From assembly GCA_040905385.1 (NCBI GenBank), contig JBBDRP010000002.1:523526-587525 (forward strand): DNA of 64,000 bases, in the 5' to 3' direction. The notes under the pieces were generated by a model. The model saw only the letters and a list, made by a program, of their open reading frames with translations. It did not search any database and had not been told where the DNA came from. The stretch's first letter is position 1. Every line of letters starts with the position of its first letter. Source of the stretch: Minisyncoccota bacterium. Lineage in GTDB: Bacteria > Patescibacteriota > Minisyncoccia > Phycocordibacterales > SW-6-46-9. Below are positions 1 to 64,000 of this stretch, piece after piece. Position numbers and translations under genes: made by a program.

Positions 1-556
1 AGCAGTGGATACGTTCCGCGTTGCTCGGTGCGATACTTCTTTACAGCATCAGCAATGGCAGCCACTGGCTGAATAGTGCCAATCTCGCTGTTGGCATGAC
101 TACAGGAGACCAGGACTGTCTGATCATTAATGAGATCCTCGAGTACTGCAACTTCCAATCGACCGGTTACATCAACCGGCACTGTGATAATCTCAATTTC
201 GTCACCATACGACTCACGAATGTAACGAACCGATCCATGTGCAACCTCACTGACAATAATATTAGGATTCTTTATCTTACCGGCAGCACGAACTACTCCA
301 AGCAATGCCAAGCTATTTGCCTCGGTAGCCCCAGAGGTAAACACAATCTCAGACTGCTGCACAGACAAAACTTCAGCTACGGTTCTTCGAGCTTTAGTAA
401 CCGCGTCTGCTGCGGCTTGTCCTGCAGCATGTGTAGACTGTGTATTAGCGAACTTCTCCTGCCAGTACGGCTGCATAGCCTCCAGTACCTCAGAACGAAC
501 CGGAGTAGCCGCAGCGTAGTCGAGATATATTTTTTCCCTCTTTTCTTTCATACTCA
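1..556 (-). CDS. Cysteine desulfurase (NifS/IscS/SufS class-V aminotransferase), partial; 3' end lies beyond the window start
   Basis: Absent from the ORF track. Reverse translation from ATG at 556 reads MSMKEKREKIYLDYAAATPVRSEVLEAMQPYW...LVSCSHANSEIGTIQPV, matching the IscS N-terminal region (IYLDxAATTP; LVSxMHxNNEIGxxQ). Confidence 0.6.
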
Positions 557-633
557 TATTGTAGCAAATTTCGTCGTAAAATTTCGAAAAAAGCTTTTAT
601 TATCGCACCATTTGCGGTACCATCTAACAAGTC

Positions 634-2127
634 ATGAAGGAAAAAACCTCTACAACTCGACCGCCAGTTATTGCCGTGATGGGACACATAGATCACGGTA
701 AATCTACGCTGCTGGATTATATTCGAAAAACCAACGTCGCGGCTGATGAGGCTGGTGGAATCACCCAGCATCTCTCTGCCTATGAAATCCACCACCAGAG
801 TGATGAGGCAGATACGCGAATGACCTTTCTAGATACACCCGGTCATGAAGCCTTTGTATCCATGCGTAAGCGTGGTGCCGGCGTAGCTGATATCGGCATC
901 CTTGTGGTAGCAGCTGATGACGGTGTGCAGGAGCAGACGGTCGAGACCATTCGTACTATCAAAGAGCAGGATATTCCCTACATTGTAGCTATTAATAAAA
1001 TCGACCTACCAGGTGCCGACACTGATAAGGTAATCCAACAGCTTATCGAGCATGAGGTATATGTCGAAGGACACGGAGGAGATATTTCATACATGGAAAT
1101 TTCGGCTGAGAATGGTACAAATATCGATGAACTGCTTGACCTGATCGCCCTTAACGCCGAGATCCTAGATCTCTCAATGAACAAAAATGAGCCAGCCAGC
1201 GGTATCGTGATCGAGTCATCAATTGATTCTCAGCGTGGCACACAGGCAACCCTACTCTTAACTAACGGCACACTAAAAAGCGGTATGCATATTCATGCCG
1301 CTGGCTGCCTATCACCAGTAAGAATTTTTGAAAACTTTTTAGGTGAACCTATTAAAGAAGCCATTCCCTCTTCGCCGGTTCGAATTGTTGGTTTTGATAA
1401 TCAGCCACCAGTTGGAAGCCCCTTTGAGTCCTTCAGGAAAAAGAAGGATGCTCGTGATGCTGCCGAAACCTGGAATAAAGGTAGCGAAGTCGCTCCAAGT
1501 ACTCGGTCCGATAGCAAGGACTTTACAATTCCGATTCTGATTAAGACTGATGTCACTGGTACAGCCACGGCGATTGTTCATGAGATCGAAAAGCTAGATA
1601 GCGAACGTGCTTCCCTGGACATAGTACACACCGGCGTTGGAGACATTACCGAGGATGATGTACGTATCGCTGCCAGCAACACCCAGTCGGGAATCATTGT
1701 TGGCTTTAATGTTAAATCCTCCCCGGCAGCTCAGAAAGTAGCTGAGCGACTTAATGTGGCCATCAAGACCGCTTCGGTAATATATGATCTCACTGAATGG
1801 CTGCAAGAAGCGGTTGTTGAGAGAACTCCAACCATCACCACACGCGAAATTCGTGGACGCGCCAAGATACTCAAGAACTTCTCCAGCAAGCGTGATATGC
1901 AGGTAGTGGGTGGAAAGGTTATCGACGGAGCCATCACTCAGGAGGCGGAGTTATCCATTATTCGCAACGAAACTGAGATCGCTGAAGGTCGTATTGTTGA
2001 GCTGCAGCAGCAGCGAGCCGATACTGACAAAGTAGAAGCCGGACAGGAGTTTGGTGCTAATATTCAGAGTCATGTTCAGATTGCACCTGGTGATATTATT
2101 GAGTGTTTTGAGCTTGTTGAGAAATAA
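634..2127 (+). CDS. infB: Translation initiation factor IF-2, short N-terminally minimal form
   Basis: G-domain motifs VIAVMGHIDHGKSTLLD, DTPGHEAF and NKID; IF-2 C-terminal beta-barrels; conserved infB-rbfA order. Confidence 0.93.
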   Translation: MKEKTSTTRPPVIAVMGHIDHGKSTLLDYIRKTNVAADEAGGITQHLSAYEIHHQSDEADTRMTFLDTPGHEAFVSMRKRGAGVADIGILVVAADDGVQEQTVETIRTIKEQDIPYIVAINKIDLPGADTDKVIQQLIEHEVYVEGHGGDISYMEISAENGTNIDELLDLIALNAEILDLSMNKNEPASGIVIESSIDSQRGTQATLLLTNGTLKSGMHIHAAGCLSPVRIFENFLGEPIKEAIPSSPVRIVGFDNQPPVGSPFESFRKKKDARDAAETWNKGSEVAPSTRSDSKDFTIPILIKTDVTGTATAIVHEIEKLDSERASLDIVHTGVGDITEDDVRIAASNTQSGIIVGFNVKSSPAAQKVAERLNVAIKTASVIYDLTEWLQEAVVERTPTITTREIRGRAKILKNFSSKRDMQVVGGKVIDGAITQEAELSIIRNETEIAEGRIVELQQQRADTDKVEAGQEFGANIQSHVQIAPGDIIECFELVEK

Positions 2128-2130
2128 TTT

Positions 2131-2466
2131 ATGGCTACCGAAAAACGACAATTACAGATTGCTGACGCTATTCAGAAAAAGGCTGGTACTTTCTTTTCAG
2201 AGGAATCACCGGCTGGCTCTCTAGCCACAGTTACGGACGTAAAAATGTCTCCGGATTTAAACTATGCCGACATCTACATCAGTATTCTTCCAGCCAACAA
2301 GAGCGAGCAGGCCATGGAAAGCGCCGAAAAATCCCTACCAGGTCTACGACGACGCATTGGCGACCAGATGAATCTGCGCTATGTACCAAAACTTCGGCTG
2401 TACTACGACGACAGAGCCGAGGCTAAGGAGCGAGTTGAAGAGGTACTTGATGACGTACTGGACTAG
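2131..2466 (+). CDS. rbfA: Ribosome-binding factor A
   Basis: 111 aa; RbfA-like KH fold sequence (RQLQIADAIQKKAG...TVTDVKMSPDLNYADIYIS); starts 4 nt after infB. Confidence 0.8.
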   Translation: MATEKRQLQIADAIQKKAGTFFSEESPAGSLATVTDVKMSPDLNYADIYISILPANKSEQAMESAEKSLPGLRRRIGDQMNLRYVPKLRLYYDDRAEAKERVEEVLDDVLD

Positions 2467-2518
2467 TATCTTGTCTATCTTTAGGCTAATACGTATACTG
2501 AGGAAGTCTGAGTAAGAC

Positions 2519-2554
2519 GTCTGATCAATTATTTGGGATTATAATGTAACGTAC
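2519..2554 (+). promoter_or_regulatory. Promoter-like element (TTGATCAAT...GATTATAATGTAA), copy 1 of 2
   Basis: Near-identical to 2683-2719. Both copies are followed by GGCCTGGTGGCG. Confidence 0.4.
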
Positions 2555-2682
2555 AGGGCCTGGTGGCGCCCCGGTACCATGCCAGCAAGAGCTGTCGGCG
2601 ACGGGGTAAAAAGCGTTAATTCCGTACCAGAGAACCTGGCTTAGCCAGAACTACACTACGGGGTGCAGGGTGACGTAAAATG

Positions 2683-2719
2683 CTTGATCAATGATTTTAG
2701 ATTACAATGTAATGCAAAA
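2683..2719 (+). promoter_or_regulatory. Promoter-like element upstream of tRNA-Cys, copy 2 of 2
   Basis: TTGATCAATGATTTTAGATTACAATGTAATG lies directly 5' of the tRNA. Confidence 0.4.
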
Positions 2720-2793
2720 GGCCTGGTGGCGAAGTTAGTTAACGCGGGGGACTGCAAATCCTCTATCCGTCGGTGCAAATCCGATCCAGGCCT
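2720..2793 (+). tRNA. tRNA-Cys (anticodon GCA)
   Basis: Cloverleaf: acceptor GGCCTGG/CCAGGCC, anticodon stem GGGGA/TCCTC, loop CTGCAAA. The T-loop TGCAAAT is atypical (G at position 55). Confidence 0.55.
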
Positions 2794-2824
2794 CCTTCAC
2801 ACACATCTCTCATCTCACACACGT

Positions 2825-2846
2825 CAGGCTGGCCGGCGCCAGCCTG
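2825..2846 (+). other. Perfect 9-bp hairpin CAGGCTGGC-CGGC-GCCAGCCTG downstream of tRNA-Cys; no U-tract
   Basis: Inverted repeat read directly from the sequence. Confidence 0.4.
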
Positions 2847-2944
2847 CGACACTCTCATAGATTTTCTGCCTACGGCAGACCATGCAAATTCTATTCCGAG
2901 AGGTTCGCGAGAGATGTGTGTTCAGTCGTATTGATACAGGCTTC

Positions 2945-2997
2945 TTTACAAAGTGCCGGGAACGGGAATGCTCCGCACGCTGTAAAGCACACTGGTC
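2945..2997 (-). repeat. Degenerate pseudo-copy of the tRNA-Leu(TAG) 3' half plus its 3' flank
   Basis: ttctttacAAAGTGCCGGGaacGGGAatgctCCGCACGCTGTAAaGCACAcTGGTC versus the tRNA at 3015-3072 (~85 % identity). Confidence 0.55.
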
Positions 2998-3026
2998 GCG
3001 AGCCTTCGTGCTATTCCTTTATAAAG

Positions 3027-3108
3027 TGCCGGGGGCGGGAGTTGAACCCGCACGCTGTAAGGCACATGGTCCTAAACCATGCGTGTCTACCAGTTCCACC
3101 ACCCCGGC
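3027..3108 (-). tRNA. tRNA-Leu (anticodon TAG), class II with long variable arm
   Basis: Reverse complement folds as acceptor GCCGGGG/CCCCGGC, anticodon stem CATGG/CCATG, loop TTTAGGA, T-arm GCGGG-TTCAACT-CCCGC. Confidence 0.85.
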
Positions 3109-3124
3109 ACTTTATAAATGAACA

Positions 3125-3153
3125 TCTACCAGTTCCACCACCCCAGCACTTTA
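3125..3153 (-). repeat. 29-nt direct repeat of the tRNA-Leu(TAG) 5' end plus 6 nt of 5' flank
   Basis: TCTACCAGTTCCACCACCCCaGCACTTTA matches 3086-3114 with 1 mismatch. Confidence 0.6.
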
Positions 3154-3232
3154 AAAAGAAATCCCTGTAGCTACTCCACTTCCCTTGGTTATGTATCTTA
3201 CCAAAAAAATACGTAACTAACCAAAGTAAGTG

Positions 3233-3306
3233 TCCATCCGGTAGGAATTGAACCTACGGCCGTCTGCTTAAGAGGCAGCTGCTCTACCAGGCTGAGCTAC
3301 GGATGG
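3233..3306 (-). tRNA. tRNA-Lys (anticodon CTT)
   Basis: Reverse complement folds as acceptor CCATCCG/CGGATGG, D-arm GCTC-AGCCTGGTA-GAGC, anticodon loop CTCTTAA, T-arm GTAGG-TTCAATT-CCTAC. Confidence 0.75.
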
Positions 3307-3510
3307 ATATACACCTAATATCTCGCAACACGAAAATAATACCATAAAGAGTCGCATTTTATAAGTTTTATGAGTCTAGAGGCAGCTGTAAATAATTTAC
3401 ATCAAATGAAAAAAGGGGGATAGTAAGCCAGACAAGCGAGGAGAGAAGAAAAACAATGAAAATGAAGTTTACTGCGCTGAGTAATTTTGTGAACCAGGAG
3501 GGACTCGGTC

Positions 3511-3632
3511 ACAAATAAATTTACTGACGTAAATTTTTCTCGACCCCGGCTCGTGGTTTTTGCTTCGGCTCTGCCAAACAAAAACATCACTGCGCCTTTC
3601 TCGCCCCAACGCGAGCAAAGAAATTTGCTCGC
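3511..3632. repeat. Conserved tRNA-adjacent element, copy A, with palindrome AAATTTAC-TGAC-GTAAATTT (3517-3536) and terminal 9-bp hairpin (3611-3632)
   Basis: ~85 % identical over ~90 nt to 32291-32378. Preceded at 3493-3512 by a 15-nt copy of the tRNA-Leu(TAA) 3' end (ACCAGGAGGGACTCG). Confidence 0.6.
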
Positions 3633-3659
3633 TCCTACCCCATTTTCTAATACAAAATG

Positions 3660-3741
3660 TGGGCCAGGAGGGACTCGAACCCTCATGCCAATCGGCACAA
3701 CATTTTAAGTGTTGCGTGTATACCGGTTCCACCACTGGCCC
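3660..3741 (-). tRNA. tRNA-Leu (anticodon TAA), class II
   Basis: Reverse complement folds as acceptor GGGCCAG/CTGGCCC, anticodon stem CAACA/TGTTG, loop CTTAAAA, T-arm GAGGG-TTCGAGT-CCCTC. Confidence 0.85.
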
Positions 3742-3750
3742 TTATAAACA

Positions 3751-4230
3751 TCATTTCCTTCGATTCTGATTTCGACCACGATGAGTTGGTTGCAAGCTAT
3801 GACAATTTGGACACAGGATCTGTAAATTTTCCAATCGATTATCTCTACTGTCGCCATTCATGTGGTCAAGCTCTAAGGGTAATCTACCATCTTTGCTACG
3901 TTCTGCCCACCCACATTTCTCGCATTCAGGTTTTTTCAACCCTGCTTTAAAGAGCCGCTTCTTGAGCTTGTAACTCTGATAACTACTATCCTTAACCAAA
4001 ATTTCATCTAAAGACAGCAAATAACTCCCAACCCCCATCATCCCCTTACTCCAGCCCTTACCTTTAAAGTGTGATGTATCGAGATCATACTCCTTAATGT
4101 ATTTTTTTACCTGCGCATAATTCCCTCCTGCCGGCACCAAGCCTATCTTCTTTATAACCTGCCGAAAACTATATGATGTCTGTACGGCTTTTTCTAGATC
4201 TTTTTGTGTCCAACTTCGACGTTGTGCCAT
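3751..4230 (-). CDS. Free-standing HNH endonuclease
   Basis: C-terminal HNH motif ELDHMNGDSRDNRLENLQILCPNCHS. Starts 9 bp from tRNA-Leu(TAA). Confidence 0.8.
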   Translation of the reverse strand: MAQRRSWTQKDLEKAVQTSYSFRQVIKKIGLVPAGGNYAQVKKYIKEYDLDTSHFKGKGWSKGMMGVGSYLLSLDEILVKDSSYQSYKLKKRLFKAGLKKPECEKCGWAERSKDGRLPLELDHMNGDSRDNRLENLQILCPNCHSLQPTHRGRNQNRRK

Positions 4231-4302
4231 AAATTTATACTAGCATATGGTACAGGCAAATGTAATCCTTATCTTGTTTTAAGTAATATGAATAAACCAT
4301 AC

Positions 4303-4328
4303 AAAAACCCGCCAGCTGGCGGGTTTTT
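4303..4328. terminator. Bidirectional intrinsic terminator AAAAACCCGCCAGC-TGGCGGGTTTTT
   Basis: GC-rich perfect stem flanked by an A5 run and a T5 run. Sits after the pilin-like gene array (minus strand). Confidence 0.7.
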
Positions 4329-4355
4329 GAGTAGAACGTTCTATTTTAGAGGTTT

Positions 4356-4640
4356 CTACTGAAGCTGATCAAAGCCTTCAGGAGCAGTTACACCCGGTCC
4401 TAAAGAGCTAATGATTAGCTGCAGAATGCCCCAAACACCGACCATAATCACCAGGCCGATGATCGAGTACATCAGATGCTGCTTGCCTTTTTCACGCGCT
4501 GTATCATTGTCGGCATTAGCCATAAACTGGACAACACCGTAGATGAAGTAAACTAACGCGATCGCGAACAGTAAGCCAATCAACGGGTTGATTATCTCTG
4601 TAGAGAGATCGGTCACCAGTTGTTTAGCCGTATCGGACAT
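4356..4640 (-). CDS. TrbC/VirB2-type pilin-like small membrane protein, paralog 1 (no signal peptide)
   Basis: Two hydrophobic helices separated by a charged loop (DTAREKGKQH); related to the five genes that follow. Confidence 0.5.
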   Translation of the reverse strand: MSDTAKQLVTDLSTEIINPLIGLLFAIALVYFIYGVVQFMANADNDTAREKGKQHLMYSIIGLVIMVGVWGILQLIISSLGPGVTAPEGFDQLQ

Positions 4641-4691
4641 ATTGAGATTTCTATCGATCTACCGACAATTTCAAACTAACACGTCAGTGTA

Positions 4692-5066
4692 TTAGTTTGA
4701 ACTAGTATCAATGTTTGTTGGATTGATTGTCGCTTGGCTATCAATACCAAATGCATCAACAATGAACTGAATGATTCCACCAATAGCTGCTACTAAGAAT
4801 AGAGCAACAATTCCACCGATCATAATGTTCTTTCCCTTTGCTTTTGCCTCCTCATCATCTGCCTGGAAGACATACTTGGCCAGCCCCCAGAAGAATGCTA
4901 GAAGTGCAATAGCTGCAACCAGTGGGATCAATCCATTAATCAGTGTCTGCAAACTATCAACGAAATTTCCCACGTTCTCCAACTGTGCTGTAGCGACAAG
5001 CGGTGTTGCCGCAACTACAAAAGCTGCTGGAATGACTGCGAAAAATGCTTTACTTAACTTGTTCAT
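4692..5066 (-). CDS. TrbC/VirB2-type pilin-like protein, paralog 2
   Basis: Signal peptide ...ATPLVATAQ, helix LIPLVAAIALLAFFWGLAKYVF, loop EEAKAKGKN, helix IMIGGIVALFLVAAIGG. Confidence 0.6.
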   Translation of the reverse strand: MNKLSKAFFAVIPAAFVVAATPLVATAQLENVGNFVDSLQTLINGLIPLVAAIALLAFFWGLAKYVFQADDEEAKAKGKNIMIGGIVALFLVAAIGGIIQFIVDAFGIDSQATINPTNIDTSSN

Positions 5067-5138
5067 AATACGTACGAATTAATTATACGAGTAATAATGT
5101 GCACCCTTAATTAAGAGAGCGACAGGCCGGCTAATGTC

Positions 5139-5579
5139 TTAGCCAGTGCCGTCTCCACCATTATACACCATTTCTAGGTCGTCAATGCCATCTCCGGATT
5201 GAATATTAATAGTTGGTGGTGTGATGGAGCCACCGGTTTCTATATCCAAAGCTGTTGCCATAAACTCAATAATACCCCCAACGCTTGCAACCAAAAAAAG
5301 AGCAACAATACCACCAATCATGATTCTCTTGCCTTGCTGCTGCCCTTCATCGCTACCGGCATTAAAAATATACTTCGCCAACCCCCAGAAAAATGCCAGT
5401 AAGGAAAGACTGGCTACTAGAGGAATAAGCTGATTTACAATATTGCCCAGACTAGTTATAAGAGCACTTACACCTTCCTGTGCATGAGCTAATTGAGGAA
5501 ATACAAGAACAGCAGCAGATAGAAATATCGTTAATTCAATCACGCTCTTTTTTTTAAAGTATTTAAAATTCTTCAACAT
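5139..5579 (-). CDS. TrbC/VirB2-type pilin-like protein, paralog 3
   Basis: Signal peptide ...QLAHAQ; LIPLVASLSLLAFFWGLAKYIF ... KRIMIGGIVALFLVASVGG; ~75 % identical to paralog 2 in the core. Confidence 0.6.
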   Translation of the reverse strand: MLKNFKYFKKKSVIELTIFLSAAVLVFPQLAHAQEGVSALITSLGNIVNQLIPLVASLSLLAFFWGLAKYIFNAGSDEGQQQGKRIMIGGIVALFLVASVGGIIEFMATALDIETGGSITPPTINIQSGDGIDDLEMVYNGGDGTG

Positions 5580-5628
5580 ATAATCATATTACGCAAGATT
5601 CGAAATCAATGCAAAGTATAAATGTGGA

Positions 5629-5946
5629 TTACGGTGTTATTCCAATACTGCCACCGAACAAGGTCACAATAGCCCATATGGAGGTAATTGTGAATAGTCC
5701 GATTACCCCCCACAGCATCCGTTGTTTACTTCCCTCCTTCACCTCATCAGCTGCCGAGAAGACGTACTCAGCTAGCCCCCAAAAAAATACAAGCAAAGCA
5801 ATGCTAATCAGTATAGGGACAAGTGTTAGCAAGAAATCTGTTAAGTTACCAACAGCACCTTTGAAATCAGCTGGCTGAGCAAAGGTAATCTGAGGAATCG
5901 TTAACCCATATGTAAGCAAGATTAGTTTATTGTTTAAATTTAGCAT
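5629..5946 (-). CDS. TrbC/VirB2-type pilin-like protein, paralog 4
   Basis: Signal peptide ...ITFAQP; LVPILISIALLVFFWGLAEYVF; loop KEGSKQR; second helix. Confidence 0.6.
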   Translation of the reverse strand: MLNLNNKLILLTYGLTIPQITFAQPADFKGAVGNLTDFLLTLVPILISIALLVFFWGLAEYVFSAADEVKEGSKQRMLWGVIGLFTITSIWAIVTLFGGSIGITP

Positions 5947-5952
5947 ATCTCG

Positions 5953-6309
5953 TTAATCTTGAAGGTTAGTTGAAGTTCCCTCCAGAATACTAGCAATAAG
6001 ACTCGCACCGAGGATAATTGCTGCCCCGATCACGGTATACAGAGCGGTCTTCTGTGCCGTCTCGATCTTTCCGGTATTACCACCAGCTGTCACAAAAAGA
6101 AATCCAGCATAAATAATAAAGAAAACAATCACCGGAACCGAGAGAAATACAAGATCCTGCACTACTTGGTTCAGAAAATCCGTTAATGATTCAGCCTTCA
6201 GTGGATTTTCGAGTTTAGCCTGCGCCCCGACTGTACCTGGAAGCAGTACGGTAGATGCTAAAACCAGTACTGTTGATATTTTTTGATATGTAGAAGACAT
6301 ACAATTCAT
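5953..6309 (-). CDS. TrbC/VirB2-type pilin-like protein, paralog 5 (divergent)
   Basis: Signal peptide ...GTVGAQA; helix VFLSVPVIVFFIIYAGFLFVTAGG; loop NTGKIETAQK; helix 2. Confidence 0.55.
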   Translation of the reverse strand: MNCMSSTYQKISTVLVLASTVLLPGTVGAQAKLENPLKAESLTDFLNQVVQDLVFLSVPVIVFFIIYAGFLFVTAGGNTGKIETAQKTALYTVIGAAIILGASLIASILEGTSTNLQD

Positions 6310-6319
6310 AAGGATAACA

Positions 6320-6760
6320 TTAATCTAAAAGTTCTAGTGGAAGCAGCTCGGAATTATCATTTAGCCAGCCTTCACCAGTCAGGAGACTTACCAGGGTAAT
6401 AACAAGCAGGTATGCCATCAGCATAATCGCAAAACCGATGGCGGTGTTAAGAAAGATTGTCTTTGCTTGTGATACCTTTGATTCATCTCCAGCTGATGTC
6501 AGGTACAGAAAACCTGCGTACATAAACAATAGCACCGCCACACTGGTGGCAATCATAATCAACCACTCGATAAGACCGTTGATCATCGTAATAAAGGCCT
6601 CCCAGTCACAATCATTTCGACACGGGACAAGACCATTATCCTGAGCCATTACTGTGAGTGGAAGTAAAGCAGCTACCACTGCGGTTACTAAAAATCCAGC
6701 TCGGAGACGAAGCCGCAGGATACCTTTGTATGCACTAACTTTTAAGGTTGATATAGTCAT
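6320..6760 (-). CDS. TrbC/VirB2-type pilin-like protein, paralog 6 (divergent)
   Basis: Signal peptide ...TVMAQ; helix VAVLLFMYAGFLYLTSAGD; loop ESKVSQAK; helix 2. Confidence 0.55.
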   Translation of the reverse strand: MTISTLKVSAYKGILRLRLRAGFLVTAVVAALLPLTVMAQDNGLVPCRNDCDWEAFITMINGLIEWLIMIATSVAVLLFMYAGFLYLTSAGDESKVSQAKTIFLNTAIGFAIMLMAYLLVITLVSLLTGEGWLNDNSELLPLELLD

Positions 6761-6768
6761 GTTGTGTA

Positions 6769-8049
6769 CTAGAAAAGATTACCAAGTGAGGTTTCTGCCC
6801 GTTGGATTGCGCTACGGGTTGGAAGTCGTCCAGAATTAATATTACTAATCATCTCAGAAAAGATACTATCGGTAGCTTCAGGATCTGGATCCAACCAGCC
6901 ACGACTAATCAACGCTGACTGATGGAACACCTGCTGATATGGATCAGTAACCTGTTGAGATAAGACATCGCGACGAACCGGAGTAAAGTTTGTCTGGTTA
7001 ACGATGGCTCGTGCCATATCAGGCCCAGTAAGAAGTTTCAGGGCCTCTAGAATTGTAAGCTTGTTTGGTGCCTGATTGAGAATTGCAAAACCGTACACAG
7101 TCGCGTGAGTGCGAGCTAATCCTTCTTCCAGCTGTGGAATCACACTAACATCAAAGTTAAGATTCGGATTCTGCGAGCGAATATAGGAAATACTGCTGGC
7201 TGGAGCCACATACAAAGCCAAGTTCCCGCTGGTAAACTCCTGACGATCAGCCGGCATCGAACTATTCCATGAGTAGACACTACTGTTTGGGTTAGCATAC
7301 TGCGTATAAAGTCCTACCGCTGATTCGGCTGACTGTATATTCTGGGATAGTACAGTTTCAAACCTATCTGCGGAGATACGGGTCACAATCGGATTTCCTG
7401 CCTGCAGAAAAAGGCTCGAGAGTACCTCTGTCAATGCTGTAACGTTTCCAGCAGTACCAAAGTTAAGGGCAGCTGTCTGAATACTATCATCTCCAGCCTT
7501 ACGGGTAATCTGACGTGCGTAATCCGCAACCTCTTGCCAATTACTCGGTGGTGAAAGAAAACCAGCCTGGGTAACGATGTCTCGGTTCCAGTACATAACC
7601 AGCGGATCCATCGCTAAGGGTAAGGCTGAAATACCCTCACTAGACGTAAAGATCTCGGCACCTTCGATAAAGGTATCTCTGAACATTCGTGACGAATAGG
7701 CACCACTACCAATAGATGAAATCAAGTCTGAAAGCTGTAGCAGCTGCGTATGTGACATCAAAAGTACGTCTGGGCCACGTCCACGCGCCAAGGCATTCAC
7801 AAGCCGTGTCTCTAGTTGCCCAGCCGGAACTGACTCGTACGTAATGATAATACCATCCATATCGGCTATTCCTGAATTTTTAAGAAGATTATTAAATGTA
7901 TCCGATTCCCACTCACCCCAGACCGTAAAACTGACATTTACCTGCTCTTTATTACCAGAATTGAGTCCACCAAGAGCAAAAATAGCCACACCCACGACAG
8001 CGGCGACGATAAAGACTCCAATCAGGATTGTTTGAAATGAATTATTCAT
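6769..8049 (-). CDS. Extracellular solute-binding protein (SBP family 1-like) with N-terminal TM anchor
   Basis: TVWGEWESD..., GPDVLLMSHTQLLQL and PLVMYWNRDIVTQAG...PPSNWQEVADYARQI resemble maltose/sugar-binding proteins. Start chosen at MNNSFQTILIGVF to avoid overlap with the upstream gene. Confidence 0.6.
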   Translation of the reverse strand: MNNSFQTILIGVFIVAAVVGVAIFALGGLNSGNKEQVNVSFTVWGEWESDTFNNLLKNSGIADMDGIIITYESVPAGQLETRLVNALARGRGPDVLLMSHTQLLQLSDLISSIGSGAYSSRMFRDTFIEGAEIFTSSEGISALPLAMDPLVMYWNRDIVTQAGFLSPPSNWQEVADYARQITRKAGDDSIQTAALNFGTAGNVTALTEVLSSLFLQAGNPIVTRISADRFETVLSQNIQSAESAVGLYTQYANPNSSVYSWNSSMPADRQEFTSGNLALYVAPASSISYIRSQNPNLNFDVSVIPQLEEGLARTHATVYGFAILNQAPNKLTILEALKLLTGPDMARAIVNQTNFTPVRRDVLSQQVTDPYQQVFHQSALISRGWLDPDPEATDSIFSEMISNINSGRLPTRSAIQRAETSLGNLF

Positions 8050-8050
8050 A

Positions 8051-8599
8051 CTATGATTTTTGTAAAATTGCGCCCCAGTGATGGGCTCCAACCCCGAGTT
8101 TTTGCATAAATTGCAGTCCGCTGCTGGCGGCAAGCTGCTTAAGCTCATCGATCGAAATCAGATGGTCTTCTGGTGGACCCAAGCCCCCATGCGTATCACT
8201 CCAGTCGATTACCAAAGCTCTACCACCCGAGCGAAGAATTCTGGCAGCCTCAGCCAGCAGAACATCTTTGTCCTTTACCTGAAACAGAACGTTTGAAAGA
8301 ATTACGACATCAACCGTCGTATCATCAAGCATACTACCACCCGGCTTTTCAAGATCACTCCATACCACATCAACCTGCGTCAGTCCCTCTCTTTCGGCCT
8401 GATTTTTAACCTTTTCAACGAGATCCTTCTGAATCTCAACCGCGCAGACATGCCCCTTCTCACCTACCATTCGAGCTGCAGCGAGGGTGTAGTGACCAGG
8501 TCCAGCACCAAGATCCGCCACCTCCATACCCGGCTCTAATCCAAAAGACTGGAGATTAGTTTGTGGATCTGCAAATGACATAGATGCATTATACCCCAC
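8051..8599 (-). CDS. Class I SAM-dependent methyltransferase
   Basis: Motif I VADLGAGPGHYT; Rossmann-fold methyltransferase spacing. Confidence 0.7.
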   Translation of the reverse strand: MGYNASMSFADPQTNLQSFGLEPGMEVADLGAGPGHYTLAAARMVGEKGHVCAVEIQKDLVEKVKNQAEREGLTQVDVVWSDLEKPGGSMLDDTTVDVVILSNVLFQVKDKDVLLAEAARILRSGGRALVIDWSDTHGGLGPPEDHLISIDELKQLAASSGLQFMQKLGVGAHHWGAILQKS

Positions 8600-8620
8600 A
8601 CAACGCTCAAATTTAAAAGT

Positions 8621-11104
8621 CTAGAGACTAACCAGTGAAGCCACAATATCATCATCATGCAGCTTCATAATTCGTACGCCTTTGGTATTACGAGACAGCT
8701 CAGAAACGTCAGCCGCATCAAATCGAATCACCTGCGCATGGCGACTCATTGCCACCACCTCCTCGTCCTCGTCGGTAAGAATTGCAGCGGTAACAAGCTT
8801 TCCAGTAGTTTTAGAAAGGTTTGCTGTTTTCACTCCTTTTCCACCCCGACCTTGCAAGGAATAGTTTTCAAGAGCTGTCTTTTTTCCGTAACCATTTTCA
8901 GTAATTACAAATACGGCTCCATTATTATTGCGTGAATCAATCACCAGTCCAGCCACCACAGCATCATCCTTGCCATCAAGTTTGATGCCGGTCACCCCTT
9001 TAGCCGTACGACCCATCGTACGTACTTCAGAGGCCTCAAAGCGAATCGCTCGACCTTCGCGGGTGGTAATCATAATTTCATCATCATCATCAGCAAACGA
9101 GGCTGATACGAGCTGATCATCATCTTCAAGAGAGATAGCAATAATCCCGCTACTACGGACATCGTGGAAGGAATCGGCTGTCACCCGCTTTACGCGCCCA
9201 TGCTTAGTAACCATCGAAAGCGTTATGTCTTCTTGCTTTCTGTCTTTAGGAACCGCCAGAATCGAAGTAACTACCTCATCAGATTCAAGCTCGAGAAAGT
9301 TTACAATTGACTTACCACGGGTGGCTCGCTGACCTTCTGGAAGATTATACATCTTTGTCTGATATACCTTTCCTTGATCCGTAAAAAACAATAAGTCGCT
9401 ATGAGTGGTTGTGGATAGCACTGTCGTTACAAAATCATCCTCCTTAGTATTAATATCAACCACACCGACGCCACCGCGCTTCTGGCTCTTATAACTAGAT
9501 GGATTCGTACGCTTCACGTAGCCATCATGGGTAAAGACAAGTACGCTGTCCTCATCGGCAATAAGGTCTTCTTCGGAGATATCATCGATCTTGTGTGGTA
9601 CAACCCGCGTGCGGCGTGCATCTCCATGCTGCTCTGCTACATTTTGTAGCTCGTCCTTAACTTTATCTTTAATGTTCTCTTCGCTGGAAAGCAGCTCCTC
9701 AAGCTCGGCAATGAAAGCCTGTACTTCTTCCAGTTCATCAATGATTCGTTGTCGCTCCAGACCAGCCAGACGCTGTAAGCGCATCTTCAAGATCGCCTCA
9801 GCCTGACGATCAGAGAAATCGAATTCTTTCTTTAGCTCTTCGTGTGCCGCCTCTTTATCATCAGACTCACGAATCAGCGTAATAATTTCATCAATATGAT
9901 CAAGGGCCTTTTTGAGGCCAAGTAAAATATGTTCACGAGCCTTGGCTTTATTAAGCTCGAAATTAGATCGACGTGTTACCACCGAGATGCGATGAGAGAT
10001 GAACTCCTCAAGAATAACCTTTAGTGACAATGTCTGTGGCACACCATCTACCAATGCCACCATGTTGAGGTGGAACTTGGTCTCCAATCGTGAGTTTTTA
10101 TACAGTATATTTAGTACCTTTTGTGGATGAGCGTTACGCTTCAGATCAATCACCACTCGAATATCAGACGTGGATTCATCGCGAATATCCTTCACTCCAT
10201 CAAGCTGATCATCCTTAACCATATCAGCGATCTTCTCAATCAGACGAGCTTTATTAATACGAAATGGAAGTGACGTAATAATGATGCTGTGTGCACCGCC
10301 AGACGCCTCAACAATTTCAGCCTCTCCACGCATCACAACGCTACCACGTCCATCCGCGTACGCATCGCGGATGTCCTTTTCTCCAAAAATAACAGCGCCA
10401 GTCGGGAAGTCGGGGCCCTTCACAAACTCCATCAAGTCCTTTACCGTCGCTTCTTCATTATCAATCAGATGAACTACTGCATCTGTAAGCTCGTTTAGGT
10501 TGTGTGGAGGAATGTTAGTCGCCATACCCACCGCAATACCCAAGGTACCGTTTAAGAGAAGTCCTGGTACAGCAGCTGGAAGCACAATCGGCTCCTCGGC
10601 GGTGCCATCGTAGTTTTCACGAAAATCAACGGTGTCTTTGTTAATATCAGCCAAGAGATCCTCAGCAATCGATGACATCTTCGCCTCGGTGTACCGCATC
10701 GCGGCTGCCGAGTCACCATCAATCGACCCGAAGTTACCTTGCCCGATTGCTAGCGGGTATCGAGTACTAAAAATCTGTGCCATCTTTACTAATGATTCGT
10801 ATACAGCGGAGTCACCGTGCGGGTGATACTTTCCGAGTACTTCACCGACAATCGCGGCAGACTTCCGAAACTTTGCCCCGCTGGTCAGCCCCATCTTGTT
10901 CATCGCAAACAGGATTCGGCGGTGAACCGGCTTCAGTCCATCACGCACATCTGGCAGCGCACGAGCTGTAATAACGGACATCGCGTAGTCGATGTACGCG
11001 TCCTTCATCTCGGCAGTGATCGGCTGCGCGATAATCTTATCCCCAGTATCCGGTGTAGATTCTCCGGATTTCTTTTCTTTGTTCGTATCGCTATCGTCGG
11101 CCAT
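8621..11104 (-). CDS. gyrA: DNA gyrase subunit A
   Basis: AAMRYTE catalytic Tyr; quinolone-resistance region [16 protein letters not shown]; C-terminal beta-pinwheel repeats. Confidence 0.95.
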
Positions 11105-11146
11105 ATGTGTCTTCTAGTATAACATAAATATGAAGCGCAAAGATTG

Positions 11147-11182
11147 TAGCGTGTAGCTTGTAACACAAAACTTATAACGTAT
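11147..11182 (-). promoter_or_regulatory. Upstream motif TAGCGTGTAGCTTGTAAC...TTATAACGT 5' of gyrA; a second copy lies 5' of ychF
   Basis: 23089-23118 reads AGCGTGTAGTTTGTAACTTATAACGT. Both copies sit immediately upstream of minus-strand start codons. Confidence 0.35.
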
Positions 11183-11438
11183 ATCAAAAATACAGATTGA
11201 GGACCTTATTTTGCTAACCGCGCAAAAGAATCAGATCGAAGATGACGATTTCTTACAAAACCGACTTAATATCAAAACTTTGGACAAATTACCTTAAAGC
11301 ACACCACCCTCTCCAGAAGAGACTTCACAGCCGGCATATGCATGGCCCCGCGCCTGCGGGATATGCCGGCGAGACGGAGCGCGAGCCACGCTGGTGGCTC
11401 GACGCGTGCTCTTCTGGAGAACGGGTGGTAAATGTGTA

Positions 11439-11960
11439 TTAATCCTGTGAAAACCACTCGCCATCCTGATTTGGATTATAGTTTCGCGAATGAAAGGGTT
11501 CTCGCTTGTCATCCCTGTCTCCTTGCACCTGCGGACCCATCGCTTCGTTTTGTTCATTACCGACATCTCTTGAACGCTGATCAGCCCAGTATGAGTTAGG
11601 TGAATCATCCTGCCTTACCGGCTGGTAACTACCATCAGTTCGCGTCGCTGGCTGAACTTCAGAATCAGACGTTGTGGATGTCGTGGCCGAACTGGTTGTG
11701 GCCGAGTCAGAAGCAAAGTGATCGCGAAACTCCTGAAAAGCGGAGGCAGCATTATCACTAAAAGCTGACAAGGGCGACGCTGTCTGTGTTTGGGCGATGT
11801 TCGTGTTTTGCAAACTACCCTCTGATCCATATGGACCGTGATTAAAGACCGTCAACCACATAACGAATATAACCCCGGTTACCGTGGCTGAGGTTCCAAG
11901 CGCAAATCGCTTACGAGTCTCTGGTGACTTGTTTCGTAATTGTTCTAAAAATCCCGGCAT
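11439..11960 (-). CDS. Hypothetical membrane-anchored protein (N-terminal TM, Ser/Thr-rich tail)
   Basis: TM segment VTGVIFVMWLTVF; no recognisable domain. Confidence 0.45.
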   Translation of the reverse strand: MPGFLEQLRNKSPETRKRFALGTSATVTGVIFVMWLTVFNHGPYGSEGSLQNTNIAQTQTASPLSAFSDNAASAFQEFRDHFASDSATTSSATTSTTSDSEVQPATRTDGSYQPVRQDDSPNSYWADQRSRDVGNEQNEAMGPQVQGDRDDKREPFHSRNYNPNQDGEWFSQD

Positions 11961-11971
11961 AAAAATAGTGA

Positions 11972-12610
11972 TTAACTACCCTCAGGTATGATTATCTCGA
12001 TATCAACCTCGCGACCAGATAGATCTCGTGGACTAATGGTCAGCTTATCATTTGGTGAGACATCCTCAGCATCACTTTCGGCAATAAATTTTGTTACACA
12101 CTCGTCGTCAACTGAATCAAAATGAGTTGGAATGACAATTTTTGGCTCTATCTGCATAGCCAACTTATAGGCATCCGCTGGCGACAGCGTCGTATCACCA
12201 CCAATCGGCACAAAGAGAATATCAATTTCCTCCATGAACTCCTGTGCACCAGCCGGAAGCTCACGACTGGAAAGTGGTCCTAAAAAACAAATATCCATGT
12301 CCTGAAAGCGAAACACATACACCGTATTAATTCGTTCTTCTCCGTCGTAGGAAGACTTTCCGGCTATTCCATTGATCGACATACCACCAATCTCGTACTC
12401 GCCCGGCCCATGCAGGACAACTGGATCTTTGTCACCGGCAGTCATCAGTTCGCCACCAGCGTAATCCTTGTGCCGAATGGACTGTAGAACAATGTCAGCT
12501 CCGAAACGCAGTGTCTTCGCATCAGCTTCTTCGCTCGGCGGATTCGTGGCAATCACTGTGTCTCCATACTGCAACTTAAAGCAGTCTTTTCCGTTGTTTG
12601 TTATAACCAT
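11972..12610 (-). CDS. Metallo-beta-lactamase-fold hydrolase (UPF0173-like)
   Basis: Zinc-hydrolase MBL-like pattern (ILFVPIGG..., VIPTHFD). Confidence 0.6.
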   Translation of the reverse strand: MVITNNGKDCFKLQYGDTVIATNPPSEEADAKTLRFGADIVLQSIRHKDYAGGELMTAGDKDPVVLHGPGEYEIGGMSINGIAGKSSYDGEERINTVYVFRFQDMDICFLGPLSSRELPAGAQEFMEEIDILFVPIGGDTTLSPADAYKLAMQIEPKIVIPTHFDSVDDECVTKFIAESDAEDVSPNDKLTISPRDLSGREVDIEIIIPEGS

Positions 12611-12630
12611 AGTGGTAATTATTATAGCAT

Positions 12631-13593
12631 CTAATCTCTTCCTACATCCAGGTAAACACGATTCTCAGCATGCTTCGGCAACGTCTCTGCAAAGTAAAAA
12701 TTACCATTTCTATCACTCAAGTAATATAAATCATCAGATTCTATAGGATTTACTGTAGCTCGGATTGATTCAATCCCTGGATTCGCAATCGGTCGTGGTG
12801 GTAAACCTGTATTGGTATAGAGATTGTACGGAGACTCAATCTTCAGATCCGCCATTGTCAACTCGTACGTATTCTTGCCAATCAGCGGTACAAAGGCCGC
12901 ATCTACTTGTAGTGGCATATCGGCATTAATTCGGTTCCACAAAATGCCGGCAATTCTCCGGCGAACTTCGTAATCAGACGCCTCCAGCTCTACTAATGAA
13001 GCCATCTTTACGACGTCAGCCAGCGAATGCTCGAAGGAAGCAATCTCCCCCTGAACAGAAGCGATCTTATCGGTGAAATTATCACGCATAATCGATATCA
13101 CTTCCTCGGATGATGCATCAGTGTAGAAATTATACGTATCAGGATAAAGATACCCTTGATGCGGATAGGCTTCGGTGAGAAAATCATCTCGAGAAAACGT
13201 CTCTGAATCAAGCGCCTTATCAAGTCGATCTGCAATCTGTTCGTTCGTAAATCCTTCCGGAATTACCACTCTTCCTTGTGGAACGCCAAACGATCCACTC
13301 GAGATTCGCTCAAAAACAGTAGCGGCATTTACTGACTGGTTAAAAGCGTATGTTCCGGCTACAACTTCTCCACCACTGGCCAGGAAAGGAAGGATAATGA
13401 TTTCTGGTGTATACACCACACCAGCATCAGTAAGCTTTTCAGCTGCCAGTGATATTGAATCTCCACGCTGGATACTTACCATCGCTGAAGAGAAAAGCGG
13501 TGGTGGTACTAACCATAAGAGAATCGGCACACCGATAAAAAGCAGTGTAGCTACACTCCAAAGCAGCGTTGATTGTAGGCTTTGTGAATGCAT
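12631..13593 (-). CDS. mltG: Endolytic murein transglycosylase MltG (YceG family)
   Basis: N-terminal TM; YceG signature ESPYNLYTNTGLPPRPIANPG. Confidence 0.8.
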   Translation of the reverse strand: MHSQSLQSTLLWSVATLLFIGVPILLWLVPPPLFSSAMVSIQRGDSISLAAEKLTDAGVVYTPEIIILPFLASGGEVVAGTYAFNQSVNAATVFERISSGSFGVPQGRVVIPEGFTNEQIADRLDKALDSETFSRDDFLTEAYPHQGYLYPDTYNFYTDASSEEVISIMRDNFTDKIASVQGEIASFEHSLADVVKMASLVELEASDYEVRRRIAGILWNRINADMPLQVDAAFVPLIGKNTYELTMADLKIESPYNLYTNTGLPPRPIANPGIESIRATVNPIESDDLYYLSDRNGNFYFAETLPKHAENRVYLDVGRD

Positions 13594-13599
13594 TTTGGT

Positions 13600-14859
13600 T
13601 TATATTGGAAGATCCGACGGTGGTTGCGATTTCTTTGATTCGATACGCTTAAAGGTTGGGGTCTGTGATACTTGACCAGGAAAGTGAAACAGCGTTGCTA
13701 GCTCCTCGGCGCTCAGAACATACGACGGACGTTTATATGGTGGATAAAAATAACTCCGTCGCCTATAAGCATCAAATAAAATATTTCGAGCGGAGTTCTT
13801 ACGCTTATCTTTATAGTCCTGCCATGCGTAAACAAAATTTGTCATTCCACGCGCTGGCTTGAAGCCATTCCTGCCCTTAGCATTAAACTGTTTAAAGGAA
13901 CCAATAAGACCAACAATATTAACAGGACGGAAGCTTCCTGATTCAGCAATATAGAGGCCACGGATACCACAGTCAAATCCAAGTTTAGAAATATTGCGTT
14001 CGATAGCTTTAATAGTATTCTGTTCCGCTTCATTCAGTGATGGTAATACTAATGAATCATTAGCTGATTCTGGTAACTTGGTATCGCTGTCGCGCTTCAT
14101 GAGCTCATTCACCAATTCCTCCCCCTCATCCTGCCACGAAGTTTTTCTAAAAAGTGATCCTTTTTTCTTTTTCTCTTCATGGGCTTGTATCAGTATCTGA
14201 ATCCAGATCTGCTCACCGCGGCGAGCTGAACCAAGATACTCCAAAACTGGTGTCAGTGGATCTACCTGATTCTCCTCATCCTTTCCGCCGGTAAATTCAT
14301 AATCGATATACGTCTTGAGCGGATAAGGATCATCCTCGGTCAGATCAAACTCGGCCCCCCACAGATCAAATGAATCGGTGTCGAACTGCAAAAAGTCCGT
14401 ATAGTCCGGTACCTCAGAAAGCTCAACCTGCGGATACTGCGCATAGATATTGTACTCGATAATGTCCTGAAAAAACTTTGGCGTCCAGATAAACATATGA
14501 ATATCACCCTCTATCGAGACAAGCTCAAGAGAAAACCATGTCTTCACTCTACCTTCCCAGAACTTACCAATAAATTTTCCCGGGATACTTGTCTGATGAA
14601 AAGCGTGTAGTACTAACTCCATTGCCTGTGGTGATTTTGCCTGCTCTTTTGGGAGTGTCACCTCAAGCAGTACATGCTCCTCGTTAAATAGGTGATGCCG
14701 ACGAATATAAGACATCCAACTTTGATAAAAAATATACCCAAATGCAACTGGTCCCCACAATGGAAACCAGTCCATAACTATCGGACCATACTCGGCAACA
14801 AGATCAATCACATTTTGATAGTATGCTGCCGAGAAAAATTGTGAAAAATACGCTGACAT
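13600..14859 (-). CDS. Hypothetical protein (419 aa, aromatic-rich, no recognised domain)
   Basis: Long intact ORF co-directional with, and 75 bp from, the sigma4/HARE-HTH gene. Confidence 0.5.
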   Translation of the reverse strand: MSAYFSQFFSAAYYQNVIDLVAEYGPIVMDWFPLWGPVAFGYIFYQSWMSYIRRHHLFNEEHVLLEVTLPKEQAKSPQAMELVLHAFHQTSIPGKFIGKFWEGRVKTWFSLELVSIEGDIHMFIWTPKFFQDIIEYNIYAQYPQVELSEVPDYTDFLQFDTDSFDLWGAEFDLTEDDPYPLKTYIDYEFTGGKDEENQVDPLTPVLEYLGSARRGEQIWIQILIQAHEEKKKKGSLFRKTSWQDEGEELVNELMKRDSDTKLPESANDSLVLPSLNEAEQNTIKAIERNISKLGFDCGIRGLYIAESGSFRPVNIVGLIGSFKQFNAKGRNGFKPARGMTNFVYAWQDYKDKRKNSARNILFDAYRRRSYFYPPYKRPSYVLSAEELATLFHFPGQVSQTPTFKRIESKKSQPPSDLPI

Positions 14860-14933
14860 AAATACTACATCTCTATAATAACAAAACTACCAACCTCGTG
14901 CTGGTAGTTTCTGTGTAATACATTTCTTCCCTG

Positions 14934-15974
14934 TTAGGCTATCGTGTAGCGACCGTCGGTGGTCTTTTTGAAGTTATCTCCATTCTGTAGGTTCACAATC
15001 ACGGTGTTCGGTTTTACGTATCGTTCCTTCAGAACCTTATCAACAATCTCATCGCGGGTTAGTGGGCCGTCACGTTCAATAATCTTTTCGATCACTTCAC
15101 GAACTACCCCAGTCATATAGCCCCATTCCTTGAGCGCGTACAGTCCTCGGCCAACAAGAACGAAACGATCATCCTTGATCAGCTCGTTGTGTGTGGTAGC
15201 CTCATGGGCCTTCTTGTCAAAAAGATTTTTAATTTCCTTCGTAACCTCACGGAAGTGCAGTGGAGAGCCATGCTTGCGAATTACCAAGTAAGCGTAATCA
15301 CGCACACCCTTTACACGAACATTAGAGCTTTCGGCGTGACCCCACTCACCAAGTGGATTTCGGTCTACCTTACGAGACAGTGCTAGCCATCGACGGAGTA
15401 CTTCCTCGTTATCAAGATGATGGCTGTGATCATCCGGGATATCTGTAATGTGATTAACGAAACGACTAATCATCGCCTCTTTGGAGATAAGTTCGTCCAT
15501 ATCAAGCTCGCCGTGAAGCTTCTGTAGAGCCGAGTGGATTGCCTTGGCCATCCGTGCATCAACATGCCACCGATCATGGAAGTGGTCATTTACACGCTCC
15601 CTCTCAAAAGCATCATGAAGATCTAGAAGCAAGAAAACGTGATTATGTGTCGACTTTCGATTTGAAATATGGTTCATGAAATGCTCCTCAGGGACAATCA
15701 CACCGAGGGAATGAAAAACATCCTCTAGCTCGGAAAAGGTATCCTTTTCCTGCTTGTAGACGTCTGATTCGCGGATTTGATTTAAGGCGTCTGCCTCGAT
15801 CTGTCGCACTCGCTCGCGAGTGATGTCATAACGATTACCGATAGACTCTAGTGTCTCCGGCTCAACTTTACCTCCCAGTCCATAGCGAGAGGTGATAACA
15901 TCCTCGGCTCGATCAGATAGTCCTGATCGCAGAGCTCGAGTTACTTTGCTGGGTTGAAAACTAAGCACGCTCAT
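14934..15974 (-). CDS. Sigma-70 region-4 HTH fused to a C-terminal HARE-HTH-like domain
   Basis: N-terminal TLESIGNRYDITRERVRQIEADALNQIR is a textbook sigma-4 motif. C-terminal DDRFVLVGRGLYALKEWGY matches the HARE-HTH motif of the RNA polymerase delta subunit (GRF..L...WGL..W). Confidence 0.6.
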   Translation of the reverse strand: MSVLSFQPSKVTRALRSGLSDRAEDVITSRYGLGGKVEPETLESIGNRYDITRERVRQIEADALNQIRESDVYKQEKDTFSELEDVFHSLGVIVPEEHFMNHISNRKSTHNHVFLLLDLHDAFERERVNDHFHDRWHVDARMAKAIHSALQKLHGELDMDELISKEAMISRFVNHITDIPDDHSHHLDNEEVLRRWLALSRKVDRNPLGEWGHAESSNVRVKGVRDYAYLVIRKHGSPLHFREVTKEIKNLFDKKAHEATTHNELIKDDRFVLVGRGLYALKEWGYMTGVVREVIEKIIERDGPLTRDEIVDKVLKERYVKPNTVIVNLQNGDNFKKTTDGRYTIA

Positions 15975-16119
15975 AATAATTATATTTATTTAATCTAACA
16001 TTTGTATCTATGACGAACCCTTCGCCATGTGGCTGATAATTAAATTCTTGTTCTGTATCGGCGAGCTGTGGCCAATAACGTACTACAACTTTACCGCAAT
16101 AAGATAAGTCTGTCAATCA

Positions 16120-18618
16120 TTAATCGGTGACGAAATTTACCAAGCGATTTTCAACGTAAATCTCCCTATTTATAGCCTTATCTTCAAGCCAGTTAGACAC
16201 ATTGTCATGCTCTTTTGCCTGGGAAATAATCGACGCTTCGCCGGCATCTTGGGAAACCACCATCTCTCCGCGGACGGTTCCGTTCACCTGAATTGCGATG
16301 TTCACCTCTGCTTCTCGAGTCGCCTCCTCATCATACGTCGGCCAGTCCTGCAGATGCACTGATCCTTCTTCACCAAGCTTTTGCCACAGCTCCTCAGTTA
16401 TATGTGGTGCAAATGGTGCCAGCAGCCGTAGCAGAATTCCCAATACATCCGCCGAAACTGTCTCTCGATCCTGCAGATCATTTACCAGCTCCATCAAGCT
16501 ACTAATGGCTGTATTAAAACGAAAATCAGCTACGCTTTTGGTGACTGCTTTTACCGTCTGATGAAGTACATGATCATCTACTGGAGTCGCTGTGTCCTTA
16601 ATATTTTCTTCCTGTTGGTGAGCAAGTCGCCACACCTTTTCTAAGAATCGTCGAGGGCCGGCAATTGCATCAGTATTCCAGTCAACCTCATCTCCAAACG
16701 GGCCGGCGAAAAGCTCGTACATCCGCAGGGTATCGGCACCGACCTGATCGACAACCCTATTTGGATTTACAACATTCTCTTTTGACTTACTCATCTTCGT
16801 GCCATCCTCGGCCATGATCATTCCTTGGTGGTGCAGGCTTATAAACGGTTCACGAAACTCGATATGATTCATATCCGCTAAAGCTTTGGTAATAAATCGA
16901 GCATACAAGAGATGCATCACCGAGTGCTCAGCACCACCTACATAGGTATCCACCGGACACCAGTCCTGGATCACCTTCTCGTCGGCAAAAGTAGTATCGT
17001 TGTGCGGATCAGTAAAACGCAGAAAGTACCAGCTGGAATCAACGAACGTATCCAGCGTTGACGTCTCTGGCGTCCAGCCTTCCCCGAAAATATCTTCGGT
17101 GCGTTTTTTCAACTCCGCCGACTTTTCCAGTGGTGCCTCACCCGTTGGCTCAAACGGTACATCGTCTGGTAGTGTCCAGGGTAGATGCTCTTCAGGTACG
17201 GCGTGAGCCTTTCCATCAGGATCGTAAACAACCGGAATCGGACAGCCCCAAAGACGCTGTCGGCCCACCGACCAATCCCGGAGACGATACGTCGTCTCTT
17301 TTTGGCCAAATTTTTCCGTAATAATCTCACCACCTTCATCAGATGACAATCCATTAAAGGTATCTGGATGTATAATCACACCCTTATCAGTAAAAATCTC
17401 TTTAGGCTTTTTACCAGAAAGTGAATCGGTAGTGGTTCCTTCTATTCCTTCACTACGATCAGATGCTTTTGCTATCTCATTGTCAATAACAACAACCTTA
17501 ATATCAATATCGTACTTTTCTGCAAAGGCATGGTCACGCTTGTCATGGGCCGGGACCGCCATAATCGCACCGGTACCGTAGCCAGCCAGTACGTAATCAG
17601 CCACGTAAATTGGTATCTCGTCGCCAGTAGCTGGGTGTACAGCTGTCACACCGTCAAGCTGGACACCAGTCTTTTCTTTATTCTCCTGTCGCTGTCGGTC
17701 GGTCTTCGCCTCCGCTTCCTCTACATACTTCTCTACTTCATCATGATTCTTTATTCCTGATTCTTGATTCTCGAGGAGCGATGCGACGAGCTCATGCTCC
17801 GGGGCGACGGCCATAAAGGTTACGCCAAATAACGTATCCGGACGGGTGGTGAAAACCTCAAGACCTGCCCGATCATCTTCTGAAGATGATGATTTAGGGT
17901 CGGTACCTCCTCCATTCACTGCGAAGGTAAAGCGAGCACCCTCCTGCCGGCCGATCCAGTTGCGCTGACTCTGCTTGGTTGATTCCGGCCAGTCTAGATT
18001 TTCTAAATCATCAACCAACTCATCAGCATAATCTGTAATACGAAAAAACCACTGATTCATCTCCTTTTGAACAACATGAGAATCACAACGATCACAGGCG
18101 CCATCCACTACCTGCTCATTAGCCAGGACCGTCTGACAACCCGGACACCAATTCACCTTGGCTGGCTTCTTTTCTGCTAGGTCATGAGCGAAAAGCTGGG
18201 TAAAAAGCCACTGCGTCCAGCGATAGTAGTCACCACGTGACGTATCAATTTCTCGATCCCAGTCGTAAGAAAGGCCGAGCCGGTTGATCTGTTCCTTGAA
18301 AGTAGCGATTGATTCATCGGTCTTCTCTCGTGGATGCACGCCGGTTTTTATCGCATAATTCTCGGCCGGCAAGCCAAACGCATCCCAGCCCATCGGGTGT
18401 AGTACATCCTTTCCTTGCATGCGCTGAAAACGGCTGTAGACGTCAGTACCCGTATAGCCCTCGACGTGCCCAACATGGAGACCTGAGCCGGATGGATACG
18501 GAAACATATCCAGTATGTAGTGGGGGTTCTCTGGACTTTCTGGCGTTTTATACAGCTCATCATCAGCCCACCGCTGTTGCCACTTCTTTTCTATAGATTT
18601 ATGATCGTATTCTTTCAT
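16120..18618 (-). CDS. leuS: Leucyl-tRNA synthetase
   Basis: HIGH motif (HVGHVEGY); KMSKS; LeuS editing and anticodon-binding domains. Start chosen at MKEYDHKSIEKKWQQRW. Confidence 0.95.
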   Translation of the reverse strand: MKEYDHKSIEKKWQQRWADDELYKTPESPENPHYILDMFPYPSGSGLHVGHVEGYTGTDVYSRFQRMQGKDVLHPMGWDAFGLPAENYAIKTGVHPREKTDESIATFKEQINRLGLSYDWDREIDTSRGDYYRWTQWLFTQLFAHDLAEKKPAKVNWCPGCQTVLANEQVVDGACDRCDSHVVQKEMNQWFFRITDYADELVDDLENLDWPESTKQSQRNWIGRQEGARFTFAVNGGGTDPKSSSSEDDRAGLEVFTTRPDTLFGVTFMAVAPEHELVASLLENQESGIKNHDEVEKYVEEAEAKTDRQRQENKEKTGVQLDGVTAVHPATGDEIPIYVADYVLAGYGTGAIMAVPAHDKRDHAFAEKYDIDIKVVVIDNEIAKASDRSEGIEGTTTDSLSGKKPKEIFTDKGVIIHPDTFNGLSSDEGGEIITEKFGQKETTYRLRDWSVGRQRLWGCPIPVVYDPDGKAHAVPEEHLPWTLPDDVPFEPTGEAPLEKSAELKKRTEDIFGEGWTPETSTLDTFVDSSWYFLRFTDPHNDTTFADEKVIQDWCPVDTYVGGAEHSVMHLLYARFITKALADMNHIEFREPFISLHHQGMIMAEDGTKMSKSKENVVNPNRVVDQVGADTLRMYELFAGPFGDEVDWNTDAIAGPRRFLEKVWRLAHQQEENIKDTATPVDDHVLHQTVKAVTKSVADFRFNTAISSLMELVNDLQDRETVSADVLGILLRLLAPFAPHITEELWQKLGEEGSVHLQDWPTYDEEATREAEVNIAIQVNGTVRGEMVVSQDAGEASIISQAKEHDNVSNWLEDKAINREIYVENRLVNFVTD

Positions 18619-18731
18619 ACTTAATATTATATCTACTCCCATTTCTTGCTTCTGCTTGCCCTTCCGTAGCCTTGTGCGAAGAAGGGCCACTTCGTTTCTA
18701 TTTCGTTATGGTTATATTCCTTCATTTATAC

Positions 18732-19175
18732 TTAAAGAATATCATTCTTAGCGAGATAATCTACTATTACTTCACGTGATGGCTCGTTTATATAGTTATC
18801 TAAATTACCGGCCGCAAAATCAGTCAATGGATACCAGATCCACTCACGAAATTTATCGGGCTCGGCCAGCCGTGGTTTATCATCTGTACTGCAATGAAAA
18901 ATATGCAAAAGTTCGCAATAAGCTGCCTTCACCTGACCGACATAATCAATAAATTCCAAATTTGTAATTCCTGTCTCTTCTTCAGCTTCTCGTCGAGCCG
19001 CCGTTTCTAAAGTTTCATCCTGATCTACACTTCCTCCTGGTGCTGTCCATACCGTTGGTCCATTAATGTAGTCTCGCAACCCAAGCAAGATTCTTCCGTT
19101 ACGAATAATAACCGCAATTACGGCCGTCTTGCCTTCCGGCTTATGAGAGAGTTTCTCTTGTAGTGGTCGAGACAT
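18732..19175 (-). CDS. NUDIX hydrolase
   Basis: Nudix box GGSVDQDETLETAARREAEEETGI. Confidence 0.8.
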   Translation of the reverse strand: MSRPLQEKLSHKPEGKTAVIAVIIRNGRILLGLRDYINGPTVWTAPGGSVDQDETLETAARREAEEETGITNLEFIDYVGQVKAAYCELLHIFHCSTDDKPRLAEPDKFREWIWYPLTDFAAGNLDNYINEPSREVIVDYLAKNDIL

Positions 19176-19183
19176 GAAAATTA

Positions 19184-19774
19184 CTAATCCTTACTTCGGA
19201 GTACTGCTAAATACACGAACACCAGAAGAATCGATCCCAGCAGGATAAACTGCGCCCAGTCATTGCTTAAACTCCAGTAGCGAATTAAACCAGACAGGAT
19301 GATGATCACCCCAGAGATTGAGGCGGCCGAAGCCAGAATATCATTCTCACGACGTAGGAAGCCAAATACCGCGACAAACAGACCAATCATCAGCATCGCA
19401 AGTAGTCCATTACGATCATGAACATCGCTGGCTGCATCATACGACTGGCGGCAGGTATAATCTCGATCACAGTAACCCGTTACTGCCGGAGTTGCCGTTG
19501 ATGTTGTTTGATCAATTCGGCGCGGTACAACGTCCTCATTCCACCCGCCACCGGCCGCTACACAGGCTGACTCAGTGTCAATCTCAACTGGTGCCATCTG
19601 ATACTGATCATGACCACAGAAATCTCCGTACTCTGGAGATGGGTACAGAAAACTCATGCCGTAATTAACGAATGATACGGACAGGACGACCAGACCGATA
19701 ATAAGCGACCAGTCGGCTACCCACTGCGGAATCTGCGATGTAGTATTTTTTGACATAGATCCATTGTACCCCAA
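19184..19774 (-). CDS. Hypothetical integral membrane protein
   Basis: Several TM segments plus a Cys-rich extracytoplasmic loop. Confidence 0.5.
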   Translation of the reverse strand: MGYNGSMSKNTTSQIPQWVADWSLIIGLVVLSVSFVNYGMSFLYPSPEYGDFCGHDQYQMAPVEIDTESACVAAGGGWNEDVVPRRIDQTTSTATPAVTGYCDRDYTCRQSYDAASDVHDRNGLLAMLMIGLFVAVFGFLRRENDILASAASISGVIIILSGLIRYWSLSNDWAQFILLGSILLVFVYLAVLRSKD

Positions 19775-19795
19775 AATATATATAAAAAACCGAAA

Positions 19796-21181
19796 CTAAG
19801 ACCCCAGGTATGCCTCAATAGCACTCTTGATTCGTCGGCACATATCCTTAAATATAGCCTCATCCGGTTCCAGGAGCGTCATCCGAAACCCCTGAAAACG
19901 CGAATGAAATCCAGTCGAAAGCGGCACCACGCAAATCCCCTCAGCCGCCAAAAGAAAGTACACAAACCGCTCATCAGGCGTCGCCTGGGCAACCAATGGT
20001 TGGATAATGGCCTGTATTTCTGGATCTGCAATTGGAAGCGACTGACTATCGCTGAGCACGCCATCCTCAAACAAAATACTGACATAGTACGCTCCATCCG
20101 GCCTGACCGGTGTGACCCCGTCCAGATCCGACAGCGCCTCAACCAGCTCATCGGCACGCTTTTCGTAAGCACGGCTGCGCTCATGTAGGTGATCCTCCCA
20201 GCGGGAATCAGACAGAATTTTCGGCAGTACCAACTGCGGCAGTGTCGTCGCACACACCTCATGCATCTTGGTATCCACCAGCCGCTTGCGAAACCCTTCG
20301 AACTCCAGATCGGTGTTGGTATTGTAAAACTCCAACCAGCCACACCGCGCGCCCGGCCACGGTACCTCCTTGGACAGACCGCGCATCACCACCGTCGGTA
20401 CCGCCTCACTCACATCAGTAACTCGCGTGGTTTCGGCTGTAGAGAAGCGCAAGCCATCATAAATCTCATCCGAGACGATAAAGCAGTCGTAACGCCGCGC
20501 CAAATCAGCTACACCTTCAAGTGATGCTCGGCTCAGGACTCCGCCAGTTGGATTCCCGGGACTAACTACTAGAATACCAACGATATCTTTATTTTCCTCT
20601 AGCTTTTCCTCGAGATCAACCAGATCAATCTGCCAGCCAGTCGATGGATCCAATCGGTACATAAGCGGCGCAGCTGCTGCATGCGACGCTTCCGCGGCTG
20701 CATGTGATGGATACGACGGATCCGGACCAATCACCCGAGCCTCAGGGTCTAGGTGTCGGTACAGATTGCTGATAGCGTCACCAAGCCCATTAAAAAACAG
20801 GATGTTGTCAGCCGTAAGTAGGGCTGGTGATGATTTATTGTGCCGTGCCGCGAGATACTGTCGTGTCTCCAGAACACCCTTCGTTGGTGAGTAAGCATAA
20901 GATTCGTCTCGACCGGCCGCCTCCTGAACAATCTCCTTTATCCAGTCTGGCGGTGACTCGCCTTTCTTGACCGGATCGCCGATATTCTCCCAGATAATAT
21001 CTCGCCCGAGCGCCCCAATCTGTGTGGCCACCGCCACCACCTCACGTATTTTATAGGTTAGCTTCTGTGTGTGGAATTCGGAGATATTTCGCCGCATAAG
21101 ATGATTTGATTTCACTGCGCATTTTATCATGTATAAGTTACGGATACATAATGCTTGACTACCAAGCGAAGTGAGTGACAC
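19796..21181 (-). CDS. PLP-dependent aminotransferase class I/II
   Basis: SKxxxxPGxRxGW motif (LSKEVPWPGARCGW); fold-type I pattern. The start codon is uncertain (several in-frame Met). Confidence 0.8.
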   Translation of the reverse strand: MSLTSLGSQALCIRNLYMIKCAVKSNHLMRRNISEFHTQKLTYKIREVVAVATQIGALGRDIIWENIGDPVKKGESPPDWIKEIVQEAAGRDESYAYSPTKGVLETRQYLAARHNKSSPALLTADNILFFNGLGDAISNLYRHLDPEARVIGPDPSYPSHAAAEASHAAAAPLMYRLDPSTGWQIDLVDLEEKLEENKDIVGILVVSPGNPTGGVLSRASLEGVADLARRYDCFIVSDEIYDGLRFSTAETTRVTDVSEAVPTVVMRGLSKEVPWPGARCGWLEFYNTNTDLEFEGFRKRLVDTKMHEVCATTLPQLVLPKILSDSRWEDHLHERSRAYEKRADELVEALSDLDGVTPVRPDGAYYVSILFEDGVLSDSQSLPIADPEIQAIIQPLVAQATPDERFVYFLLAAEGICVVPLSTGFHSRFQGFRMTLLEPDEAIFKDMCRRIKSAIEAYLGS

Positions 21182-21435
21182 GCAAGTTTACTTTATATCC
21201 GAACGAAGTGCCGGGAGGCAGATTGCTAAATCTGCTCTTCAAGCAAAGCGAGAAATATACAAGCTTGTTTGCATATTAGACCACCGCGTCGGTAGTCAAA
21301 TAAATAATCACTCTCTGGGGAATCAGAGAGTGAGAAAGTTATGACTTTCTTATATAATTATTTATTTGACAAAATAATTTTATTATGTAGAATACATTTA
21401 GACTTACACAAAACCCACAATAAAATCACAGGCAA

Positions 21436-21753
21436 ATGACAGACACAGAAAGAAAAGTAGCAGCATTCACAGTAGCAATTATTATTTTTGTAGGGTCTTT
21501 CATTAGTATTCTCATCAACTATCCAGTGATGCCAGATTTTATCGCTGGATCTGCAGCATTTGTATTGGCAGCTCTAGGATTCGTCATCATATATCGGGTA
21601 CTTAAGCCTAAGATAATCCAGATAGTAGAGTTTGATAATGGTTCCTTATATGCACTGACAAGCAAAGGCGAAATTCTGCATATTGAGCCAAGATCTGGAG
21701 AAAGTCCTGGCTGCAGAATACTGATGGATAGCTCTACTATTGAAATTGATTAA
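21436..21753 (+). CDS. Small membrane protein (2 TM plus ~45-aa C-terminal domain, bacterial PH-like?)
   Basis: TTGACA-N16-TAGAAT promoter upstream; conserved terminator hairpin downstream. Confidence 0.5.
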   Translation: MTDTERKVAAFTVAIIIFVGSFISILINYPVMPDFIAGSAAFVLAALGFVIIYRVLKPKIIQIVEFDNGSLYALTSKGEILHIEPRSGESPGCRILMDSSTIEID

Positions 21754-21769
21754 TACAAATAACTAACAA

Positions 21770-21803
21770 AAGCTCGACCATTACGGTTCGGGCTTTTTTT
21801 ATG
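21770..21803 (+). terminator. Intrinsic terminator of the shared family AAAGCTCGACC-loop-GGTYGRGCTTTTT
   Basis: Related hairpins at 24206-24234 and, inverted, at 25144-25174. Confidence 0.6.
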
Positions 21804-22011
21804 CTTCATTCAGTGTCTGAAGCGTTTAATTTAGATGTTATGCCTAAAAATTTTAATCGTAAGCACTATCAAAGCGAACCTTTTAATTCTCCCCGATTTT
21901 GAGCGTAGTGAAAAATCGCTGAACCGAGAGAATTCAGTTATTTTTACGTGCCTCGCACAGCGAAGCGCGCCGGAGGCGACGCGTGCTAAGTAAAAACAAG
22001 CTGGATGAGCG

Positions 22012-23085
22012 CTATCCGTGTAAGAATTCAATAACGTCACCATCCTGCACCACATACTCACTCCCTTCGGTGCGAATCTGACCATTTTCGCGAGCAACCT
22101 TTCGCGAACCAGCTTCCAGTAGCTCCTCCCAACCGATTACTTCTGCCCGAATAAACTTCTCCTGAAAATCAGAATGGATTCGCCCGGCTGCTTGTGGCGC
22201 CGTAGCTCCACGTGTAACCGGCCAACCGCGTGTCTCCTTCTCGCCAGTGGTAAAGAACGTTATCAAATCCAGCAGACTGTATCCGGCCGTAATCAAATCA
22301 TACAACCCGTGCGTATCATCACCACGAAAGTCAGCCTTCTCATCTTCATCCATCTCGGACATCTCAAACTCCATGGCCGCATCAAGCACCACATAGTGAA
22401 TATCATGCTCCTCTGCGTAAGCTGTAGCCTTTTGCAGAGCTGGTGCCTCACTGTCGGCCTGTGTATTAAAAACAAACATCATCGGCTTGATACTCAAAAG
22501 ACCAAGCCGGCGGAAAAGATCATAATCACGCTCCTCAAAATCACCCTCAGCAAGAAGTCGGCTATCGCTCAGCAGCTCCTCAGCCTGCAGCAAAACCTCC
22601 TGACTCGCCTTGGCCTCCTTATCACCCGTTCGCACCTCTCCCGCAAGCTTTTCCAACCGCTTCTCGACGACAGATAAATCACTCGCCACCAGCTCCAGTG
22701 TAATCGTCTCGATATCACGAACCGGCGAAATTGACCCATCGACATGATGTATGTCATCATCATCGAAAACACGTACCACGTGGGCCAGGGCATCTACGCT
22801 GCGAATATTCTCTAAAAAAGCGTTACCAAGTCCTTCACCCTCGGCAGCGCCTTTGATTAGCCCGGCAATGTCCACGAACTCGAAAACGGCGGCGATCTTC
22901 TCTTTCGAGTTAGAAAATTCTGCCAGCTTGTCCAACCGCTCATCCGGCACCGGCACCACACCCACTGACGGATCAATGGTACAGAAAGGATAATTTTCAG
23001 CCGGCACAGACCGATTCGTCAACGCATTAAAAAGCGTTGATTTACCGACATTAGGGAGACCAATTATACCTACCTCAAGAGACAT
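22012..23085 (-). CDS. ychF: Ribosome-binding ATPase YchF (Obg-family GTPase)
   Basis: G1 GIIGLPNVGKSTLFNALT; C-terminal TGS domain. Confidence 0.9.
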   Translation of the reverse strand: MSLEVGIIGLPNVGKSTLFNALTNRSVPAENYPFCTIDPSVGVVPVPDERLDKLAEFSNSKEKIAAVFEFVDIAGLIKGAAEGEGLGNAFLENIRSVDALAHVVRVFDDDDIHHVDGSISPVRDIETITLELVASDLSVVEKRLEKLAGEVRTGDKEAKASQEVLLQAEELLSDSRLLAEGDFEERDYDLFRRLGLLSIKPMMFVFNTQADSEAPALQKATAYAEEHDIHYVVLDAAMEFEMSEMDEDEKADFRGDDTHGLYDLITAGYSLLDLITFFTTGEKETRGWPVTRGATAPQAAGRIHSDFQEKFIRAEVIGWEELLEAGSRKVARENGQIRTEGSEYVVQDGDVIEFLHG

Positions 23086-23151
23086 ATAGCGTGTAGTTTG
23101 TAACTTATAACGTTTAGAAAAGAATTTTAAATTCTTTTAGCATACGAACGA

Positions 23152-23254
23152 GCACACTCACTCGCTGATACCTTGCGCAGGTTGCGATAGCAAGCGAGCA
23201 GATAAAAATTGTGATTAATGAACAATTTATTTGTGTATCAGCGAGTGAGTGTGC
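23152..23254. repeat. Inverted repeat with 20-bp perfect arms (GCACACTCACTCGCTGATAC ... GTATCAGCGAGTGAGTGTGC) enclosing a 63-nt core
   Basis: Read directly. Sits between the 3' end of the 97-aa K/M-rich gene and the 5' end of ychF. Confidence 0.7.
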
Positions 23255-23263
23255 GAAAGAGCG

Positions 23264-23557
23264 TTACTGCATAAGCTTCTGCAGCTCACTACGATACTTC
23301 TTGGATACTTCCATCATGGCCGACATCTGTGTTTGGCCATTCTTGGTCTTTTCCTTCATCTCCTTGGCCATCTTCTGAAAGAGCTCTGGATTGCTATCAA
23401 TAGCTCGCTCCATCTTTTCACGCTGTGCCTTCGGCATGTCCTTCATCTGCGACTTAATCATCTTCTTGATGGCAAAGGCTTTAGTTTTATCCTTACCAGC
23501 CTTCGCCTTGTTCTTGGCGCTCGTCATCATGTCCTTGGCTTTATCAAATATTCCCAT
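23264..23557 (-). CDS. Hypothetical small Lys/Met-rich protein
   Basis: 97 aa, highly basic, predicted helical; no recognised domain. Confidence 0.5.
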   Translation of the reverse strand: MGIFDKAKDMMTSAKNKAKAGKDKTKAFAIKKMIKSQMKDMPKAQREKMERAIDSNPELFQKMAKEMKEKTKNGQTQMSAMMEVSKKYRSELQKLMQ

Positions 23558-23566
23558 GATTTAGTT

Positions 23567-23745
23567 AAAAGTTTAAAGTTAAAAGTCGAAAGTTGGTTAA
23601 TTGCATTGATCTGGATTGCTAAGTTATTTTAACACGGTGCCACTTTAAGATACATCATCTGCATCGATTTCTTCATGAATTCAAGCGGATATTTGGGCAC
23701 GACAGCTTTTAAAAGAGATTCTTTAGTTAAAAGTTTAAAGTTAAA
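23567..23745. repeat. Two direct copies of TTAGTTAAAAGTTTAAAGTTAAAAGT (23567-23592 and 23720-23745) upstream of the K/M-rich gene
   Basis: Read directly. The second copy is followed by CCCGGGTAAAAAGTTAA, which also occurs at 41414-41429 on the other strand. Confidence 0.6.
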
Positions 23746-23911
23746 AGTTCACCCGGGTAAAAAGTTAATTACATCGTTTCCAATTACATGACGTATGTTA
23801 TCACGTCCGACGGTTGATATATACCTTAGACACGTGAACTTGACAACTTGGCATATAATAAGTAATATAGCTCCAGATTCACAGTAACCTTAAAATTAAA
23901 AACTCGCTCAG

Positions 23912-24202
23912 ATGAAATACAACCTTAGTATTGAGATTGATATGATTATAAGCGCATTCAAAGAGGCGCTCGGTTGTGCCTTTCGGTTTCTAGTGTCAAA
24001 TGGACCAATAATGTTACTAATTGTTATTTGTGCTCTTGCACTACTTGAATATTTCATATTAGCAAACATATTTGGATCAGTGGGATGGATTCTAACCGTA
24101 CTGCGCCCAATTCTTATCATCTACCCAATATTAGTTCTGATATATACATACGTAGTATGGTCAGATCAGAAAAATAAGACGTATTCGATAGATGATCACT
24201 AA
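23912..24202 (+). CDS. Small membrane protein (2-3 TM)
   Basis: Hydrophobic ORF followed by a terminator of the shared family. Confidence 0.45.
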   Translation: MKYNLSIEIDMIISAFKEALGCAFRFLVSNGPIMLLIVICALALLEYFILANIFGSVGWILTVLRPILIIYPILVLIYTYVVWSDQKNKTYSIDDH

Positions 24203-24205
24203 CTA

Positions 24206-24234
24206 CAAAGCTCGACCAATTACGGTCGGGCTTT
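24206..24234 (+). terminator. Terminator-family hairpin AAAGCTCGACC-AATTAC-GGTCGGGCTTT (weak U-tract)
   Basis: 11-bp stem with one G-U pair. Confidence 0.45.
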
Positions 24235-24311
24235 AAATTTGATCACTTGATCAAAAAGAAGTAATATAAGGAAAGCTACTTAACTACATTTACAACTCAA
24301 AACGGAGGAAG

Positions 24312-24761
24312 ATGGAAGTAACAATCTGTTCAAGCGTTGACTTTACTTATCCTATTATAGAAATTAAAAAAGTTCTGGAGGAACGTGGAGACACGGTAAA
24401 CATCCCCTATTTTACGCAGATGATAATCGATGGAAAACTGTCGTTCGAAGATTACATGAAAACTAAACAAAGCGGCGGCGATATATCACTTAGAAATCAA
24501 GAAGATGTTGATTTCTATGCCAGGTACTGGAAATTTATCTCAAGATCAGATGCGGTGCTAATTCTTAATCTTGAAAAGCACTATATCAAGGGTTACATCG
24601 GCGGAAATACTTTAATAGATATGAGCTTTGCTTATATTCAAGAAAAACCTATCTACCTGTATAATCCTATCCCAGAACGAAGCGCAAGGATGCATTACGT
24701 TGATGAGTTGAAAGATTTTAAACCAACCATCATCAACGAAGATCTCTCATTAATTAAATAA
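24312..24761 (+). CDS. Hypothetical soluble protein (149 aa)
   Basis: GGAGG Shine-Dalgarno upstream; conserved leader TAACTACATTTACAACTCAAAA at 24281-24302; terminator at 24778-24806. Confidence 0.5.
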   Translation: MEVTICSSVDFTYPIIEIKKVLEERGDTVNIPYFTQMIIDGKLSFEDYMKTKQSGGDISLRNQEDVDFYARYWKFISRSDAVLILNLEKHYIKGYIGGNTLIDMSFAYIQEKPIYLYNPIPERSARMHYVDELKDFKPTIINEDLSLIK

Positions 24762-24777
24762 AAAGATTAACTAATAA

Positions 24778-24806
24778 AGCCCAGCGGATTAATGCTGGGT
24801 TTTTTA
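24778..24806 (+). terminator. Intrinsic terminator AAAGCCCAGC-GGATTAAT-GCTGGGTTTTTT
   Basis: Hairpin plus T6. Confidence 0.7.
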
Positions 24807-24816
24807 TTTGACTACG

Positions 24817-24830
24817 CATCCATATGGATG
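24817..24830. promoter_or_regulatory. Perfect 14-bp palindrome CATCCATATGGATG between the terminator and the next small gene
   Basis: Read directly; candidate operator. Confidence 0.35.
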
Positions 24831-24884
24831 TACGTTACAGGCAGGTAATTAACTACATTCACAACTAAAATTTAGGTTATTCTT

Positions 24885-25103
24885 ATGGAATTAAATAAAA
24901 ATAGCTATTTGAAAACTATTGTAAAAATTATGCTGCCAGTATTGTATAGCATAGATAATGAAGTCAATACAATAATAACCATAATCTTGGTAATTGCTCT
25001 TATATATGCAACATCATCTGTCGCAATAAGTCTTGGAATAGTTTACCTGTTCTGGGCATTTATGTTCTACATTGACCCATTAAGCGAGTCAGAAAGAATT
25101 TAA
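24885..25103 (+). CDS. Small membrane protein (72 aa, 2 TM)
   Basis: Preceded at 24847-24870 by the leader TAATTAACTACATTCACAACTAAAA, which is shared with the 24312 gene. Confidence 0.4.
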   Translation: MELNKNSYLKTIVKIMLPVLYSIDNEVNTIITIILVIALIYATSSVAISLGIVYLFWAFMFYIDPLSESERI

Positions 25104-25143
25104 ACCTGATTTATCACAAATTAAATAATGAACCTAAGAATTA

Positions 25144-25198
25144 AAGTTCGGCCAATTGCGGTCGAGCTTTTTTATTAAATAACTCATCCGGATGAGTT
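25144..25198 (+). terminator. Tandem hairpins: terminator-family stem AAAGTTCGGCC/GGTCGAGCTTTTTT, then AACTCATCCGGATGAGTT
   Basis: The first stem is the inverted version of the 21770 and 24206 hairpins and is followed by a U-tract. Confidence 0.55.
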
Positions 25199-25208
25199 AT
25201 TTAATAAA

Positions 25209-25334
25209 TTCATCTAAGCCGCATATTCATGTAAAATTCGAGGCTTTGCCGATGACTAAAACGAGCGGTACGAGGGTACCGCGAGTGAGAACCGCAGGCA
25301 GTAACGAAGAAGTTTGCTGAATATGCGGCTTAGA
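25209..25334. repeat. 18-bp inverted repeat ATCTAAGCCGCATATTCA ... TGAATATGCGGCTTAGAT enclosing a ~90-nt GC-rich core and overlapping the gyrB stop codon
   Basis: Read directly. Confidence 0.65.
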
Positions 25335-27351
25335 TATCTACTGTAGCAATCTTTGCATTAGACTGAATAAAGGACTTACGAGCCGAGACATCCTTGCCCA
25401 TCAAGGTGTCAAAAACACGATCGGCCGCCTGGGCATCATCAACTTCTACCCGTTTCAGCGTGCGGGTCTCACGATTCATGGTTGTGTCCCAGAGCTCCTC
25501 GGCGTTCATCTCACCAAGACCCTTGTACCGCTGCAGTGATACATTCCCAGCCGACTTGGCTGCTTCCTCGAGATCCTCTTCACTATCTGCGTCAACCAGA
25601 GATTTTAGGTACGCAACCTTTTCGTCCTCGGTATAAACAAACTTCTCTTCCTTTCCGTGCGTAATTTTATACAGGGGCGGCTGCGCAATATAAACAAACC
25701 CTGCATCAATCAGTGGCTCGAAGTATCGATACAACAGCGTCAAAAGCAAGGTGCGAATGTGGGCGCCATCAACATCCGCATCGGTCGCAATAATAATTTT
25801 ATGATAGCGCAAATCCTCAATATCAAACGTATCACCGATTCCGGTACCAAGTGCAATTACCAGGTTTCGGATTGTTTCTGACTTAAGAATACGGTCAAGG
25901 CGCTTGCGCTCAACATTCAGGATCTTTCCGCGCAGTGGCAGAATAGCCTGCGTACGGCGGTCACGACCGGTCTTGGCGGTACCACCGGCTGAGTCACCCT
26001 CCACCACAAAGAGCTCTGCTTCATGAGCCTTCTTTGTCTGGCAATCAGAAAGCTTACCGGGCAGCCGGACATTCTCAAGCGCACCTTTACGAATCACATT
26101 ATCCTTGGCTGCCTTAGCAGCTTTGCGAGCTCGAAGAGCCAGCTGTACCTTAGTCGCAATTGCCTTGGCGTCAGACGGATGCTCCTCGAAAAACTGGGCG
26201 AGGCTGTCATTAAAGACCTTCTCAACAACACTTCGTGCCTCTGGGCTTCCAAGCTTAGCCTTAGTCTGCCCCTCGAACTGTACCTCCGGAAGCTTCACAG
26301 AGATAACCGCCGTAAGACCTTCCAGCGCATCATCACCAGCAAAGTTGTCATCCTTTTCCTTCAGAATTCCCTCGTCACGAGCATAGGAGTTAAGTGTCCG
26401 CGTCAGTGCCGACTTGAACCCAGTAATATGAGTTCCTCCCTCCTTGGTATAAATATTGTTAGCAAAGGCATTTAGGCGAGTTGATACCTCATCTACATAC
26501 TGAAGAGCAATCTCTACCTCGATGTCATCCACCTCCTTCTTTTCATGAAAAATTGTCTTGTGCAGATGCTCGTAATTCTGGTTGTAATCACGAACCAGGC
26601 TACGCAATCCACCCTCGAAGTAGTACGTCTGCGACGGTACCTCCAGACCAAGCTCATCAAAATAGAAAACTTTTGAATCATCAATATCACCTTTATAATC
26701 CCGAGCATCGATAATGTGTACTCGGAGCTCCGGTACCAAATATGCCTGTTGCCGGAGGTACGAGACAATTCGCTCCCACTTGAAATCAAGGGTTTCGAAG
26801 ACATCTTCGTCTGGTTGAAAGGACACAATTGTCCCGGTCTTATCTGACTTGCCGAGCTTTTTAACATCATCCTGACGTACACCAATCTTATATTCCTGCA
26901 TGTACTCACCACCATCGCGATGAACCACTACCTTGGCCCAGGTTGATAACGCATTGACTACCGAGATACCAACTCCGTGCAGACCTCCGGACACCTTATA
27001 GCCCTCACCACCAAACTTACCTCCGGCGTGCAGTGTAGTCATGATGACCTCCAGCGCAGAGGCACCAACATCCTTGTGCTCATCAACCGGAATACCACGA
27101 CCATTATCAGTGATTCTAACCTTGTTATCAGGCAGCAAAACCACCTCGATATGATCGGCATAGTCGGCCATAGCCTCATCACGAGAGTTATCAAATACCT
27201 CAGTAATCAAATGATGTAGTCCATCAATACCGGTAGTACCGATATACATTCCCGGTCGCTTACGCACCGGGTCTAACCCCTCTAAAACTTCGATATCAGC
27301 AGCGGCATAGTTAGACGCGTTTTTTGGTTTTTTATCTTTTTTCTTAGCCAT
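25330..27351 (-). CDS. gyrB: DNA gyrase subunit B
   Basis: GHKL ATPase motifs; TOPRIM EGDSAGG; C-terminal GyrB tail. Confidence 0.95.
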   Translation of the reverse strand: MAKKKDKKPKNASNYAAADIEVLEGLDPVRKRPGMYIGTTGIDGLHHLITEVFDNSRDEAMADYADHIEVVLLPDNKVRITDNGRGIPVDEHKDVGASALEVIMTTLHAGGKFGGEGYKVSGGLHGVGISVVNALSTWAKVVVHRDGGEYMQEYKIGVRQDDVKKLGKSDKTGTIVSFQPDEDVFETLDFKWERIVSYLRQQAYLVPELRVHIIDARDYKGDIDDSKVFYFDELGLEVPSQTYYFEGGLRSLVRDYNQNYEHLHKTIFHEKKEVDDIEVEIALQYVDEVSTRLNAFANNIYTKEGGTHITGFKSALTRTLNSYARDEGILKEKDDNFAGDDALEGLTAVISVKLPEVQFEGQTKAKLGSPEARSVVEKVFNDSLAQFFEEHPSDAKAIATKVQLALRARKAAKAAKDNVIRKGALENVRLPGKLSDCQTKKAHEAELFVVEGDSAGGTAKTGRDRRTQAILPLRGKILNVERKRLDRILKSETIRNLVIALGTGIGDTFDIEDLRYHKIIIATDADVDGAHIRTLLLTLLYRYFEPLIDAGFVYIAQPPLYKITHGKEEKFVYTEDEKVAYLKSLVDADSEEDLEEAAKSAGNVSLQRYKGLGEMNAEELWDTTMNRETRTLKRVEVDDAQAADRVFDTLMGKDVSARKSFIQSNAKIATVDI

Positions 27352-27478
27352 TATGTATCGAAAAATCTAACACTCTTTCTATGTATTTCGTACCTTTATT
27401 ATAGCATAGAACATAGGTACATTATCAACAGATTTCTTGATATACATAAATGCTACATCTCAGTTATAATGATTTCAA

Positions 27479-28165
27479 ATGCGATTGTCCTTCATTGACA
27501 AACAAGCAGCCAACGAAATTATCGCTGCCGTGCTGCAGGAGATAAAAACCGATGAGAAGGCAGCGGCACTCTCCTTTTCCCGGCTTCATACTGACCTTTC
27601 AGCACAAGCTCGAAACCTGTCAGAGAAAATTCGCTCTATTCGGCCACATCATTACGGACTCAACCGCAAAGCAGTACCACCACAAAAGGCAGGTAATCTC
27701 GTCGTGGTACGCAATCAATACTATGCCACAGCAGATGGGTGGCACTCTATTCCGCCACGACTGGTGCCGCGGCACACGTTTCGCAGCTTTCAGGCCATGA
27801 ATCACACGCTAAAGAAGGATATCGGTCACGAGCTTGTGATTCAGTCGGGCTACCGCTCGCCAGCCTATCAGTTGTTTATATTTCTTTTCCAGCTCAAGGA
27901 AAAAGACTGGGATGTCGAAAAGACCCTACAGACGGTAACCTTGCCTGGTTACAGCGAGCATGCCGCAACCGGCAGTCAGGCGTTGGATTTACGCGCATCA
28001 AAATTTTACGGACCGCATGATATGTACGAATTTACCCGCGTGCCCTCATACGGTTGGCTGCTAGATCATGCTGGTGAGTTTGGTTTCTCCTTAAGTTATC
28101 CAGAGGGTAACAATACTGGGACTGATTTTGAACCGTGGCATTGGCGACATCAATCTACAGCATAA
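27479..28165 (+). CDS. D-Ala-D-Ala carboxypeptidase, VanY/peptidase M15B family
   Basis: SGYRSPAYQ, LPGYSEHAATGSQALDL and EPWHWRH zinc-ligand motifs. Confidence 0.75.
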   Translation: MRLSFIDKQAANEIIAAVLQEIKTDEKAAALSFSRLHTDLSAQARNLSEKIRSIRPHHYGLNRKAVPPQKAGNLVVVRNQYYATADGWHSIPPRLVPRHTFRSFQAMNHTLKKDIGHELVIQSGYRSPAYQLFIFLFQLKEKDWDVEKTLQTVTLPGYSEHAATGSQALDLRASKFYGPHDMYEFTRVPSYGWLLDHAGEFGFSLSYPEGNNTGTDFEPWHWRHQSTA

Positions 28166-28249
28166 TTTAATTTTCTTTCATACTTGCGCACTTGAGTGCT
28201 TTGACTAAGCTAATAATTTGAGAGATGAGTATATCAACCTAAGAAAGCC

Positions 28250-28287
28250 GCTTAGTATCCCGCAAGTCGGGACACTAAGCTTTTTTT
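28250..28287 (+). terminator. Intrinsic terminator GCTTAGTATCCCG-CAAGT-CGGGACACTAAGC followed by T7
   Basis: Read directly; lies 85 nt after the VanY stop codon. Confidence 0.7.
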
Positions 28288-28512
28288 CACCTTGAGGCGT
28301 TGGATTAATCAATAGTTCAATATAATCCATTCTATCCTTAGCGCTGGCTCACTGAAATCTTCGCACTACCGTGTCGAAGATTTTCAGCTCGCATCAAGTC
28401 TTCGTTTTTCTACGACGCTTTTGTTTCTTGGACACAATTATCTGCTCCACAGGAACCATACAAACTTCGCTGGGCGAGATTTCTTAAAAAGGGTGGGCTC
28501 GTTTTTATAGTA

Positions 28513-28545
28513 AAACCCTCACAGAATTTAATTCTGTGAGGGTTT
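28513..28545 (-). terminator. Perfect 15-bp hairpin AAACCCTCACAGAAT-TTAA-ATTCTGTGAGGGTTT, U-tract on the minus strand
   Basis: Probable terminator of the minus-strand small gene 28665-28868. Confidence 0.5.
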
Positions 28546-28664
28546 GTGTAGTTATCTTAAAAATATTGAAGCGAGGGGAACGGTTCTTGTTCTCCGCTTG
28601 TCTCGAATGAGAGAGCCAGAATTACCCGTTTAGAAGCTTTTGCTCAGCCTGTTGCTACAAATCA

Positions 28665-28868
28665 TCAAAACTTTGAAGTGAACACTTCGTTCATTAATTC
28701 ACGTGTTGTGATTTCGGCAAATTCCATTGCCTCTTTAGTTTCGATACCAATTTTTTTAGCCTGATCACCAATCTCTTCTGGCAAACTAGAGCTAATGTTG
28801 ATACCTTGGTCTCTAAATCGCTGTTTTAATAGCATAAGCGCGATTTCTTGCTGTCTTTGTTCGGTCAT
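28665..28868 (-). CDS. Hypothetical small protein (67 aa)
   Basis: ORF only; possibly a small DNA-binding or antitoxin-like fold. Not established. Confidence 0.35.
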   Translation of the reverse strand: MTEQRQQEIALMLLKQRFRDQGINISSSLPEEIGDQAKKIGIETKEAMEFAEITTRELMNEVFTSKF

Positions 28869-28882
28869 AATGACCTCTTTTT

Positions 28883-28947
28883 TTATTATGGAATTATATA
28901 GATGTAAGCAGAGCTTTTCTGCCTACATCTATATAATTCCATAATTA
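28883..28947. terminator. ~30-bp near-perfect stem TTATTATGGAATTATATAGATGTAAGCAGA-GCTT-TCTGCCTACATCTATATAATTCCATAATTA
   Basis: Read directly (2 mismatches); lies just downstream of the pheT stop codon. Confidence 0.6.
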
Positions 28948-29019
28948 CTTCACTATGTCAATCCCTCTTTTCTAAGGCTGCAATTTAAATTGCAGTTGCT
29001 AACTTATGAACCCATCTTG

Positions 29020-31356
29020 TTATCGTACCGAAAAGCCATCATTACCCTCAAGCCTCGTCTCAATTGACTGCATGTGTTCATTCACCTCCGCGTCACTCAG
29101 CGTGCGCTCATCGGACTGAAAGACCAACTTAAACGCATAAGAAATCTGGTTGTCTTTTTCGTACGTATCAAAAAGATTTGCAGCTACTAAAAGTTCACCA
29201 GCGACATCCTGAATAATGCTCTTTACATCACCCGGTTCGGCTCCGTCCGGTGTCCAGACAGCCACATCCCGAAGAACGTACGGATACATTGACGGCGTTC
29301 GGAATGATACTGGAGAAAACAGCGACGTATCATCTGTTACCGGCGATTCCGATGACATCTCCTGATTTTCTGGCAGTAGCGCTGTTGCAATCCCGTTGCT
29401 TACCTCCGGCTCAAAATCATAGTCAAACTTTCCGGAAAGCATACTGAAAACCTCAGTAATATCCTCGTCACCAGTATCACTATCGCTACCAACTGCCAAG
29501 GAGAAAACTTCTCGGTCATTTAGAAACACCTTGCCGATCTCGAACACCTGCAGATTCTCTGCAGCAAGAACCGGTTTATGTGTTTCGTTTGTATCTAAAA
29601 CGGTCGTAATATTATCTCGTAGTGTACTGCGCAGATACGCCTTGTCCTCTGCTACCGGATTTTTTAGCCTTACTTTCCCATCCTCAACCAGCGAGTAGGT
29701 CTTGACTTCGGTGTAGCCGAGCGAAACTAATGAGTCGCGAATATGACCACGAACATTTTCATCTACTGCTGGTGACACCTTATCTGGCATCACCGGCTGA
29801 ATCTTGTCGTACCCGTACACCCGCCCGACCTCCTCAATGAGATCCTGGCTATAGCGAAGGTCAGTGCGCCAATCTGGAATAGTGGCCACGATCCGTTCAT
29901 CGGCGAGCTCAGGAACGCGTCCATAGCCGACAGTATTTTCAAACTGCTTTGCTTCCTGCAGCGGCTCAATTACAACACCGCCATCGCCGTCATGACTATG
30001 GCGAGAGGCGTGCGCAATTTCTCCATTTCCAAGGTAAATTCCACAGTGATCAACACCTTCAGGAATATCTGTGCCAGCCATATACTCTTTTGTTTGATAG
30101 TAGATTTCACCACCCTCATCTTTCCCTGTATTAGCAAAAATAAGATCACCGGCCATAAGGTCTGATTCGCTTAGGCGTTCAGTATAAGCAAACTGATCGA
30201 CACTGATTCGTGGCAGCGCAATACCGGCCTGTACAAACATCCAGCTAACAAATGAAGAGCAGTCAAACGCCTTCGGAGCATCAGCCGTAACACTCGCACC
30301 ATATTTATACGGTGTGCCGACCTGATCAGGAGCCAACAAAGAAATATGCTGGGTCGGATTAACCACTTCTGTTTCGCAACCAAGCTGGTTCAGGATATCA
30401 ATAGTTTCCGTGGTTGAGATATCTGTACCTAAAAGCGCATTAACATGCTGGGTAGTTACTCCTACTTTATACGGTGCCTGTGGACGCGGATACACGTCAA
30501 GCACATCATCAGCAATCGTTGCATCAGCTACTTCCTGAATGAGCTGACTGAAGCGTTCCATTGCCCGCCGAGAGCGTGCTGCTGGTACATCATTCTCGAA
30601 CCGTTTCGAGGCATCGGTGCGGAGATTCAGCTTCTGTGATGTCTTGCGAATTGTGGCTGGATCAAACGAGCAAACACTAAGCATTACCTTAGTCGTGCTC
30701 TCATCAATACCACTTACCTGCCCACCCTTGATACCAGCAATATCCAGAGCCTTCTGGGAATCCGCAATGACCGGCATTCCTGGCTCGAGTGTGAAGACAT
30801 CACCATCCAGCGTTGTGATCTCTTCACCAGCCTCCGCCGAGCGGATCATAATTTCCATCCTGTCTTCACCGGCCAGCTTATCGTAATCAAAGGCATGCAC
30901 CGGCTGTCCTAGCTCGAAGGTCAGATAGTTAGTAATGTCTACCACATTATTTATACTTTTCTGCCCTAGTACCTTCAATTGATCACGAAGCCAGTCGGGT
31001 GATGGGCCAACCTCAACATCGAATGCGAGACGCTTCAATGCCCGACGGCAGGAACTGGTCTCAATCGCCAGCGAGAGGGCATCGGCTGATTTTAGCTGTT
31101 TGTCTACCTGAACTTTCGGACCAATCGGCGTAAACGTAAGATCTGCAAGCACTGCCAACTCGCGCGCAACACCCTCATGGCAAAGTGAGTCACTGGCCCG
31201 GTTTGGTAGTACATCTATATCAAAAACTGTGTCATTATCGATCGCGCGAAATCCTTCCACCTCATACGCACCATGTGTCAGTACATCCGCGACCTCTGCC
31301 GGAGTAGGTAAATCTTCCTTAATATAATCTTGTAGCCACCTGTAAGATATTTTCAT
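29020..31356 (-). CDS. pheT: Phenylalanyl-tRNA synthetase beta subunit with an inserted NlpC/P60 peptidase domain; lacks the B2 tRNA-binding domain
   Basis: N-terminus MKISYRWLQDYI; B3/B4, B5 (DLIEEVGRVYGYDKI), catalytic-like and FDX-ACB domains are all present. Residues ~333-488 read YKYGASVTADAPKAFDCSSFVSWMFVQAGIALPRISVDQ...GDLIFANTG...DHCGIYLGNGEIAHAS, an NlpC/P60 fold with its Cys-His-His triad. Confidence 0.9.
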   Translation of the reverse strand: MKISYRWLQDYIKEDLPTPAEVADVLTHGAYEVEGFRAIDNDTVFDIDVLPNRASDSLCHEGVARELAVLADLTFTPIGPKVQVDKQLKSADALSLAIETSSCRRALKRLAFDVEVGPSPDWLRDQLKVLGQKSINNVVDITNYLTFELGQPVHAFDYDKLAGEDRMEIMIRSAEAGEEITTLDGDVFTLEPGMPVIADSQKALDIAGIKGGQVSGIDESTTKVMLSVCSFDPATIRKTSQKLNLRTDASKRFENDVPAARSRRAMERFSQLIQEVADATIADDVLDVYPRPQAPYKVGVTTQHVNALLGTDISTTETIDILNQLGCETEVVNPTQHISLLAPDQVGTPYKYGASVTADAPKAFDCSSFVSWMFVQAGIALPRISVDQFAYTERLSESDLMAGDLIFANTGKDEGGEIYYQTKEYMAGTDIPEGVDHCGIYLGNGEIAHASRHSHDGDGGVVIEPLQEAKQFENTVGYGRVPELADERIVATIPDWRTDLRYSQDLIEEVGRVYGYDKIQPVMPDKVSPAVDENVRGHIRDSLVSLGYTEVKTYSLVEDGKVRLKNPVAEDKAYLRSTLRDNITTVLDTNETHKPVLAAENLQVFEIGKVFLNDREVFSLAVGSDSDTGDEDITEVFSMLSGKFDYDFEPEVSNGIATALLPENQEMSSESPVTDDTSLFSPVSFRTPSMYPYVLRDVAVWTPDGAEPGDVKSIIQDVAGELLVAANLFDTYEKDNQISYAFKLVFQSDERTLSDAEVNEHMQSIETRLEGNDGFSVR

Positions 31357-31487
31357 AATATGTAATCACTTCACCATGTCGTAATACTAACAATTTTGAA
31401 TGCAATTCGAGGCTTGTGCAAGAAATTTCACGAAGTGTACAGAAGTTACAGTGAGTGATATTTCGCTGCACGTAACGAAGAAGCGCG

Positions 31488-32243
31488 TCAAAATTGTTGT
31501 ATTACACGCAAATCACCGTTATAGAAAAGCCTAACATCCGGTACGCCGTGCTTCAGCATCAACAGCCGATCAATACCGACGCCAAAGGCAAAGCCTTGAA
31601 AATCTCGCGGATCAATCCCAACATTTTCCAGCACATTTGGATGCACCATTCCGGCACCCATCACCTCTATCCAGGGATTGTCCTCCATGTCACCCGAGGA
31701 TTCCTTGCGACGCATATCAACCTCCACCCCCGGCTCAACGAACGGAAAGTAGCTCGGTCGGAAACGTACTTCCGTCTCCCCGGTAAAAAAAGCTGAGAAA
31801 AAATGCTCTAGCACACCTTTCAGGTGGGCCAGCGTAATATCAGTATCGACCAGCAAACCCTCCAGCTGATAAAACTGGGTTTCGTGAGTGGCATCAGTAG
31901 CTTCGTAACGAAATACTTTTCCAGGAGCAATGATACGAATCGGTGGTTGATTATCTTCCATGTGCCGAATCTGCACGTTTGAGGTATGCGTCCGTAGCAG
32001 ATCACCAAGCTGATTCTCCTCGAGCCAGAACGTGTCCCAGAGATCACGAGCCGGATGATCAGCCGGAATGTTCAAGGCGTCAAAGTTGTAATGCTCGGTC
32101 TCAACATGCGGACCCTCGGCCAAAGAAAAACCAAGTTCACGAAAGATGGATTCGATCTCCTTAATCGCCAGCGAGATTGGATGGTAGTGCCCAACTTTTT
32201 CATTTTTATTACTTTTCGACATCATAGATATAGTACCAAACAT
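31488..32243 (-). CDS. pheS: Phenylalanyl-tRNA synthetase alpha subunit (core only)
   Basis: Class II motifs FRPSYFPFVEPGVEVD and GFAFGVGIDRLLML; directly upstream of pheT. Confidence 0.9.
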   Translation of the reverse strand: MFGTISMMSKSNKNEKVGHYHPISLAIKEIESIFRELGFSLAEGPHVETEHYNFDALNIPADHPARDLWDTFWLEENQLGDLLRTHTSNVQIRHMEDNQPPIRIIAPGKVFRYEATDATHETQFYQLEGLLVDTDITLAHLKGVLEHFFSAFFTGETEVRFRPSYFPFVEPGVEVDMRRKESSGDMEDNPWIEVMGAGMVHPNVLENVGIDPRDFQGFAFGVGIDRLLMLKHGVPDVRLFYNGDLRVIQQF

Positions 32244-32290
32244 TTGAAAGGATTTTCTTTAACGAGCGGCTTTCAAAGTTATGATTCGGC

Positions 32291-32415
32291 CACGAATAAA
32301 TTTACTGACGTAAATTTTTCTCGGCCCCGCCTCGTGGTTTTTGCCTTCAGCAAAGCTGAAACAAAAACATCACTGCGGCTTTCGAATCCTTACGACCATG
32401 CATAAATGCATGGTC
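32291..32415. repeat. Conserved tRNA-adjacent element, copy B (palindrome 32298-32317; terminal 10-bp hairpin 32394-32415)
   Basis: AATAAATTTACTGACGTAAATTTTTCTCGgCCCCGcCTCGTGGTTTTTGC...AAACAAAAACATCACTGCG, located next to the 3' side of tRNA-Thr. Confidence 0.6.
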
Positions 32416-32440
32416 TCGCCGTTCATTCATTGTATTCATG

Positions 32441-32513
32441 AGCCGGCGAGAGGATTCGAACCCCCGACCTGCCCCTTACAAGGGGGCTGCTCTACCAACT
32501 GAGCTACACCGGC
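32441..32513 (-). tRNA. tRNA-Thr (anticodon TGT)
   Basis: Reverse complement folds as GCCGGTG...anticodon stem GCCCC-CTTGTAA-GGGGC, T-arm GGGGG-TTCGAAT-CCTCT, acceptor CGCCGGC. Confidence 0.75.
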
Positions 32514-32584
32514 TAATTCTAACTACTCACCTGTCTAATATACACGTACAAGTATAACAAACTATTCTCATCGCTGCCTACAGA

Positions 32585-32851
32585 CTATGAACGCAGCTTG
32601 TGAGCTAACTGTTCTAACCAGGAAGATAAGCGATTACGAATACGTACTCCTAAATCAGCGTAAAGATCACAGATGTAGTGATAGAAAATTTGCAGGCTGC
32701 GAGATATAGCCCGAATCTTTTTAGCTACCACTACATCAGCCTGCCTTCGAATAGAATTAAAGAATAATCGATCTCCGCGATTTAATTCCTTAATTTTCAG
32801 TCCAAAAAAAGCCACCAGTAGCAATAGACTTACTGTGAAAATTATAAACAT
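32585..32851 (-). CDS. Hypothetical small protein (88 aa, N-terminal TM)
   Basis: ORF only. Confidence 0.3.
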   Translation of the reverse strand: MFIIFTVSLLLLVAFFGLKIKELNRGDRLFFNSIRRQADVVVAKKIRAISRSLQIFYHYICDLYADLGVRIRNRLSSWLEQLAHKLRS

Positions 32852-32859
32852 AAAGTAGA

Positions 32860-33450
32860 TTACGAAATCGTTTCAATACGAGAGATTTCGCCAATAGCAA
32901 CATTCTCACCAAACGTCTGTGTAGCCTCATGAAGCAGGTCGGAGATACTTTTTTCATCATCCTTGATGTAAGCCTGCTCAAGAAGAACAAACTTGGAAAA
33001 GTAGCTATCCAGCTTACCAGCAACTGCATTCTCACGAATATCATCAGGCTTGTCAGCGAACTCCTCACCAAATTTCTCTTCCTGGGCAGCGACTTCATCC
33101 TCAGGTACATCCTTACGTGATACATACTGTGGATTCATGGCTGCAACGTGCATCGCAATTTCATACGCGAGCTTCTGGAACTCTTCATTACGAGCCACAA
33201 AATCTGTTTCGCACTGCAGCTCAACGAGCGCTGCTACCGTATTATTAGAGTGAACGTACGAGCTAACAACACCAGCACCAAGATCACGACTGGACTTTTT
33301 AGCTGCTGTCGCCTCGCTTTTCTCTTCAAGGATCTTGATGGCTTTGTCCATATCTCCATCTGCCTCTGTTAGCGCTTCTTTGCACTTCATTACAGAAACC
33401 TGTGTACGCTCACGCAACTCCTTGATGTTTTCCGTTGTAATATCTGCCAT
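32860..33450 (-). CDS. tsf: Elongation factor Ts
   Basis: MADITTENIKELRERTQVSVMKCKEAL is the UBA-like N-terminus; rpsB-tsf order. Start chosen at MADITT. Confidence 0.9.
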   Translation of the reverse strand: MADITTENIKELRERTQVSVMKCKEALTEADGDMDKAIKILEEKSEATAAKKSSRDLGAGVVSSYVHSNNTVAALVELQCETDFVARNEEFQKLAYEIAMHVAAMNPQYVSRKDVPEDEVAAQEEKFGEEFADKPDDIRENAVAGKLDSYFSKFVLLEQAYIKDDEKSISDLLHEATQTFGENVAIGEISRIETIS

Positions 33451-33463
33451 AAATATAAAAAGA

Positions 33464-34195
33464 TTAAAGTGTAATACCGGCTCCGTTAGCGTAAGCATCT
33501 CGCAACTTCTCCATAAAGTAGCGGATACTTGCAGCCCGAGCATCATTGGCAACAATCGGGTAGTCAATCAGGTTAATGTCACAGTCGATGTTAGAGAGAG
33601 ATACAACGGGAACACCTGCCTGATGTGCCTCCTCCACTGCAATGGCGTCATTCTTGCTGTCTACTACTACCATTGCTGCTGGTAGCTTATTCATATTGCG
33701 AATACCGCCAAACTTGTCCTTAAGGCGATCAATTTCACGCTGGAAAAGCAGCTGCTCCTTCTTGGTGTATTTGTCGAGCTCTCCACTTTCCTGCTTGTCC
33801 TCAAGCTCTCCGAGGTGACGGATACGCCCCTGAATATTATTAAAGTTAGTATAGGTACCGCCAATCCATCGTCCGGTGACAAACGGCTGCTCGATAGACG
33901 CAGCTACAGTACGGACGATGTCATTACCTTCATTTTTACTAGTTACGAAAACAACCTGCTCTCCTTCCTTACCTCGCTGGCGCATAAACTCCTCAGCATC
34001 CTCAAGCAAGGACTGCGTCTTTTCCAGATCAATAATCTCAATTCCACCCTTGAGACCAAAGATGTAATCAATAGTTGATGGGTGACGCCGGCTGCGAGCA
34101 AGCCCGTAGTGAGCTCCAGCAGAAAACATCTCACCCAGATCATCTGGGTTGATGTCAGTCTTTTCGGCTTCTTGTAGGGCTGTAGCTTTTGGCAT
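33464..34195 (-). CDS. rpsB: 30S ribosomal protein S2
   Basis: LGEMFSAGAHYGLARSRRHP matches the S2 family; sits upstream of tsf. Confidence 0.9.
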   Translation of the reverse strand: MPKATALQEAEKTDINPDDLGEMFSAGAHYGLARSRRHPSTIDYIFGLKGGIEIIDLEKTQSLLEDAEEFMRQRGKEGEQVVFVTSKNEGNDIVRTVAASIEQPFVTGRWIGGTYTNFNNIQGRIRHLGELEDKQESGELDKYTKKEQLLFQREIDRLKDKFGGIRNMNKLPAAMVVVDSKNDAIAVEEAHQAGVPVVSLSNIDCDINLIDYPIVANDARAASIRYFMEKLRDAYANGAGITL

Positions 34196-34275
34196 AAAAA
34201 ATAGACGCAATTAGCGTCACTAGGGATAGTATCAAAAACTCCCCCGCAATGCAATCACGTAGTCGGCTGTATGGT

Positions 34276-35274
34276 TTATTCCTCCAGTTTGGCCTGCGCA
34301 TCTGCAAGTGCCTGCAGAATACGATCAATCTCCCCCGCCATCACAGCCTCGATGTTCGACCAGCTCTCATTGATACGGTGATCAGTAATGCGATCCTGTG
34401 GAAAGTTGTAGGTGCGAATTTTCTCCGACCGACCACCGGTACCAATCTGATTTTTACGGTGACTGGCGCGCTCAGACGCTTCTTTTTCACGTTGCTTCTC
34501 TTCAAGCTTGGCATGCAGAATCTCCATGGCTCGTTCGCGATTTTTCAACTGCGTACGATCCTCGGTACAACGCACCTGAATACCCGTTGGCTTATGGGTT
34601 ATCTGTACCGCCGACTCAACCTTGTTAACATTCTGTCCGCCAGCACCACCACTGCGCGAAAAGGTCATCTCGATATCCTCGTCCTTGATGTTGATTTGTT
34701 TCTGCTTACGAATCGGTAGAATCGCTACGCTAGCCGTAGACGTATGAATCCGGTCAGCCTTTTCGGTGCTGGGAATTCGCTGTACGCGATGCACACCAGT
34801 CTCAAAGCGCAGGCGTTCGTAGATATCCTTGCCTTTTATCTCGTAGTCGGCCTCCTTTACACCACCAAGAGAGTTTTCTGATACGTTCACCAGCTTCGGC
34901 TTCCATCCCTGGGCAGCACAGTAGTTGAGATACATCTCGACCAACTCACCCGCAAACAAAGAGGCTTCATCACCACCGGCAGCCGCCCGCACCTCCAGCA
35001 CAATCTGATTGGGAAACTCATCGGCCTTCTGTGCCTTGGTAACCATAGAGGTCAGCTGCTCGGTCAATGCCTGCTTTTGCTCCTCGAGTGAACTAACTTC
35101 TTCTGCTACCAGCTCGGCCATCCCTTCATCCTCTCCCATCTTTTCAGTTTCGACTATCTTTTCATCGATGCGGCGCAACTCACCAGCCAGAAATTTTGTT
35201 TCGGGAATCTGTACAAGATCATCAAGATGATCCGCTACTTCTTTTGGTGGTATTTGGTGTAATTCTTTAGGCAT
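34276..35274 (-). CDS. prfA: Peptide chain release factor 1
   Basis: GGQ motif [17 protein letters not shown]; P(S/A)T tripeptide region [15 protein letters not shown]. Start chosen at MPKELHQ. Confidence 0.88.
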
Positions 35275-35354
35275 ATAAAAATAATACCCCACGAGAGATT
35301 CTAACGCACAGCAAGGCGTCGGCCTCACCGGCAGATGGTCTCTCGTAGAGTTAT

Positions 35355-35696
35355 TTAAGACTCAGTTGTCTCACTTTGATCATCTGTTGCTTCTTCCCCT
35401 TCTTCTTCTGTATTTTCAGCAGTTTCCTGTTTGGTTTTCTTGGCAGCCCGTGCTTTTTCAAAGCGAGCCTTGAACTTCTCAACTCGTCCGGCCGTATCAA
35501 CCGTTCGTTCTACACCCGTATAAAATGGGTGCGAGGCTGAGGACATTTCTACTCGTGCCAGCGGATACTCCTCGCCATCCTCCCAGGCACCAGTCTCATC
35601 AGTTTCGATGGTTGAACCAAGGAGAAACTTCTCGTCACTGGAGGTGTCGAGAAAAATAACCTTGCGATAATTTTCTGGATGAATATCTCGTTTCAT
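35355..35696 (-). CDS. rpmE: 50S ribosomal protein L31 with an acidic C-terminal extension
   Basis: [29 protein letters not shown].... Confidence 0.8.
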
Positions 35697-35954
35697 AATG
35701 TTGTTCTAAAGCACTGCTTATTATACACATTCTTGCCATATTGAAAAGTAACTCCAATAAATATGGAAAGATGTGTGTATTTTCTTAAAGGCTGGAATCT
35801 CTGATTGCAGCCGCTATTTAAGCGAGTACTCTCCTGTGTGTAGCCTTGCGCAAGGCAATTTGCACGGTCTTCGCGTTAGCGAAGAAATTGCCTGAGCAGA
35901 TAGAAGTCGCCGCTGGCGATTTACTTGTGCGCACACAAAGGAGAAGTGCAAGCA

Positions 35955-37289
35955 CTACTGGGATGCAGCATCAATCGGATCAATCATAGTTCGCTGAATA
36001 TTCATAGCACGGTTCAGTACCTGATCACCGTAGAACTGCACGCCCGGAGACTGCCAGTTACCACCGGCATAATACTGCAAGGCCGCACGACGCTCGGCCG
36101 TGTATCCACCAGCCCCAGCGCCAAGATCGGTCAGATAAATTCCTGATGCCATAAAGGCATGCGCTGGGTTCCATGGATTTGGAACCGATACACCAACCGC
36201 GTTGGCAATACGGTTCTGGTACGCCTCCCAGGTTGACGGAATAAACTGCGCCGGACCCATTGCCCCACCCCAGCCATTTCCAAACGGACATGATAGCGGT
36301 CGTGACTCTGGCTGCAATCCAAGTGCAGACGTAATTCGCTTGTACGGAGGGATATCACGACTTGGCTTCATGATCTGATCCCACTGCTTTGATGGTGGGT
36401 CTCCGGGTCGATTACAGGTACCAACATTCTGACCAAGGTTTGACTCCTGCTGAATAATCGCCAATAGAAACGCCGGTCGGATACCGGTAGAACGAGAAAC
36501 ATCGCGAGCGATATCCAGTGCCTCCCCAAACGGAATAGCCTGAACATCACGCAGAGAGAAGAGCTCAGAGCGAATCCGTGCCGCTCGTGCCTGCTTCTCC
36601 TGCAAAACTTGCTCATACGATCGCTCCTCGCTACGAGCAATCGCGGCTAACTCTTCCTGTTCCTGTTCCTTTTGTTCCACCTGGGCCTTCTGAGCTGCAA
36701 TAGCTTGCCGAGTATCTGTTACCTGGTCACGCTGATTTGCTAGTGCTTCACGCTCCTCCTCGGCCTCCTGGCGTGCATTTCTTATTTCTGCAAACCTCGT
36801 CTGCAGCGAATCATTTATCGACTGGACCGAATTAATATCAGAAAAAAACTCCGAAAGACTTTCATTGGAAAGGGCGAGCTCAACCAGTGACAGGTCATCA
36901 AGAGACGCTCGGCGCCGAATCAACTCTGCCAACGAATCGCGCTTCCGATTCACTTCGGCATCAAGCTCACTAATGTATGATTGTCGCTCATCGATACCTC
37001 CCGACAGTTCATTAATACGAATATCATTCTGGCGGATCTCTAGCTGTGCTTTGGCGATCTCGGCCTCAAGAATTGCCACGTCACGCTCCAGAGTCTGGCG
37101 CTCCTGGCGTTTAACACCTAGTCGTTGCTCCTGCTGATCAATCTCATCCTGTAGATCTCTTAGCTCGGCTTCTAACTGGGCACGCCGCTCATCCGACTGA
37201 GCAACTACAGTTGCCGGTAAAAAGGTTAGTGAAAGCAGCGCCAGGATTACTACTGCACATACACCGGTTGTAGTCCGGATTGAAAACAT
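35955..37289 (-). CDS. Secreted coiled-coil protein with C-terminal SLT-type lytic transglycosylase domain
   Basis: Signal peptide; ~250 aa of coiled coil; LLAIIQQESNLGQN and GAMGPAQFIPSTWEAY match SLT motifs. Confidence 0.7.
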   Translation of the reverse strand: MFSIRTTTGVCAVVILALLSLTFLPATVVAQSDERRAQLEAELRDLQDEIDQQEQRLGVKRQERQTLERDVAILEAEIAKAQLEIRQNDIRINELSGGIDERQSYISELDAEVNRKRDSLAELIRRRASLDDLSLVELALSNESLSEFFSDINSVQSINDSLQTRFAEIRNARQEAEEEREALANQRDQVTDTRQAIAAQKAQVEQKEQEQEELAAIARSEERSYEQVLQEKQARAARIRSELFSLRDVQAIPFGEALDIARDVSRSTGIRPAFLLAIIQQESNLGQNVGTCNRPGDPPSKQWDQIMKPSRDIPPYKRITSALGLQPESRPLSCPFGNGWGGAMGPAQFIPSTWEAYQNRIANAVGVSVPNPWNPAHAFMASGIYLTDLGAGAGGYTAERRAALQYYAGGNWQSPGVQFYGDQVLNRAMNIQRTMIDPIDAASQ

Positions 37290-37327
37290 AGGTTTATTGT
37301 ATTATAGACGAACTATCGACAGAAGTC

Positions 37328-38017
37328 TTACTCCTCGTCACTTTGCTCATCACCCTCACCTTCTTCTCCCCCTTCGCCTTCTTCGTCCTCCTTCTTACGT
37401 TCACCCTCAACTTCAATATCATCAAAGTCGAATTCTTCTCCTTCTTCTTCAGGCTCTAGTTCCTCAAGTTCGGTTGGCTCCTCGATCAGGACAACCACCT
37501 CTTCATCCTCGGCCAGAATTTCGACACCATCCGGGACGGTGATATCAGCCACCGTTACCTGTGATCCAAAGTCTTCAAGTCCAGATACGTCTACCTCAAG
37601 ATTAGATGGAAGCTTTGTTGGATCAGCCTCAACCTCAACGGAGTGAAGAATACGCACCAGCAGACCACCTTTGTTTTTAATAGCTGGCGCCGTACCAACA
37701 ATCTCAACCGGGAGATCAACCGTAACCGTCTGTCCCTTCTCAATTACATAAATATCAGCGTGAATCGGTTCATCGGTAACCGGGTGAATATCAATGTCCT
37801 GAATCAGCGCCGGCTGTGTTTTATCATCCTTAATTTCAAGCTGAAACACCGTGGAGGTTCCGGTCTGGTGCCAAAGCTTTATAAAGTCAGTCATACCAAC
37901 CGCAATTGGAGTCGAGTCAGTATCACGTCCATACATTACCGCCGGCAGCACACCAGCCTCACGAGCCTCGTTTGTGTCGTCTTTAATATTGCGTTTTTTT
38001 ACTTGGAGCTTTTCCAT
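37328..38017 (-). CDS. rplY: 50S ribosomal protein L25/Ctc with a long acidic tail
   Basis: Two-domain L25/Ctc pattern (LPAVMYG...; HPVTDEPIHADIYV). Confidence 0.85.
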   Translation of the reverse strand: MEKLQVKKRNIKDDTNEAREAGVLPAVMYGRDTDSTPIAVGMTDFIKLWHQTGTSTVFQLEIKDDKTQPALIQDIDIHPVTDEPIHADIYVIEKGQTVTVDLPVEIVGTAPAIKNKGGLLVRILHSVEVEADPTKLPSNLEVDVSGLEDFGSQVTVADITVPDGVEILAEDEEVVVLIEEPTELEELEPEEEGEEFDFDDIEVEGERKKEDEEGEGGEEGEGDEQSDEE

Positions 38018-38154
38018 TACTCGTATATGGTACCGAAATTATCCAGATTCGCAAGTCGAAGTACTAAAATAAAACAGATTGGTTGACTATGCATAATATA
38101 TTATGTATTATTTAGTTAGAAATCATTCTTTCAATTTAAATAAATCCTGTTGTT

Positions 38155-38604
38155 ATGAAATCATCAATCCCAGAACCAGCAGTATCGCTAATGTCACTAA
38201 ATGGAAATACTAGGATACATATTAAAGTTTTCGACAAAAAGACACGTAAAGTGCGAAGACATGATATATATCTCCTCCGATTCATCGACAAATCCCATTC
38301 TTCATTTCGGTTCATCTATACCAATAAATGGAGAAAAGATCCTAAGCAAACGATAGAGAACTCATTGATCGCCTCTAAGTATCCAGGTGATTCAGTACGC
38401 GAAACCTCTGTTTCGGACTGGACACCCTCTTGCTGGGTAGTAAAACCTACAGAGGGTGATTCCAGTGATGATTATAGGTATAGAATCGAGTTCATAAGCT
38501 GCTTGGCAAATTACCATCAGCGATTTAACGAAGAAATAAAGAGACAGATGTACCACAAGGCTAAGAAACTTTTAGAGGGTAAGCAAATAAAACTTACTTT
38601 TTAA
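38155..38604 (+). CDS. Hypothetical protein (149 aa)
   Basis: TTGACT-N17-TATTAT promoter upstream; terminator downstream. Confidence 0.5.
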   Translation: MKSSIPEPAVSLMSLNGNTRIHIKVFDKKTRKVRRHDIYLLRFIDKSHSSFRFIYTNKWRKDPKQTIENSLIASKYPGDSVRETSVSDWTPSCWVVKPTEGDSSDDYRYRIEFISCLANYHQRFNEEIKRQMYHKAKKLLEGKQIKLTF

Positions 38605-38630
38605 TGAAACATAACCACAACTATAACCAA

Positions 38631-38659
38631 GCCGTCGGATAAATCCGGCGACTTTTTTT
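38631..38659 (+). terminator. Intrinsic terminator (7-bp GC stem) followed by T7
   Basis: CCGTCGGATAAATCCGGCG then TTTTTTT. Confidence 0.6.
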
Positions 38660-38712
38660 ATCGTGATACAATACCCATATAGATTTAACAGACAGATAAC
38701 CTTAATACTCTT

Positions 38713-39720
38713 ATGTCCAAACTTGATTTTCTGGCGGTGGGTGATATTACAACTGACGACTTTATAAAGCTCGAAGATGTTCGCATCGACACCGACAAGG
38801 ACCCTGGAGACAAGGGTATGGAGGAGCTTTGCTTCCGCTTTGGAGACAAGATCGAGTACGCTGATCACGACATTGTAGCGGCTGTTGGTAACGCACCGAA
38901 CGCCGGTGTCTCTGCCCACCGCCTTGATCTAGAGACTGGTCTTAACACCAACTTCGGTGACGACATGGTCGGTGAGATGAATAGCAAGCAGCTGGAGAAA
39001 GAAGGTATCAACATGGATTACGTGAATATCCATGAAGGAAAAAAATCAAACTACCACTACGTACTGCGCCACGGTCCAGAGCGAACCATCCTGGTTAAGC
39101 ACTATGACTACGACTACAAGCTACCAGATTTTTCTGAAGGCGAAGCACCACGCTTCATGTACCTCTCTTCCCTAGGTGAGAACTCTTTTGACCACCACAT
39201 TGAGATTGCCGAGTTTGCGGAAAACAACGACACTAAACTCGCCTTCCAGCCCGGAACCTTCCAGATAAAGATGGGTTACGACAAGCTCACGAGACTGTAT
39301 GAAGCCAGCTACCTATACTTCTCTAACAAAGAAGAGGCACAGCTGGTGCTGGACAATAATACCGATGATATGGAGGAGCTACTGCGAGACATGCATGACC
39401 ACGGACCAGATATTGCTGTCATCACCGATGGTCCAGAAGGTGCCTACGTCTTTGACGGAACCGAAGGTTGGCACATGCCGATGTACCCGGATCCAAAGCC
39501 ACCTGTAGACCGTACCGGTGCTGGAGACTCCTTCTCTTCCACCTTTACCGCTGCGCTGGCACTCGGTAAGGACATTCCAACCGCCCTGCGCTGGGGACCA
39601 GTCAACTCGATGAGTGTTGTCCAGGACATCGGTGCGCAGGCTGGTCTCGTCTCCCAAGAGGAGCTATTGGAGCATCTCGAGAACGCCCCAGACGACTACG
39701 AACCAAAGCAGATTTTCTAG
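38713..39720 (+). CDS. PfkB-family carbohydrate/nucleoside kinase
   Basis: PfkB signature 2 DRTGAGDSFSSTFTAAL; N-terminal motif. Confidence 0.8.
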   Translation: MSKLDFLAVGDITTDDFIKLEDVRIDTDKDPGDKGMEELCFRFGDKIEYADHDIVAAVGNAPNAGVSAHRLDLETGLNTNFGDDMVGEMNSKQLEKEGINMDYVNIHEGKKSNYHYVLRHGPERTILVKHYDYDYKLPDFSEGEAPRFMYLSSLGENSFDHHIEIAEFAENNDTKLAFQPGTFQIKMGYDKLTRLYEASYLYFSNKEEAQLVLDNNTDDMEELLRDMHDHGPDIAVITDGPEGAYVFDGTEGWHMPMYPDPKPPVDRTGAGDSFSSTFTAALALGKDIPTALRWGPVNSMSVVQDIGAQAGLVSQEELLEHLENAPDDYEPKQIF

Positions 39721-39787
39721 ACTAAGAAAATAGGTAAGAACAATAAAGCCTCTGCCGATAAGCAGGGGCTTTATTCTGCATGAATAC

Positions 39788-40951
39788 TTACGACTGCTGT
39801 GCCGATGGGGGTTTGGAGAGAATTCGTAGAAGTTCAGGACTAATAAAGGTAGTCACAATACTCAGGATCACCATAGCCGTTGTTACCTCTGAGGGAATGA
39901 TTCCCATCTGCTGGGCCGAGAACACCACCGCCAGTGTCGTAGAAAGCTGCGGAATACTAGAGGCACCCAGGAGCCGACTCTCCGCTATCGAAAATCCCAG
40001 AAGTCGCCCACCAAAAGCTCCGCTGACATACTTTGATATGACCGATCCGGCCACTACTGTCAGGGTCAAGAGTCCCACCGTCTGCAGATCACCAAACACT
40101 GTCAGATCCGTGTTGGCACCAACCACCACAAAGAAGACCGGAATGAAAATTCCGTAGCTAATAGCCCGCAGCTTCCCTTTCAGGATCTCGTTGTTTATAG
40201 TTCCGGACAAAACAAAGCCGGCGAAGAATCCGGCAATGATAGCGTGTAGTCCAAGAAGCTCGAAGGCCACCACAATCCCGAACAGGATTACGAAAATAAA
40301 ACGTAGCTCCTGCTGGAATATGTCCTCCTGCCGACCAAACTTTTGCACAAACTGGCTGTGTATTTTGGGTATGATGTAACGCAGAAAGGCCAGGAAACCG
40401 ATTACGAGCGTGTAGAAAACTGGCAGCGGAATGGTGGTAATTGGATCAACCGACTGAAAGAATACCGAAAGCAGTATCAGTGAAGCCACATCCTGAAGAA
40501 TTGTGGTCGCAATCACCACCTGACCGAATGGTGTATGCAGGACCTTGGTCTTCTCCAGGGATGGAATCACCACCGCCAATGATGATGAGACGAAGATAAT
40601 CCCCAGAAGCAGCGAAGTGTAAAAACCATACGCAAATAGCTGCCCAATCCCAAAACCAACCACAAACGGTAACGCCCCGTTAAAGAAAGCTAGAAGCGAT
40701 ATCCGAAACTTGTCCTTTTGAAAACTAGACAACCGGGTTTCCAACCCAGCCATGAACATCAGGAAGACCAGCCCCACCTCGGAAAGAAAATTGATCGTAT
40801 CTGTCGGGGTAAAGAACCCGAGCCCGAACGGCCCAATAAACATCCCGGCAATAATCAGCGCAATCACCCACGGCAGGTGCAGCCGATTAAACAATTCGGA
40901 GAAGAAGACACTTGCAAATAGTATAAGAAAGAATGGTAGGAGCTGAGTCAT
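39788..40951 (-). CDS. Cation:proton antiporter (CPA family Na+/H+ exchanger)
   Basis: ~12 TM; Na_H_Exchanger-like pattern. Confidence 0.65.
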   Translation of the reverse strand: MTQLLPFFLILFASVFFSELFNRLHLPWVIALIIAGMFIGPFGLGFFTPTDTINFLSEVGLVFLMFMAGLETRLSSFQKDKFRISLLAFFNGALPFVVGFGIGQLFAYGFYTSLLLGIIFVSSSLAVVIPSLEKTKVLHTPFGQVVIATTILQDVASLILLSVFFQSVDPITTIPLPVFYTLVIGFLAFLRYIIPKIHSQFVQKFGRQEDIFQQELRFIFVILFGIVVAFELLGLHAIIAGFFAGFVLSGTINNEILKGKLRAISYGIFIPVFFVVVGANTDLTVFGDLQTVGLLTLTVVAGSVISKYVSGAFGGRLLGFSIAESRLLGASSIPQLSTTLAVVFSAQQMGIIPSEVTTAMVILSIVTTFISPELLRILSKPPSAQQS

Positions 40952-41127
40952 AAATATATTATAACGTGCAATTAGCTAAACAGAAGAATGTGGGAATTAA
41001 CTTAGTATGTAGAATCTAGAATGAATCAATTATAGTTTTGTTATGTAACAAAATAATTACATTGTTAGACAAGTAAAAAAATAACCAATGCAGTACCGAA
41101 AGTATAGATTAAACCTGTAACAATCGA

Positions 41128-41412
41128 CTATTTCCAGCTTTCTTTTATACACTTTCTTCCGTAAACTATTCGTGATATCCCCATCAGTATTAGAGTAATA
41201 GCGGCTGAAATATAAAATACATGGAAAGCACGGGAAATTCCTTGTAAACCTGATCCACTGGCTGGAAAATTACTAGAAAATATCGAATAAATATGCAGAT
41301 CAATGAATAGAGCTACAATCCAAGAGACCAAGAAAGCAACGTATCTTTTTATTTCTCCGCTTGTATAATCCGCTGATTCTTCAATTTCATTTTTTGTAGC
41401 TTGTTTTGACAT
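41128..41412 (-). CDS. Hypothetical small membrane protein
   Basis: ORF with two TM segments. The upstream motif TTAACTTTTTACCCGG is shared with 23748-23765. Confidence 0.4.
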   Translation of the reverse strand: MSKQATKNEIEESADYTSGEIKRYVAFLVSWIVALFIDLHIYSIFSSNFPASGSGLQGISRAFHVFYISAAITLILMGISRIVYGRKCIKESWK

Positions 41413-41438
41413 GCTTTTAACTTTTTACCCGGTTAAAC

Positions 41439-41456
41439 ATTCCGCAAAAGCGGAAT
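41439..41456 (-). terminator. Hairpin ATTCCGC-AAAA-GCGGAAT after tktC (weak U-tract)
   Basis: Read directly. Confidence 0.4.
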
Positions 41457-41473
41457 AAAATCTACGATTTTGT

Positions 41474-42475
41474 TTAACTCGGGTGAACTTTTCGGCCTTT
41501 AACTTTCTTCACTGCCTCTATAATCGAATCAACCCCCATGCCGTACTTTTCAATCAGCTCTTCCGGAGTACCACTTTGGCCAAACTGATCATGTACACCA
41601 ATGAACTCCTGTGGCGTTGGTGTATTCTGACTAAGAATCTCGGCCACTGCTGAGCCCATTCCGGCCGAAACCTGATGCTCCTCGATTGTTACCACCGCCC
41701 CACATCGCTTAGCAGCTTCGATTACCGACTGCTCATCCATTGGTTTTATTGTGTGGTTGTTGATGACCACGGTGTTAATCCCCTCGCCTTCTAGCCGCTT
41801 GGCAGCTACGAGTGCATTGTGTACCAATGGTCCACAGGCAATCAGTGCGACTTCGGGATTCTCGCCCTCCCACAGCCAGTTGGCACGACCAAACTCAAAC
41901 GGTGAATCCTCAGTAGTGATGACTGGTGTCTTCTCACGGGCCACGCGGAAGTATACCGGCCCATCCTCACGGGCAGCGATATGGACTGTTTTGCGAGCCT
42001 CCTGATAATCTGCTGGCACGACAACCTTCATGTTTGGCTGAGCTCGCATCAGGGCGATATCCTCTAGCTGCTGATGCGTTGCCCCATCTGGGCCAACGGA
42101 TACCCCAGCATGGGCTCCGAGAATCTTTACCGACACGTTATTTAGTGAAATCGTGGTACGAATCTGTTCGTTATTACGGCCTGGTGAAAAGGCCGCATAT
42201 GAAGATATGAACGGAATCTTCCCCATTGCTGCCAGTCCAGAGCCAACCGTCGCGAGGTTCTGCTCGGCTACACCAACTTCAACGTAACGATCGGGAAACT
42301 CTTCCTTAAAAAAGTGTGTACGCGTTGATTCAGCCAGGTCGGCACAAACCGCAACGATATTCTCGTTTTCCCGCGCTGCCTCAACCAAACCATCACCGTA
42401 GCCGTTACGGCTGTAATCAACGGTTGGCTCGTCGCTAAAAATGTCTGGATGTAATTTTTGGTCGTCTTTAAGCAT
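41474..42475 (-). CDS. Transketolase, C-terminal (pyrimidine-binding) subunit
   Basis: Matches the TK central and C-terminal domains, as in split transketolases. Confidence 0.85.
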   Translation of the reverse strand: MLKDDQKLHPDIFSDEPTVDYSRNGYGDGLVEAARENENIVAVCADLAESTRTHFFKEEFPDRYVEVGVAEQNLATVGSGLAAMGKIPFISSYAAFSPGRNNEQIRTTISLNNVSVKILGAHAGVSVGPDGATHQQLEDIALMRAQPNMKVVVPADYQEARKTVHIAAREDGPVYFRVAREKTPVITTEDSPFEFGRANWLWEGENPEVALIACGPLVHNALVAAKRLEGEGINTVVINNHTIKPMDEQSVIEAAKRCGAVVTIEEHQVSAGMGSAVAEILSQNTPTPQEFIGVHDQFGQSGTPEELIEKYGMGVDSIIEAVKKVKGRKVHPS

Positions 42476-42478
42476 ATT

Positions 42479-42760
42479 TTATTTATTAAAACGGTTTTCT
42501 GACTTAAGGCGTTCGGCTATTTCTCGCAAATCATCAAATTCTTTACGTGAGACTTCCGACTTCCAATCATTCCATAGTGCTCGCCTATCATCACCGGTTT
42601 CTGCTTGATCCATTTCATCGAAAAGATTTCCGTGCTGCTTTACCATCTTGTAATCTTCTGGGTCTAGTTGCTGTAAGAACATCTCCTCATTAATAAACGG
42701 GTTAGCAGGCTTTCGTGCATCCTCTTTTTCTTCTGCTTTATTTATCTTTTCAAAATTCAT
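42479..42760 (-). CDS. Hypothetical acidic protein (93 aa) inserted between the two transketolase subunit genes
   Basis: ORF with tight 4-bp and 30-bp junctions to its neighbours. Confidence 0.5.
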   Translation of the reverse strand: MNFEKINKAEEKEDARKPANPFINEEMFLQQLDPEDYKMVKQHGNLFDEMDQAETGDDRRALWNDWKSEVSRKEFDDLREIAERLKSENRFNK

Positions 42761-42789
42761 GATTCTGTATTCTTTAATTCGTTATTCGT

Positions 42790-43656
42790 TTATTCAAGAT
42801 GACTTGCCTCGATCTCACCACCGAGCGTGCGCAACTCGCGCAGGAATGATTCCTCCTGCTGCCCCTTTTCTGGGGGCTTGCCGTGCCACTCGGGCTTGAA
42901 CTGAATCTCATCAATTCCCTTTCCTGGAATTGTGTGCGCCAGAATCAACGTCGGGTCCTCATACACCGCCTTTGACTCCTCAACCGCCGCAATAAACTGG
43001 CGAATATTATGCCCATCAACATCAATCACCCGCCAGCCGAAGGCCTCGTACTTATCTCGCAACTCCTCAAGCGGCATCACCTCCTCGGTGTAACCGTTGA
43101 TCTGGATGTTATTGCGATCCATCACCGCTGTGAGATTGCCGAGCTGGTTGGCACCGGCAAACATTGCCGACTCCCAGATATTACCGGCCTGCTGCTCACC
43201 ATCGCTCATGCAGCAGTAGATACGCATCTTCTTGTCATCCATCTTGGCGGCGTACGCCATACCGGCCGCCTGGCCCAGACCGCTTCCTAGCGGCCCAGAG
43301 GTCGTCTCTAGGGCTGGAATACGGGTTCGTTCAGGATGACCCTGAAAGCGACTACCATACTGGCGCAGCGTCGTCTCTACCTCGGATACCGGAAAGTACC
43401 CAGCATGTGCCATGGCTGCATACCGGACCGGAACGATATGTCCATTCGAAAGAATAAGTCGATCACGATCTTCCCACATTGGATCGTCGGGACGATGATT
43501 GAGTATATGAAAATAAAAAGCCGTAAATATATCGGTCATCCCGAGCGGGCCGGCCGTATGGCCAGAACCAGCATTAGCCAGCATCTTGATAATCGTTTCG
43601 CGAATATCAAGCGCCTTAGCTTCAAGCTCTTGGACCTTGTCATCAGATATCGTCAT
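42790..43656 (-). CDS. Transketolase, N-terminal (TPP-binding) subunit
   Basis: HTAGPLG..., SNGH..., GSGLGQAAGMAYAAK and CCMSDGEQQAGNIWESAMFA match the TPP-binding motifs. Confidence 0.85.
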   Translation of the reverse strand: MTISDDKVQELEAKALDIRETIIKMLANAGSGHTAGPLGMTDIFTAFYFHILNHRPDDPMWEDRDRLILSNGHIVPVRYAAMAHAGYFPVSEVETTLRQYGSRFQGHPERTRIPALETTSGPLGSGLGQAAGMAYAAKMDDKKMRIYCCMSDGEQQAGNIWESAMFAGANQLGNLTAVMDRNNIQINGYTEEVMPLEELRDKYEAFGWRVIDVDGHNIRQFIAAVEESKAVYEDPTLILAHTIPGKGIDEIQFKPEWHGKPPEKGQQEESFLRELRTLGGEIEASHLE

Positions 43657-43710
43657 AATGTATGTAAATCTGCTTGTATTATAACACCAAATTTCAATGT
43701 GCCAGCAGTC

Positions 43711-44394
43711 CTAGTTCACGACATCACCGGATAATCTTTTAATTGCTGCGGCAATATCATACGACTCAAAAATAGCCGATCCGCTAACCAATCGCGTCGC
43801 TCCCGATTCGATCAGCCGTGGGGCTGTATCAAAATCAACCCCGATATCAACCGCCAGTGATAAGTCTGGATGCGCCGTGCGGATATCCGCAAGCTTCTGG
43901 TATACCAATGGGTCCAGATCAACACCATGGAACCCGATTTCGTCGCTGCCCATTAGCTGCAGGAAATCAATCTGATCGATATATTGATCGACTAGATCAT
44001 TGGAGTTTGACGGCTTCAGTGCCAGACCAATCCCGACGCCTTTCTCGGCAAGTCTCTCAAATATTTTATTGTGCTTTTCAGTACTGTCTGCGTGAATGAT
44101 GATTGCGCTGGCCCCGGCAGCAATCCAGTCATCAATCACTACTTCCGGTCGGTCTACCATCAGATCAATTTCAAACTGAAGATCCTGCCACAGTGGAAAC
44201 CCGCGTTTCTGGGCGATAATTTCATCAAAGTAAGCCGCTTCGGGGCTGCCGGCATACGGCCAGGTTGGATCGGGTGCGAAGTTTCCGTCAATGATATCAA
44301 TCTGTACCAAGGATACATAACCCTTCACCGTCTCCATCTCGGAGCACATTAGATCAAAATTATCGGGAATAATGGCGGGAATTACTTCAGTCAT
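43711..44394 (-). CDS. rpe: Ribulose-phosphate 3-epimerase family protein
   Basis: VQIDIIDGNFAP aligns with the Rpe HVDVMDGHFVPN motif; TIM-barrel pattern. Confidence 0.7.
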   Translation of the reverse strand: MTEVIPAIIPDNFDLMCSEMETVKGYVSLVQIDIIDGNFAPDPTWPYAGSPEAAYFDEIIAQKRGFPLWQDLQFEIDLMVDRPEVVIDDWIAAGASAIIIHADSTEKHNKIFERLAEKGVGIGLALKPSNSNDLVDQYIDQIDFLQLMGSDEIGFHGVDLDPLVYQKLADIRTAHPDLSLAVDIGVDFDTAPRLIESGATRLVSGSAIFESYDIAAAIKRLSGDVVN

Positions 44395-44839
44395 GGTTTA
44401 GTAGCTTATTAGCTTGTAAGTAATCCTTAATTAATTTTATATCTCCCAGATCTTTTTTACGACCATAAACCTGTTTGAATTCTATAAGATCATTTAAACC
44501 CATGAAAGGGATACCTTCAATAATATCCTGACGTATTTTGGCTTCCGTAAGGGTAGTTGGGTAATCATACAAATCAAGCTTTGAAGCAATATCTATCTTA
44601 TCGCGGGCAAGAAACTCAGAATTATCCTCATGTCGAGTGCAATGCTCCCAATCACCTTCCTCTTTAAGGTGCTCGAAGAGATCGGATGATATGACCAGAT
44701 CAACATCATCAGCCTTGCGAATACCATGGACGGCCATAACCGTACCAGCAATCACAAGATACTGATCTGGAGGAAAATGTAGATCCTTTATAATACTGAT
44801 TACCTGATCTTTATTCAGCATACTGTTGGTTATCATCAA
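44387..44839 (-). CDS. Hypothetical protein (150 aa)
   Basis: ORF overlapping both neighbours by a few codons. Confidence 0.45.
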   Translation of the reverse strand: MMITNSMLNKDQVISIIKDLHFPPDQYLVIAGTVMAVHGIRKADDVDLVISSDLFEHLKEEGDWEHCTRHEDNSEFLARDKIDIASKLDLYDYPTTLTEAKIRQDIIEGIPFMGLNDLIEFKQVYGRKKDLGDIKLIKDYLQANKLLNHD

Positions 44840-45281
44840 TCTTATTTATGCGTCGTTGGTGCCGAGTTTCGTCGGAAAATTCTGTATCCAGCCAGCGGTC
44901 AATCGCCTCAATGGCATCAGGCTCGGAAACAAATCCGGCAGCAATGCTCAGAACATTGGCATCATTGTGCTGACGACTAAGCGAAATAATCTCGGGCTCA
45001 GATCCGTAGTACACGGCTGCACGGACTCCAGGGTAGCGGTTGGCCACCATTGCCTCGCCCTGCCCAGAGTGACCAAAGATAATTCCGACCGAATCACCCT
45101 CGTTACGTACCGCTTGTGCAGCCGGATGAATAAAATCCGGGTAGTCATCTTCTTTGCGGAAATTACTAGCACCATGGTCGACCACGACGTATCCTGCCGC
45201 GTCCAGATGCTCCTTAACAGCTTCCTTCAGCTCGAAACCAGCGTGATCTGTAGCTACGTGGATTTTAATATCTTTTTTCAT
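44811..45281 (-). CDS. rpiB: Ribose-5-phosphate isomerase B
   Basis: RpiB/LacAB family pattern (IHVATDHAGFELK...GHSGQGEAMVANR). Confidence 0.85.
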   Translation of the reverse strand: MKKDIKIHVATDHAGFELKEAVKEHLDAAGYVVVDHGASNFRKEDDYPDFIHPAAQAVRNEGDSVGIIFGHSGQGEAMVANRYPGVRAAVYYGSEPEIISLSRQHNDANVLSIAAGFVSEPDAIEAIDRWLDTEFSDETRHQRRINKIDDNQQYAE

Positions 45282-45283
45282 AA

Positions 45284-45925
45284 TTATTTCTTTTCATCCG
45301 TCCATAAGTTGTTCCACCAATCCGATGGTGGCGTTTCATATATATCCTCTCCAAGTTTTTTAGCGCTATCTGTTTGTAATTTTTCTAGCTGTCGATTACC
45401 AGCACCAGCATCTCGACCTAATGCCTCATTCTTTTTTCCGTGTAGCCATACAGCTGCTTCTTTATTACCCTGCCATTCATACTCACGTAGTAAAAGAACC
45501 TGATCTAGCAAGTCCGCATCCTTGGCTACAATTGCTTCTCGTGTCTTTCTCTCCTCATACTCATCAGCTAAAGCCTTGATTTCAGGAAACGGTAGACTAC
45601 CAAGCTGTTCTTCGCGCACATCGTCTTCGTATTCCTTTACATACCGCTTATGGACCCAGTTGTGATCCCCAGTCCTCACTTCAGCCATGTCATGGAAAAG
45701 TGCCATCATTAATGTCTTGTATGGATCTATAGTTTCCATTTTAGCTAGAAACCACGCAATAACTGCCACACGAAATGAATGGGTAGCTATATTATCCGAC
45801 ATATCATTAGTCAAAAGAGTCTGTCGGTGCATACGAGGCAACTTTCGCATTGTGCCGACTTCGAACAAAAAATTAGCAATTCTTTTATGGTCACTACTCC
45901 TCATATCTCCAGATTCTTTATTCAT
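45284..45925 (-). CDS. HD-domain phosphohydrolase (YfbR-like)
   Basis: HSFRVA...ALFHDMAEVRTGD HD motif. Start chosen at MNKESGD to give an 8-bp overlap with the upstream gene. Confidence 0.75.
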   Translation of the reverse strand: MNKESGDMRSSDHKRIANFLFEVGTMRKLPRMHRQTLLTNDMSDNIATHSFRVAVIAWFLAKMETIDPYKTLMMALFHDMAEVRTGDHNWVHKRYVKEYEDDVREEQLGSLPFPEIKALADEYEERKTREAIVAKDADLLDQVLLLREYEWQGNKEAAVWLHGKKNEALGRDAGAGNRQLEKLQTDSAKKLGEDIYETPPSDWWNNLWTDEKK

Positions 45926-47570
45926 GATTCTTGGCCTTAATGTGCTGGCGAGCGTATGCCTTGGTACCGCCGACCTTCTTGCCGGGATTGAAGATGTTCT
46001 GCGGGTCAAAGATCTTCTTTACCTCCTCAAAAAGTGCGTATACTTCTTCCCCGTACATCTTTTCCAAAAATGGTGTACGCACAATACCGTCGTTATGCTC
46101 GGCTGTAATGGTGCCGCTGTAAGCCAGTACCAGGTCATAAAACTCCTCGGCAACTTCCATAATCTTGTCCTTCTGCGCGTCGGTCGTCAGATCCATGAGC
46201 GGAATAATGTGAAAGTTCCCGTTACCGGCGTGTCCGGCGATATTGACTGCAATGTCGTGCCCTTCAAGAATATCAATTGCCTGGGGTAGAAACTCCGGCA
46301 CATCCTCTGGAGCGATACAAAAATCCTCTACAAACGGGGCCGTCTGCTTGCCCTTCACGTGCTGACGTAACAGGTTAAAGCTCTGGCGCCGCATTACCCA
46401 GTACTTCTCCTGCTCTGGCTCGGAATACAGCGTCCGCGAGTACGCCGCAAATCCTTCGAGAATTTTCTCTACCTCGGCTGTCTTTTCGTTCAATTCTTCC
46501 TCAGTGTCCTCGGCCAGCTCGATAAGCAGAATAAGCTTCGGCATTCCCAGCATCTTGACGCCAATCCAGGCCTCGGGAAGAAATTTAAGCGCAAAAGAAA
46601 AGAAGTTCGATCCAACCTTACGGGCAATCTCGGGCATAAAACGCAGGCCCAGCTTTAGCGTCTGGTCATCAAAGGCCTCCAGACTGTCGGGGTCCAGCGG
46701 CAGGAGCTGGTTAACAAGGTCAGGCACCGCATCCCAGTCCTTGAAAAATACCGACACCAGTCGCGTATGTGGCTTCTTCCTTATCAGTCGCACATTAGCC
46801 TCGGTCATCATCCCGAGCGTCCCCTGGCTACCGACAAACAGCTGGCTCATATCAAACACATCAGTCTCGCGATCCCAGACATCCCAGAGCGCATACCCGG
46901 ATGAGTTCTTGGTCGTCGACGGCTTGGCGGCTTTGATAAGATCATAGTTATCCTCTAAAAGTGCGTGCATCCGTCGATAGATATCGCCGATAAAGTTATC
47001 TTCCTGCTTAACCCGTTCCAACTCATCACGGTTCATTGGTCCAAAGAGATACTCCTTGCCATCGGCCAGCACCATCTTGACCGCATTCACAAAATCACGC
47101 ATCTGTCCGTAGCGCAGCGTCTTCTCACCGCCACAGTTGTTCATTACCATCCCACCAAGCGCCGCAATCGACTTAGAGGCCGGGTACACCGGCATCGTCA
47201 AGTGGTCGGGTGTAAGCTTCTTTTCAAAATCTTGATAGTAAACACCTGGCTGCACCACCGCATGATTATCACCGAGCTCAATCACCGCATTCAGATGCTC
47301 GGTACAGGACATTATCAAAGAATCATTCAGCGGACCACCGGTCATGTCCGTGCCAGCCGACCGTCCCGTAACGGACAGATACGGACTCTCCTCCTTGTGC
47401 CGAGCGACATAGGAAACAATTTTTTCTACATCTTCGGATGATTCCGGAAAGACCACTGCTTCTGGATGCACCTGAAACAGACTGGTATCGCGACTAAAGG
47501 TATCACGGGTCTTCTCGTCAGCTCGAACCGTCACACCGGTTTCTTTTGTGATTTGCTTAATATCCATCAA
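45918..47570 (-). CDS. FAD-linked oxidase (GlcD/D-lactate dehydrogenase family)
   Basis: FAD_binding_4 pattern near the N-terminus; C-terminal oxidase domain. Confidence 0.8.
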   Translation of the reverse strand: MMDIKQITKETGVTVRADEKTRDTFSRDTSLFQVHPEAVVFPESSEDVEKIVSYVARHKEESPYLSVTGRSAGTDMTGGPLNDSLIMSCTEHLNAVIELGDNHAVVQPGVYYQDFEKKLTPDHLTMPVYPASKSIAALGGMVMNNCGGEKTLRYGQMRDFVNAVKMVLADGKEYLFGPMNRDELERVKQEDNFIGDIYRRMHALLEDNYDLIKAAKPSTTKNSSGYALWDVWDRETDVFDMSQLFVGSQGTLGMMTEANVRLIRKKPHTRLVSVFFKDWDAVPDLVNQLLPLDPDSLEAFDDQTLKLGLRFMPEIARKVGSNFFSFALKFLPEAWIGVKMLGMPKLILLIELAEDTEEELNEKTAEVEKILEGFAAYSRTLYSEPEQEKYWVMRRQSFNLLRQHVKGKQTAPFVEDFCIAPEDVPEFLPQAIDILEGHDIAVNIAGHAGNGNFHIIPLMDLTTDAQKDKIMEVAEEFYDLVLAYSGTITAEHNDGIVRTPFLEKMYGEEVYALFEEVKKIFDPQNIFNPGKKVGGTKAYARQHIKAKNHE

Positions 47571-47574
47571 TTGG

Positions 47575-48597
47575 TTATGAATTATCGGCCGCCTTCTTTA
47601 CATGCTGCAGTAATGTATGCGAGTACCCCATCTCGTTGTCATACCAGGCCAGCACCTTCACCAGCTCACCACCAACCACGCGCGTCATGGACAGATCCAC
47701 GATCGAGGCATACGGCTGGCCAATAATGTCAGTAGACACGAGGTCTTCATCTGTTACCGCAAAGACATTCGACCACTGATCAGTGTTCGCAGCAGTCCGA
47801 AGCAGATTATTTACCTCCTCAACAGTTGTCTCAGTTTCGGAGACGAAGGTAATATCAGCCACAGATCCACACGCTACCGGCACCCGCAACGCGATACCGT
47901 CAAACTTATCCTGGAGATCCGTAATCACCTTCGTGGTTGCCTGAGCAGCACCGGTTGATGATGGGACAATGTTCTGTGCGGCGGCGCGTCCTCGGCGTGG
48001 CTTCTTGTTCGGGCTGTCTACTAGATCCTGGCTCGACGTATAGGCGTGCACGGTGTTCAGCATTGCATACTTGATACCAAGCATCTCATTAAGAACTGCC
48101 ACCACACCACCGCCGGCGTTGGTAGTACAGGAGGCGTTGGAGGTCACCTTGGTCGTTTCAAGCTCATTATCATTTACTCCCATCAATATTGTGCTGCTAA
48201 CACCTTCTTCTGGCTCACCCTTAGCAGGGGCAGAAATTACAACTCGTTTAGCACCAGCAGTAACGTGCTGAGCTGCATCCTTGTAGTCAGTAAAGAAACC
48301 AGTTGATTCCACCACCACATCGACCTCATGCTCACCCCACGGAAGATCCTCTGGAGACTTCTCGGAGAGATACGGAATCTTTTGATCATCAATAACAAGG
48401 GCTAATTCATCGCCACTTACCTCCACAGAGAAAGGAGCCCGTCCGTGGACTGAGTCGTACTTTAGTAAGTAGGCCAGATTATCAATCGGAGCGAGATCAT
48501 TAATCGCCACCACTTCCACTGAATCATCCTGCTGCGCGAGGCGAAAAAAAGCTCGTCCAATTCGACCAAATCCATTAATTGCGATGCGATGTGACAT
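47575..48597 (-). CDS. gap: Glyceraldehyde-3-phosphate dehydrogenase
   Basis: INGFGRIGR; active-site ASCTTN. Confidence 0.92.
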   Translation of the reverse strand: MSHRIAINGFGRIGRAFFRLAQQDDSVEVVAINDLAPIDNLAYLLKYDSVHGRAPFSVEVSGDELALVIDDQKIPYLSEKSPEDLPWGEHEVDVVVESTGFFTDYKDAAQHVTAGAKRVVISAPAKGEPEEGVSSTILMGVNDNELETTKVTSNASCTTNAGGGVVAVLNEMLGIKYAMLNTVHAYTSSQDLVDSPNKKPRRGRAAAQNIVPSSTGAAQATTKVITDLQDKFDGIALRVPVACGSVADITFVSETETTVEEVNNLLRTAANTDQWSNVFAVTDEDLVSTDIIGQPYASIVDLSMTRVVGGELVKVLAWYDNEMGYSHTLLQHVKKAADNS

Positions 48598-48644
48598 AAA
48601 AAAATACGGTGATTACGTTAGTAGTGACTCTATTGTATCACTCT

Positions 48645-49295
48645 TTACGTGTCATCAATACGAAAAACCTTCCCAAGCAATCCATTCTTTACCCACTGGT
48701 GCATATACCGCCGATACAAAAGAAATAACCCGAGAATTCCAGCAAAAATAAGACTAGATTCAAACAGCATCTTTTCTGGATTAGTAATAACATTTCCAAA
48801 GTAAAACCCCGTCGCAATAATTGCCGCCGACCAGATTGGCTGCGCAATCAGAATCGGAGCATAAAACTTTTTTGTCGGAATACGAGTAACACCCGCCATC
48901 ATCACCACAAACTGAGACAGGAGATTTATCGGCGCCAATCGTGAAAATAGCATCAGTGAGAAGTAATTATCCTGAAACTTTTCTCGCCACTGCTCGTCAG
49001 CTTTATTAAGCAGTACATCAAGTCGAGCCGTTATCCATCGACCAAGCTGGTTCTTTTTAAATTTTCGGTTCCCATTCCGAAATAAGAAATACAATACTGA
49101 ATCACTAATAAGGGTTCCAATTACATACAAAAAGAAAACTGGCAGGAACGCCAGTAGCCCCAGAGATATGAGTACACCAGAAATAATGCCGGTTACTGGA
49201 CCTTCGACAATGAAAAGAAAAAGCAGGGCGATGTAGCCATACTGCGATATCCAGTAGGGCAGCTCCGAACCTAAAACTGTAAGTGATGGATCCAT
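48645..49295 (-). CDS. DedA/SNARE-associated membrane protein, paralog 1
   Basis: WISQYGYIALLFLFIVEGPVTG...; tandem paralog of the next gene. Confidence 0.6.
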   Translation of the reverse strand: MDPSLTVLGSELPYWISQYGYIALLFLFIVEGPVTGIISGVLISLGLLAFLPVFFLYVIGTLISDSVLYFLFRNGNRKFKKNQLGRWITARLDVLLNKADEQWREKFQDNYFSLMLFSRLAPINLLSQFVVMMAGVTRIPTKKFYAPILIAQPIWSAAIIATGFYFGNVITNPEKMLFESSLIFAGILGLFLLYRRYMHQWVKNGLLGKVFRIDDT

Positions 49296-49319
49296 GTACT
49301 TTTCATTTTATATCAAAAA

Positions 49320-49982
49320 CTATGCCGAATCCTTTTTCGTGCCCACAAACTGGGTAAACTCACGTTTGATATGATCATGCAGATAGTGGTAGTAAAGACC
49401 AATCAATACCAAGGCTAGGAGGGTAAAGACGCCAGCTTCATTAAGTAACTTAGCCGGATTCTGAATGGTATCACCAAGATAGTAGCCGGAAGCTATAACG
49501 ACCCCACTCCAGAATGGCTGACCAATAATAATTGGTGGGTACACCTTGCGCAGCGGAATCCGTAAAGCACCTGCCACTGCGGCCACCGTCTGCGATGAGG
49601 CTGGAAGCGGAGCCAGCTTTGCCAAAATCATAATCGGAAAGAAATGTCGGCGAAACCGGTCTGCCCACTCTGGCTCCTTGGCTCTATCCTCACCGAGATA
49701 ATCAAACTGCTGAAGTGGTTTGTGAATAAATGGTACCTTCTTTAACCAACCACTACGATTGAAGGCTAAAAAGTACACGATGGTATCGGTGATGGTTGTG
49801 CCGATCACATACATTAGAAAAATTGGCAGTGGCTCGAGCGCACCTAGTGATATCAAAATTCCGGAGGTAAAGCCAACCGAAGCGCCTTCGATAATAAAAA
49901 GCGGCAGAAGGATAAAGTAACCATACTGGGAGATCCAGTGTAGTATCTCCACTCCTGCCGCTGTTGTTGTGGCAATATCCAT
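49320..49982 (-). CDS. DedA/SNARE-associated membrane protein, paralog 2
   Basis: WISQYGYFILLPLFIIEGASVG... Confidence 0.6.
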   Translation of the reverse strand: MDIATTTAAGVEILHWISQYGYFILLPLFIIEGASVGFTSGILISLGALEPLPIFLMYVIGTTITDTIVYFLAFNRSGWLKKVPFIHKPLQQFDYLGEDRAKEPEWADRFRRHFFPIMILAKLAPLPASSQTVAAVAGALRIPLRKVYPPIIIGQPFWSGVVIASGYYLGDTIQNPAKLLNEAGVFTLLALVLIGLYYHYLHDHIKREFTQFVGTKKDSA

Positions 49983-50002
49983 TTACGAATTACCTAGGTT
50001 AA

Positions 50003-50341
50003 CTATCGCGCCTTTATTAGCTCCTGGGCTACCGTATCGGCCATAATGTCACCATGACTAGCGTGATAGACTGCCTCGCGATTGCGAATAATTAAGATCT
50101 GCGGTGACTCATGCTTCACCTCAAGCTCCTCAGCAATCAAATCCGAGATCTCGCGTGCATTCTGCACAATCACAATGTACATACTCTCAGATACAACATC
50201 CTGACGATCGAGTTTCTTTATTCGTTTGTGGGCCTCGGCACTCACCGGGCAGGAGTTTGAGTGCTTGAAGAGAATTACAGGCTGGTCCTCGGATTCGCTG
50301 AGTACCTTTTCCCATACCTCCGGCTTGTGTAATGATTTCAT
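50003..50341 (-). CDS. Thioredoxin-fold monothiol protein (YtxJ/DUF2847-like)
   Basis: FKHSNSCPVS CxxS motif; ~110 aa. Confidence 0.55.
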   Translation of the reverse strand: MKSLHKPEVWEKVLSESEDQPVILFKHSNSCPVSAEAHKRIKKLDRQDVVSESMYIVIVQNAREISDLIAEELEVKHESPQILIIRNREAVYHASHGDIMADTVAQELIKAR

Positions 50342-50419
50342 AGTGTAAATTAGTAACTAATATTTTCACGTACGTATTTATAATACAATATAAAAATACT
50401 TATATCAATCTCTCATCGG

Positions 50420-51742
50420 TTATAATTCAGAAACATCCCGAGGAAGAAAAATGTTCATTCCCCACTCCAGCATAGCTCGTAACTTAGCCCGAACACCGAT
50501 TGTGCTCATCAGATAGATGGATTTATACGCCATAGTAGCTAATAATCCAGAGAACTTAAGTGAACCAACCTGAGCGTATGTATGCCCTTTACCAAGCGAG
50601 ACTACTAGTCCCTTATCCTTCCAGTAAAAATCCTTTAGTGGTTGGCTACGGATGGAGTGAATCACATTAGCTGCCGCTTGCTTTCCTTGTCGAACCGCAA
50701 ATTGCGCTCGCATCGGATACGTCCCTTCTACGCCACGATCAACCCAACACTGGTCGCCAGCAACAAAAACATTAGGATAGTTTTCCGTATGCAAGGCCTC
50801 AGTAACATAAATTCGGCGCGTCTGTTCGTGTAGTAGTACTGACTTCTGAGCAGTAATACGAAACTCTCGAGCCTGCACACCGGCCACCCAGATAACACAC
50901 TTGCTAGAAATAAAAGCATCATCAACACTAACACCATCAGATTGAACATTAGTCACGTAGCGATTCGTAACCACATTCACATACTGTTTCTTTTTCAAGG
51001 CCGCATATGCTCGCTCAGCAAACCAGGAATCAAGACCTGTTAGGAGTCGATCACTGCCCTCAAGAATCGTAATTAGAGCTGAACCAATTAGTTCAGGAAA
51101 AGCTGTGGCCATCTCATGATTAAAGAGATCAGCTATCTTGGCTGCCAGTGTCACGCCGGTCGGTCCACCCCCAACAACGACAAAGTGTAGTAGCTCCTGC
51201 TGCTGGTGAATATCCGACTCCATAGAGGCGGCTTCGAAGTGATTAATTAATTTATTTTTCAGTGTCTGGGCATCTGCCAGCGTTTTTAAGGTGTACGCAT
51301 TTTCTGCAGCTCCCGGCGTATTATGAAAATCTGTCTCGGAGCCAATACTAGAAATGAGGTAATCATAAGAAATGGTAATCTCTTTATCCTGATTACTTCC
51401 CGATACCGACGAATCCTTAGGCAGATAATTGATTGTTTGGTTATCAAAATCAGCCTGATCTACTATTCCTTGCAGAAAATGAATCTGATCTTCCTCGATC
51501 ATAGTCCGGACAGACTGCCGTACACTCGACGGTGCCAAGTTACCAGCCACCACCTCGTATATCATCGTGACGTAAAGCAAATGATCGGTATTTGAAAGCA
51601 GTACAATCTCAAGATTATCATTCGACTTTGCCCGCTTTACGAGTTCGCACACCGCATGAATTCCCGCATAACCGCTTCCAATTACTACAACCCGATGAGT
51701 ATCATCATAAGGCTTCGTGTCAGTTGCATTCTTCGTTGACAT
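50420..51742 (-). CDS. Type II NADH:quinone oxidoreductase (NDH-2)-like flavoprotein
   Basis: Two dinucleotide-binding motifs: VVIGSGYAG and VVVGGGPTGV. Confidence 0.75.
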   Translation of the reverse strand: MSTKNATDTKPYDDTHRVVVIGSGYAGIHAVCELVKRAKSNDNLEIVLLSNTDHLLYVTMIYEVVAGNLAPSSVRQSVRTMIEEDQIHFLQGIVDQADFDNQTINYLPKDSSVSGSNQDKEITISYDYLISSIGSETDFHNTPGAAENAYTLKTLADAQTLKNKLINHFEAASMESDIHQQQELLHFVVVGGGPTGVTLAAKIADLFNHEMATAFPELIGSALITILEGSDRLLTGLDSWFAERAYAALKKKQYVNVVTNRYVTNVQSDGVSVDDAFISSKCVIWVAGVQAREFRITAQKSVLLHEQTRRIYVTEALHTENYPNVFVAGDQCWVDRGVEGTYPMRAQFAVRQGKQAAANVIHSIRSQPLKDFYWKDKGLVVSLGKGHTYAQVGSLKFSGLLATMAYKSIYLMSTIGVRAKLRAMLEWGMNIFLPRDVSEL

Positions 51743-51748
51743 AAAAAA

Positions 51749-52213
51749 CTAAGCGTCTTTATTATTTTCTAAACGAGGCTTGATGAAGAGAGCTGCAATC
51801 CAAACACACAGCGTTGAGATGAAGGACAGAAGACAGAACTGACAGAAAGCCTCGATCTCCCAGATCTGTAGATACAGAAACCAGAAGGACATCATCATCC
51901 CAATGGTGGCAACCGCAAGCAGTCCACTGTGAGAGATCCGGTCACGCCTGAAAAAGAATACGGTAAGCAGCGTTAGTAGTGTGGCGTAGTAAAGTACTCC
52001 CAAGACAGAGACAGGTATCCCAAAGATTGTCGCCCAGGAGCTGGCTAGTACCGTACTACAGCCATCAATTATATTGCAGACAACAGGTACTGATGAGTAG
52101 TGACTGATCGTTAGATAAACCGAGTCCCCAAAGCCTATCAAAATAGCTAGAAAGGCCACACCGATGAATATGTACTGCTTCTGTGTAGAGAAAAATTTAG
52201 GCATCGATATCAC
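51749..52213 (-). CDS. VKOR-family membrane protein (vitamin K epoxide reductase / DsbB analog)
   Basis: Loop cysteines CNIIDGC and a TM-embedded CQFC; 4-5 TM. Confidence 0.6.
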   Translation of the reverse strand: MISMPKFFSTQKQYIFIGVAFLAILIGFGDSVYLTISHYSSVPVVCNIIDGCSTVLASSWATIFGIPVSVLGVLYYATLLTLLTVFFFRRDRISHSGLLAVATIGMMMSFWFLYLQIWEIEAFCQFCLLSFISTLCVWIAALFIKPRLENNKDA

Positions 52214-53102
52214 ATACGTTATAAAGCGCAGCTATGTCTTCCTGGCTCAACTCAACATCATCAAGTGACTGATCCTCCATCAAGTAGTACATAACCGAGT
52301 CTGTGCTGGAGACGTGACCAATGCCAAGTGCATGGCCAAATTCATGCACCATTGCCAGCTTGAGATCATCATGTCCTTCAAACTGATACACATTTATCAT
52401 ATCACCAGTATAGGTTGCCTGACTAAACTCCTGCGGGGAACCAAAACGCTGGGAAAAGGTCGTGGCGGTCTGGTTGTACTCATCAGCAACAACATTTCCA
52501 CGATCAGCTAATTCATTTACTTGCTCACGAAGTACTTCCAAATCCTGCTGCTGACTCTCGAGCTGCTGAAGCTGCTGACGTAGTTGTTCCTGCTCAGTCA
52601 CCAACTCCTCGCGGACATCCTTCGGGGCACCGCCACGCTCATTCCACTCGCGGACGGTCTGGTTATACGCCTCGAGATCAGCTTCGTACGCATCCAAATT
52701 ATCCTCATATGAAGATAGTCGAGCATCATACGCTGAACTAGCCTCCTTATAAGCATTGATAATTTCACTGTGTGAAGCCTCGAGGTTAGATAGCGTATCC
52801 TCATATGAGTTAGCAGTCTCGGTAGTCTGCTGTCGGTGATCAAACTCAAAATTTACCGTAAAATCCGCATTTTCATCGTACGTAAATAATTCTCGATCAA
52901 TCGGTTCCTCCCAAACATTCTCGGCCTCCTGAAGCAAGTTCATAACCGTGCTTGTCGCAATACCGAAACGATCATCAATAACACCAATTCGATACAGAAT
53001 CGGCTGTGTGCACGGACCGGCAAACAATCGACTTGATGACAGGCCAGAGATCGTGGCTATGGTAAGAACTCCGATAAGTATGTATGTACCGATCCGATGC
53101 AT
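52197..53102 (-). CDS. Metzincin (matrixin/M10-like) zinc metalloprotease with a coiled-coil region
   Basis: HEFGHALGIGH; Met-turn SVMYY. Start chosen at MHRIGTYIL to avoid overlap with the next gene. Confidence 0.7.
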   Translation of the reverse strand: MHRIGTYILIGVLTIATISGLSSSRLFAGPCTQPILYRIGVIDDRFGIATSTVMNLLQEAENVWEEPIDRELFTYDENADFTVNFEFDHRQQTTETANSYEDTLSNLEASHSEIINAYKEASSAYDARLSSYEDNLDAYEADLEAYNQTVREWNERGGAPKDVREELVTEQEQLRQQLQQLESQQQDLEVLREQVNELADRGNVVADEYNQTATTFSQRFGSPQEFSQATYTGDMINVYQFEGHDDLKLAMVHEFGHALGIGHVSSTDSVMYYLMEDQSLDDVELSQEDIAALYNVCDIDA

Positions 53103-53121
53103 GGTCGCGATTATATCATTT

Positions 53122-53838
53122 TTACCTGCTTCGATGGAAATTTTCGGCCATTTCATAAGCATCCTGGGCCTGTGACACCGTCACTCCTGTCCCGTTACTG
53201 CCGGAGTACATTAGATTTGATTTATCATCCACATGTCCGAGACCCAAGACATGACCAACCTCATGAGCCAGCGTTCGAAAGTCATAACCGGTCGTGTGCT
53301 CGGCCACCGCCACGGTATCTCGTCCTGAGAAAGCGATGCCATTCAGGCCGCCAAGCCCAGGGGTAACCACCACATACAACTCATCTGTCTCCATCCGCGG
53401 AAGAATCCTCTCTAACCTACCAGGATTTGCCACCAGCTCCGGTCCAGAAATATCAAGCCTGTCAACTGAAATTTCTTCAACACTGACAGGAGACAACTCA
53501 ACTGCCATCTGTGCTAGCAGTTGATTAGCATTCTCTACCAGACGCCGTGGTCGGTCCGGGTCATCCGTGGGATTACTAGCCAGCACATAGACCATCGTAG
53601 GAATCGATCGAAGTGGTGCTTGGATAACCGAGCTGTACTCACGTACCGCAATATCAGCCGGTGTCTCACCAAATCGCAGATACTGATGTCCGCCAAACAG
53701 ATACAGCATTGACAGGATGAAAATTCCGGCTATCACCGCCCGGACAATTTTACCTACCGTAGAGCGCGGTCGGATAGGTTCCGGATCCTGCTCTAGTGGT
53801 GTCGTATTTTCGGTATGCGTAATGTTGTAATCACTCAC
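53122..53838 (-). CDS. Metzincin zinc metalloprotease, second tandem copy
   Basis: HEVGHVLGLGH; Met-turn NLMYS; TM anchor. Confidence 0.7.
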   Translation of the reverse strand: MSDYNITHTENTTPLEQDPEPIRPRSTVGKIVRAVIAGIFILSMLYLFGGHQYLRFGETPADIAVREYSSVIQAPLRSIPTMVYVLASNPTDDPDRPRRLVENANQLLAQMAVELSPVSVEEISVDRLDISGPELVANPGRLERILPRMETDELYVVVTPGLGGLNGIAFSGRDTVAVAEHTTGYDFRTLAHEVGHVLGLGHVDDKSNLMYSGSNGTGVTVSQAQDAYEMAENFHRSR

Positions 53839-53841
53839 AAG

Positions 53842-54426
53842 TTATTTTGTTACCGAGCGAATAACTCCCTCCAGAATGTAGCCCTTTTGCTGGGAAACAG
53901 AGATAAATCGGCTGGCGGCAACATGCTCCGTAATCTGAGTTGCCACCTCGTTGCTGGATGCCGAGCTTGCCATCCAGCTCCACCACGCATCATTATTAAC
54001 GGTCGGAGAAACAGAACTGCCGTCAATTGCAATACGTATCTCATGCTTCAGCTTCTTGGGAATAAAGCCTAAAATTCGGGCCTGCCCGTACAGATCTATC
54101 TGTATCTCCTTATCATCCAGTGCAAGAGACTCAATCGGCTGAGTAAGCATCAGATGGCGTGCATACAGCAGAAGTAGATCCGCATTTAAGGCCTGTCCCG
54201 GACCGATATCAAGCTCTGCAATCCCGGACGGAGAGCTGTAAATACGCCGAGTAATACCTGACTTTATCTCCATAGTACCGTGCTCAATATCTTCATCAGC
54301 AGAGAAATCGGTCGAGGCTCCGACTATAGGGTTCATTGTGGTGGTTGTCGTGCTCTGTGCGTCAGATATGACTGGCGCCATCATAATACAGAGAAGGACG
54401 AGTATGGTTGTATATATAATTTTCAT
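53842..54426 (-). CDS. Hypothetical secreted protein
   Basis: Signal peptide; adjacent to the tandem metzincins. Confidence 0.5.
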   Translation of the reverse strand: MKIIYTTILVLLCIMMAPVISDAQSTTTTTMNPIVGASTDFSADEDIEHGTMEIKSGITRRIYSSPSGIAELDIGPGQALNADLLLLYARHLMLTQPIESLALDDKEIQIDLYGQARILGFIPKKLKHEIRIAIDGSSVSPTVNNDAWWSWMASSASSNEVATQITEHVAASRFISVSQQKGYILEGVIRSVTK

Positions 54427-54444
54427 GAATATCGTAATAAGTTA

Positions 54445-54837
54445 TTAGTTATTACTGCTGCTGATCTGGCCATCAACGACGGTTGCCTCTTTTATATCCT
54501 TCGGGCGGTGATTATTTGTCTCGAAATTCTTGAGCTTCTTTTTGATCTCCGACCACAGCCACCAGGCGACAGCAGCCAGTAGTATTATCGTCCCTCCTAC
54601 CAAAAATAGTATAATTTGTGCTGCTAAAAATGGGCCGCCCCAGAGATCTGTAAAGGAAAGAACAGCCAAAAGTCCAATTACGCTAAGTGTCCAGAAGCCA
54701 TAGTACAGTGAATACGCAATTAGCTTCTCCTTGAGAAGCTTACGGCTTGCCTGCAAAAGATTGCTATCCTCACTAGTTGCCTGTTTCCTAGCCTGATGTA
54801 TGAAATCCTTAGTTGTAAAAATACTGCTAAATTTCAT
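54445..54837 (-). CDS. Hypothetical membrane protein
   Basis: Two TM segments. Confidence 0.45.
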   Translation of the reverse strand: MKFSSIFTTKDFIHQARKQATSEDSNLLQASRKLLKEKLIAYSLYYGFWTLSVIGLLAVLSFTDLWGGPFLAAQIILFLVGGTIILLAAVAWWLWSEIKKKLKNFETNNHRPKDIKEATVVDGQISSSNN

Positions 54838-54893
54838 GATGTGTAGTATAACAAGTTGTGCATCTATCTAAGGTTTCTAAAAACTGGTCTGCT

Positions 54894-56150
54894 TTAATCT
54901 GCCTCCAGCACATCCGTAACAATCCGTTCAGAGATGAGTCGAATGCGACGGTTGATGCGACGAACATACGGATCGATCTGAAAGGCCAGGTCATTGATGC
55001 CAAGAAGGTACAAGCCCGACAGTGATCGGACTCGCGACAGGGCTACGTACCCCTGCCCGGGTACAAATGTTCGAGAGAGATCAATCGCCGCCTCATCCAG
55101 CGTCATCCCTTGACTCTTGTGCACTGTCACCGCCCAGGCCAGCCGTAAGGGTAGCTGCGAGATGTACGCATTATCACCATCGACGTACGATCGCTGCCAG
55201 CGCACACGGTCCGGCGTAATCTCCTTTCCACCGCGGGTCTTTACCACCGGCAGACCATGTGAAAATCTATCGACTCTACCGCGCGTTCCGTTTACGTACT
55301 TACCATCAGAATCATTTTTGATAAACATCACCTCAGCCCCAACCTTCAGCCGCAATGACTCCGGCGCCAGTGATCCGCGCTTCAGCGTCTTGACCTTCTG
55401 GGCCGAGCCAGAGGTACGCATGTCATAAACATGCAGATCACCATCAAGCTTATCCAGATGCTCTTCGTTGACCGTATCAACATCAGCATTGTGCGTGTAC
55501 AGACGGGTGATATTTTTAATATCAGTCTCGGTCACCAATCGACTTGCCACTACCTCGCGTGTGCTGTCCGCAACACGGCCCTCGCGAATGTCACTCAGTA
55601 CCTGAAGAAACTGCTCATCCTCCTGGCGAAACTGCTCGGTGAGATAACACATGGCAATGTCAGCCTTCTCCCAGACCTGCGACTGCGTGACGTACTGTGG
55701 ACCACTACGATTCGTGATTGGCGGCAGCTGAAACAGGTCACCACTCATCACTACCTGAATACCACCAAAGGGAATGTCCTGACCGGATACTGCCCGCGCA
55801 ATATCATCCAGCAGATCCAGCTGCGAGGCACTGAGCATACTGATCTCATCAATAATTAGTACATCCGTCTCGCTGTAACGTTTATGCAAAAACTCCTTCT
55901 GGGCCAGCGCATCCAGCTGCTTTTTCGACATCTCGTCCTTGATTCCCATTCCGCTCCAGGAGTGAATGGTTCGACCGCCGATGTGTGTGGCGGCAATACC
56001 GGTGGATGCCGTCACGGCTACTGATTTCTCCTGTGAGTGACACCACTCGATGTACTGGTTAAGCAGGTGCGTCTTTCCACTACCGGCCGGGCCAGTCACG
56101 TAGGTACAGACACCGCGCTGCAGTATGTCAAAGGCTTGTTCTTGAGTCAT
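54894..56150 (-). CDS. PIF1/RecD-like ATP-dependent DNA helicase
   Basis: Walker A VTGPAGSGKTHLL; Walker B LIIDEISM; PIF1-family spacing. Confidence 0.75.
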   Translation of the reverse strand: MTQEQAFDILQRGVCTYVTGPAGSGKTHLLNQYIEWCHSQEKSVAVTASTGIAATHIGGRTIHSWSGMGIKDEMSKKQLDALAQKEFLHKRYSETDVLIIDEISMLSASQLDLLDDIARAVSGQDIPFGGIQVVMSGDLFQLPPITNRSGPQYVTQSQVWEKADIAMCYLTEQFRQEDEQFLQVLSDIREGRVADSTREVVASRLVTETDIKNITRLYTHNADVDTVNEEHLDKLDGDLHVYDMRTSGSAQKVKTLKRGSLAPESLRLKVGAEVMFIKNDSDGKYVNGTRGRVDRFSHGLPVVKTRGGKEITPDRVRWQRSYVDGDNAYISQLPLRLAWAVTVHKSQGMTLDEAAIDLSRTFVPGQGYVALSRVRSLSGLYLLGINDLAFQIDPYVRRINRRIRLISERIVTDVLEAD

Positions 56151-56220
56151 GAGTCCTTACATTGTAACAAATTGACAGATAAAAAGCCCCGCTCGGGCGG
56201 GGCTTTGAGTTAATGATTTT

Positions 56221-56712
56221 TTAGACGTAATCTCCCTGAAGAAGATGAGAAGACGGTGGTTCAGATAGTGATTCTTTCGGATACAGTTTAGGCACACCAT
56301 CAAAGCGACCCACCTGATAATAAACTCTAACCAGTTGATCAGAGTGCATTTCACACTTCTTATAGTAATCCTTGCTCACTTTTGCAATTAAACTGCCAAC
56401 ACTTGGTATTTCAAGCTCCAGTAGATAGCATTCCTCGAAAGGTATCGAGAGCGGAAATAAGTTACTTTCACTAAAATATGAGTAGTGATTGTCGGGGAGA
56501 AAAATATTTCGATGCGGCACATATACAAATTGAGATATATATGCCAATCTCTTTTTGACTTCTCTACCAAAGTAATTAGGAAGTACCGATGCAATAAAAC
56601 TCGCAAATAACGAGGGAGTTTTAGCGGCCTTCGCTTGTCGTGATTGCAGGTGTAGTGGCAACTCTTTCTTTTCAGATGTTACGGGCGTTGGAGTGGCAGA
56701 AATAATTGACAT
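56221..56712 (-). CDS. Hypothetical protein
   Basis: ORF only; start chosen at MSIISATPTP. Confidence 0.45.
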   Translation of the reverse strand: MSIISATPTPVTSEKKELPLHLQSRQAKAAKTPSLFASFIASVLPNYFGREVKKRLAYISQFVYVPHRNIFLPDNHYSYFSESNLFPLSIPFEECYLLELEIPSVGSLIAKVSKDYYKKCEMHSDQLVRVYYQVGRFDGVPKLYPKESLSEPPSSHLLQGDYV

Positions 56713-56783
56713 GGTTACCTCTTTTTTTGAGTTTATGTTGTAATGATCGGCTACATTTAGTATGTATGATATATAAATATTTG

Positions 56784-57917
56784 TCAATCTTCCTTATAAT
56801 ACGTCTTATTTTGAAGCTTTTTTGGTCTGTAATCGCTATTGGTATACATCTCGTATCCGTCTCCGAAGCCTTCATGCTTCATCAATTCTGTCGGTGCATT
56901 ACGGATTCGTTTCGGTATCTCTAGATTCCCGTAACGGTCAACATCTGCCTGTGCCGCGCGATAGGCATCATAAGAGGCTCGGCTTTTCCCGCAGTTAGCT
57001 AGGTACACAGTCGTGTCAGCCAAATTTATCTCCGCCTCTGGCAGCCCCACCTTCTCTACCGCCGCAAAAGCAGCATTTGCAACCACCAGCGCGGTCGGTA
57101 CCGCCTGCCCCACATCCTCGGAGGCAAAGATAACCATCCGTCGGGCAATGAACTTTGGATCCTCTCCGCCAGCAATCATTCGCGCCAGGTAATAAACGGC
57201 GGCATCAGGCTGGGAGGCCCGTAAACTCTTAATAAAGGCGCTAATGGTGTTGTAATGTTCCTCTCCACGATCAAACCGAAGACGCGAAGAGGCCGCCGCA
57301 CTCTCCAGCGTTTGGGGAGTAACCTCGCCGTAGAGGTCATCAGCCGCCGCAATCAATGACAGTGCCCGACGACCGTCACCATTTGCCAGCCGAGCCACCA
57401 GCGACTTCGTCTCCGCATCCATCGGAATATCCGTTCGAGAGATAATCTTGATAATCTCCTCTTCACTAAGTGGATTAAGCGTAAAAACCTGCACCCGCGA
57501 CAGGAGCGCGGAGATCACCTCGAAGCTGGGATTCTCAGTCGTGGCACCGACCAGCACCAGCGTGCCGTCCTCAACATACGGCAGGAGAAAGTCTTGCTGG
57601 GCCTTATTAAAGCGATGAATCTCATCCAGAAACAGCACCGTCTGATCCGCCGACTCACCGGCCGCCGCAATCACATCACGCAGGTCGGCCTTCCCCGCAT
57701 CAACCGCACTCAACTCATGCAGATCTGCATCAATGGCTGCTGCATAGATCCGCGCAATCGTGGTCTTCCCCACGCCGGGTGGACCCCAGAGAATAAAATT
57801 CATGATTCGACCTCCGGAAATCGCCCGGGACAGCGGTTTATCATCTCCCACCAAGTGATCCTGTCCAACAAAGTCATTCAGACTAGTGGGACGAATTTTA
57901 TCGGCTAGCGGCTGCAT
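56784..57917 (-). CDS. rarA: Replication-associated recombination protein A (MgsA)
   Basis: WGPPGVGKTTIARI; RarA/MgsA C-terminal domain. Confidence 0.85.
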   Translation of the reverse strand: MQPLADKIRPTSLNDFVGQDHLVGDDKPLSRAISGGRIMNFILWGPPGVGKTTIARIYAAAIDADLHELSAVDAGKADLRDVIAAAGESADQTVLFLDEIHRFNKAQQDFLLPYVEDGTLVLVGATTENPSFEVISALLSRVQVFTLNPLSEEEIIKIISRTDIPMDAETKSLVARLANGDGRRALSLIAAADDLYGEVTPQTLESAAASSRLRFDRGEEHYNTISAFIKSLRASQPDAAVYYLARMIAGGEDPKFIARRMVIFASEDVGQAVPTALVVANAAFAAVEKVGLPEAEINLADTTVYLANCGKSRASYDAYRAAQADVDRYGNLEIPKRIRNAPTELMKHEGFGDGYEMYTNSDYRPKKLQNKTYYKED

Positions 57918-57953
57918 GACTGCATCATACTACACAGGAAACCTGTCTGTATT

Positions 57954-59189
57954 TTAGAGGCGCGAAAGTGGCACTCGAATCAGCTTGTCATCATCGGTAG
58001 CTGGATTACCGCGCCCATCTGTATTAGAAGTTGTTATGTAAAGATAGTTACCGTCTGGGCTTACCGAAACAGTACGAAGTCGGCCGTACTCCCCTTTAAA
58101 ATGGGTACGTACATTCTCCACCATGATCTCAGTTCCCGTGTTCACAATCGTGGCCTCATACAATGCCTGGCCACGCAGTCCCCCAAAGAAAAGCGAGTCA
58201 CCAGCAATTGCCGCGCTGGCCGGTGCCCAGGTAATATCTGGACCAGAGTGCTCTATTGGAGAGATACCATTACACTCACTACCAGTCGGCCAGGAGGGCT
58301 GGTAGATATCATCCGCTGCACAGATTTCATCACCCTCCAGATACGGCCAGCCGTAATTTCGTCCCGCTCCTAGTAGATTGATCTCATCCAGACCGCTGCG
58401 GGCACCGGATCGTCCGTGCTCGGTAATAAATATCTGACCCGATTGGTGCCAGGCAATTCCCTGTGGATTACGATGGCCGTACGTGTACACTGCATTTCCA
58501 AACGGATTATCCTCTGGAATTGATCCATCATCATGAACTCGCAGCACCTTTCCCTCTAGATTATCCGTCCGCTGTGCTAAATTCGTGTCTGTTGCATCAC
58601 CGGTAAGTATGAATAGATGTCCATCAGGACCAAACGCAATCCGGCCACCGTCGTGGTAGGCAGCCCCAGCAATACCACCGATTATAACGGTTCGGTCATA
58701 AAGCTCTCCGGCTTCATACCGAAAGCGTACCACCTGATTTACCAGCCCATCGTTATTGGCGGTTGTGTTGTATAGATAAATCCAGCTATTTTGGGCGTAA
58801 TCAGGGTGAACGGCCACTCCCAGCAGCCCTGACTCACCACGCTGATGGCTACTAATCGAAATCTCGTGCAGTACATCTCCCTCCGGAGACAGCTCTAGCA
58901 GCCGGCCGGGACGCTCGGTTAGTAGCAAATTTCCGTCGGAAAGAAAGGTTAAGCCCCACGGCGTAAAGAGATTATCTGCAATAACAGTAATAAATTCATC
59001 GATACTGTCGTTATCCTCAATCGGCAACTCTGATTCCGTAGATAAATCAGCAGTTGTAGTAGCGGCCGGTTCTGACTGACTCGTTGGCTGAAAAAACCAG
59101 GCTACTGGATTAGTAAATATAAAAGCGCTGACCACAACGACAGTAATAACACCGATTGTAAGAAGGATTTTCTTCATATTTTTATCCAT
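57954..59189 (-). CDS. Soluble glucose/sorbosone dehydrogenase (GSDH) family beta-propeller
   Basis: Signal anchor; HQRGESGLLGVAVHPDY, HDGGRIAFGPDGHLF and GHRNPQGIAWH. Confidence 0.75.
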   Translation of the reverse strand: MDKNMKKILLTIGVITVVVVSAFIFTNPVAWFFQPTSQSEPAATTTADLSTESELPIEDNDSIDEFITVIADNLFTPWGLTFLSDGNLLLTERPGRLLELSPEGDVLHEISISSHQRGESGLLGVAVHPDYAQNSWIYLYNTTANNDGLVNQVVRFRYEAGELYDRTVIIGGIAGAAYHDGGRIAFGPDGHLFILTGDATDTNLAQRTDNLEGKVLRVHDDGSIPEDNPFGNAVYTYGHRNPQGIAWHQSGQIFITEHGRSGARSGLDEINLLGAGRNYGWPYLEGDEICAADDIYQPSWPTGSECNGISPIEHSGPDITWAPASAAIAGDSLFFGGLRGQALYEATIVNTGTEIMVENVRTHFKGEYGRLRTVSVSPDGNYLYITTSNTDGRGNPATDDDKLIRVPLSRL

Positions 59190-60243
59190 TTATTTGACGC
59201 TGAAGATCTGCAACCATTTCCTGCAGGTCTACAATTTGCTGCTGAAGCGCACTTCTCCTGTCATCTGTTGATGGGCGGTCCGGTGATGAATTACTGGATC
59301 GTACCCGTATCTGAACCCGATTGCTTTCGCGAGACACATTTACTTCCGCCGCTTCTCTATTTAGCTTCTCTCTGGTCTCCTTATCCACCATCCCGTAACC
59401 GGTCTTGTACTCGGCTCCGCTGCAGACGATATTATTATCGCACTGAAACTGCTGTACTGCTTGTTTGGTTAGCGAGCCAAAATAATTTGTCTCCTCGCCA
59501 GGTGATCCGGGGCCGCTCGAAGTCAGCCGATAACCGATTCGATTTAGAATTCGCTGCAACTCGACAACTTCAGCATCATGGACTCCAATTATGAGGCGTT
59601 TAGTTATTACCTCATCAACCACTGGCGACTGATCTTCACCCTTATCACGACCGAGAATAATCTGGTTTGAATGTTTGGTTTTCTTTTCGATCTTTTGGTT
59701 AGTAACTTCTTCTGTCTCTTCCAGTTCTTCTTTATCTTCATCGCGGTCATCTCCTGAACGTACAATCATTTTTACTCGAGACCGTACCGGAGAATAATCG
59801 CCATTTGTCTCGGCCAGTCTGCCGTCATCCCAGCACAGCGATGACGGCGACCATGGTTTCAGTCCATCCACCTCGTAAAGCGTCTTAGCATATGAAACAT
59901 TACCCTCAACAGTATAGATATCCATCCCCATATCCGCAGCCACATCTGCGTGCCAACTATCCAGAAGTTGAAAGACACCAACGGCATCACTTTCCGGGTT
60001 TATCAAGACACCACCGCCGGAGTAATACTGCCGAAATCCCGACTCGCAGTGCGCAACATCAACCATCACGTGATTATTGCCAAAAACATCCTCTACGTGA
60101 TCACGAATTCCAGAATTATCGCCTGTACTGAAATCAGTTTCTCCTCGTGGCTGCAGTACATTCAGCGCTGCCTCCGCCGAAGATGGAAGCGTTACTATAA
60201 GAACCAGAACTAACCCGGTGGTAATATAAGAAAAAAACTTCAT
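59182..60243 (-). CDS. Secreted Rpf-like transglycosylase domain plus peptidoglycan-binding domain
   Basis: AHCESGFRQY...VGVFQL is transglycosylase-like; the C-terminal segment VVELQRILNRIGYRL...LTKQAVQQFQ is PG_binding_1-like. Confidence 0.6.
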   Translation of the reverse strand: MKFFSYITTGLVLVLIVTLPSSAEAALNVLQPRGETDFSTGDNSGIRDHVEDVFGNNHVMVDVAHCESGFRQYYSGGGVLINPESDAVGVFQLLDSWHADVAADMGMDIYTVEGNVSYAKTLYEVDGLKPWSPSSLCWDDGRLAETNGDYSPVRSRVKMIVRSGDDRDEDKEELEETEEVTNQKIEKKTKHSNQIILGRDKGEDQSPVVDEVITKRLIIGVHDAEVVELQRILNRIGYRLTSSGPGSPGEETNYFGSLTKQAVQQFQCDNNIVCSGAEYKTGYGMVDKETREKLNREAAEVNVSRESNRVQIRVRSSNSSPDRPSTDDRRSALQQQIVDLQEMVADLQRQING

Positions 60244-60266
60244 AAAATTTTGTATGGATCTAGTAG

Positions 60267-60890
60267 CTAGCTCGTGATAATTGGTGCACTGTGGATGTAC
60301 TCACGCTTCCGGAGACAGCGCAGGATAAAGTCAGCCACGTCGGCTCGAGAGATTGTGTCAAATAAGCCGGTCTTAATATAACCAGTTTGGTAATCACCTG
60401 TCCACGGGCCATTGGTCAACTTTGGACAACGAACAATGGTCCAGTCCAGATCGCTGGCACGAATTACCTCAGCATGCGCCCGACCATCTGCAATACGATC
60501 CTTCTGCACAAGCTCCAGTGCCTTGGTCAGAATAATTCCACTACCCTGAAACACATCATCCGGATCTCGTACACCCGCACCCGTCATGGAAATTAGTCGT
60601 TTAACTCCCGCATCACCCATCGCGGCGATGATATTAGAAATTCCCTTTGTCTGTAGCCGTGGATCAGCCCCAGGAACGTGTCCAATTACCGACACCACTG
60701 CATCCACCCCATCTATTGCCGGACCAATCGTTCGCGGCTGGAGCACGTCACCAACATAGTACGTAACTTCCTTGTGTGGAACCTCCGGCATTGAGCGCAC
60801 AAAGGCCTGTACATCATAGCCATCCGCCAGTGCCTGATTAAGCACCTTTTCGCCAGTTCGTCCATCTGCTCCAAAAAGACATATTTTCAT
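60267..60890 (-). CDS. NAD(P)H-binding oxidoreductase (NmrA/atypical SDR-like)
   Basis: MKICLFGADGRTG Rossmann motif. Confidence 0.7.
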   Translation of the reverse strand: MKICLFGADGRTGEKVLNQALADGYDVQAFVRSMPEVPHKEVTYYVGDVLQPRTIGPAIDGVDAVVSVIGHVPGADPRLQTKGISNIIAAMGDAGVKRLISMTGAGVRDPDDVFQGSGIILTKALELVQKDRIADGRAHAEVIRASDLDWTIVRCPKLTNGPWTGDYQTGYIKTGLFDTISRADVADFILRCLRKREYIHSAPIITS

Positions 60891-61023
60891 ATATAGAGAT
60901 TACACTAAAAGGTCCGGGTTTACCTTTCGTATGTCTTCCATTATAGCAAGCTGGCCAGGTAATGCATCTACGCATTATTGGATATCTTTTTTATCTGGTC
61001 ACTACAAAATATAATGTTTTTAC

Positions 61024-61692
61024 TCATATTCCTGCTCCACAATTAAGACAGTGTCCCGGATGATCGGCTGGTTTAGAACTATGAGAACGACAAGGGCCTT
61101 CGATACAGAGATAAACAGCACTATACCAATCAAAATCATCAGCCCATGAGGCAGCTGGAAATTTACACACCTGTACCCCATCTATACTTTCACAAAAGCG
61201 AATACTTAACTGATAAACCTTGTCGCTGGATATATCCCAGTTATCCCAGTCAAAAACTGAGCCCTCCCAGGCCGGTACCGGCCATTCACCTCCATCGATG
61301 TAATCCTTAATATCACTAGGTACGTCACGACTCTCATCAGGTGGATAGCCACCCCGGTTATTAGCGTAGAGTTCTAGCGCATTGCGCATCGAGCGCAAAT
61401 CCTGTTGTGACTTAGCTAATCGTGCTTGATCTCTAACATCATTCAGCATTGCCAAAACAAGCGATGCTAAAAGTCCCACAATCGCAATTACCACCAAAAG
61501 CTCTATCAAGGTAAAACCAGCTTCTTTATTTTCGGAAGCTGGTTTTGCCCCGATGGTGCTCGGAGAAAATGAATACGAGTGTTCATCTTGCTCCTCACTT
61601 GTCGTGGTGAACCCACGTCGGCTTTGCTGACTATCACTTGAAGCTTCGAGTATGCGAGAGGAACTACGTTGCTCTTGGGAAAAATAAGGCAT
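61024..61692 (-). CDS. Type IV pilin-like protein (prepilin N-methylation motif) with an unusually long leader
   Basis: ...KEAGFTLIELLVVIAIVGLLA is a class III signal. 57 aa precede the G/F cleavage site; C-terminal Cys pairs. Confidence 0.7.
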   Translation of the reverse strand: MPYFSQEQRSSSRILEASSDSQQSRRGFTTTSEEQDEHSYSFSPSTIGAKPASENKEAGFTLIELLVVIAIVGLLASLVLAMLNDVRDQARLAKSQQDLRSMRNALELYANNRGGYPPDESRDVPSDIKDYIDGGEWPVPAWEGSVFDWDNWDISSDKVYQLSIRFCESIDGVQVCKFPAASWADDFDWYSAVYLCIEGPCRSHSSKPADHPGHCLNCGAGI

Positions 61693-61778
61693 AAAACTAG
61701 CTTCAGTATACGTTACAGTCGTTGTTTACAAAAAGAATAACCCATTACGAAGGTAATGGGTTATTTAAAATTAATATT

Positions 61779-62528
61779 TTAGTTTAAAAGGACGAAATCT
61801 ATCAGTTGGCGCTTTGCAATCGGTAGTACTGTATTTTCGAAAGAGAAGGCATCAAGAGTGTAATCCTCATCCTTTTCAAGGATAACAGTAGCCGGAACTG
61901 GCAACTGAGGATTTTCTTTAATCAACCTCCTTTTGAGGCTAAGTGGGGGGATTTTGAAATCCTCTGTACAAACCAGATTGAAGTTCAGTGAAGAAAAGAG
62001 CTTAGTATTTTCCTGCTTCCAGATCGTGAATTTATATCCGAATACATTTTGTATCCAGCCTAAATCTTTCTCCTCAGACTTACTCGGTAGGAAAAGATAG
62101 CCTTCTTTTTTATAATTCGGCCATATTCCTATCTGAGAAAGTACCATCTGTTCTTCAACGAAATCATGAATGGCTACCCCTTCAGCGATTTTCTGTTGAA
62201 CAAACGGTAGTATCCATACAAATAGATCATGAATGGTCTGAACATTTTGATTAATCATGTTCGTGAAGTCATCACGAATTATTTGACGAGATTCGAAATC
62301 AACGGCTTTCATCTCTGCTTTTTTCAGCATATCTGTATCAATATGCTTTCTTTTCTCTAGATACATTCTGACATTATGATAGAACGTAACTAAATCAGAG
62401 AGATCGGGGTATAGTTGATTTTTATTAAACCTATCCTGGACGACTTTTAAATCAGCTAGGAGTTGATACTGCTTTTTTTCAAAGTCTACGTCATTTTTGA
62501 ATCTTGTTATCCTTTCAAAGGAAAGCAT
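61779..62528 (-). CDS. Hypothetical protein (249 aa)
   Basis: ORF only. Confidence 0.5.
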   Translation of the reverse strand: MLSFERITRFKNDVDFEKKQYQLLADLKVVQDRFNKNQLYPDLSDLVTFYHNVRMYLEKRKHIDTDMLKKAEMKAVDFESRQIIRDDFTNMINQNVQTIHDLFVWILPFVQQKIAEGVAIHDFVEEQMVLSQIGIWPNYKKEGYLFLPSKSEEKDLGWIQNVFGYKFTIWKQENTKLFSSLNFNLVCTEDFKIPPLSLKRRLIKENPQLPVPATVILEKDEDYTLDAFSFENTVLPIAKRQLIDFVLLN

Positions 62529-62617
62529 GGCACTCCACCTCCGGGGATGGGTTTTTATGTTAAGTTGCTATTTCTGTACCTATTATTACACATACGGATA
62601 AACCATGTAAACAAACG

Positions 62618-63370
62618 CTACTTCAGGAGATCGAAATTGAATCTTTTCACCTCAACTCCAGCAGTAGTGAAACCGATCAACTGTAACTTATGTCGAGACT
62701 TTTGATTCGAATTATAATCATAAAAAATATGAAAATCCTTGGCATCATGAAATAAATCATAAAACTTCTGCGAAGCTCCCTCCGGATCGATATCTAGAGA
62801 AAACTCAGCATGAGTGATAGAACCGTCTTCTGTGGAGATAATCTTCTGGGGAATAATATCAAGTATAGTAATACTAGTAAAAAAATCCTCATGGAACCGA
62901 TAACGTATCACTGTATATAGCTCAGAAATAATCCCAATTGGCTTGCGATCCTCAGGAAGATTCTCTAAATTAATCGTCTCACGTAGTTCTCCGGTCTGGA
63001 AGACGGATTCACCGGATAAAATCACCTGCAGAAAGTTTTTTATTTTCCCCTGTTCCTCAGTTGTTAAATCCTCAGGTAACTGATGTACCTGCGGTGTCTC
63101 CAGTAGCAGCTGTAGCAAGTAACGCCGCTGACGTGTAACTGGATCAGCGTCGGCATACTGCTCGGTCATCTCATTAACCTCTTGATCAGTTAATTCCGAG
63201 TTTGTACCAAGGTTATCAACTGCCTTTTCTAGTAAAACTCTAATCTCTTGATCAGAACCCTCTATCGCCTCAGCGGTAGCTTTCTCGCTAGTAATCTGAT
63301 TCTTCCCTTTAATATAGTTACTCTCCTTTCCTTCGCGACGATTTCTCTCAAAATTGAATGGTGTATCCAT
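62618..63370 (-). CDS. Hypothetical protein (250 aa, acidic)
   Basis: ORF only. Confidence 0.5.
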   Translation of the reverse strand: MDTPFNFERNRREGKESNYIKGKNQITSEKATAEAIEGSDQEIRVLLEKAVDNLGTNSELTDQEVNEMTEQYADADPVTRQRRYLLQLLLETPQVHQLPEDLTTEEQGKIKNFLQVILSGESVFQTGELRETINLENLPEDRKPIGIISELYTVIRYRFHEDFFTSITILDIIPQKIISTEDGSITHAEFSLDIDPEGASQKFYDLFHDAKDFHIFYDYNSNQKSRHKLQLIGFTTAGVEVKRFNFDLLK

Positions 63371-63386
63371 ATGTTTCTAAAGATTA

Positions 63387-64000
63387 TCACTGACCTCTTG
63401 TAAGATCAGCCGTCATCAATGTTATTTTATCACCAGCGTGTAGACCCTCATCAATTATCTTATCAGCAATAATATTTTCAACCGTATCCTGAATTACGCG
63501 TCGGATTGCCCGGGCACCAAACTCTGGATTATAACCACGTTCCACAAGCTCCGCTGCAACCTTACCACCAATCTCCAGACGAAACCCTTTCACCTTCATA
63601 CGTTCATGAAGCTCATGCAGTAAAATTTCCGTTATCTGAATCAAGTTATCAGTCGTCAACGGATGGTATATTACAGCCGCATCAAAACGGTTAATCAGCT
63701 CCGGGCGAAACTCTCCATCCGCCACAAGGCTGTCGATAATATCCTCCTGTCGCTCACTGAGATCATCTCCAGCCTCTACATAAGAAAATATCTCTTGTGC
63801 CCCCGCATTTGAGGTGGCAATAATGATCATATTATCCAGGCTAACCCGACGACCACGACCATCAGTAAAGTAACCTTCATCAAGAATCTGCAGAAATAAA
63901 TCATGTACCTGACGGTGTGCCTTCTCAAACTCATCCAGAAGCAGTACTCCGTACGGCTTCTCCCGCACCATGTCCGCCAAACGACCGCTCTGACCAGAAG
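63387..64000 (-). CDS. Clp/Hsp100 AAA+ ATPase (ClpC/ClpB-like), C-terminal part; gene continues beyond the window end
   Basis: D2 module LLLDEFEKAHRQVHDLFLQILDEGYFTDGRGRRV, sensor region LINRFDAAVIYHPL, and GARAIRRVIQ. Confidence 0.8.
   Translation of the reverse strand, partial: SGQSGRLADMVREKPYGVLLLDEFEKAHRQVHDLFLQILDEGYFTDGRGRRVSLDNMIIIATSNAGAQEIFSYVEAGDDLSERQEDIIDSLVADGEFRPELINRFDAAVIYHPLTTDNLIQITEILLHELHERMKVKGFRLEIGGKVAAELVERGYNPEFGARAIRRVIQDTVENIIADKIIDEGLHAGDKITLMTADLTRGQ

What the first reader, a model, noticed from the sequence alone, without database searches (positions are those of the whole stretch)
4356..6760. Six tandem paralogs of small two-helix TrbC/VirB2-type pilin-like proteins
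Six consecutive minus-strand genes (94-146 aa) share one architecture: a signal peptide (missing in the first), a hydrophobic helix with the core LIPLVAxIALLAFFWGLAKYVF or YAGFL(F/Y)(V/L)T(S/A)(A/G)G, a short charged loop (KAKGK, QQQGKR, EGSKQR), and a second hydrophobic helix. This is the topology of conjugative/T4SS pilins (TrbC/VirB2). No VirB4, VirB6 or VirD4 gene is nearby. The array is bounded by a bidirectional terminator and lies next to an HNH endonuclease and a tRNA island. Sequence divergence among the copies (~75 % down to <30 %) suggests a diversifying surface-filament or pilin repertoire, possibly for host attachment in an episymbiont, or antigenic variation.
Basis: partly seen in the sequence, partly recalled or inferred. 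Interest (0 to 1): 0.65.

Follow-up and report, generated by a model that had tools for sequence, protein, structure and literature searches.

The report
Conserved six-gene VirB2-like pilin operon
Six neighbouring genes in this ultrasmall (Patescibacteria/CPR) bacterium encode small conjugation-pilin-like membrane proteins; such arrays are already described for this phylum, but here the six form a fixed, old set always joined to a sugar-binding-protein gene, not a fast-changing repertoire.

Summary
Six minus-strand ORFs at 4356-6760 all match Pfam T4SS_pilin (PF18895): five are above the curated cut-off and one is 0.8 bit below. One also matches TrbC/VirB2 above its cut-off. The window comes from a Candidatus Paceibacterota MAG. 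Tandem VirB2-like pilin arrays in Patescibacteria are already published (441 arrays of 2-11 genes; six essential pilins in Ca. Southlakia epibionticum), so the array itself is a new member of a known kind.

The "diversifying / antigenic variation" reading is not supported.
- The paralogs are 22-53% identical, not ~75%.
- Each gene has a positional orthologue in relatives. Types A, B and F are monophyletic in 80-98% of bootstraps, and no paralogs group by genome.
- The pilins diverge no faster than the neighbouring SBP gene.

The apparently unreported part is the context. In 67 species-representative genomes and 80 metagenome loci, the array (4-8 genes, order A-B-[C-like]n-F) directly follows a membrane-anchored sugar-type solute-binding protein, usually preceded by a SAM methyltransferase. 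This unit lies between gyrA and infB. No VirB4 lies within 10 kb.

Best reading: a vertically inherited heteromeric pilin set, probably serving a T4SS encoded elsewhere. Whether this genome has VirB4 could not be tested.

The parts
8588..8617 (-). Promoter-like site (TTTAAA-18-TATAAT) in the 21-39 bp spacer after the gyrA stop. The -10 box ends 6 nt before the ATG at 8581, which suggests a leaderless transcript.
   Evidence: Best consensus match in the region, 10 of 12; sequence read. This is a consensus match only, so the function is inferred.
8051..8581 (-). Class I SAM-dependent methyltransferase of 176 aa (182 aa if the GTG at 8599 is the start). It is the first gene of the conserved unit. 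Substrate unknown.
   Evidence: Pfam Methyltransf_31/11/25. Closest solved structure is 3dh0, an uncharacterised SAM methyltransferase, E = 4e-20. It lies directly upstream of the SBP in 54 of 65 metagenome loci and in nearly all of the 67 genome loci that retain that region.
6769..8049 (-). Membrane-anchored solute-binding-protein homologue (SBP_bac_1/8) of 426 aa, taking M34 of the longer ORF as the start. It has a conserved N-terminal M-x-x-F-Q followed by a TM helix. One base separates the methyltransferase stop codon from its ATG, and its stop is 8 bp before pilin A.
   Evidence: Pfam, E = 1e-17. Closest PDB entries are sugar-binding proteins (4r9f, MalE2, Lin1841), E about 1e-10. N-terminal conservation: and alignment A3. 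A pilin gene follows directly in 70 of 71 metagenome loci that have room downstream. In the genome loci, 51 of 59 with room pass the strict adjacency test; most of the remaining 8 have the SBP but are masked by ORF over-extension.
6320..6760 (-). Pilin A (146 aa). Signal peptide ending VMA|Q, a Cys-x4-Cys loop, then the two-helix pilin domain.
   Evidence: PF18895, 30.5 bits. The type-A orthogroup has 401/500 bootstrap support. In relatives the A-position gene carries 300-700 aa FN3/PKD/Ig-like ectodomains N-terminal to the pilin domain.
5953..6309 (-). Pilin B (118 aa). Signal peptide ending VGA|Q, a conserved ENPL motif, and a YAGFLFVTAGG core.
   Evidence: TrbC PF04956, 35.7 bits against a cut-off of 27.9; PF18895, 35 bits. 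Orthogroup support 479/500.
5629..5946 (-). Pilin C (105 aa). Leader ending TFA|Q. Member of the C/D/E group.
   Evidence: PF18895, 25.8 bits, just below the 26.6 cut-off. 47% identical to E.
5139..5579 (-). Pilin D (146 aa). Signal peptide ending AHA|Q and a 40-aa C-terminal tail.
   Evidence: PF18895, 28 bits. 53% identical to E. NCBI locus tag WD335_02645.
4692..5066 (-). Pilin E (124 aa). Signal peptide ending ATA|Q.
   Evidence: PF18895, 35.9 bits. AlphaFold model of the mature part: two helices (residues 2-40 and 45-79), pLDDT 83. Top Foldseek PDB hit is the Aeropyrum pernix conjugation pilus 8dfu (probability 0.96, E = 0.5). NCBI locus tag WD335_02640.
4356..4640 (-). Pilin F (94 aa). 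No signal peptide. It is the most conserved of the six and is last in the array in most species examined.
   Evidence: PF18895, 44 bits. NF045849, 52.9 bits against a cut-off of 40. Orthogroup support 492/500. 71 of 90 F-type proteins in relatives have only two hydrophobic segments.
4302..4329 (.). Intrinsic-terminator hairpin CAAAAACCCGCCAGCTGGCGGGTTTTTG, beginning 26 nt after the F stop codon. A- and T-runs on either side make it potentially bidirectional. It marks the end of the unit.
   Evidence: 12-pair stem with 7 G-C pairs; sequence read.

Best explanation
The six genes are the distal part of one chromosomal, vertically inherited transcription unit: promoter - SAM methyltransferase - anchored sugar-type SBP - pilins A, B, C, D, E, F - terminator. 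It encodes six non-interchangeable VirB2/TrbC-superfamily subunits.

Shown:
- Family membership.
- The architecture of a leader plus a two-helix hairpin.
- Positional orthology of the genes.
- Obligate linkage to the SBP gene.
- Absence of VirB4 nearby.

Inferred:
- Five subunits are inserted by Sec and cut by signal peptidase I after Ala, which leaves an N-terminal Gln.
- F inserts without cleavage.
- All six sit N-out/C-out with the basic loop in the cytoplasm.
- A VirB4-type ATPase encoded elsewhere (near dnaA in this class, according to the literature) extracts them from the membrane. They then polymerise into a heteromeric pilus or conduit that crosses the wall towards a host cell.
- A is a specialised minor subunit, since in relatives it carries Ig-like adhesin domains.
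- B and F are further fixed components, and the C/D/E group is probably the bulk subunits.
- The SBP and the methyltransferase are accessory. Possible roles are glycan recognition or capture for the SBP and subunit modification for the methyltransferase. Neither role has been tested.
For: - Pfam and NCBIfam hits for all six proteins.
- The model is a helical hairpin, and the best PDB match is a conjugative pilin. A profile of E-type homologues has pKM101 TraM as its top PDB sequence hit, E = 0.02.
- Gene spacing is tight: 1 nt between the methyltransferase stop and the SBP ATG, then 8, 10 and 6 bp for SBP-A, A-B and B-C, then 49-72 bp spacers, then a strong terminator.
- The same gene order occurs in five sequenced relatives, in 67 GTDB species representatives and in 70 of 71 SBP-seeded metagenome loci.
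- Orthogroup bootstraps and divergence comparable to neighbouring genes.
- A-position subunits fused to FN3/PKD ectodomains show that the N-terminus faces outward.
- Literature: Patescibacterial VirB2-like arrays are described. VirB4 is present in 2,417 of 3,035 assemblies, and the pilin genes are near virB4 in only 1,135 of the 1,948 pilin-bearing assemblies (PMC12102498). Each of the six pilins SEML1_0014-0019 of Ca. Southlakia epibionticum is essential in Tn-seq (PMC10633639).
Against: - No VirB4, VirB6, VirB3 or T4CP gene lies in the 64-kb window or within 10 kb of the array in any of the 67 related genome loci. The 80 SBP-seeded metagenome loci were scanned only for pilin, SBP, methyltransferase and gyrA genes, not for VirB4.
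- Whether the source genome has VirB4 could not be tested.
- No PF18895 protein has been shown experimentally to form a filament.
- Structural similarity is not statistically significant (Foldseek E = 0.5), because helical hairpins carry little information.
- tblastn of F and B against 72,556 plasmids found nothing.
- The near-obligate coupling to an SBP is not a feature of any characterised T4SS.
Confidence: 0.6

Rival explanations
1. Antigenic or host-range variation repertoire. The paralogs would be alternative major pilins, expressed one at a time or mixed, to evade recognition or to fit different hosts.
For: Low identity between paralogs, 22-53%. Copy number varies from 4 to 8 between species, and the middle C/D/E group expands and contracts. 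In one relative (L008) C, D and E cluster with each other (385/500), which suggests lineage-specific duplication or gene conversion. There is precedent in Bartonella and Anaplasma VirB2 paralogues, as cited in PMC12102498.
Against: A, B and F are ancient orthogroups fixed in position across a whole class. Divergence is no faster than in the neighbouring SBP, and dN/dS is 0.08-0.21. A-B-C are tightly packed, which implies co-expression. There are no silent cassettes or repeats. All six Southlakia pilins are individually essential.
Confidence: 0.1
2. An SBP-centred surface organelle independent of the T4SS. The VirB2-like subunits would form a membrane-rooted scaffold or channel that positions the anchored sugar-binding protein beyond the wall. 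This would be functionally analogous to the Sulfolobus bindosome, and would capture host glycans or nutrients.
For: SBP-pilin adjacency is near-obligate in both directions: 51 loci strict plus about 7 masked out of 59 genome loci with room, and 70 of 71 metagenome loci. The spacing suggests translational coupling. The SBP N-terminus (M-x-x-F-Q plus TM) is more conserved than a plain anchor would need to be. The unit is detached from virB4 throughout the class. The SBP is of the sugar-binding type, and no ABC permease or ATPase is adjacent.
Against: No assembly ATPase is in the operon. In Saccharimonadia, homologous arrays sit inside the T4SS locus without an SBP. The SBP lacks a canonical class III (prepilin) signal. 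Conserved synteny in streamlined genomes does not by itself prove physical interaction.
Confidence: 0.2
3. Ordinary small bitopic or hairpin membrane proteins that never leave the membrane (for example holin-like proteins, or stabilisers of another complex). The Pfam name would then be misleading.
For: PF18895 is a predicted family, not an experimentally defined one. The scores are modest, 26-44 bits. Many weak hits to unrelated TM families appear in the same scans. Fold search is non-significant.
Against: B passes the curated TrbC/VirB2 threshold and F passes an NCBIfam conjugal-transfer equivalog threshold. The signal peptide plus N-out fusions to Ig-like ectodomains point to surface display. 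Homologues are embedded in the essential T4SS locus of Southlakia.
Confidence: 0.1

Closest known systems
VirB2-like pilin arrays of Patescibacteria (Quinonero-Coronel et al. 2025, PMC12102498; SEML1_0014-0019 of Ca. Southlakia epibionticum, Wang et al. 2023, PMC10633639; the 'Sec-secreted array' of TM7x)
   Same: Same Pfam families (PF18895, PF04956). Tandem same-strand arrays of 2-11 genes. Low identity between paralogs (published mean 25%, maximum 54%; here 22-53%). Six genes, as in Southlakia. A monoderm CPR host.
   Different: In Southlakia the array lies inside the T4SS locus, next to VirB6-, PrgI- and VirB4-like genes. Here, and across Paceibacteria, it is a separate operon headed by a methyltransferase and an SBP, between gyrA and infB. 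The published survey looked only around virB4 and reported arrays mainly in Microgenomatia and Saccharimonadia. The fixed A-B-[C]n-F order and the SBP linkage were not found in the literature I searched.
TrbC/VirB2 conjugative pilins of diderm T4SSs (RP4 TrbC, Ti-plasmid VirB2, pKM101 TraM)
   Same: Signal peptide plus two hydrophobic helices joined by a short basic loop. B passes the TrbC Pfam threshold. The E-type profile's top PDB sequence hit is TraM 8cw4. The cleavage site leaves an N-terminal Gln, as I recall for Agrobacterium VirB2 (from memory, not tested).
   Different: Usually a single gene per system, sitting in the virB/trb operon next to VirB3 and VirB4. Cyclisation by a TraF-like peptidase in P-type systems; no such gene was seen here. 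This organism has no outer membrane.
Mbov_0395 / MMCAP2_0565 family (NCBIfam NF045849) of Mycoplasma ICEs
   Same: F matches across the full 80-residue model above the curated cut-off (52.9 against 40 bits). It is about 90 aa long, has no signal peptide and has two TM helices. The family comes from an MPF-FATA-type (monoderm) conjugation system, the class to which Patescibacterial VirB4 is related.
   Different: It is encoded on a mobile ICE beside VirB4 and VirD4 and is a single copy. Here the gene is chromosomal, part of the core genome and one of six. Only F passes the cut-off. No literature on the family's function was found.
Archaeal conjugation/Ced-type pilins (Aeropyrum pernix pilus, PDB 8dfu)
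   Same: Best structural match for the mature E model (TM-score 0.60/0.69, probability 0.96, 21% identity). A helical-hairpin pilin from a wall-crossing system in an organism without an outer membrane.
   Different: E-value 0.5, so not significant. No detectable sequence homology was tested. Different domain of life.
Sulfolobus bindosome (Bas system; from my own knowledge, Zolghadr et al. 2007)
   Same: Sugar-binding proteins genetically coupled to several small pilin-like proteins.
   Different: Bas pilins are type IV (class III signal) pilins, and an ATPase (BasE) and a membrane protein (BasF) are encoded alongside them. Here the pilins are VirB2-type, no ATPase is present, and the SBP has no recognisable prepilin signal. 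This is an analogy only.

Membership tests
VirB2/TrbC-superfamily T4SS pilin | Profile match to Pfam TrbC (PF04956) or T4SS_pilin (PF18895) above the gathering score | tested here: met
   PF18895: F 44, E 35.9, D 28, B 35 and A 30.5 bits, all above 26.6; C 25.8 bits, just below. PF04956: B 35.7 bits, above 27.9; D and E 16.7 bits, below.
VirB2/TrbC-superfamily T4SS pilin | Cleavable leader followed by two hydrophobic helices joined by a short, positively charged loop | tested here: met
   The hydropathy scan finds a leader plus two helices in A, B, D and E, and two helices without a leader in F. C's leader is below the scan threshold but ends in A|Q like the other four. AlphaFold models: helices 3-26, 32-67 and 72-105 in the full-length protein, and a two-helix hairpin for the mature form, pLDDT 79-83. 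Cleavage itself was not tested.
VirB2/TrbC-superfamily T4SS pilin | Fold similar to solved conjugative pilins | tested here: inconclusive
VirB2/TrbC-superfamily T4SS pilin | Encoded with, or in a genome that has, a VirB4 ATPase and VirB6/VirB3-like channel components | tested here: not met
   None in the 64-kb window. None within 10 kb in the 67 related genome loci. Presence elsewhere in the 784-kb source contig cannot be tested with these tools. The literature reports VirB4 in 80% of Patescibacteria assemblies.
VirB2/TrbC-superfamily T4SS pilin | Polymerises into an extracellular filament | not testable with these tools
   Needs microscopy or proteomics.
Patescibacterial VirB2-like pilin array (PMC12102498) | At least two PF18895/PF04956 genes in tandem (or separated by one gene) in a Patescibacteria genome, highly divergent from each other | tested here: met
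   Six tandem genes with 22-53% identity. The source is a Candidatus Paceibacterota MAG.
Antigenic-variation pilin repertoire (Bartonella/Anaplasma VirB2 paralogues) | Rapid, lineage-specific turnover: paralogs cluster by genome, evolutionary rate is elevated, or selection is positive | tested here: not met
   By-genome clustering in 0 of 500 bootstraps. A, B and F are orthogroups at 401-492 of 500. Orthologue identity is at least that of the flanking SBP. dN/dS is 0.08-0.21 where dS is defined, and dS is saturated. Only the C/D/E subgroup shows lineage-specific change.
Bindosome-like SBP display system | SBP with a class III (prepilin) signal plus a dedicated assembly ATPase | tested here: not met
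   The SBP N-terminus is M-x-x-F-Q plus a TM helix, with no G/A|F-T-L-I-E motif. No ATPase is in the unit.
Mbov_0395 family pilin-like conjugal transfer protein (NF045849) | Whole-protein score above NCBIfam's curated cut-off of 40 bits | tested here: met
   F only: 52.9 bits, residues 7-79 against model positions 7-79 of 80. The other five score 10-23 bits.

The most novel reading that the evidence does not exclude
In class Paceibacteria the VirB2-like pilins are no longer just a T4SS accessory. Together with the anchored sugar-binding protein and the methyltransferase, they would form a self-contained core-genome surface organelle. This would be a heteropolymeric A-B-[C]n-F filament or conduit that carries or serves an SBP, a VirB2-based counterpart of the archaeal bindosome. 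It would be used to capture or import host-derived glycans, with the methyltransferase modifying the subunits.
Probability: 0.15. Interest if true: 0.75.

Novelty: new variant of a known kind. Interest (0 to 1): 0.42.

Why it matters
Patescibacteria make up a large share of uncultivated bacterial diversity. Their T4SS with its pilin array is the only T4SS known to be essential for its owner's growth, and its function is unknown.

This work shows that in the largest class, Paceibacteria, the pilins form a fixed set of distinct subunits. One of them carries adhesin-like domains in many species. The set is always co-encoded with a sugar-binding protein and usually a methyltransferase, and it lies away from virB4. 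That turns a vague 'variable pilins' idea into specific testable hypotheses:
- a heteromeric filament with defined minor and major subunits;
- the SBP as a functional partner;
- possible subunit methylation.

It also gives two new candidate components to include in structural and genetic work on epibiont-host contact.

The array in this window, taken by itself, is only one more example of a published phenomenon.

Tried and rejected
1. Finding VirB4 in the source genome failed.
   - The genome is not among the GTDB representatives (best hit 69% identical).
   - The look-up of encoding contigs reached only a 7.5-kb Logan contig.
   - No VirB4 seed sequence from a close relative could be obtained, because none lies within 10 kb of the array in any locus.
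3. tblastn of F and B against 72,556 plasmids, to link the family to conjugative elements, found nothing.
4. A literature search for the Mbov_0395 family returned nothing relevant.
5. dN/dS: synonymous sites are saturated between the closest available relatives, so only upper-bound-like ratios were obtained.
6. Technical failures, all repeated successfully:
   - a missing file path;
   - the first NJ bootstrap script timed out;
   - the second gave NaN distances; the repeat is.
7. Internal promoters before D and E: I read -10-like boxes (TAATAT, TATAAT) in the spacers. Their -35 parts match only 3 of 6 and the scanning tool did not call them, so they are not listed as parts.
8. The HNH endonuclease and the tRNA cluster as part of the system: rejected. 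They lie beyond the terminator, and relatives have different content there, for example a serine recombinase in L005.
Full report
**1. The observation**

The region 4356-6760 holds six consecutive minus-strand ORFs. I name them A to F in the order of transcription:

| Gene | Coordinates | Length |
|---|---|---|
| A | 6320-6760 | 146 aa |
| B | 5953-6309 | 118 aa |
| C | 5629-5946 | 105 aa |
| D | 5139-5579 | 146 aa |
| E | 4692-5066 | 124 aa |
| F | 4356-4640 | 94 aa |

- A hydropathy scan finds an N-terminal signal-peptide-like segment plus two hydrophobic helices in A, B, D and E. F has only the two helices.
- C's short leader fell below the scan threshold. It has the same form as the others.
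- All five leaders end in small-x-Ala followed by Gln: VMA|Q, VGA|Q, TFA|Q, AHA|Q, ATA|Q.
- Pairwise identity is at most 53% (D-E), 47% (C-E), and 22-38% for the other pairs.
- The hairpin CAAAAACCCGCCAGCTGGCGGGTTTTTG at 4302-4329 begins 26 nt after the F stop codon. It is the strongest terminator-like site in the region.

**2. What the proteins are**

- All six match Pfam T4SS_pilin (PF18895). The scores are F 44, E 35.9, D 28, C 25.8, B 35 and A 30.5 bits, against a gathering score of 26.6.
- B also matches TrbC/VirB2 (PF04956) at 35.7 bits, against a cut-off of 27.9.
- F matches the NCBIfam equivalog NF045849, "Mbov_0395 family pilin-like conjugal transfer protein", at 52.9 bits against 40.
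- An AlphaFold model of E built with 48 homologues shows the leader helix plus a helical hairpin, pLDDT 79.
- The mature part alone gives a two-helix hairpin, pLDDT 83. Its best Foldseek PDB match is the conjugation pilus of Aeropyrum pernix, 8dfu (probability 0.96, TM 0.60/0.69). The E-value is 0.5, so this is consistent but not decisive.
- A profile of the E-type family has pKM101 TraM (8cw4) as its top hit among PDB sequences, E = 0.02.

Homology to the VirB2/TrbC superfamily therefore rests mainly on the curated profile thresholds.

**3. Source and prior knowledge**

- E and D are identical to NCBI proteins WD335_02640 and WD335_02645 of a Candidatus Paceibacterota MAG, on a 784-kb contig.
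- The rest of the window is housekeeping: infB, gyrA, gyrB, leuS, pheST, tsf, rpsB, a release factor, pentose-phosphate and glycolytic enzymes. No VirB4, VirB6 or VirD4 domain is present.
- The phenomenon is published. Quinonero-Coronel et al. 2025 (PMC12102498) used PF04956 and PF18895. They report:
  - VirB2-like pilins in 1,948 Patescibacteria assemblies that also contain VirB4;
  - pilin genes near virB4 in 1,135 of those assemblies;
  - 441 arrays of 2-11 pilin genes, with mean identity 25% and maximum 54%.
- Wang et al. 2023 (PMC10633639) found six PF18895 pilins, SEML1_0014-0019, inside the T4SS locus of Ca. Southlakia epibionticum. Each is essential in Tn-seq.
- A 2025 review (PMC12857230) calls this the first indication that a monoderm T4SS might make a pilus.

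The array in this window is thus a new member of a known kind.

**4. Not a diversifying repertoire**

Close relatives:
- Four relatives recovered through homologues of E all show gyrA (where present) - methyltransferase - SBP - six pilins, in the same size order.
- These are L002 (a 91-kb NCBI contig), L004/L005, L006/L007 and L008.

Sequence comparison:
- Mean identity between genes at the same position in different genomes is 42-60%. Between different positions it is 17-36%, except D-E at 46%.
- In 500 NJ bootstraps:
  - type A is monophyletic in 401, B in 479, F in 492, A+B in 499 and C+D+E in 334;
  - paralogs of one genome never group together, 0 of 500.
- The C/D/E group is the dynamic part. 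In the most distant relative, L008, its three members cluster with each other (385 of 500).

Rate of change:
- Between the window and L004, identity is GyrA 90%, IF2 84%, methyltransferase 72%, SBP 58% and pilins 60-77%.
- Synonymous sites are saturated. Where dN/dS is defined it is 0.08-0.21.

These are old, distinct subunits under purifying selection. With the individual essentiality of all six Southlakia pilins, this argues for non-redundant roles rather than antigenic variation.

**5. The conserved operon**

Layout in the window:
- The gene upstream of A encodes an SBP_bac_1/8 protein. Its likely start is M34 at 8049, giving 426 aa, which matches the gene call on an independent assembly of the same organism.
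- One base separates its ATG from the stop codon of a 176-aa class I SAM methyltransferase (8051-8581). Its own stop is 8 bp before A.
- The A-B and B-C spacers are 10 and 6 bp. The C-D, D-E and E-F spacers are 49, 72 and 51 bp. The same tight-then-loose pattern is seen in the four relatives.
- The best promoter-like site of the region is TTTAAA-18-TATAAT at 8617-8588. It lies between gyrA and the methyltransferase, and its -10 box ends 6 nt before the ATG at 8581. That would fit a leaderless transcript, but this is inference from a consensus match.

First test of the linkage, seeded with F:
- A scan of one genome per GTDB species with an F-type alignment returned 67 loci.
- All are Paceibacteria-type MAGs: Nomura-, Kaiser-, Adler-, Taylor- and Vogelbacteria and others.
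- With HMMs built from the five genomes, almost every locus shows a same-strand array of 4-8 pilin genes.
- The SBP lies directly upstream in 51 of 59 loci with room under a strict distance rule. Most of the other 8 have the SBP but are masked by ORF over-extension. Only L061 lacks it.
- The methyltransferase lies upstream of the SBP. gyrA lies further upstream and infB downstream.

Reciprocal test, seeded with the SBP:
- An SBP alignment was run against metagenome contigs. The best 80 of at least 579 hits were kept.
- A pilin gene lies directly downstream in 70 of 71 loci with room. Arrays have 4-8 genes.
- The methyltransferase is adjacent in 54 of 65 loci.

Gene order and neighbours:
- Typing every pilin against the six type-HMMs gives the dominant order A-B-[C/D/E-like x 1-4]-F.
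- No VirB4-like family recurs within 10 kb of the array in the 67 genome loci. The recurrent neighbours are the SBP, the methyltransferase, gyrA, infB, a metallo-beta-lactamase-fold protein, an aminotransferase and ClpB.
- The published survey examined only the neighbourhood of virB4. It places virB4 near dnaA in Paceibacteria.
- I found no report of the SBP/methyltransferase linkage or of the fixed subunit order in the literature I could search.

**6. Clues to mechanism**

- In many relatives the A-position gene, and sometimes B, encodes a protein of 320-770 aa. The pilin domain is at the C-terminus and is preceded by FN3, PKD or purple-acid-phosphatase-N Ig-like domains.
  - This shows that the N-terminus faces outward.
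  - It suggests A is a minor subunit that displays an adhesin-like module.
  - In this window A has only a Cys-x4-Cys loop. A VKOR homologue at 51749-52213 could support disulfide formation.
- F lacks a leader in most species: 71 of 90 F-type proteins have two hydrophobic segments, against mostly three for A-E. Its acidic N-tail and basic loop fit the same N-out/C-out topology.
- About 40-60% of A-E-type proteins across species have the small-x-[AGS]|Q pattern after the first hydrophobic segment.
- The SBP's nearest solved relatives are oligosaccharide-binding proteins: 4r9f, MalE2 and Lin1841, E about 1e-10. Its N-terminus, M-x-x-F-Q plus a TM helix, is invariant at F and Q in 12 diverse orthologues.
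- The methyltransferase resembles only uncharacterised enzymes (3dh0).

**7. Interpretation**

- Best explanation (confidence about 0.6). This is a core-genome operon for six non-interchangeable VirB2-superfamily subunits. They are inserted in the membrane, processed, then extracted and polymerised by the VirB4-type T4SS encoded elsewhere. The product would be a heteromeric pilus or conduit towards a host cell. The SBP and the methyltransferase are conserved accessories.
  - Shown: family membership, architecture, positional orthology, linkage to the SBP, absence of nearby VirB4.
  - Inferred: processing, topology, VirB4 dependence, filament formation, subunit roles.
- SBP-centred organelle independent of the T4SS, bindosome-like (about 0.2).
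- Variant repertoire (about 0.1).
- Non-pilus membrane proteins (about 0.1).

**8. Limits**

- I could not determine whether the source genome encodes VirB4.
- No experimental evidence exists that any PF18895 protein forms a filament.
- Structural similarity is not statistically significant.
- Promoter and terminator calls are consensus matches only.
- The taxon labels of several TPA MAGs ("uncultured Candidatus Saccharibacteria") conflict with their Paceibacteria-type synteny and were not resolved.

**9. Verdict**

The pilin-family interpretation is supported. The diversification idea is not.

The array itself is already a known kind. The class-wide methyltransferase-SBP-pilin operon with ordered subunits, detached from virB4, is a variant that appears undescribed and is worth a short follow-up.

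Interest: 0.42.

Noticed in passing
window 29020-31356 (-): The phenylalanyl-tRNA synthetase beta chain carries an NlpC/P60 peptidoglycan-hydrolase-type domain (residues 347-454) inserted between its B3_4 and B5 domains. This is an unusual insertion in a housekeeping enzyme.
   Followed up: no
window 61024-61692 (-), with 61779-63370: A type IV pilin or pseudopilin gene with a canonical class III signal (KEAG|FTLIELLVV; Pfam N_methyl). The ORF is probably over-extended at its 5' end. It is followed by two 250-aa ORFs with no family match. The organism therefore has type IV pilus components as well as the VirB2-like set.
   Followed up: partly
window 2720-4230; L005 11559-13208: The stretch between the array's terminator and infB/rbfA varies between relatives. 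Here it holds an HNH endonuclease and tRNA-Cys, Leu, Lys and Leu. L005 has a 549-aa serine recombinase there. Other relatives have unrelated genes. It looks like an insertion hot spot next to tRNA genes.
   Followed up: partly
window 6769-8049 (-); alignment A3: The SBP N-terminus is M-x-x-F-Q followed by a TM helix, and F5 and Q6 are invariant in 12 diverse orthologues. It has no basic n-region and no signal-peptidase site. That is more conservation than a simple membrane anchor would need, and it is unexplained.
   Followed up: partly
L006 7724-9268; L011 6839-8692; L026 5330-8348; L038 6192-8492; L056 6441-8057 and others: In many Paceibacteria the first pilin gene, and sometimes the second, is fused to large N-terminal FN3/PKD/Ig-like ectodomains. 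L006 also has Asp-rich, calcium-binding-like repeats. The window's A subunit lacks this and has only a Cys-x4-Cys loop.
   Followed up: partly
window 8581-8617 (-); 5579-5591 (-): The -10-like boxes end 6 nt before the start codons of the methyltransferase and of pilin D, and no Shine-Dalgarno sequence is visible before D, E or F. This may indicate leaderless or SD-independent translation in this organism.
   Followed up: no
L008 9033-10390: In the most distant relative with six genes, the C, D and E paralogs cluster with each other rather than with their positional counterparts (385 of 500 bootstraps). This suggests either lineage-specific duplication or gene conversion within the middle group.
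   Followed up: partly
window 51749-53838 (-) and 48645-49982 (-): A VKOR-family gene lies next to two tandem matrixin-like metalloprotease genes, and there are two tandem VTT/DedA-domain membrane-protein genes. These are further tandem paralog pairs encoding envelope proteins.
   Followed up: no
whole window: Nearly all genes are on the minus strand and GC skew is negative throughout; cumulative skew falls monotonically. The window therefore lies within one replichore, and the origin is somewhere beyond the high-coordinate end. gyrB and gyrA are 14 kb apart, and neither is next to dnaA here.
   Followed up: no
L009, L012, L014, L017 and other loci: Many TPA_asm MAGs titled 'uncultured Candidatus Saccharibacteria bacterium' carry the Paceibacteria-type gyrA-methyltransferase-SBP-pilin synteny. 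L009 is the same contig as L002. The record titles are probably generic mislabels.
   Followed up: no

Follow-up and report, generated by a model that had tools for sequence, protein, structure and literature searches.

Here, we report an NlpC/P60 (C40) cysteine peptidase domain that is nested within the B5 domain of PheT, the beta subunit of a bacterial phenylalanyl-tRNA synthetase (PheRS), and that occupies one conserved insertion site in a large group of Patescibacteria. The domain comprises residues 333-488 of a PheT encoded in the window, the whole 64,000-nucleotide stretch of DNA analysed, and translates from positions 29893..30360, exactly the extent given in the initial annotation; all coordinates below refer to the minus strand. 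In the searchable literature the arrangement has not been described: a full-text search, which covered few subscription journals, returned no paper on a PheT-NlpC/P60 fusion and none on a bacterial single-chain PheRS. As a full explanation, to which we give about even chances, we propose an ancient insertion into B5 of what would be an active, cytoplasmic gamma-D-glutamyl amidase, independent of tRNA and carried by PheT.

The window harbours one pheT (29020..31356), a single ORF of 778 aa with no frameshift. It follows directly on pheS (31488..32243, 251 aa) on the same strand with a gap of 131 bp, and the gene order rpsB-tsf-pheS-pheT-gyrB is common to the window and its relatives. PheS consists of the catalytic core alone, the N-terminal coiled coil being missing. 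The pheT product matched the T. thermophilus beta subunit in a Foldseek search (1pys_B, 6.8e-49) and scored 393.2 bits against NCBIfam TIGR00472, under the cut-off of 402.65, a shortfall consistent with an absent B2 and a split B5. Its B1 region (residues 1-40, 31237..31356) runs straight into the B3/4 editing domain (residues 103-277, 30526..31050; Pfam B3_4, PF03483, 3e-56). Downstream of B5 are the catalytic-like module (B6/B7), the Pfam-matched part of which lies at 29515..29763 (tRNA_synthFbeta, PF17759, residues 532-614, 2e-11), and the FDX-ACB (B8) anticodon-binding domain at 29026..29292 (PF03147, residues 689-777, 9.1e-18). Window PheT had no match to PF01588 and no B2-sized segment on alignment, and its residue 41 aligned to T. 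thermophilus beta residue 152, so that B2 is skipped. The single pheT next to pheS and the loss of B2 had both been read correctly in the initial annotation, and the product would be a functional PheRS beta subunit of bacterial type that is devoid of B2.

The insert is placed within B5, in the beta2-beta3 hairpin. The N-terminal half of B5 (residues 293-332, 30361..30480) supplies a strand, two helices and a strand, and the C-terminal half (residues 489-520, 29797..29892) supplies strand 3 and the DLIEEVGRVYGY helix. In an AF2 model the insert emerges between B5 strands 328-332 and 488-492. The native protein matched the B5 profile in two separate stretches, and when residues 335-487 were cut in silico these merged into one match covering profile positions 3-67 of 67 (72.7 bits). 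The insertion point corresponds to T. thermophilus beta residues ~440-442 and E. coli residues ~438-444, a position occupied by a 4-residue turn in 56 of 59 insert-less PheT. The domain had initially been placed between the editing region and B5, in lieu of a ~30-residue linker, but it actually replaces this turn of ~4 residues inside the B5 hairpin.

The identity of the domain is firmly established. NLPC_P60 (PF00877) matched residues 347-454 of full-length PheT with 3.7e-17 and 62.6 bits, and the insert searched alone gave 3.6e-19 and 69.1 bits, against a cut-off of 23. The CHAP profile did not match the isolated insert and LRAT returned a non-significant E of 0.24, and an affinity to either family was rejected. 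All PDB sequence matches of the insert were cell-wall DL-endopeptidases (7cfl at 4.8e-14, 4xcm, 4fdy, CwlO and MepS). The AF2 model of window PheT had a pLDDT of 92.2, exceeding 90 across the insert, and was found by Foldseek to share the papain-like alpha+beta fold of 7cfl and 7v6s (TMt 0.84). No signal peptide was evident by eye at the PheT N-terminus, and a cytoplasmic location, as first assumed, is judged right.

Translation codon by codon confirmed the Cys/His/His triad claimed for the domain. Among 118 homologs, the catalytic Cys366 (30259..30261, motif FDCSS) and the catalytic His437 (30046..30048) were each retained in 117, and the third triad residue, His449 (30010..30012), in 104, the others having Y, F, S, D or Q. 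The conserved NlpC/P60 tyrosine, Tyr350 (30307..30309), was present in 118/118; it equals Tyr226 of YkfC, where the role of this tyrosine has been described (PMC2954226). Asp365 and Arg383 were conserved in 97% and 98%, respectively. The mean frequency of the most common residue was 0.60 in the insert and 0.51-0.76 in the other PheT domains; the insert is no less conserved than its host protein, and the retained residues suggest selection on catalysis. YkfC binds gamma-D-Glu through Tyr226, Asp237, Ser239, Arg255 and a small residue at 257 (PMC2954226), and the equivalents in the insert are Tyr350, Asp365, Ser367, Arg383 and Ser385. This S1 signature (Tyr, Asp, Ser, Arg, small) was kept in 86-100% of fused and stand-alone forms, a conservation that suggests gamma-D-Glu as the substrate moiety. 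Two features depart from the known enzymes. Tyr352 takes the position of YkfC Trp228, and a family-specific beta-hairpin of residues 409-436 (30049..30132), a gap in the PDB alignments, precedes the catalytic His. The hairpin strands were modelled at 419-421 and 430-435, and Gly428 and Gly434 are more than 90% conserved. With ~28 additional residues at this point, the leaving-group side may differ from that of known enzymes.

The architecture is no one-off, as it had seemed at first: public databases hold hundreds of copies of PheT with NlpC/P60, named by NCBI 'C40 family peptidase' or 'phenylalanine--tRNA ligase beta subunit-related protein'. The best 120 homologs (41-67% identity) all had the five-domain set, and of the 150 top-ranking representatives of clusters at 50% identity, about 90 were 730-840 aa long with the match at residues ~330-500. 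In more than 130 sequences that were assembled separately and stem from a wide range of samples, the insertion point was the same and both B5 halves were in frame. Where insert-bearing homologs were named, all names were patescibacterial; the taxonomic survey draws on a sample of genome contigs, and its counts are of the matches listed. The exact protein is labelled Candidatus Paceibacterota (= Minisyncoccota) by NCBI, and not Saccharibacteria as had been suggested. Most insert-bearing loci encode a PheS lacking the coiled coil. However, one relative (L020) combines the insert with B2 and a full-length PheS, while three others (L062, L071, L080) lack B2, the coiled coil and the insert alike. 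The insert thus does not track the loss of B2 or the coiled coil, and a role as stand-in for either was rejected.

The B5+NlpC/P60 unit also occurs by itself, in 21 stand-alone proteins of 199-233 aa. Cys and the first His were kept in 21/21 of these and the third residue in 90%, while the PheT-specific B5 residues L309, G310, D505, E508, E509, G511, R512 and G515 are gone. The stand-alone protein was modelled as one confident fold unit (pLDDT 91.6, pTM 0.87; Foldseek TM 0.91). In 5 of 7 contexts, in related lineages whose PheRS has turned into a mitochondrial-type single chain, its gene fills the pheT slot beside the single-chain PheRS gene, the stop of which its start overlaps. Since the unit persists as its own gene where pheT is otherwise lost, it appears to be selected for its own sake. 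At the other sampled single-chain PheRS loci the module was missing at that locus in 3/3, and it would thus be dispensable for charging. A crude NJ tree, which is weak evidence, dispersed the stand-alone forms in at least six groups nested among the fused forms; this position and the B5 halves that they carry make the stand-alone proteins unlikely donors of the insert. The continued linkage of the stand-alone gene to single-chain PheRS could point to a PheRS-related role.

We propose that an NlpC/P60 (MEROPS C40) papain-like domain of ~155 residues entered the B5 beta2-beta3 hairpin once, long ago, and would then have been inherited by a large Patescibacteria clade of the Minisyncoccota/Paceibacteria type. 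The nested domain would be a catalytically active, cytoplasmic amidase of the DL-endopeptidase type, specific for gamma-D-glutamyl bonds, splitting soluble peptidoglycan-derived peptides or precursors such that stem-peptide amino acids are recycled or scavenged. Aminoacylation would not be needed for its action; the split B5 would serve it as a structural cradle and PheT, expressed constitutively, as its carrier. In Chlamydia, the NlpC/P60 protein YkfC cleaves peptidoglycan-derived peptides in recycling (PMC9928106). The organism carries peptidoglycan genes (YceG/MltG), and between pheT and gyrB the window harbours a gene for a VanY/VanXY-like D-Ala-D-Ala peptidase with no N-terminal hydrophobic segment evident by eye. 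A gene for a small cytoplasmic C39_2-like peptidase was found 3' of the module at 10 of 21 insert-bearing loci and at 0 of 59 insert-less loci; it matched no NCBIfam family and no PDB sequence. An anti-phage defence function was also considered and discarded, since PADLOC matched neither the insert nor the stand-alone protein nor the C39-like neighbour. A functional reason for linking muropeptide hydrolysis to PheRS is absent, and this was counted against the peptidoglycan explanation, as were the Trp-to-Tyr change, the extra hairpin and the variation of the third triad residue in 12% of homologs.

The initial annotation had offered an amidase, an editing module or an inert insertion; all three are kept as options, the present data arguing strongly against the inert one and mildly for the amidase. 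The domain may be an active cysteine amidase or esterase with another gamma-glutamyl or acyl amide substrate than a peptidoglycan peptide, for example a poly-gamma-glutamate-like or glutathione-like compound, an N-acyl amino acid, or else a protein or peptide on which it acts jointly with the C39-like neighbour. The hairpin ahead of His437 and the replacement of Trp by Tyr hint at a cleft that has been remodelled, some stand-alone members have altered S1 residues (FSCSS for FDCSS, MPS for IPR), and the gene of another papain-like peptidase is linked to that of the module. Against this, the S1 signature for gamma-D-Glu is kept in fused and stand-alone forms alike and the nearest neighbours in both sequence and structure are all DL-endopeptidases, which makes such a substrate rather unlikely.

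A role on tRNA(Phe)-linked substrates has to be considered together with the state of the editing site in B3/4. His154, Gly208, Gly211 and Thr247 were invariant across 118 homologs and Ala249 was found in 101, the remainder having Ser. By T. thermophilus numbering, His-beta261 is thus kept (His154), and Glu-beta334, which has a documented part in editing (PMC3275996), is replaced by Ser227 (codon at 30676..30678, the position of this Glu in T. thermophilus and E. coli). Ser227 with Cys229, a co-varying Ala-to-Cys change, occurred in 89 of 118 close insert-bearing homologs, while Glu was present in 59/59 insert-less PheT; in our sample, loss of this Tyr-recognising Glu to Ser was confined to insert-bearing PheT. 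The nested module might be a post-transfer editing or deacylase module, or transfer aminoacyl groups via a Cys thioester; it would remain attached to PheRS, and where lineages are reduced it would be a free-standing factor acting in trans. Its residence in a synthetase subunit, the existence of free-standing paralogs as known from synthetase editing domains, and the translational coupling of the stand-alone gene to the PheRS gene all fit with this, and papain-fold enzymes can hydrolyse esters too. However, the editing Glu and the insert coexist in 29 of 118 close and 15 of 20 more distant insert-bearing PheT, the S1 residues fit gamma-D-Glu and not an aromatic aminoacyl group, and the PheT-specific B5 surface has decayed in the stand-alone forms. 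The insert is moreover acidic, with a mean net charge of -5.2 and of -14 in the window, so that an RNA-binding surface was rejected, and the module is missing at all three of the single-chain loci mentioned above. We therefore regard an editing or transfer role as improbable. A more elaborate version treats the B5+NlpC/P60 cassette as a PheRS-coupled thiol enzyme that partly succeeded the editing site and, once PheT was otherwise discarded, acted in trans beside single-chain PheRS, as a new kind of quality-control or transfer module for tRNA(Phe) substrates in which an aminoacyl or peptidyl group is joined by an ester or amide bond, and this we hold to be quite improbable.

Could the domain be a non-catalytic structural or binding module, offsetting the lost B2 and PheS coiled coil, sensing peptidoglycan fragments, or simply tolerated? 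Non-catalytic NlpC/P60 proteins are known (RipD), in one homolog (P0070) the entire triad is gone, and PheS lacks the coiled coil at most insert-bearing loci. Such a pseudoenzyme is nevertheless very improbable in view of the near-invariant Cys366 and His437 in fused forms and the fully retained Cys and first His in stand-alone forms, the failure of the insert to follow the loss of B2 or coiled coil, and the survival of the domain as its own gene after PheT has been dismantled. That a wall-hydrolase fragment was joined into pheT by chimeric assembly has nothing but the oddity of the architecture to recommend it and is ruled out, to the point of a negligible chance, by the in-frame insertion point common to all these independent sequences at 41-67% identity and by GC content that shows no break across the insert.

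To our knowledge, nearly all enzymatic domains added to aminoacyl-tRNA synthetases are editing domains. A wall-type cysteine peptidase nested in an indispensable synthetase subunit departs from this pattern, and its Cys/His active site has been preserved throughout a large radiation of ultra-small bacteria. Patescibacteria do not themselves make most of their building blocks. If peptidoglycan peptides are recycled or scavenged by the domain, it would show how these bacteria handle wall-derived amino acids, with the activity welded onto a housekeeping protein; if its substrates should instead prove to be tRNA-linked, it would add a class to the known forms of translation quality control. Related loci also show bacterial PheRS being dismantled step by step until a mitochondrial-type single chain is left, which is relevant to how the mitochondrial enzyme originated and perhaps to where it did so. 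On a practical level, labels such as 'C40 family peptidase', 'PheT-related' and 'hypothetical' can make genomes seem devoid of pheT.

Compared with the PheRS beta subunits of T. thermophilus (1PYS/2IY5) and E. coli (3PCO), window PheT has B1, B3/4, B5, the catalytic-like module and FDX-ACB in the same order and, as for bacterial (alpha-beta)2 enzymes, its gene comes after pheS. In contrast to these enzymes it lacks B2 (EMAP/OB), its B5 hairpin holds a 156-residue peptidase and its partner PheS is without the coiled coil; the editing site shares the His, Gly, Gly and Thr of the two reference enzymes, whereas Glu334 is Ser. Hydrolases residing within a synthetase and also encoded by a small adjacent gene are known from the editing domains and their free-standing kin (PheRS B3/4, CtdA-type B3/4, AlaX, YbaK/ProX). 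Unlike these, the insert is a papain-like thiol enzyme of unrelated fold and chemistry with an acidic surface and gamma-D-Glu-type residues; it has no homology to a known editing fold, and in window PheT only B3/4 qualifies as one. Its closest likeness is to the DL-endopeptidases, namely C. difficile Acd24020 (7CFL), E. coli MepS/Spr (7V6S, 2K1G), T. thermophilus 4XCM and B. subtilis CwlO/LytE, with which it shares the fold (TM 0.84-0.91), the Cys-His-His triad, the conserved Tyr and two gamma-D-Glu-binding motifs, Asp-Cys-Ser and Pro-Arg-x-Ser. It differs from these wall enzymes in being nested in a cytoplasmic synthetase and devoid of targeting domains of the LysM, SH3b or coiled-coil type, in having Tyr for the S1/S2 Trp and in the extra hairpin, which is foreign to canonical NlpC/P60. 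YkfC, or dipeptidyl-peptidase VI, is an NlpC/P60 enzyme acting intracellularly on free peptidoglycan-derived peptides, including in a genome-reduced bacterium (PMC2954226, PMC9928106). In YkfC of B. cereus (3H41) and C. trachomatis, Asp256 and an SH3b tyrosine clamp the free N-terminal L-Ala. The position of Asp256 is 384 in PheT, which is Ile in the window and Ile, Met or Val among homologs, and Pfam identified no SH3b domain in window PheT. Without this clamp the insert is not a member of the YkfC subfamily, and it is the B5 halves that, if anything, stand in place of the SH3b domain of YkfC.

The pheT gene occupies 29020..31356 (-) as an uninterrupted open reading frame of 778 aa and, as the initial annotation had it, is the one intact pheT directly after pheS (251 aa, 31488..32243 (-), 131 bp upstream). 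Mapping of the frame onto the window places residues 333-488, the proposed NlpC/P60 insert, at 29893-30360, and the codons of Cys366, His437, His449, Tyr350 and Arg383 were confirmed individually. GC content is 0.45-0.53 across the insert with no compositional break. Pfam recognises the B3/4 editing region (B3_4, residues 103-277, 3e-56), B5 in two separate stretches, NLPC_P60 (residues 347-454, 3.7e-17, 62.6 bits against a gathering score of 23), the catalytic-like module (residues 532-614) and the anticodon-binding FDX-ACB domain (residues 689-777), while the NCBIfam pheT model scores 393 bits, slightly below its cut-off of 402.65. The reported absence of B2 was borne out by Pfam and by alignment to solved PheRS.

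The insert had been placed between the editing region and B5, in the position of a linker of about 30 residues. This is wrong: the peptidase domain lies, complete, within B5 itself, at the tip of its beta2-beta3 hairpin, as structural model, alignments, turn lengths and an excision test agree. B5 is one of two helix-turn-helix 'DNA-binding-like' domains of the PheRS beta subunit (PMC3275996). The AlphaFold2 model (115 homologs as input; mean pLDDT 92.2, pTM 0.71) shows the complete domain at the hairpin tip, with B5 running through a strand (297-300), two helices (302-309 and 315-324), a strand (328-332), the insert, a further strand (488-492) and a helix (503-514). In HMMER alignments, residues 338 and 492 pair with 444 and 445 of the T. 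thermophilus beta subunit, and residues 329 and 490 with 437 and 445 of E. coli PheRS beta. Of the 59 insert-less PheT among the loci listed, 56 have a four-residue B5 turn at this point (5, 11 and 13 residues in the other three), and in 20 insert-bearing PheT it spans 137-169 residues. With residues 335-487 removed in silico, the two B5 stretches merge into one full-length match to the B5 profile (3-67/67, 72.7 bits).

The family is conserved and the architecture is not an artefact. The insertion is present in 120/120 of the best homologs, all with the same five Pfam domains, at 41-67% identity and mostly 760-830 aa long; their named sources are Paceibacterota, Pacebacteria, Parcubacteria or Patescibacteria, with the exception of protein P0084, labelled candidate division KSB1 by NCBI. 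When the insert alone was run through HMMER without filters against 1.84 billion representatives at 50% identity, 77 matches reached ≤1e-30 and 373 reached ≤1e-10, and about 90 of the best 150 representatives are proteins of 730-840 aa matched at residues ~330-500. In several long proteins, P0121 (1183 aa), P0213, P0252 and P0242, the insert matches 5-11 separate stretches each, and these may be tandem NlpC/P60 proteins; the best overall E-value of P0121 (8e-67) is due to its many matched stretches. Among the matches listed from GTDB species genomes, at least 21 loci bear the insert, all of them Patescibacteria records (Paceibacterota, Campbell-, Zambryski- and Kaiserbacteria, Minisyncoccia and some TPA bins labelled Saccharibacteria), and it is absent from other Patescibacteria, namely Moranii-, Gribaldo-, Nomura- and Peregrinibacteria records and loci L062, L073 and L080. 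The fusion is real, ancient and widespread within one radiation. It is already in public databases, mis-named or under-named: the window's protein has an identical NCBI entry titled 'PheT-related protein' (from a MAG of Candidatus Paceibacterota, a name since made synonymous with the phylum Minisyncoccota), and a frequent title among homologs is 'C40 family peptidase'. A full-text literature search of incomplete coverage found no description of a PheT-NlpC/P60 architecture.

The assignment to NlpC/P60 holds for the insert alone (NLPC_P60, 3.6e-19), for which no CHAP match and only a non-significant LRAT match were obtained. By sequence, the solved structures nearest to it are without exception those of peptidoglycan DL-endopeptidases: C. 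difficile Acd24020 (7cfl, 4.8e-14), T. thermophilus 4xcm, S. aureus 4fdy, CwlO, MepS, RipA and LytE. A Foldseek search with the whole model returned PheRS beta chains first (1pys_B, 6.8e-49) and NlpC/P60 catalytic domains next (7cfl, 7v6s; target TM 0.84). Unlike the solved DL-endopeptidases, the insert carries a conserved extra hairpin (residues 409-436) right before the catalytic His. The anticipated catalytic Cys and two His are present as Cys366, His437 and His449. Of 118 full-length homologs, 117 have Cys366 and 117 have His437; Tyr350 and Asp404 are present in all, Asp365, Arg383, Asp387 and Gln388 in 97-98%, and His449 in 88% (otherwise Y, F, S, D or Q), and the whole triad is lost only in P0070. 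Mean column conservation is 0.60 in the insert and 0.51-0.76 in the other PheT domains. The insert is almost certainly functional. The YkfC product complex defined an S1 site for gamma-D-Glu made up of Tyr226, Trp228, Asp237, Ser239 and, at 257, a small residue; Arg255 takes part in the hydrogen-bond network (PMC2954226). In the insert these positions are taken in turn by Tyr350, Tyr352, Asp365, Ser367, Ser385 and Arg383, so that residue by residue the signature is kept apart from the change of Trp228 to Tyr352.

Matches to the insert also include 21 small proteins of 199-233 aa, which start at the first B5 strand (M..YK[IV]G[IF]S), continue through the peptidase with its family-specific hairpin and end shortly past the third B5 strand and one short helix. 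These stand-alone forms keep Tyr350, Cys366, Ser367 and His437 in 100% and Asp365, Arg383 and His449 in 86-90% (n=21), and lack the PheT-B5 invariants L309, G310, D505, E508, E509, G511, R512 and G515. One of them is confidently predicted to form one compact fold (pLDDT 91.6, pTM 0.87; top structural match 7cfl_B, TMt 0.91, rmsd 1.6 Å). Their genes (L081:8001-8669, L084:8001-8681, L086:8001-8600, L087:4258-4938, L089:3900-4565 and L090:846-1505, in sampled loci of other genomes) stand in the same gene order as in the window, rpsB - tsf - ... - pheS - [pheT slot] - ... - gyrB. In five of seven contexts the stand-alone gene fills the pheT slot beside a 'pheS' of 376-389 aa that joins the PheS catalytic core (PF01409) to FDX-ACB/B8 (PF03147), and in four of these five the stop of this 'pheS' overlaps the start of the stand-alone gene; in L086 the stand-alone gene instead comes after one for DNA polymerase III delta'/AAA.

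Such single-chain PheRS (L081:6862-8001, L084:6856-8004, L087:3113-4261, L089:2761-3903, L091:4001-5137, L092:3807-4940) are found in many Patescibacteria and have the mitochondrial single-chain architecture. By sequence, human mitochondrial PheRS is their top match in the PDB (1.5e-62, 215 bits), with bacterial PheS at only 1.7e-34, and they score 235.7 bits with NCBIfam pheS_mito (cut-off 258) and 230.6 with 'PheS-related mystery ligase SrmL' (cut-off 300). The best 120 clusters all combine PF01409 and PF03147 at 71-86% identity, which indicates a widespread form; NCBI mostly names them 'hypothetical protein', and no description of a bacterial single-chain PheRS was found in the literature search, whose coverage was incomplete. 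Lineages in which the stand-alone gene accompanies a single-chain PheRS have lost B1, B3/4 and B6/7 and carry B8 on the alpha chain, and B5+NlpC/P60 is the only piece of PheT they retain as a gene. This natural deletion experiment shows that the module is functional in its own right. It is also dispensable for charging: none of three further sampled single-chain contexts has a B5+NlpC/P60 gene adjacent. In a crude neighbour-joining tree, weak as it is, the stand-alone proteins make up at least six groups nested among fused forms, which fits their derivation from PheT, possibly more than once.

Directly after the module, a small gene with a Peptidase_C39_2 match (6e-17) is found in 10 of the 21 insert-bearing loci listed (just after pheT in L001, L002, L003, L008, L009, L012, L013, L014, L016 and L017), in four of seven stand-alone contexts (L081:8666-9172, L086:8593-9159, L089:4923-5489, L090:1560-2030; 156-214 aa) and in none of the 59 insert-less loci listed, a linkage that is suggestive, the loci being phylogenetically related and the contrast therefore not a statistic. 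Its papain-like product has the conserved motifs VPYYSQ, RxCG..CLKM, FH.V, YHDP and WRK.AIF, and no evident signal peptide when aligned N-termini are judged by eye; searches of NCBIfam, PADLOC and the PDB sequences gave no match for it. The gene is missing from the window, where its position is taken by a 67-aa frame without a family match (28665-28868 (-)). The surrounding ~850 bp downstream of pheT (28166-29019) have a lower GC content of 0.36-0.42, no longer frame and no Rfam match. The stretch between gyrB and pheT also holds, on the opposite strand, a 228-aa VanY/VanXY-like D-Ala-D-Ala carboxypeptidase/dipeptidase (27479-28165 (+), PF02557, 2.1e-21); with no N-terminal hydrophobic segment, signal peptide or membrane segment evident by eye, it may be another cytoplasmic peptidoglycan-peptide hydrolase. 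A tRNA-Thr(TGT) gene (32440-32513 (-)) lies between tsf and pheS, upstream of pheST on the same strand. The window encodes YceG/MltG, and the organism therefore makes peptidoglycan.

We propose, with moderate confidence, that the module acts as a cytoplasmic gamma-D-glutamyl amidase on soluble peptidoglycan-derived peptides or precursors. This reading draws on the papain-like Cys/His/His site, the S1 signature intact save for Trp to Tyr, nearest relatives that are all DL-endopeptidases, the autonomy from PheT and the linkage to other small peptidases. The cytoplasmic placement, already suggested by the initial annotation, follows from N-termini that by eye show no evident secretion signal. The retained B5 halves would probably serve as a structural cradle and, more speculatively, take the role of SH3b beside the cleft of YkfC-type enzymes. 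The main rival, an active domain with another small-molecule or peptide substrate, seems unlikely to us given the S1 signature; in its favour, the extra hairpin adjoins the catalytic His and some stand-alone members have altered S1 residues.

A tRNA-linked role appears less likely still. In its favour, the module stays in the PheRS operon in every context with a visible PheRS gene, and the canonical editing site is changed in the window's clade. The para-OH of Tyr is read by Glu-beta334, which together with His-beta261 holds Tyr-tRNA(Phe) in place (PMC3275996). In the window this Glu is Ser227 (30676-30678 (-)), with a co-varying Ala to Cys at 229 (30670-30672 (-)). Of 118 close homologs, 89 have the Ser/Cys pair and 29 have Glu/Ala, and Glu is kept in 59/59 insert-less PheT listed and in 15/20 more distant insert-bearing ones; the change therefore arose inside the insert-bearing clade, where Tyr editing may be altered or lost with Ser227. 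The insert itself is acidic (mean net charge -5.2; -14 in the window) and would be unlike a substitute tRNA-binding surface.

The window's PheRS is reduced twice over, in that B2 is missing from PheT and PheS (31488-32243 (-)) begins at its catalytic core. The N-terminal coiled coil thus lacking contacts tRNA in T. thermophilus PheRS. Short PheS is common to nearly all insert-bearing loci and to some insert-less ones. A tie between the insert and these losses is ruled out by L020, which combines tRNA_bind (B2), full-length PheS and the insert, and by L062, L071 and L080, where B2 is absent, PheS short and the insert absent. The 963-aa PheT of L020 (4362-7250, 'Patescibacteria group bacterium UBA7522') has B2 and an entire catalytic-like module alongside the NlpC/P60 insert, and seems to represent the least reduced form among insert-bearing PheT.

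PheT and NlpC/P60 are both well-known kinds of component and do not make a new kind of system; the biological role of their combination is directly testable. Membership in the YkfC subfamily is ruled out for the insert, as the YkfC-specific Asp256, which clamps the free N-terminal L-Ala (PMC2954226), is replaced by Ile, Met or Val in the insert family, which also lacks the SH3b domain. The proposed cytoplasmic amidase has its precedent in the YkfC of Chlamydia, a genome-reduced bacterium in which peptidoglycan-derived peptides are hydrolysed by this enzyme in recycling (PMC9928106).
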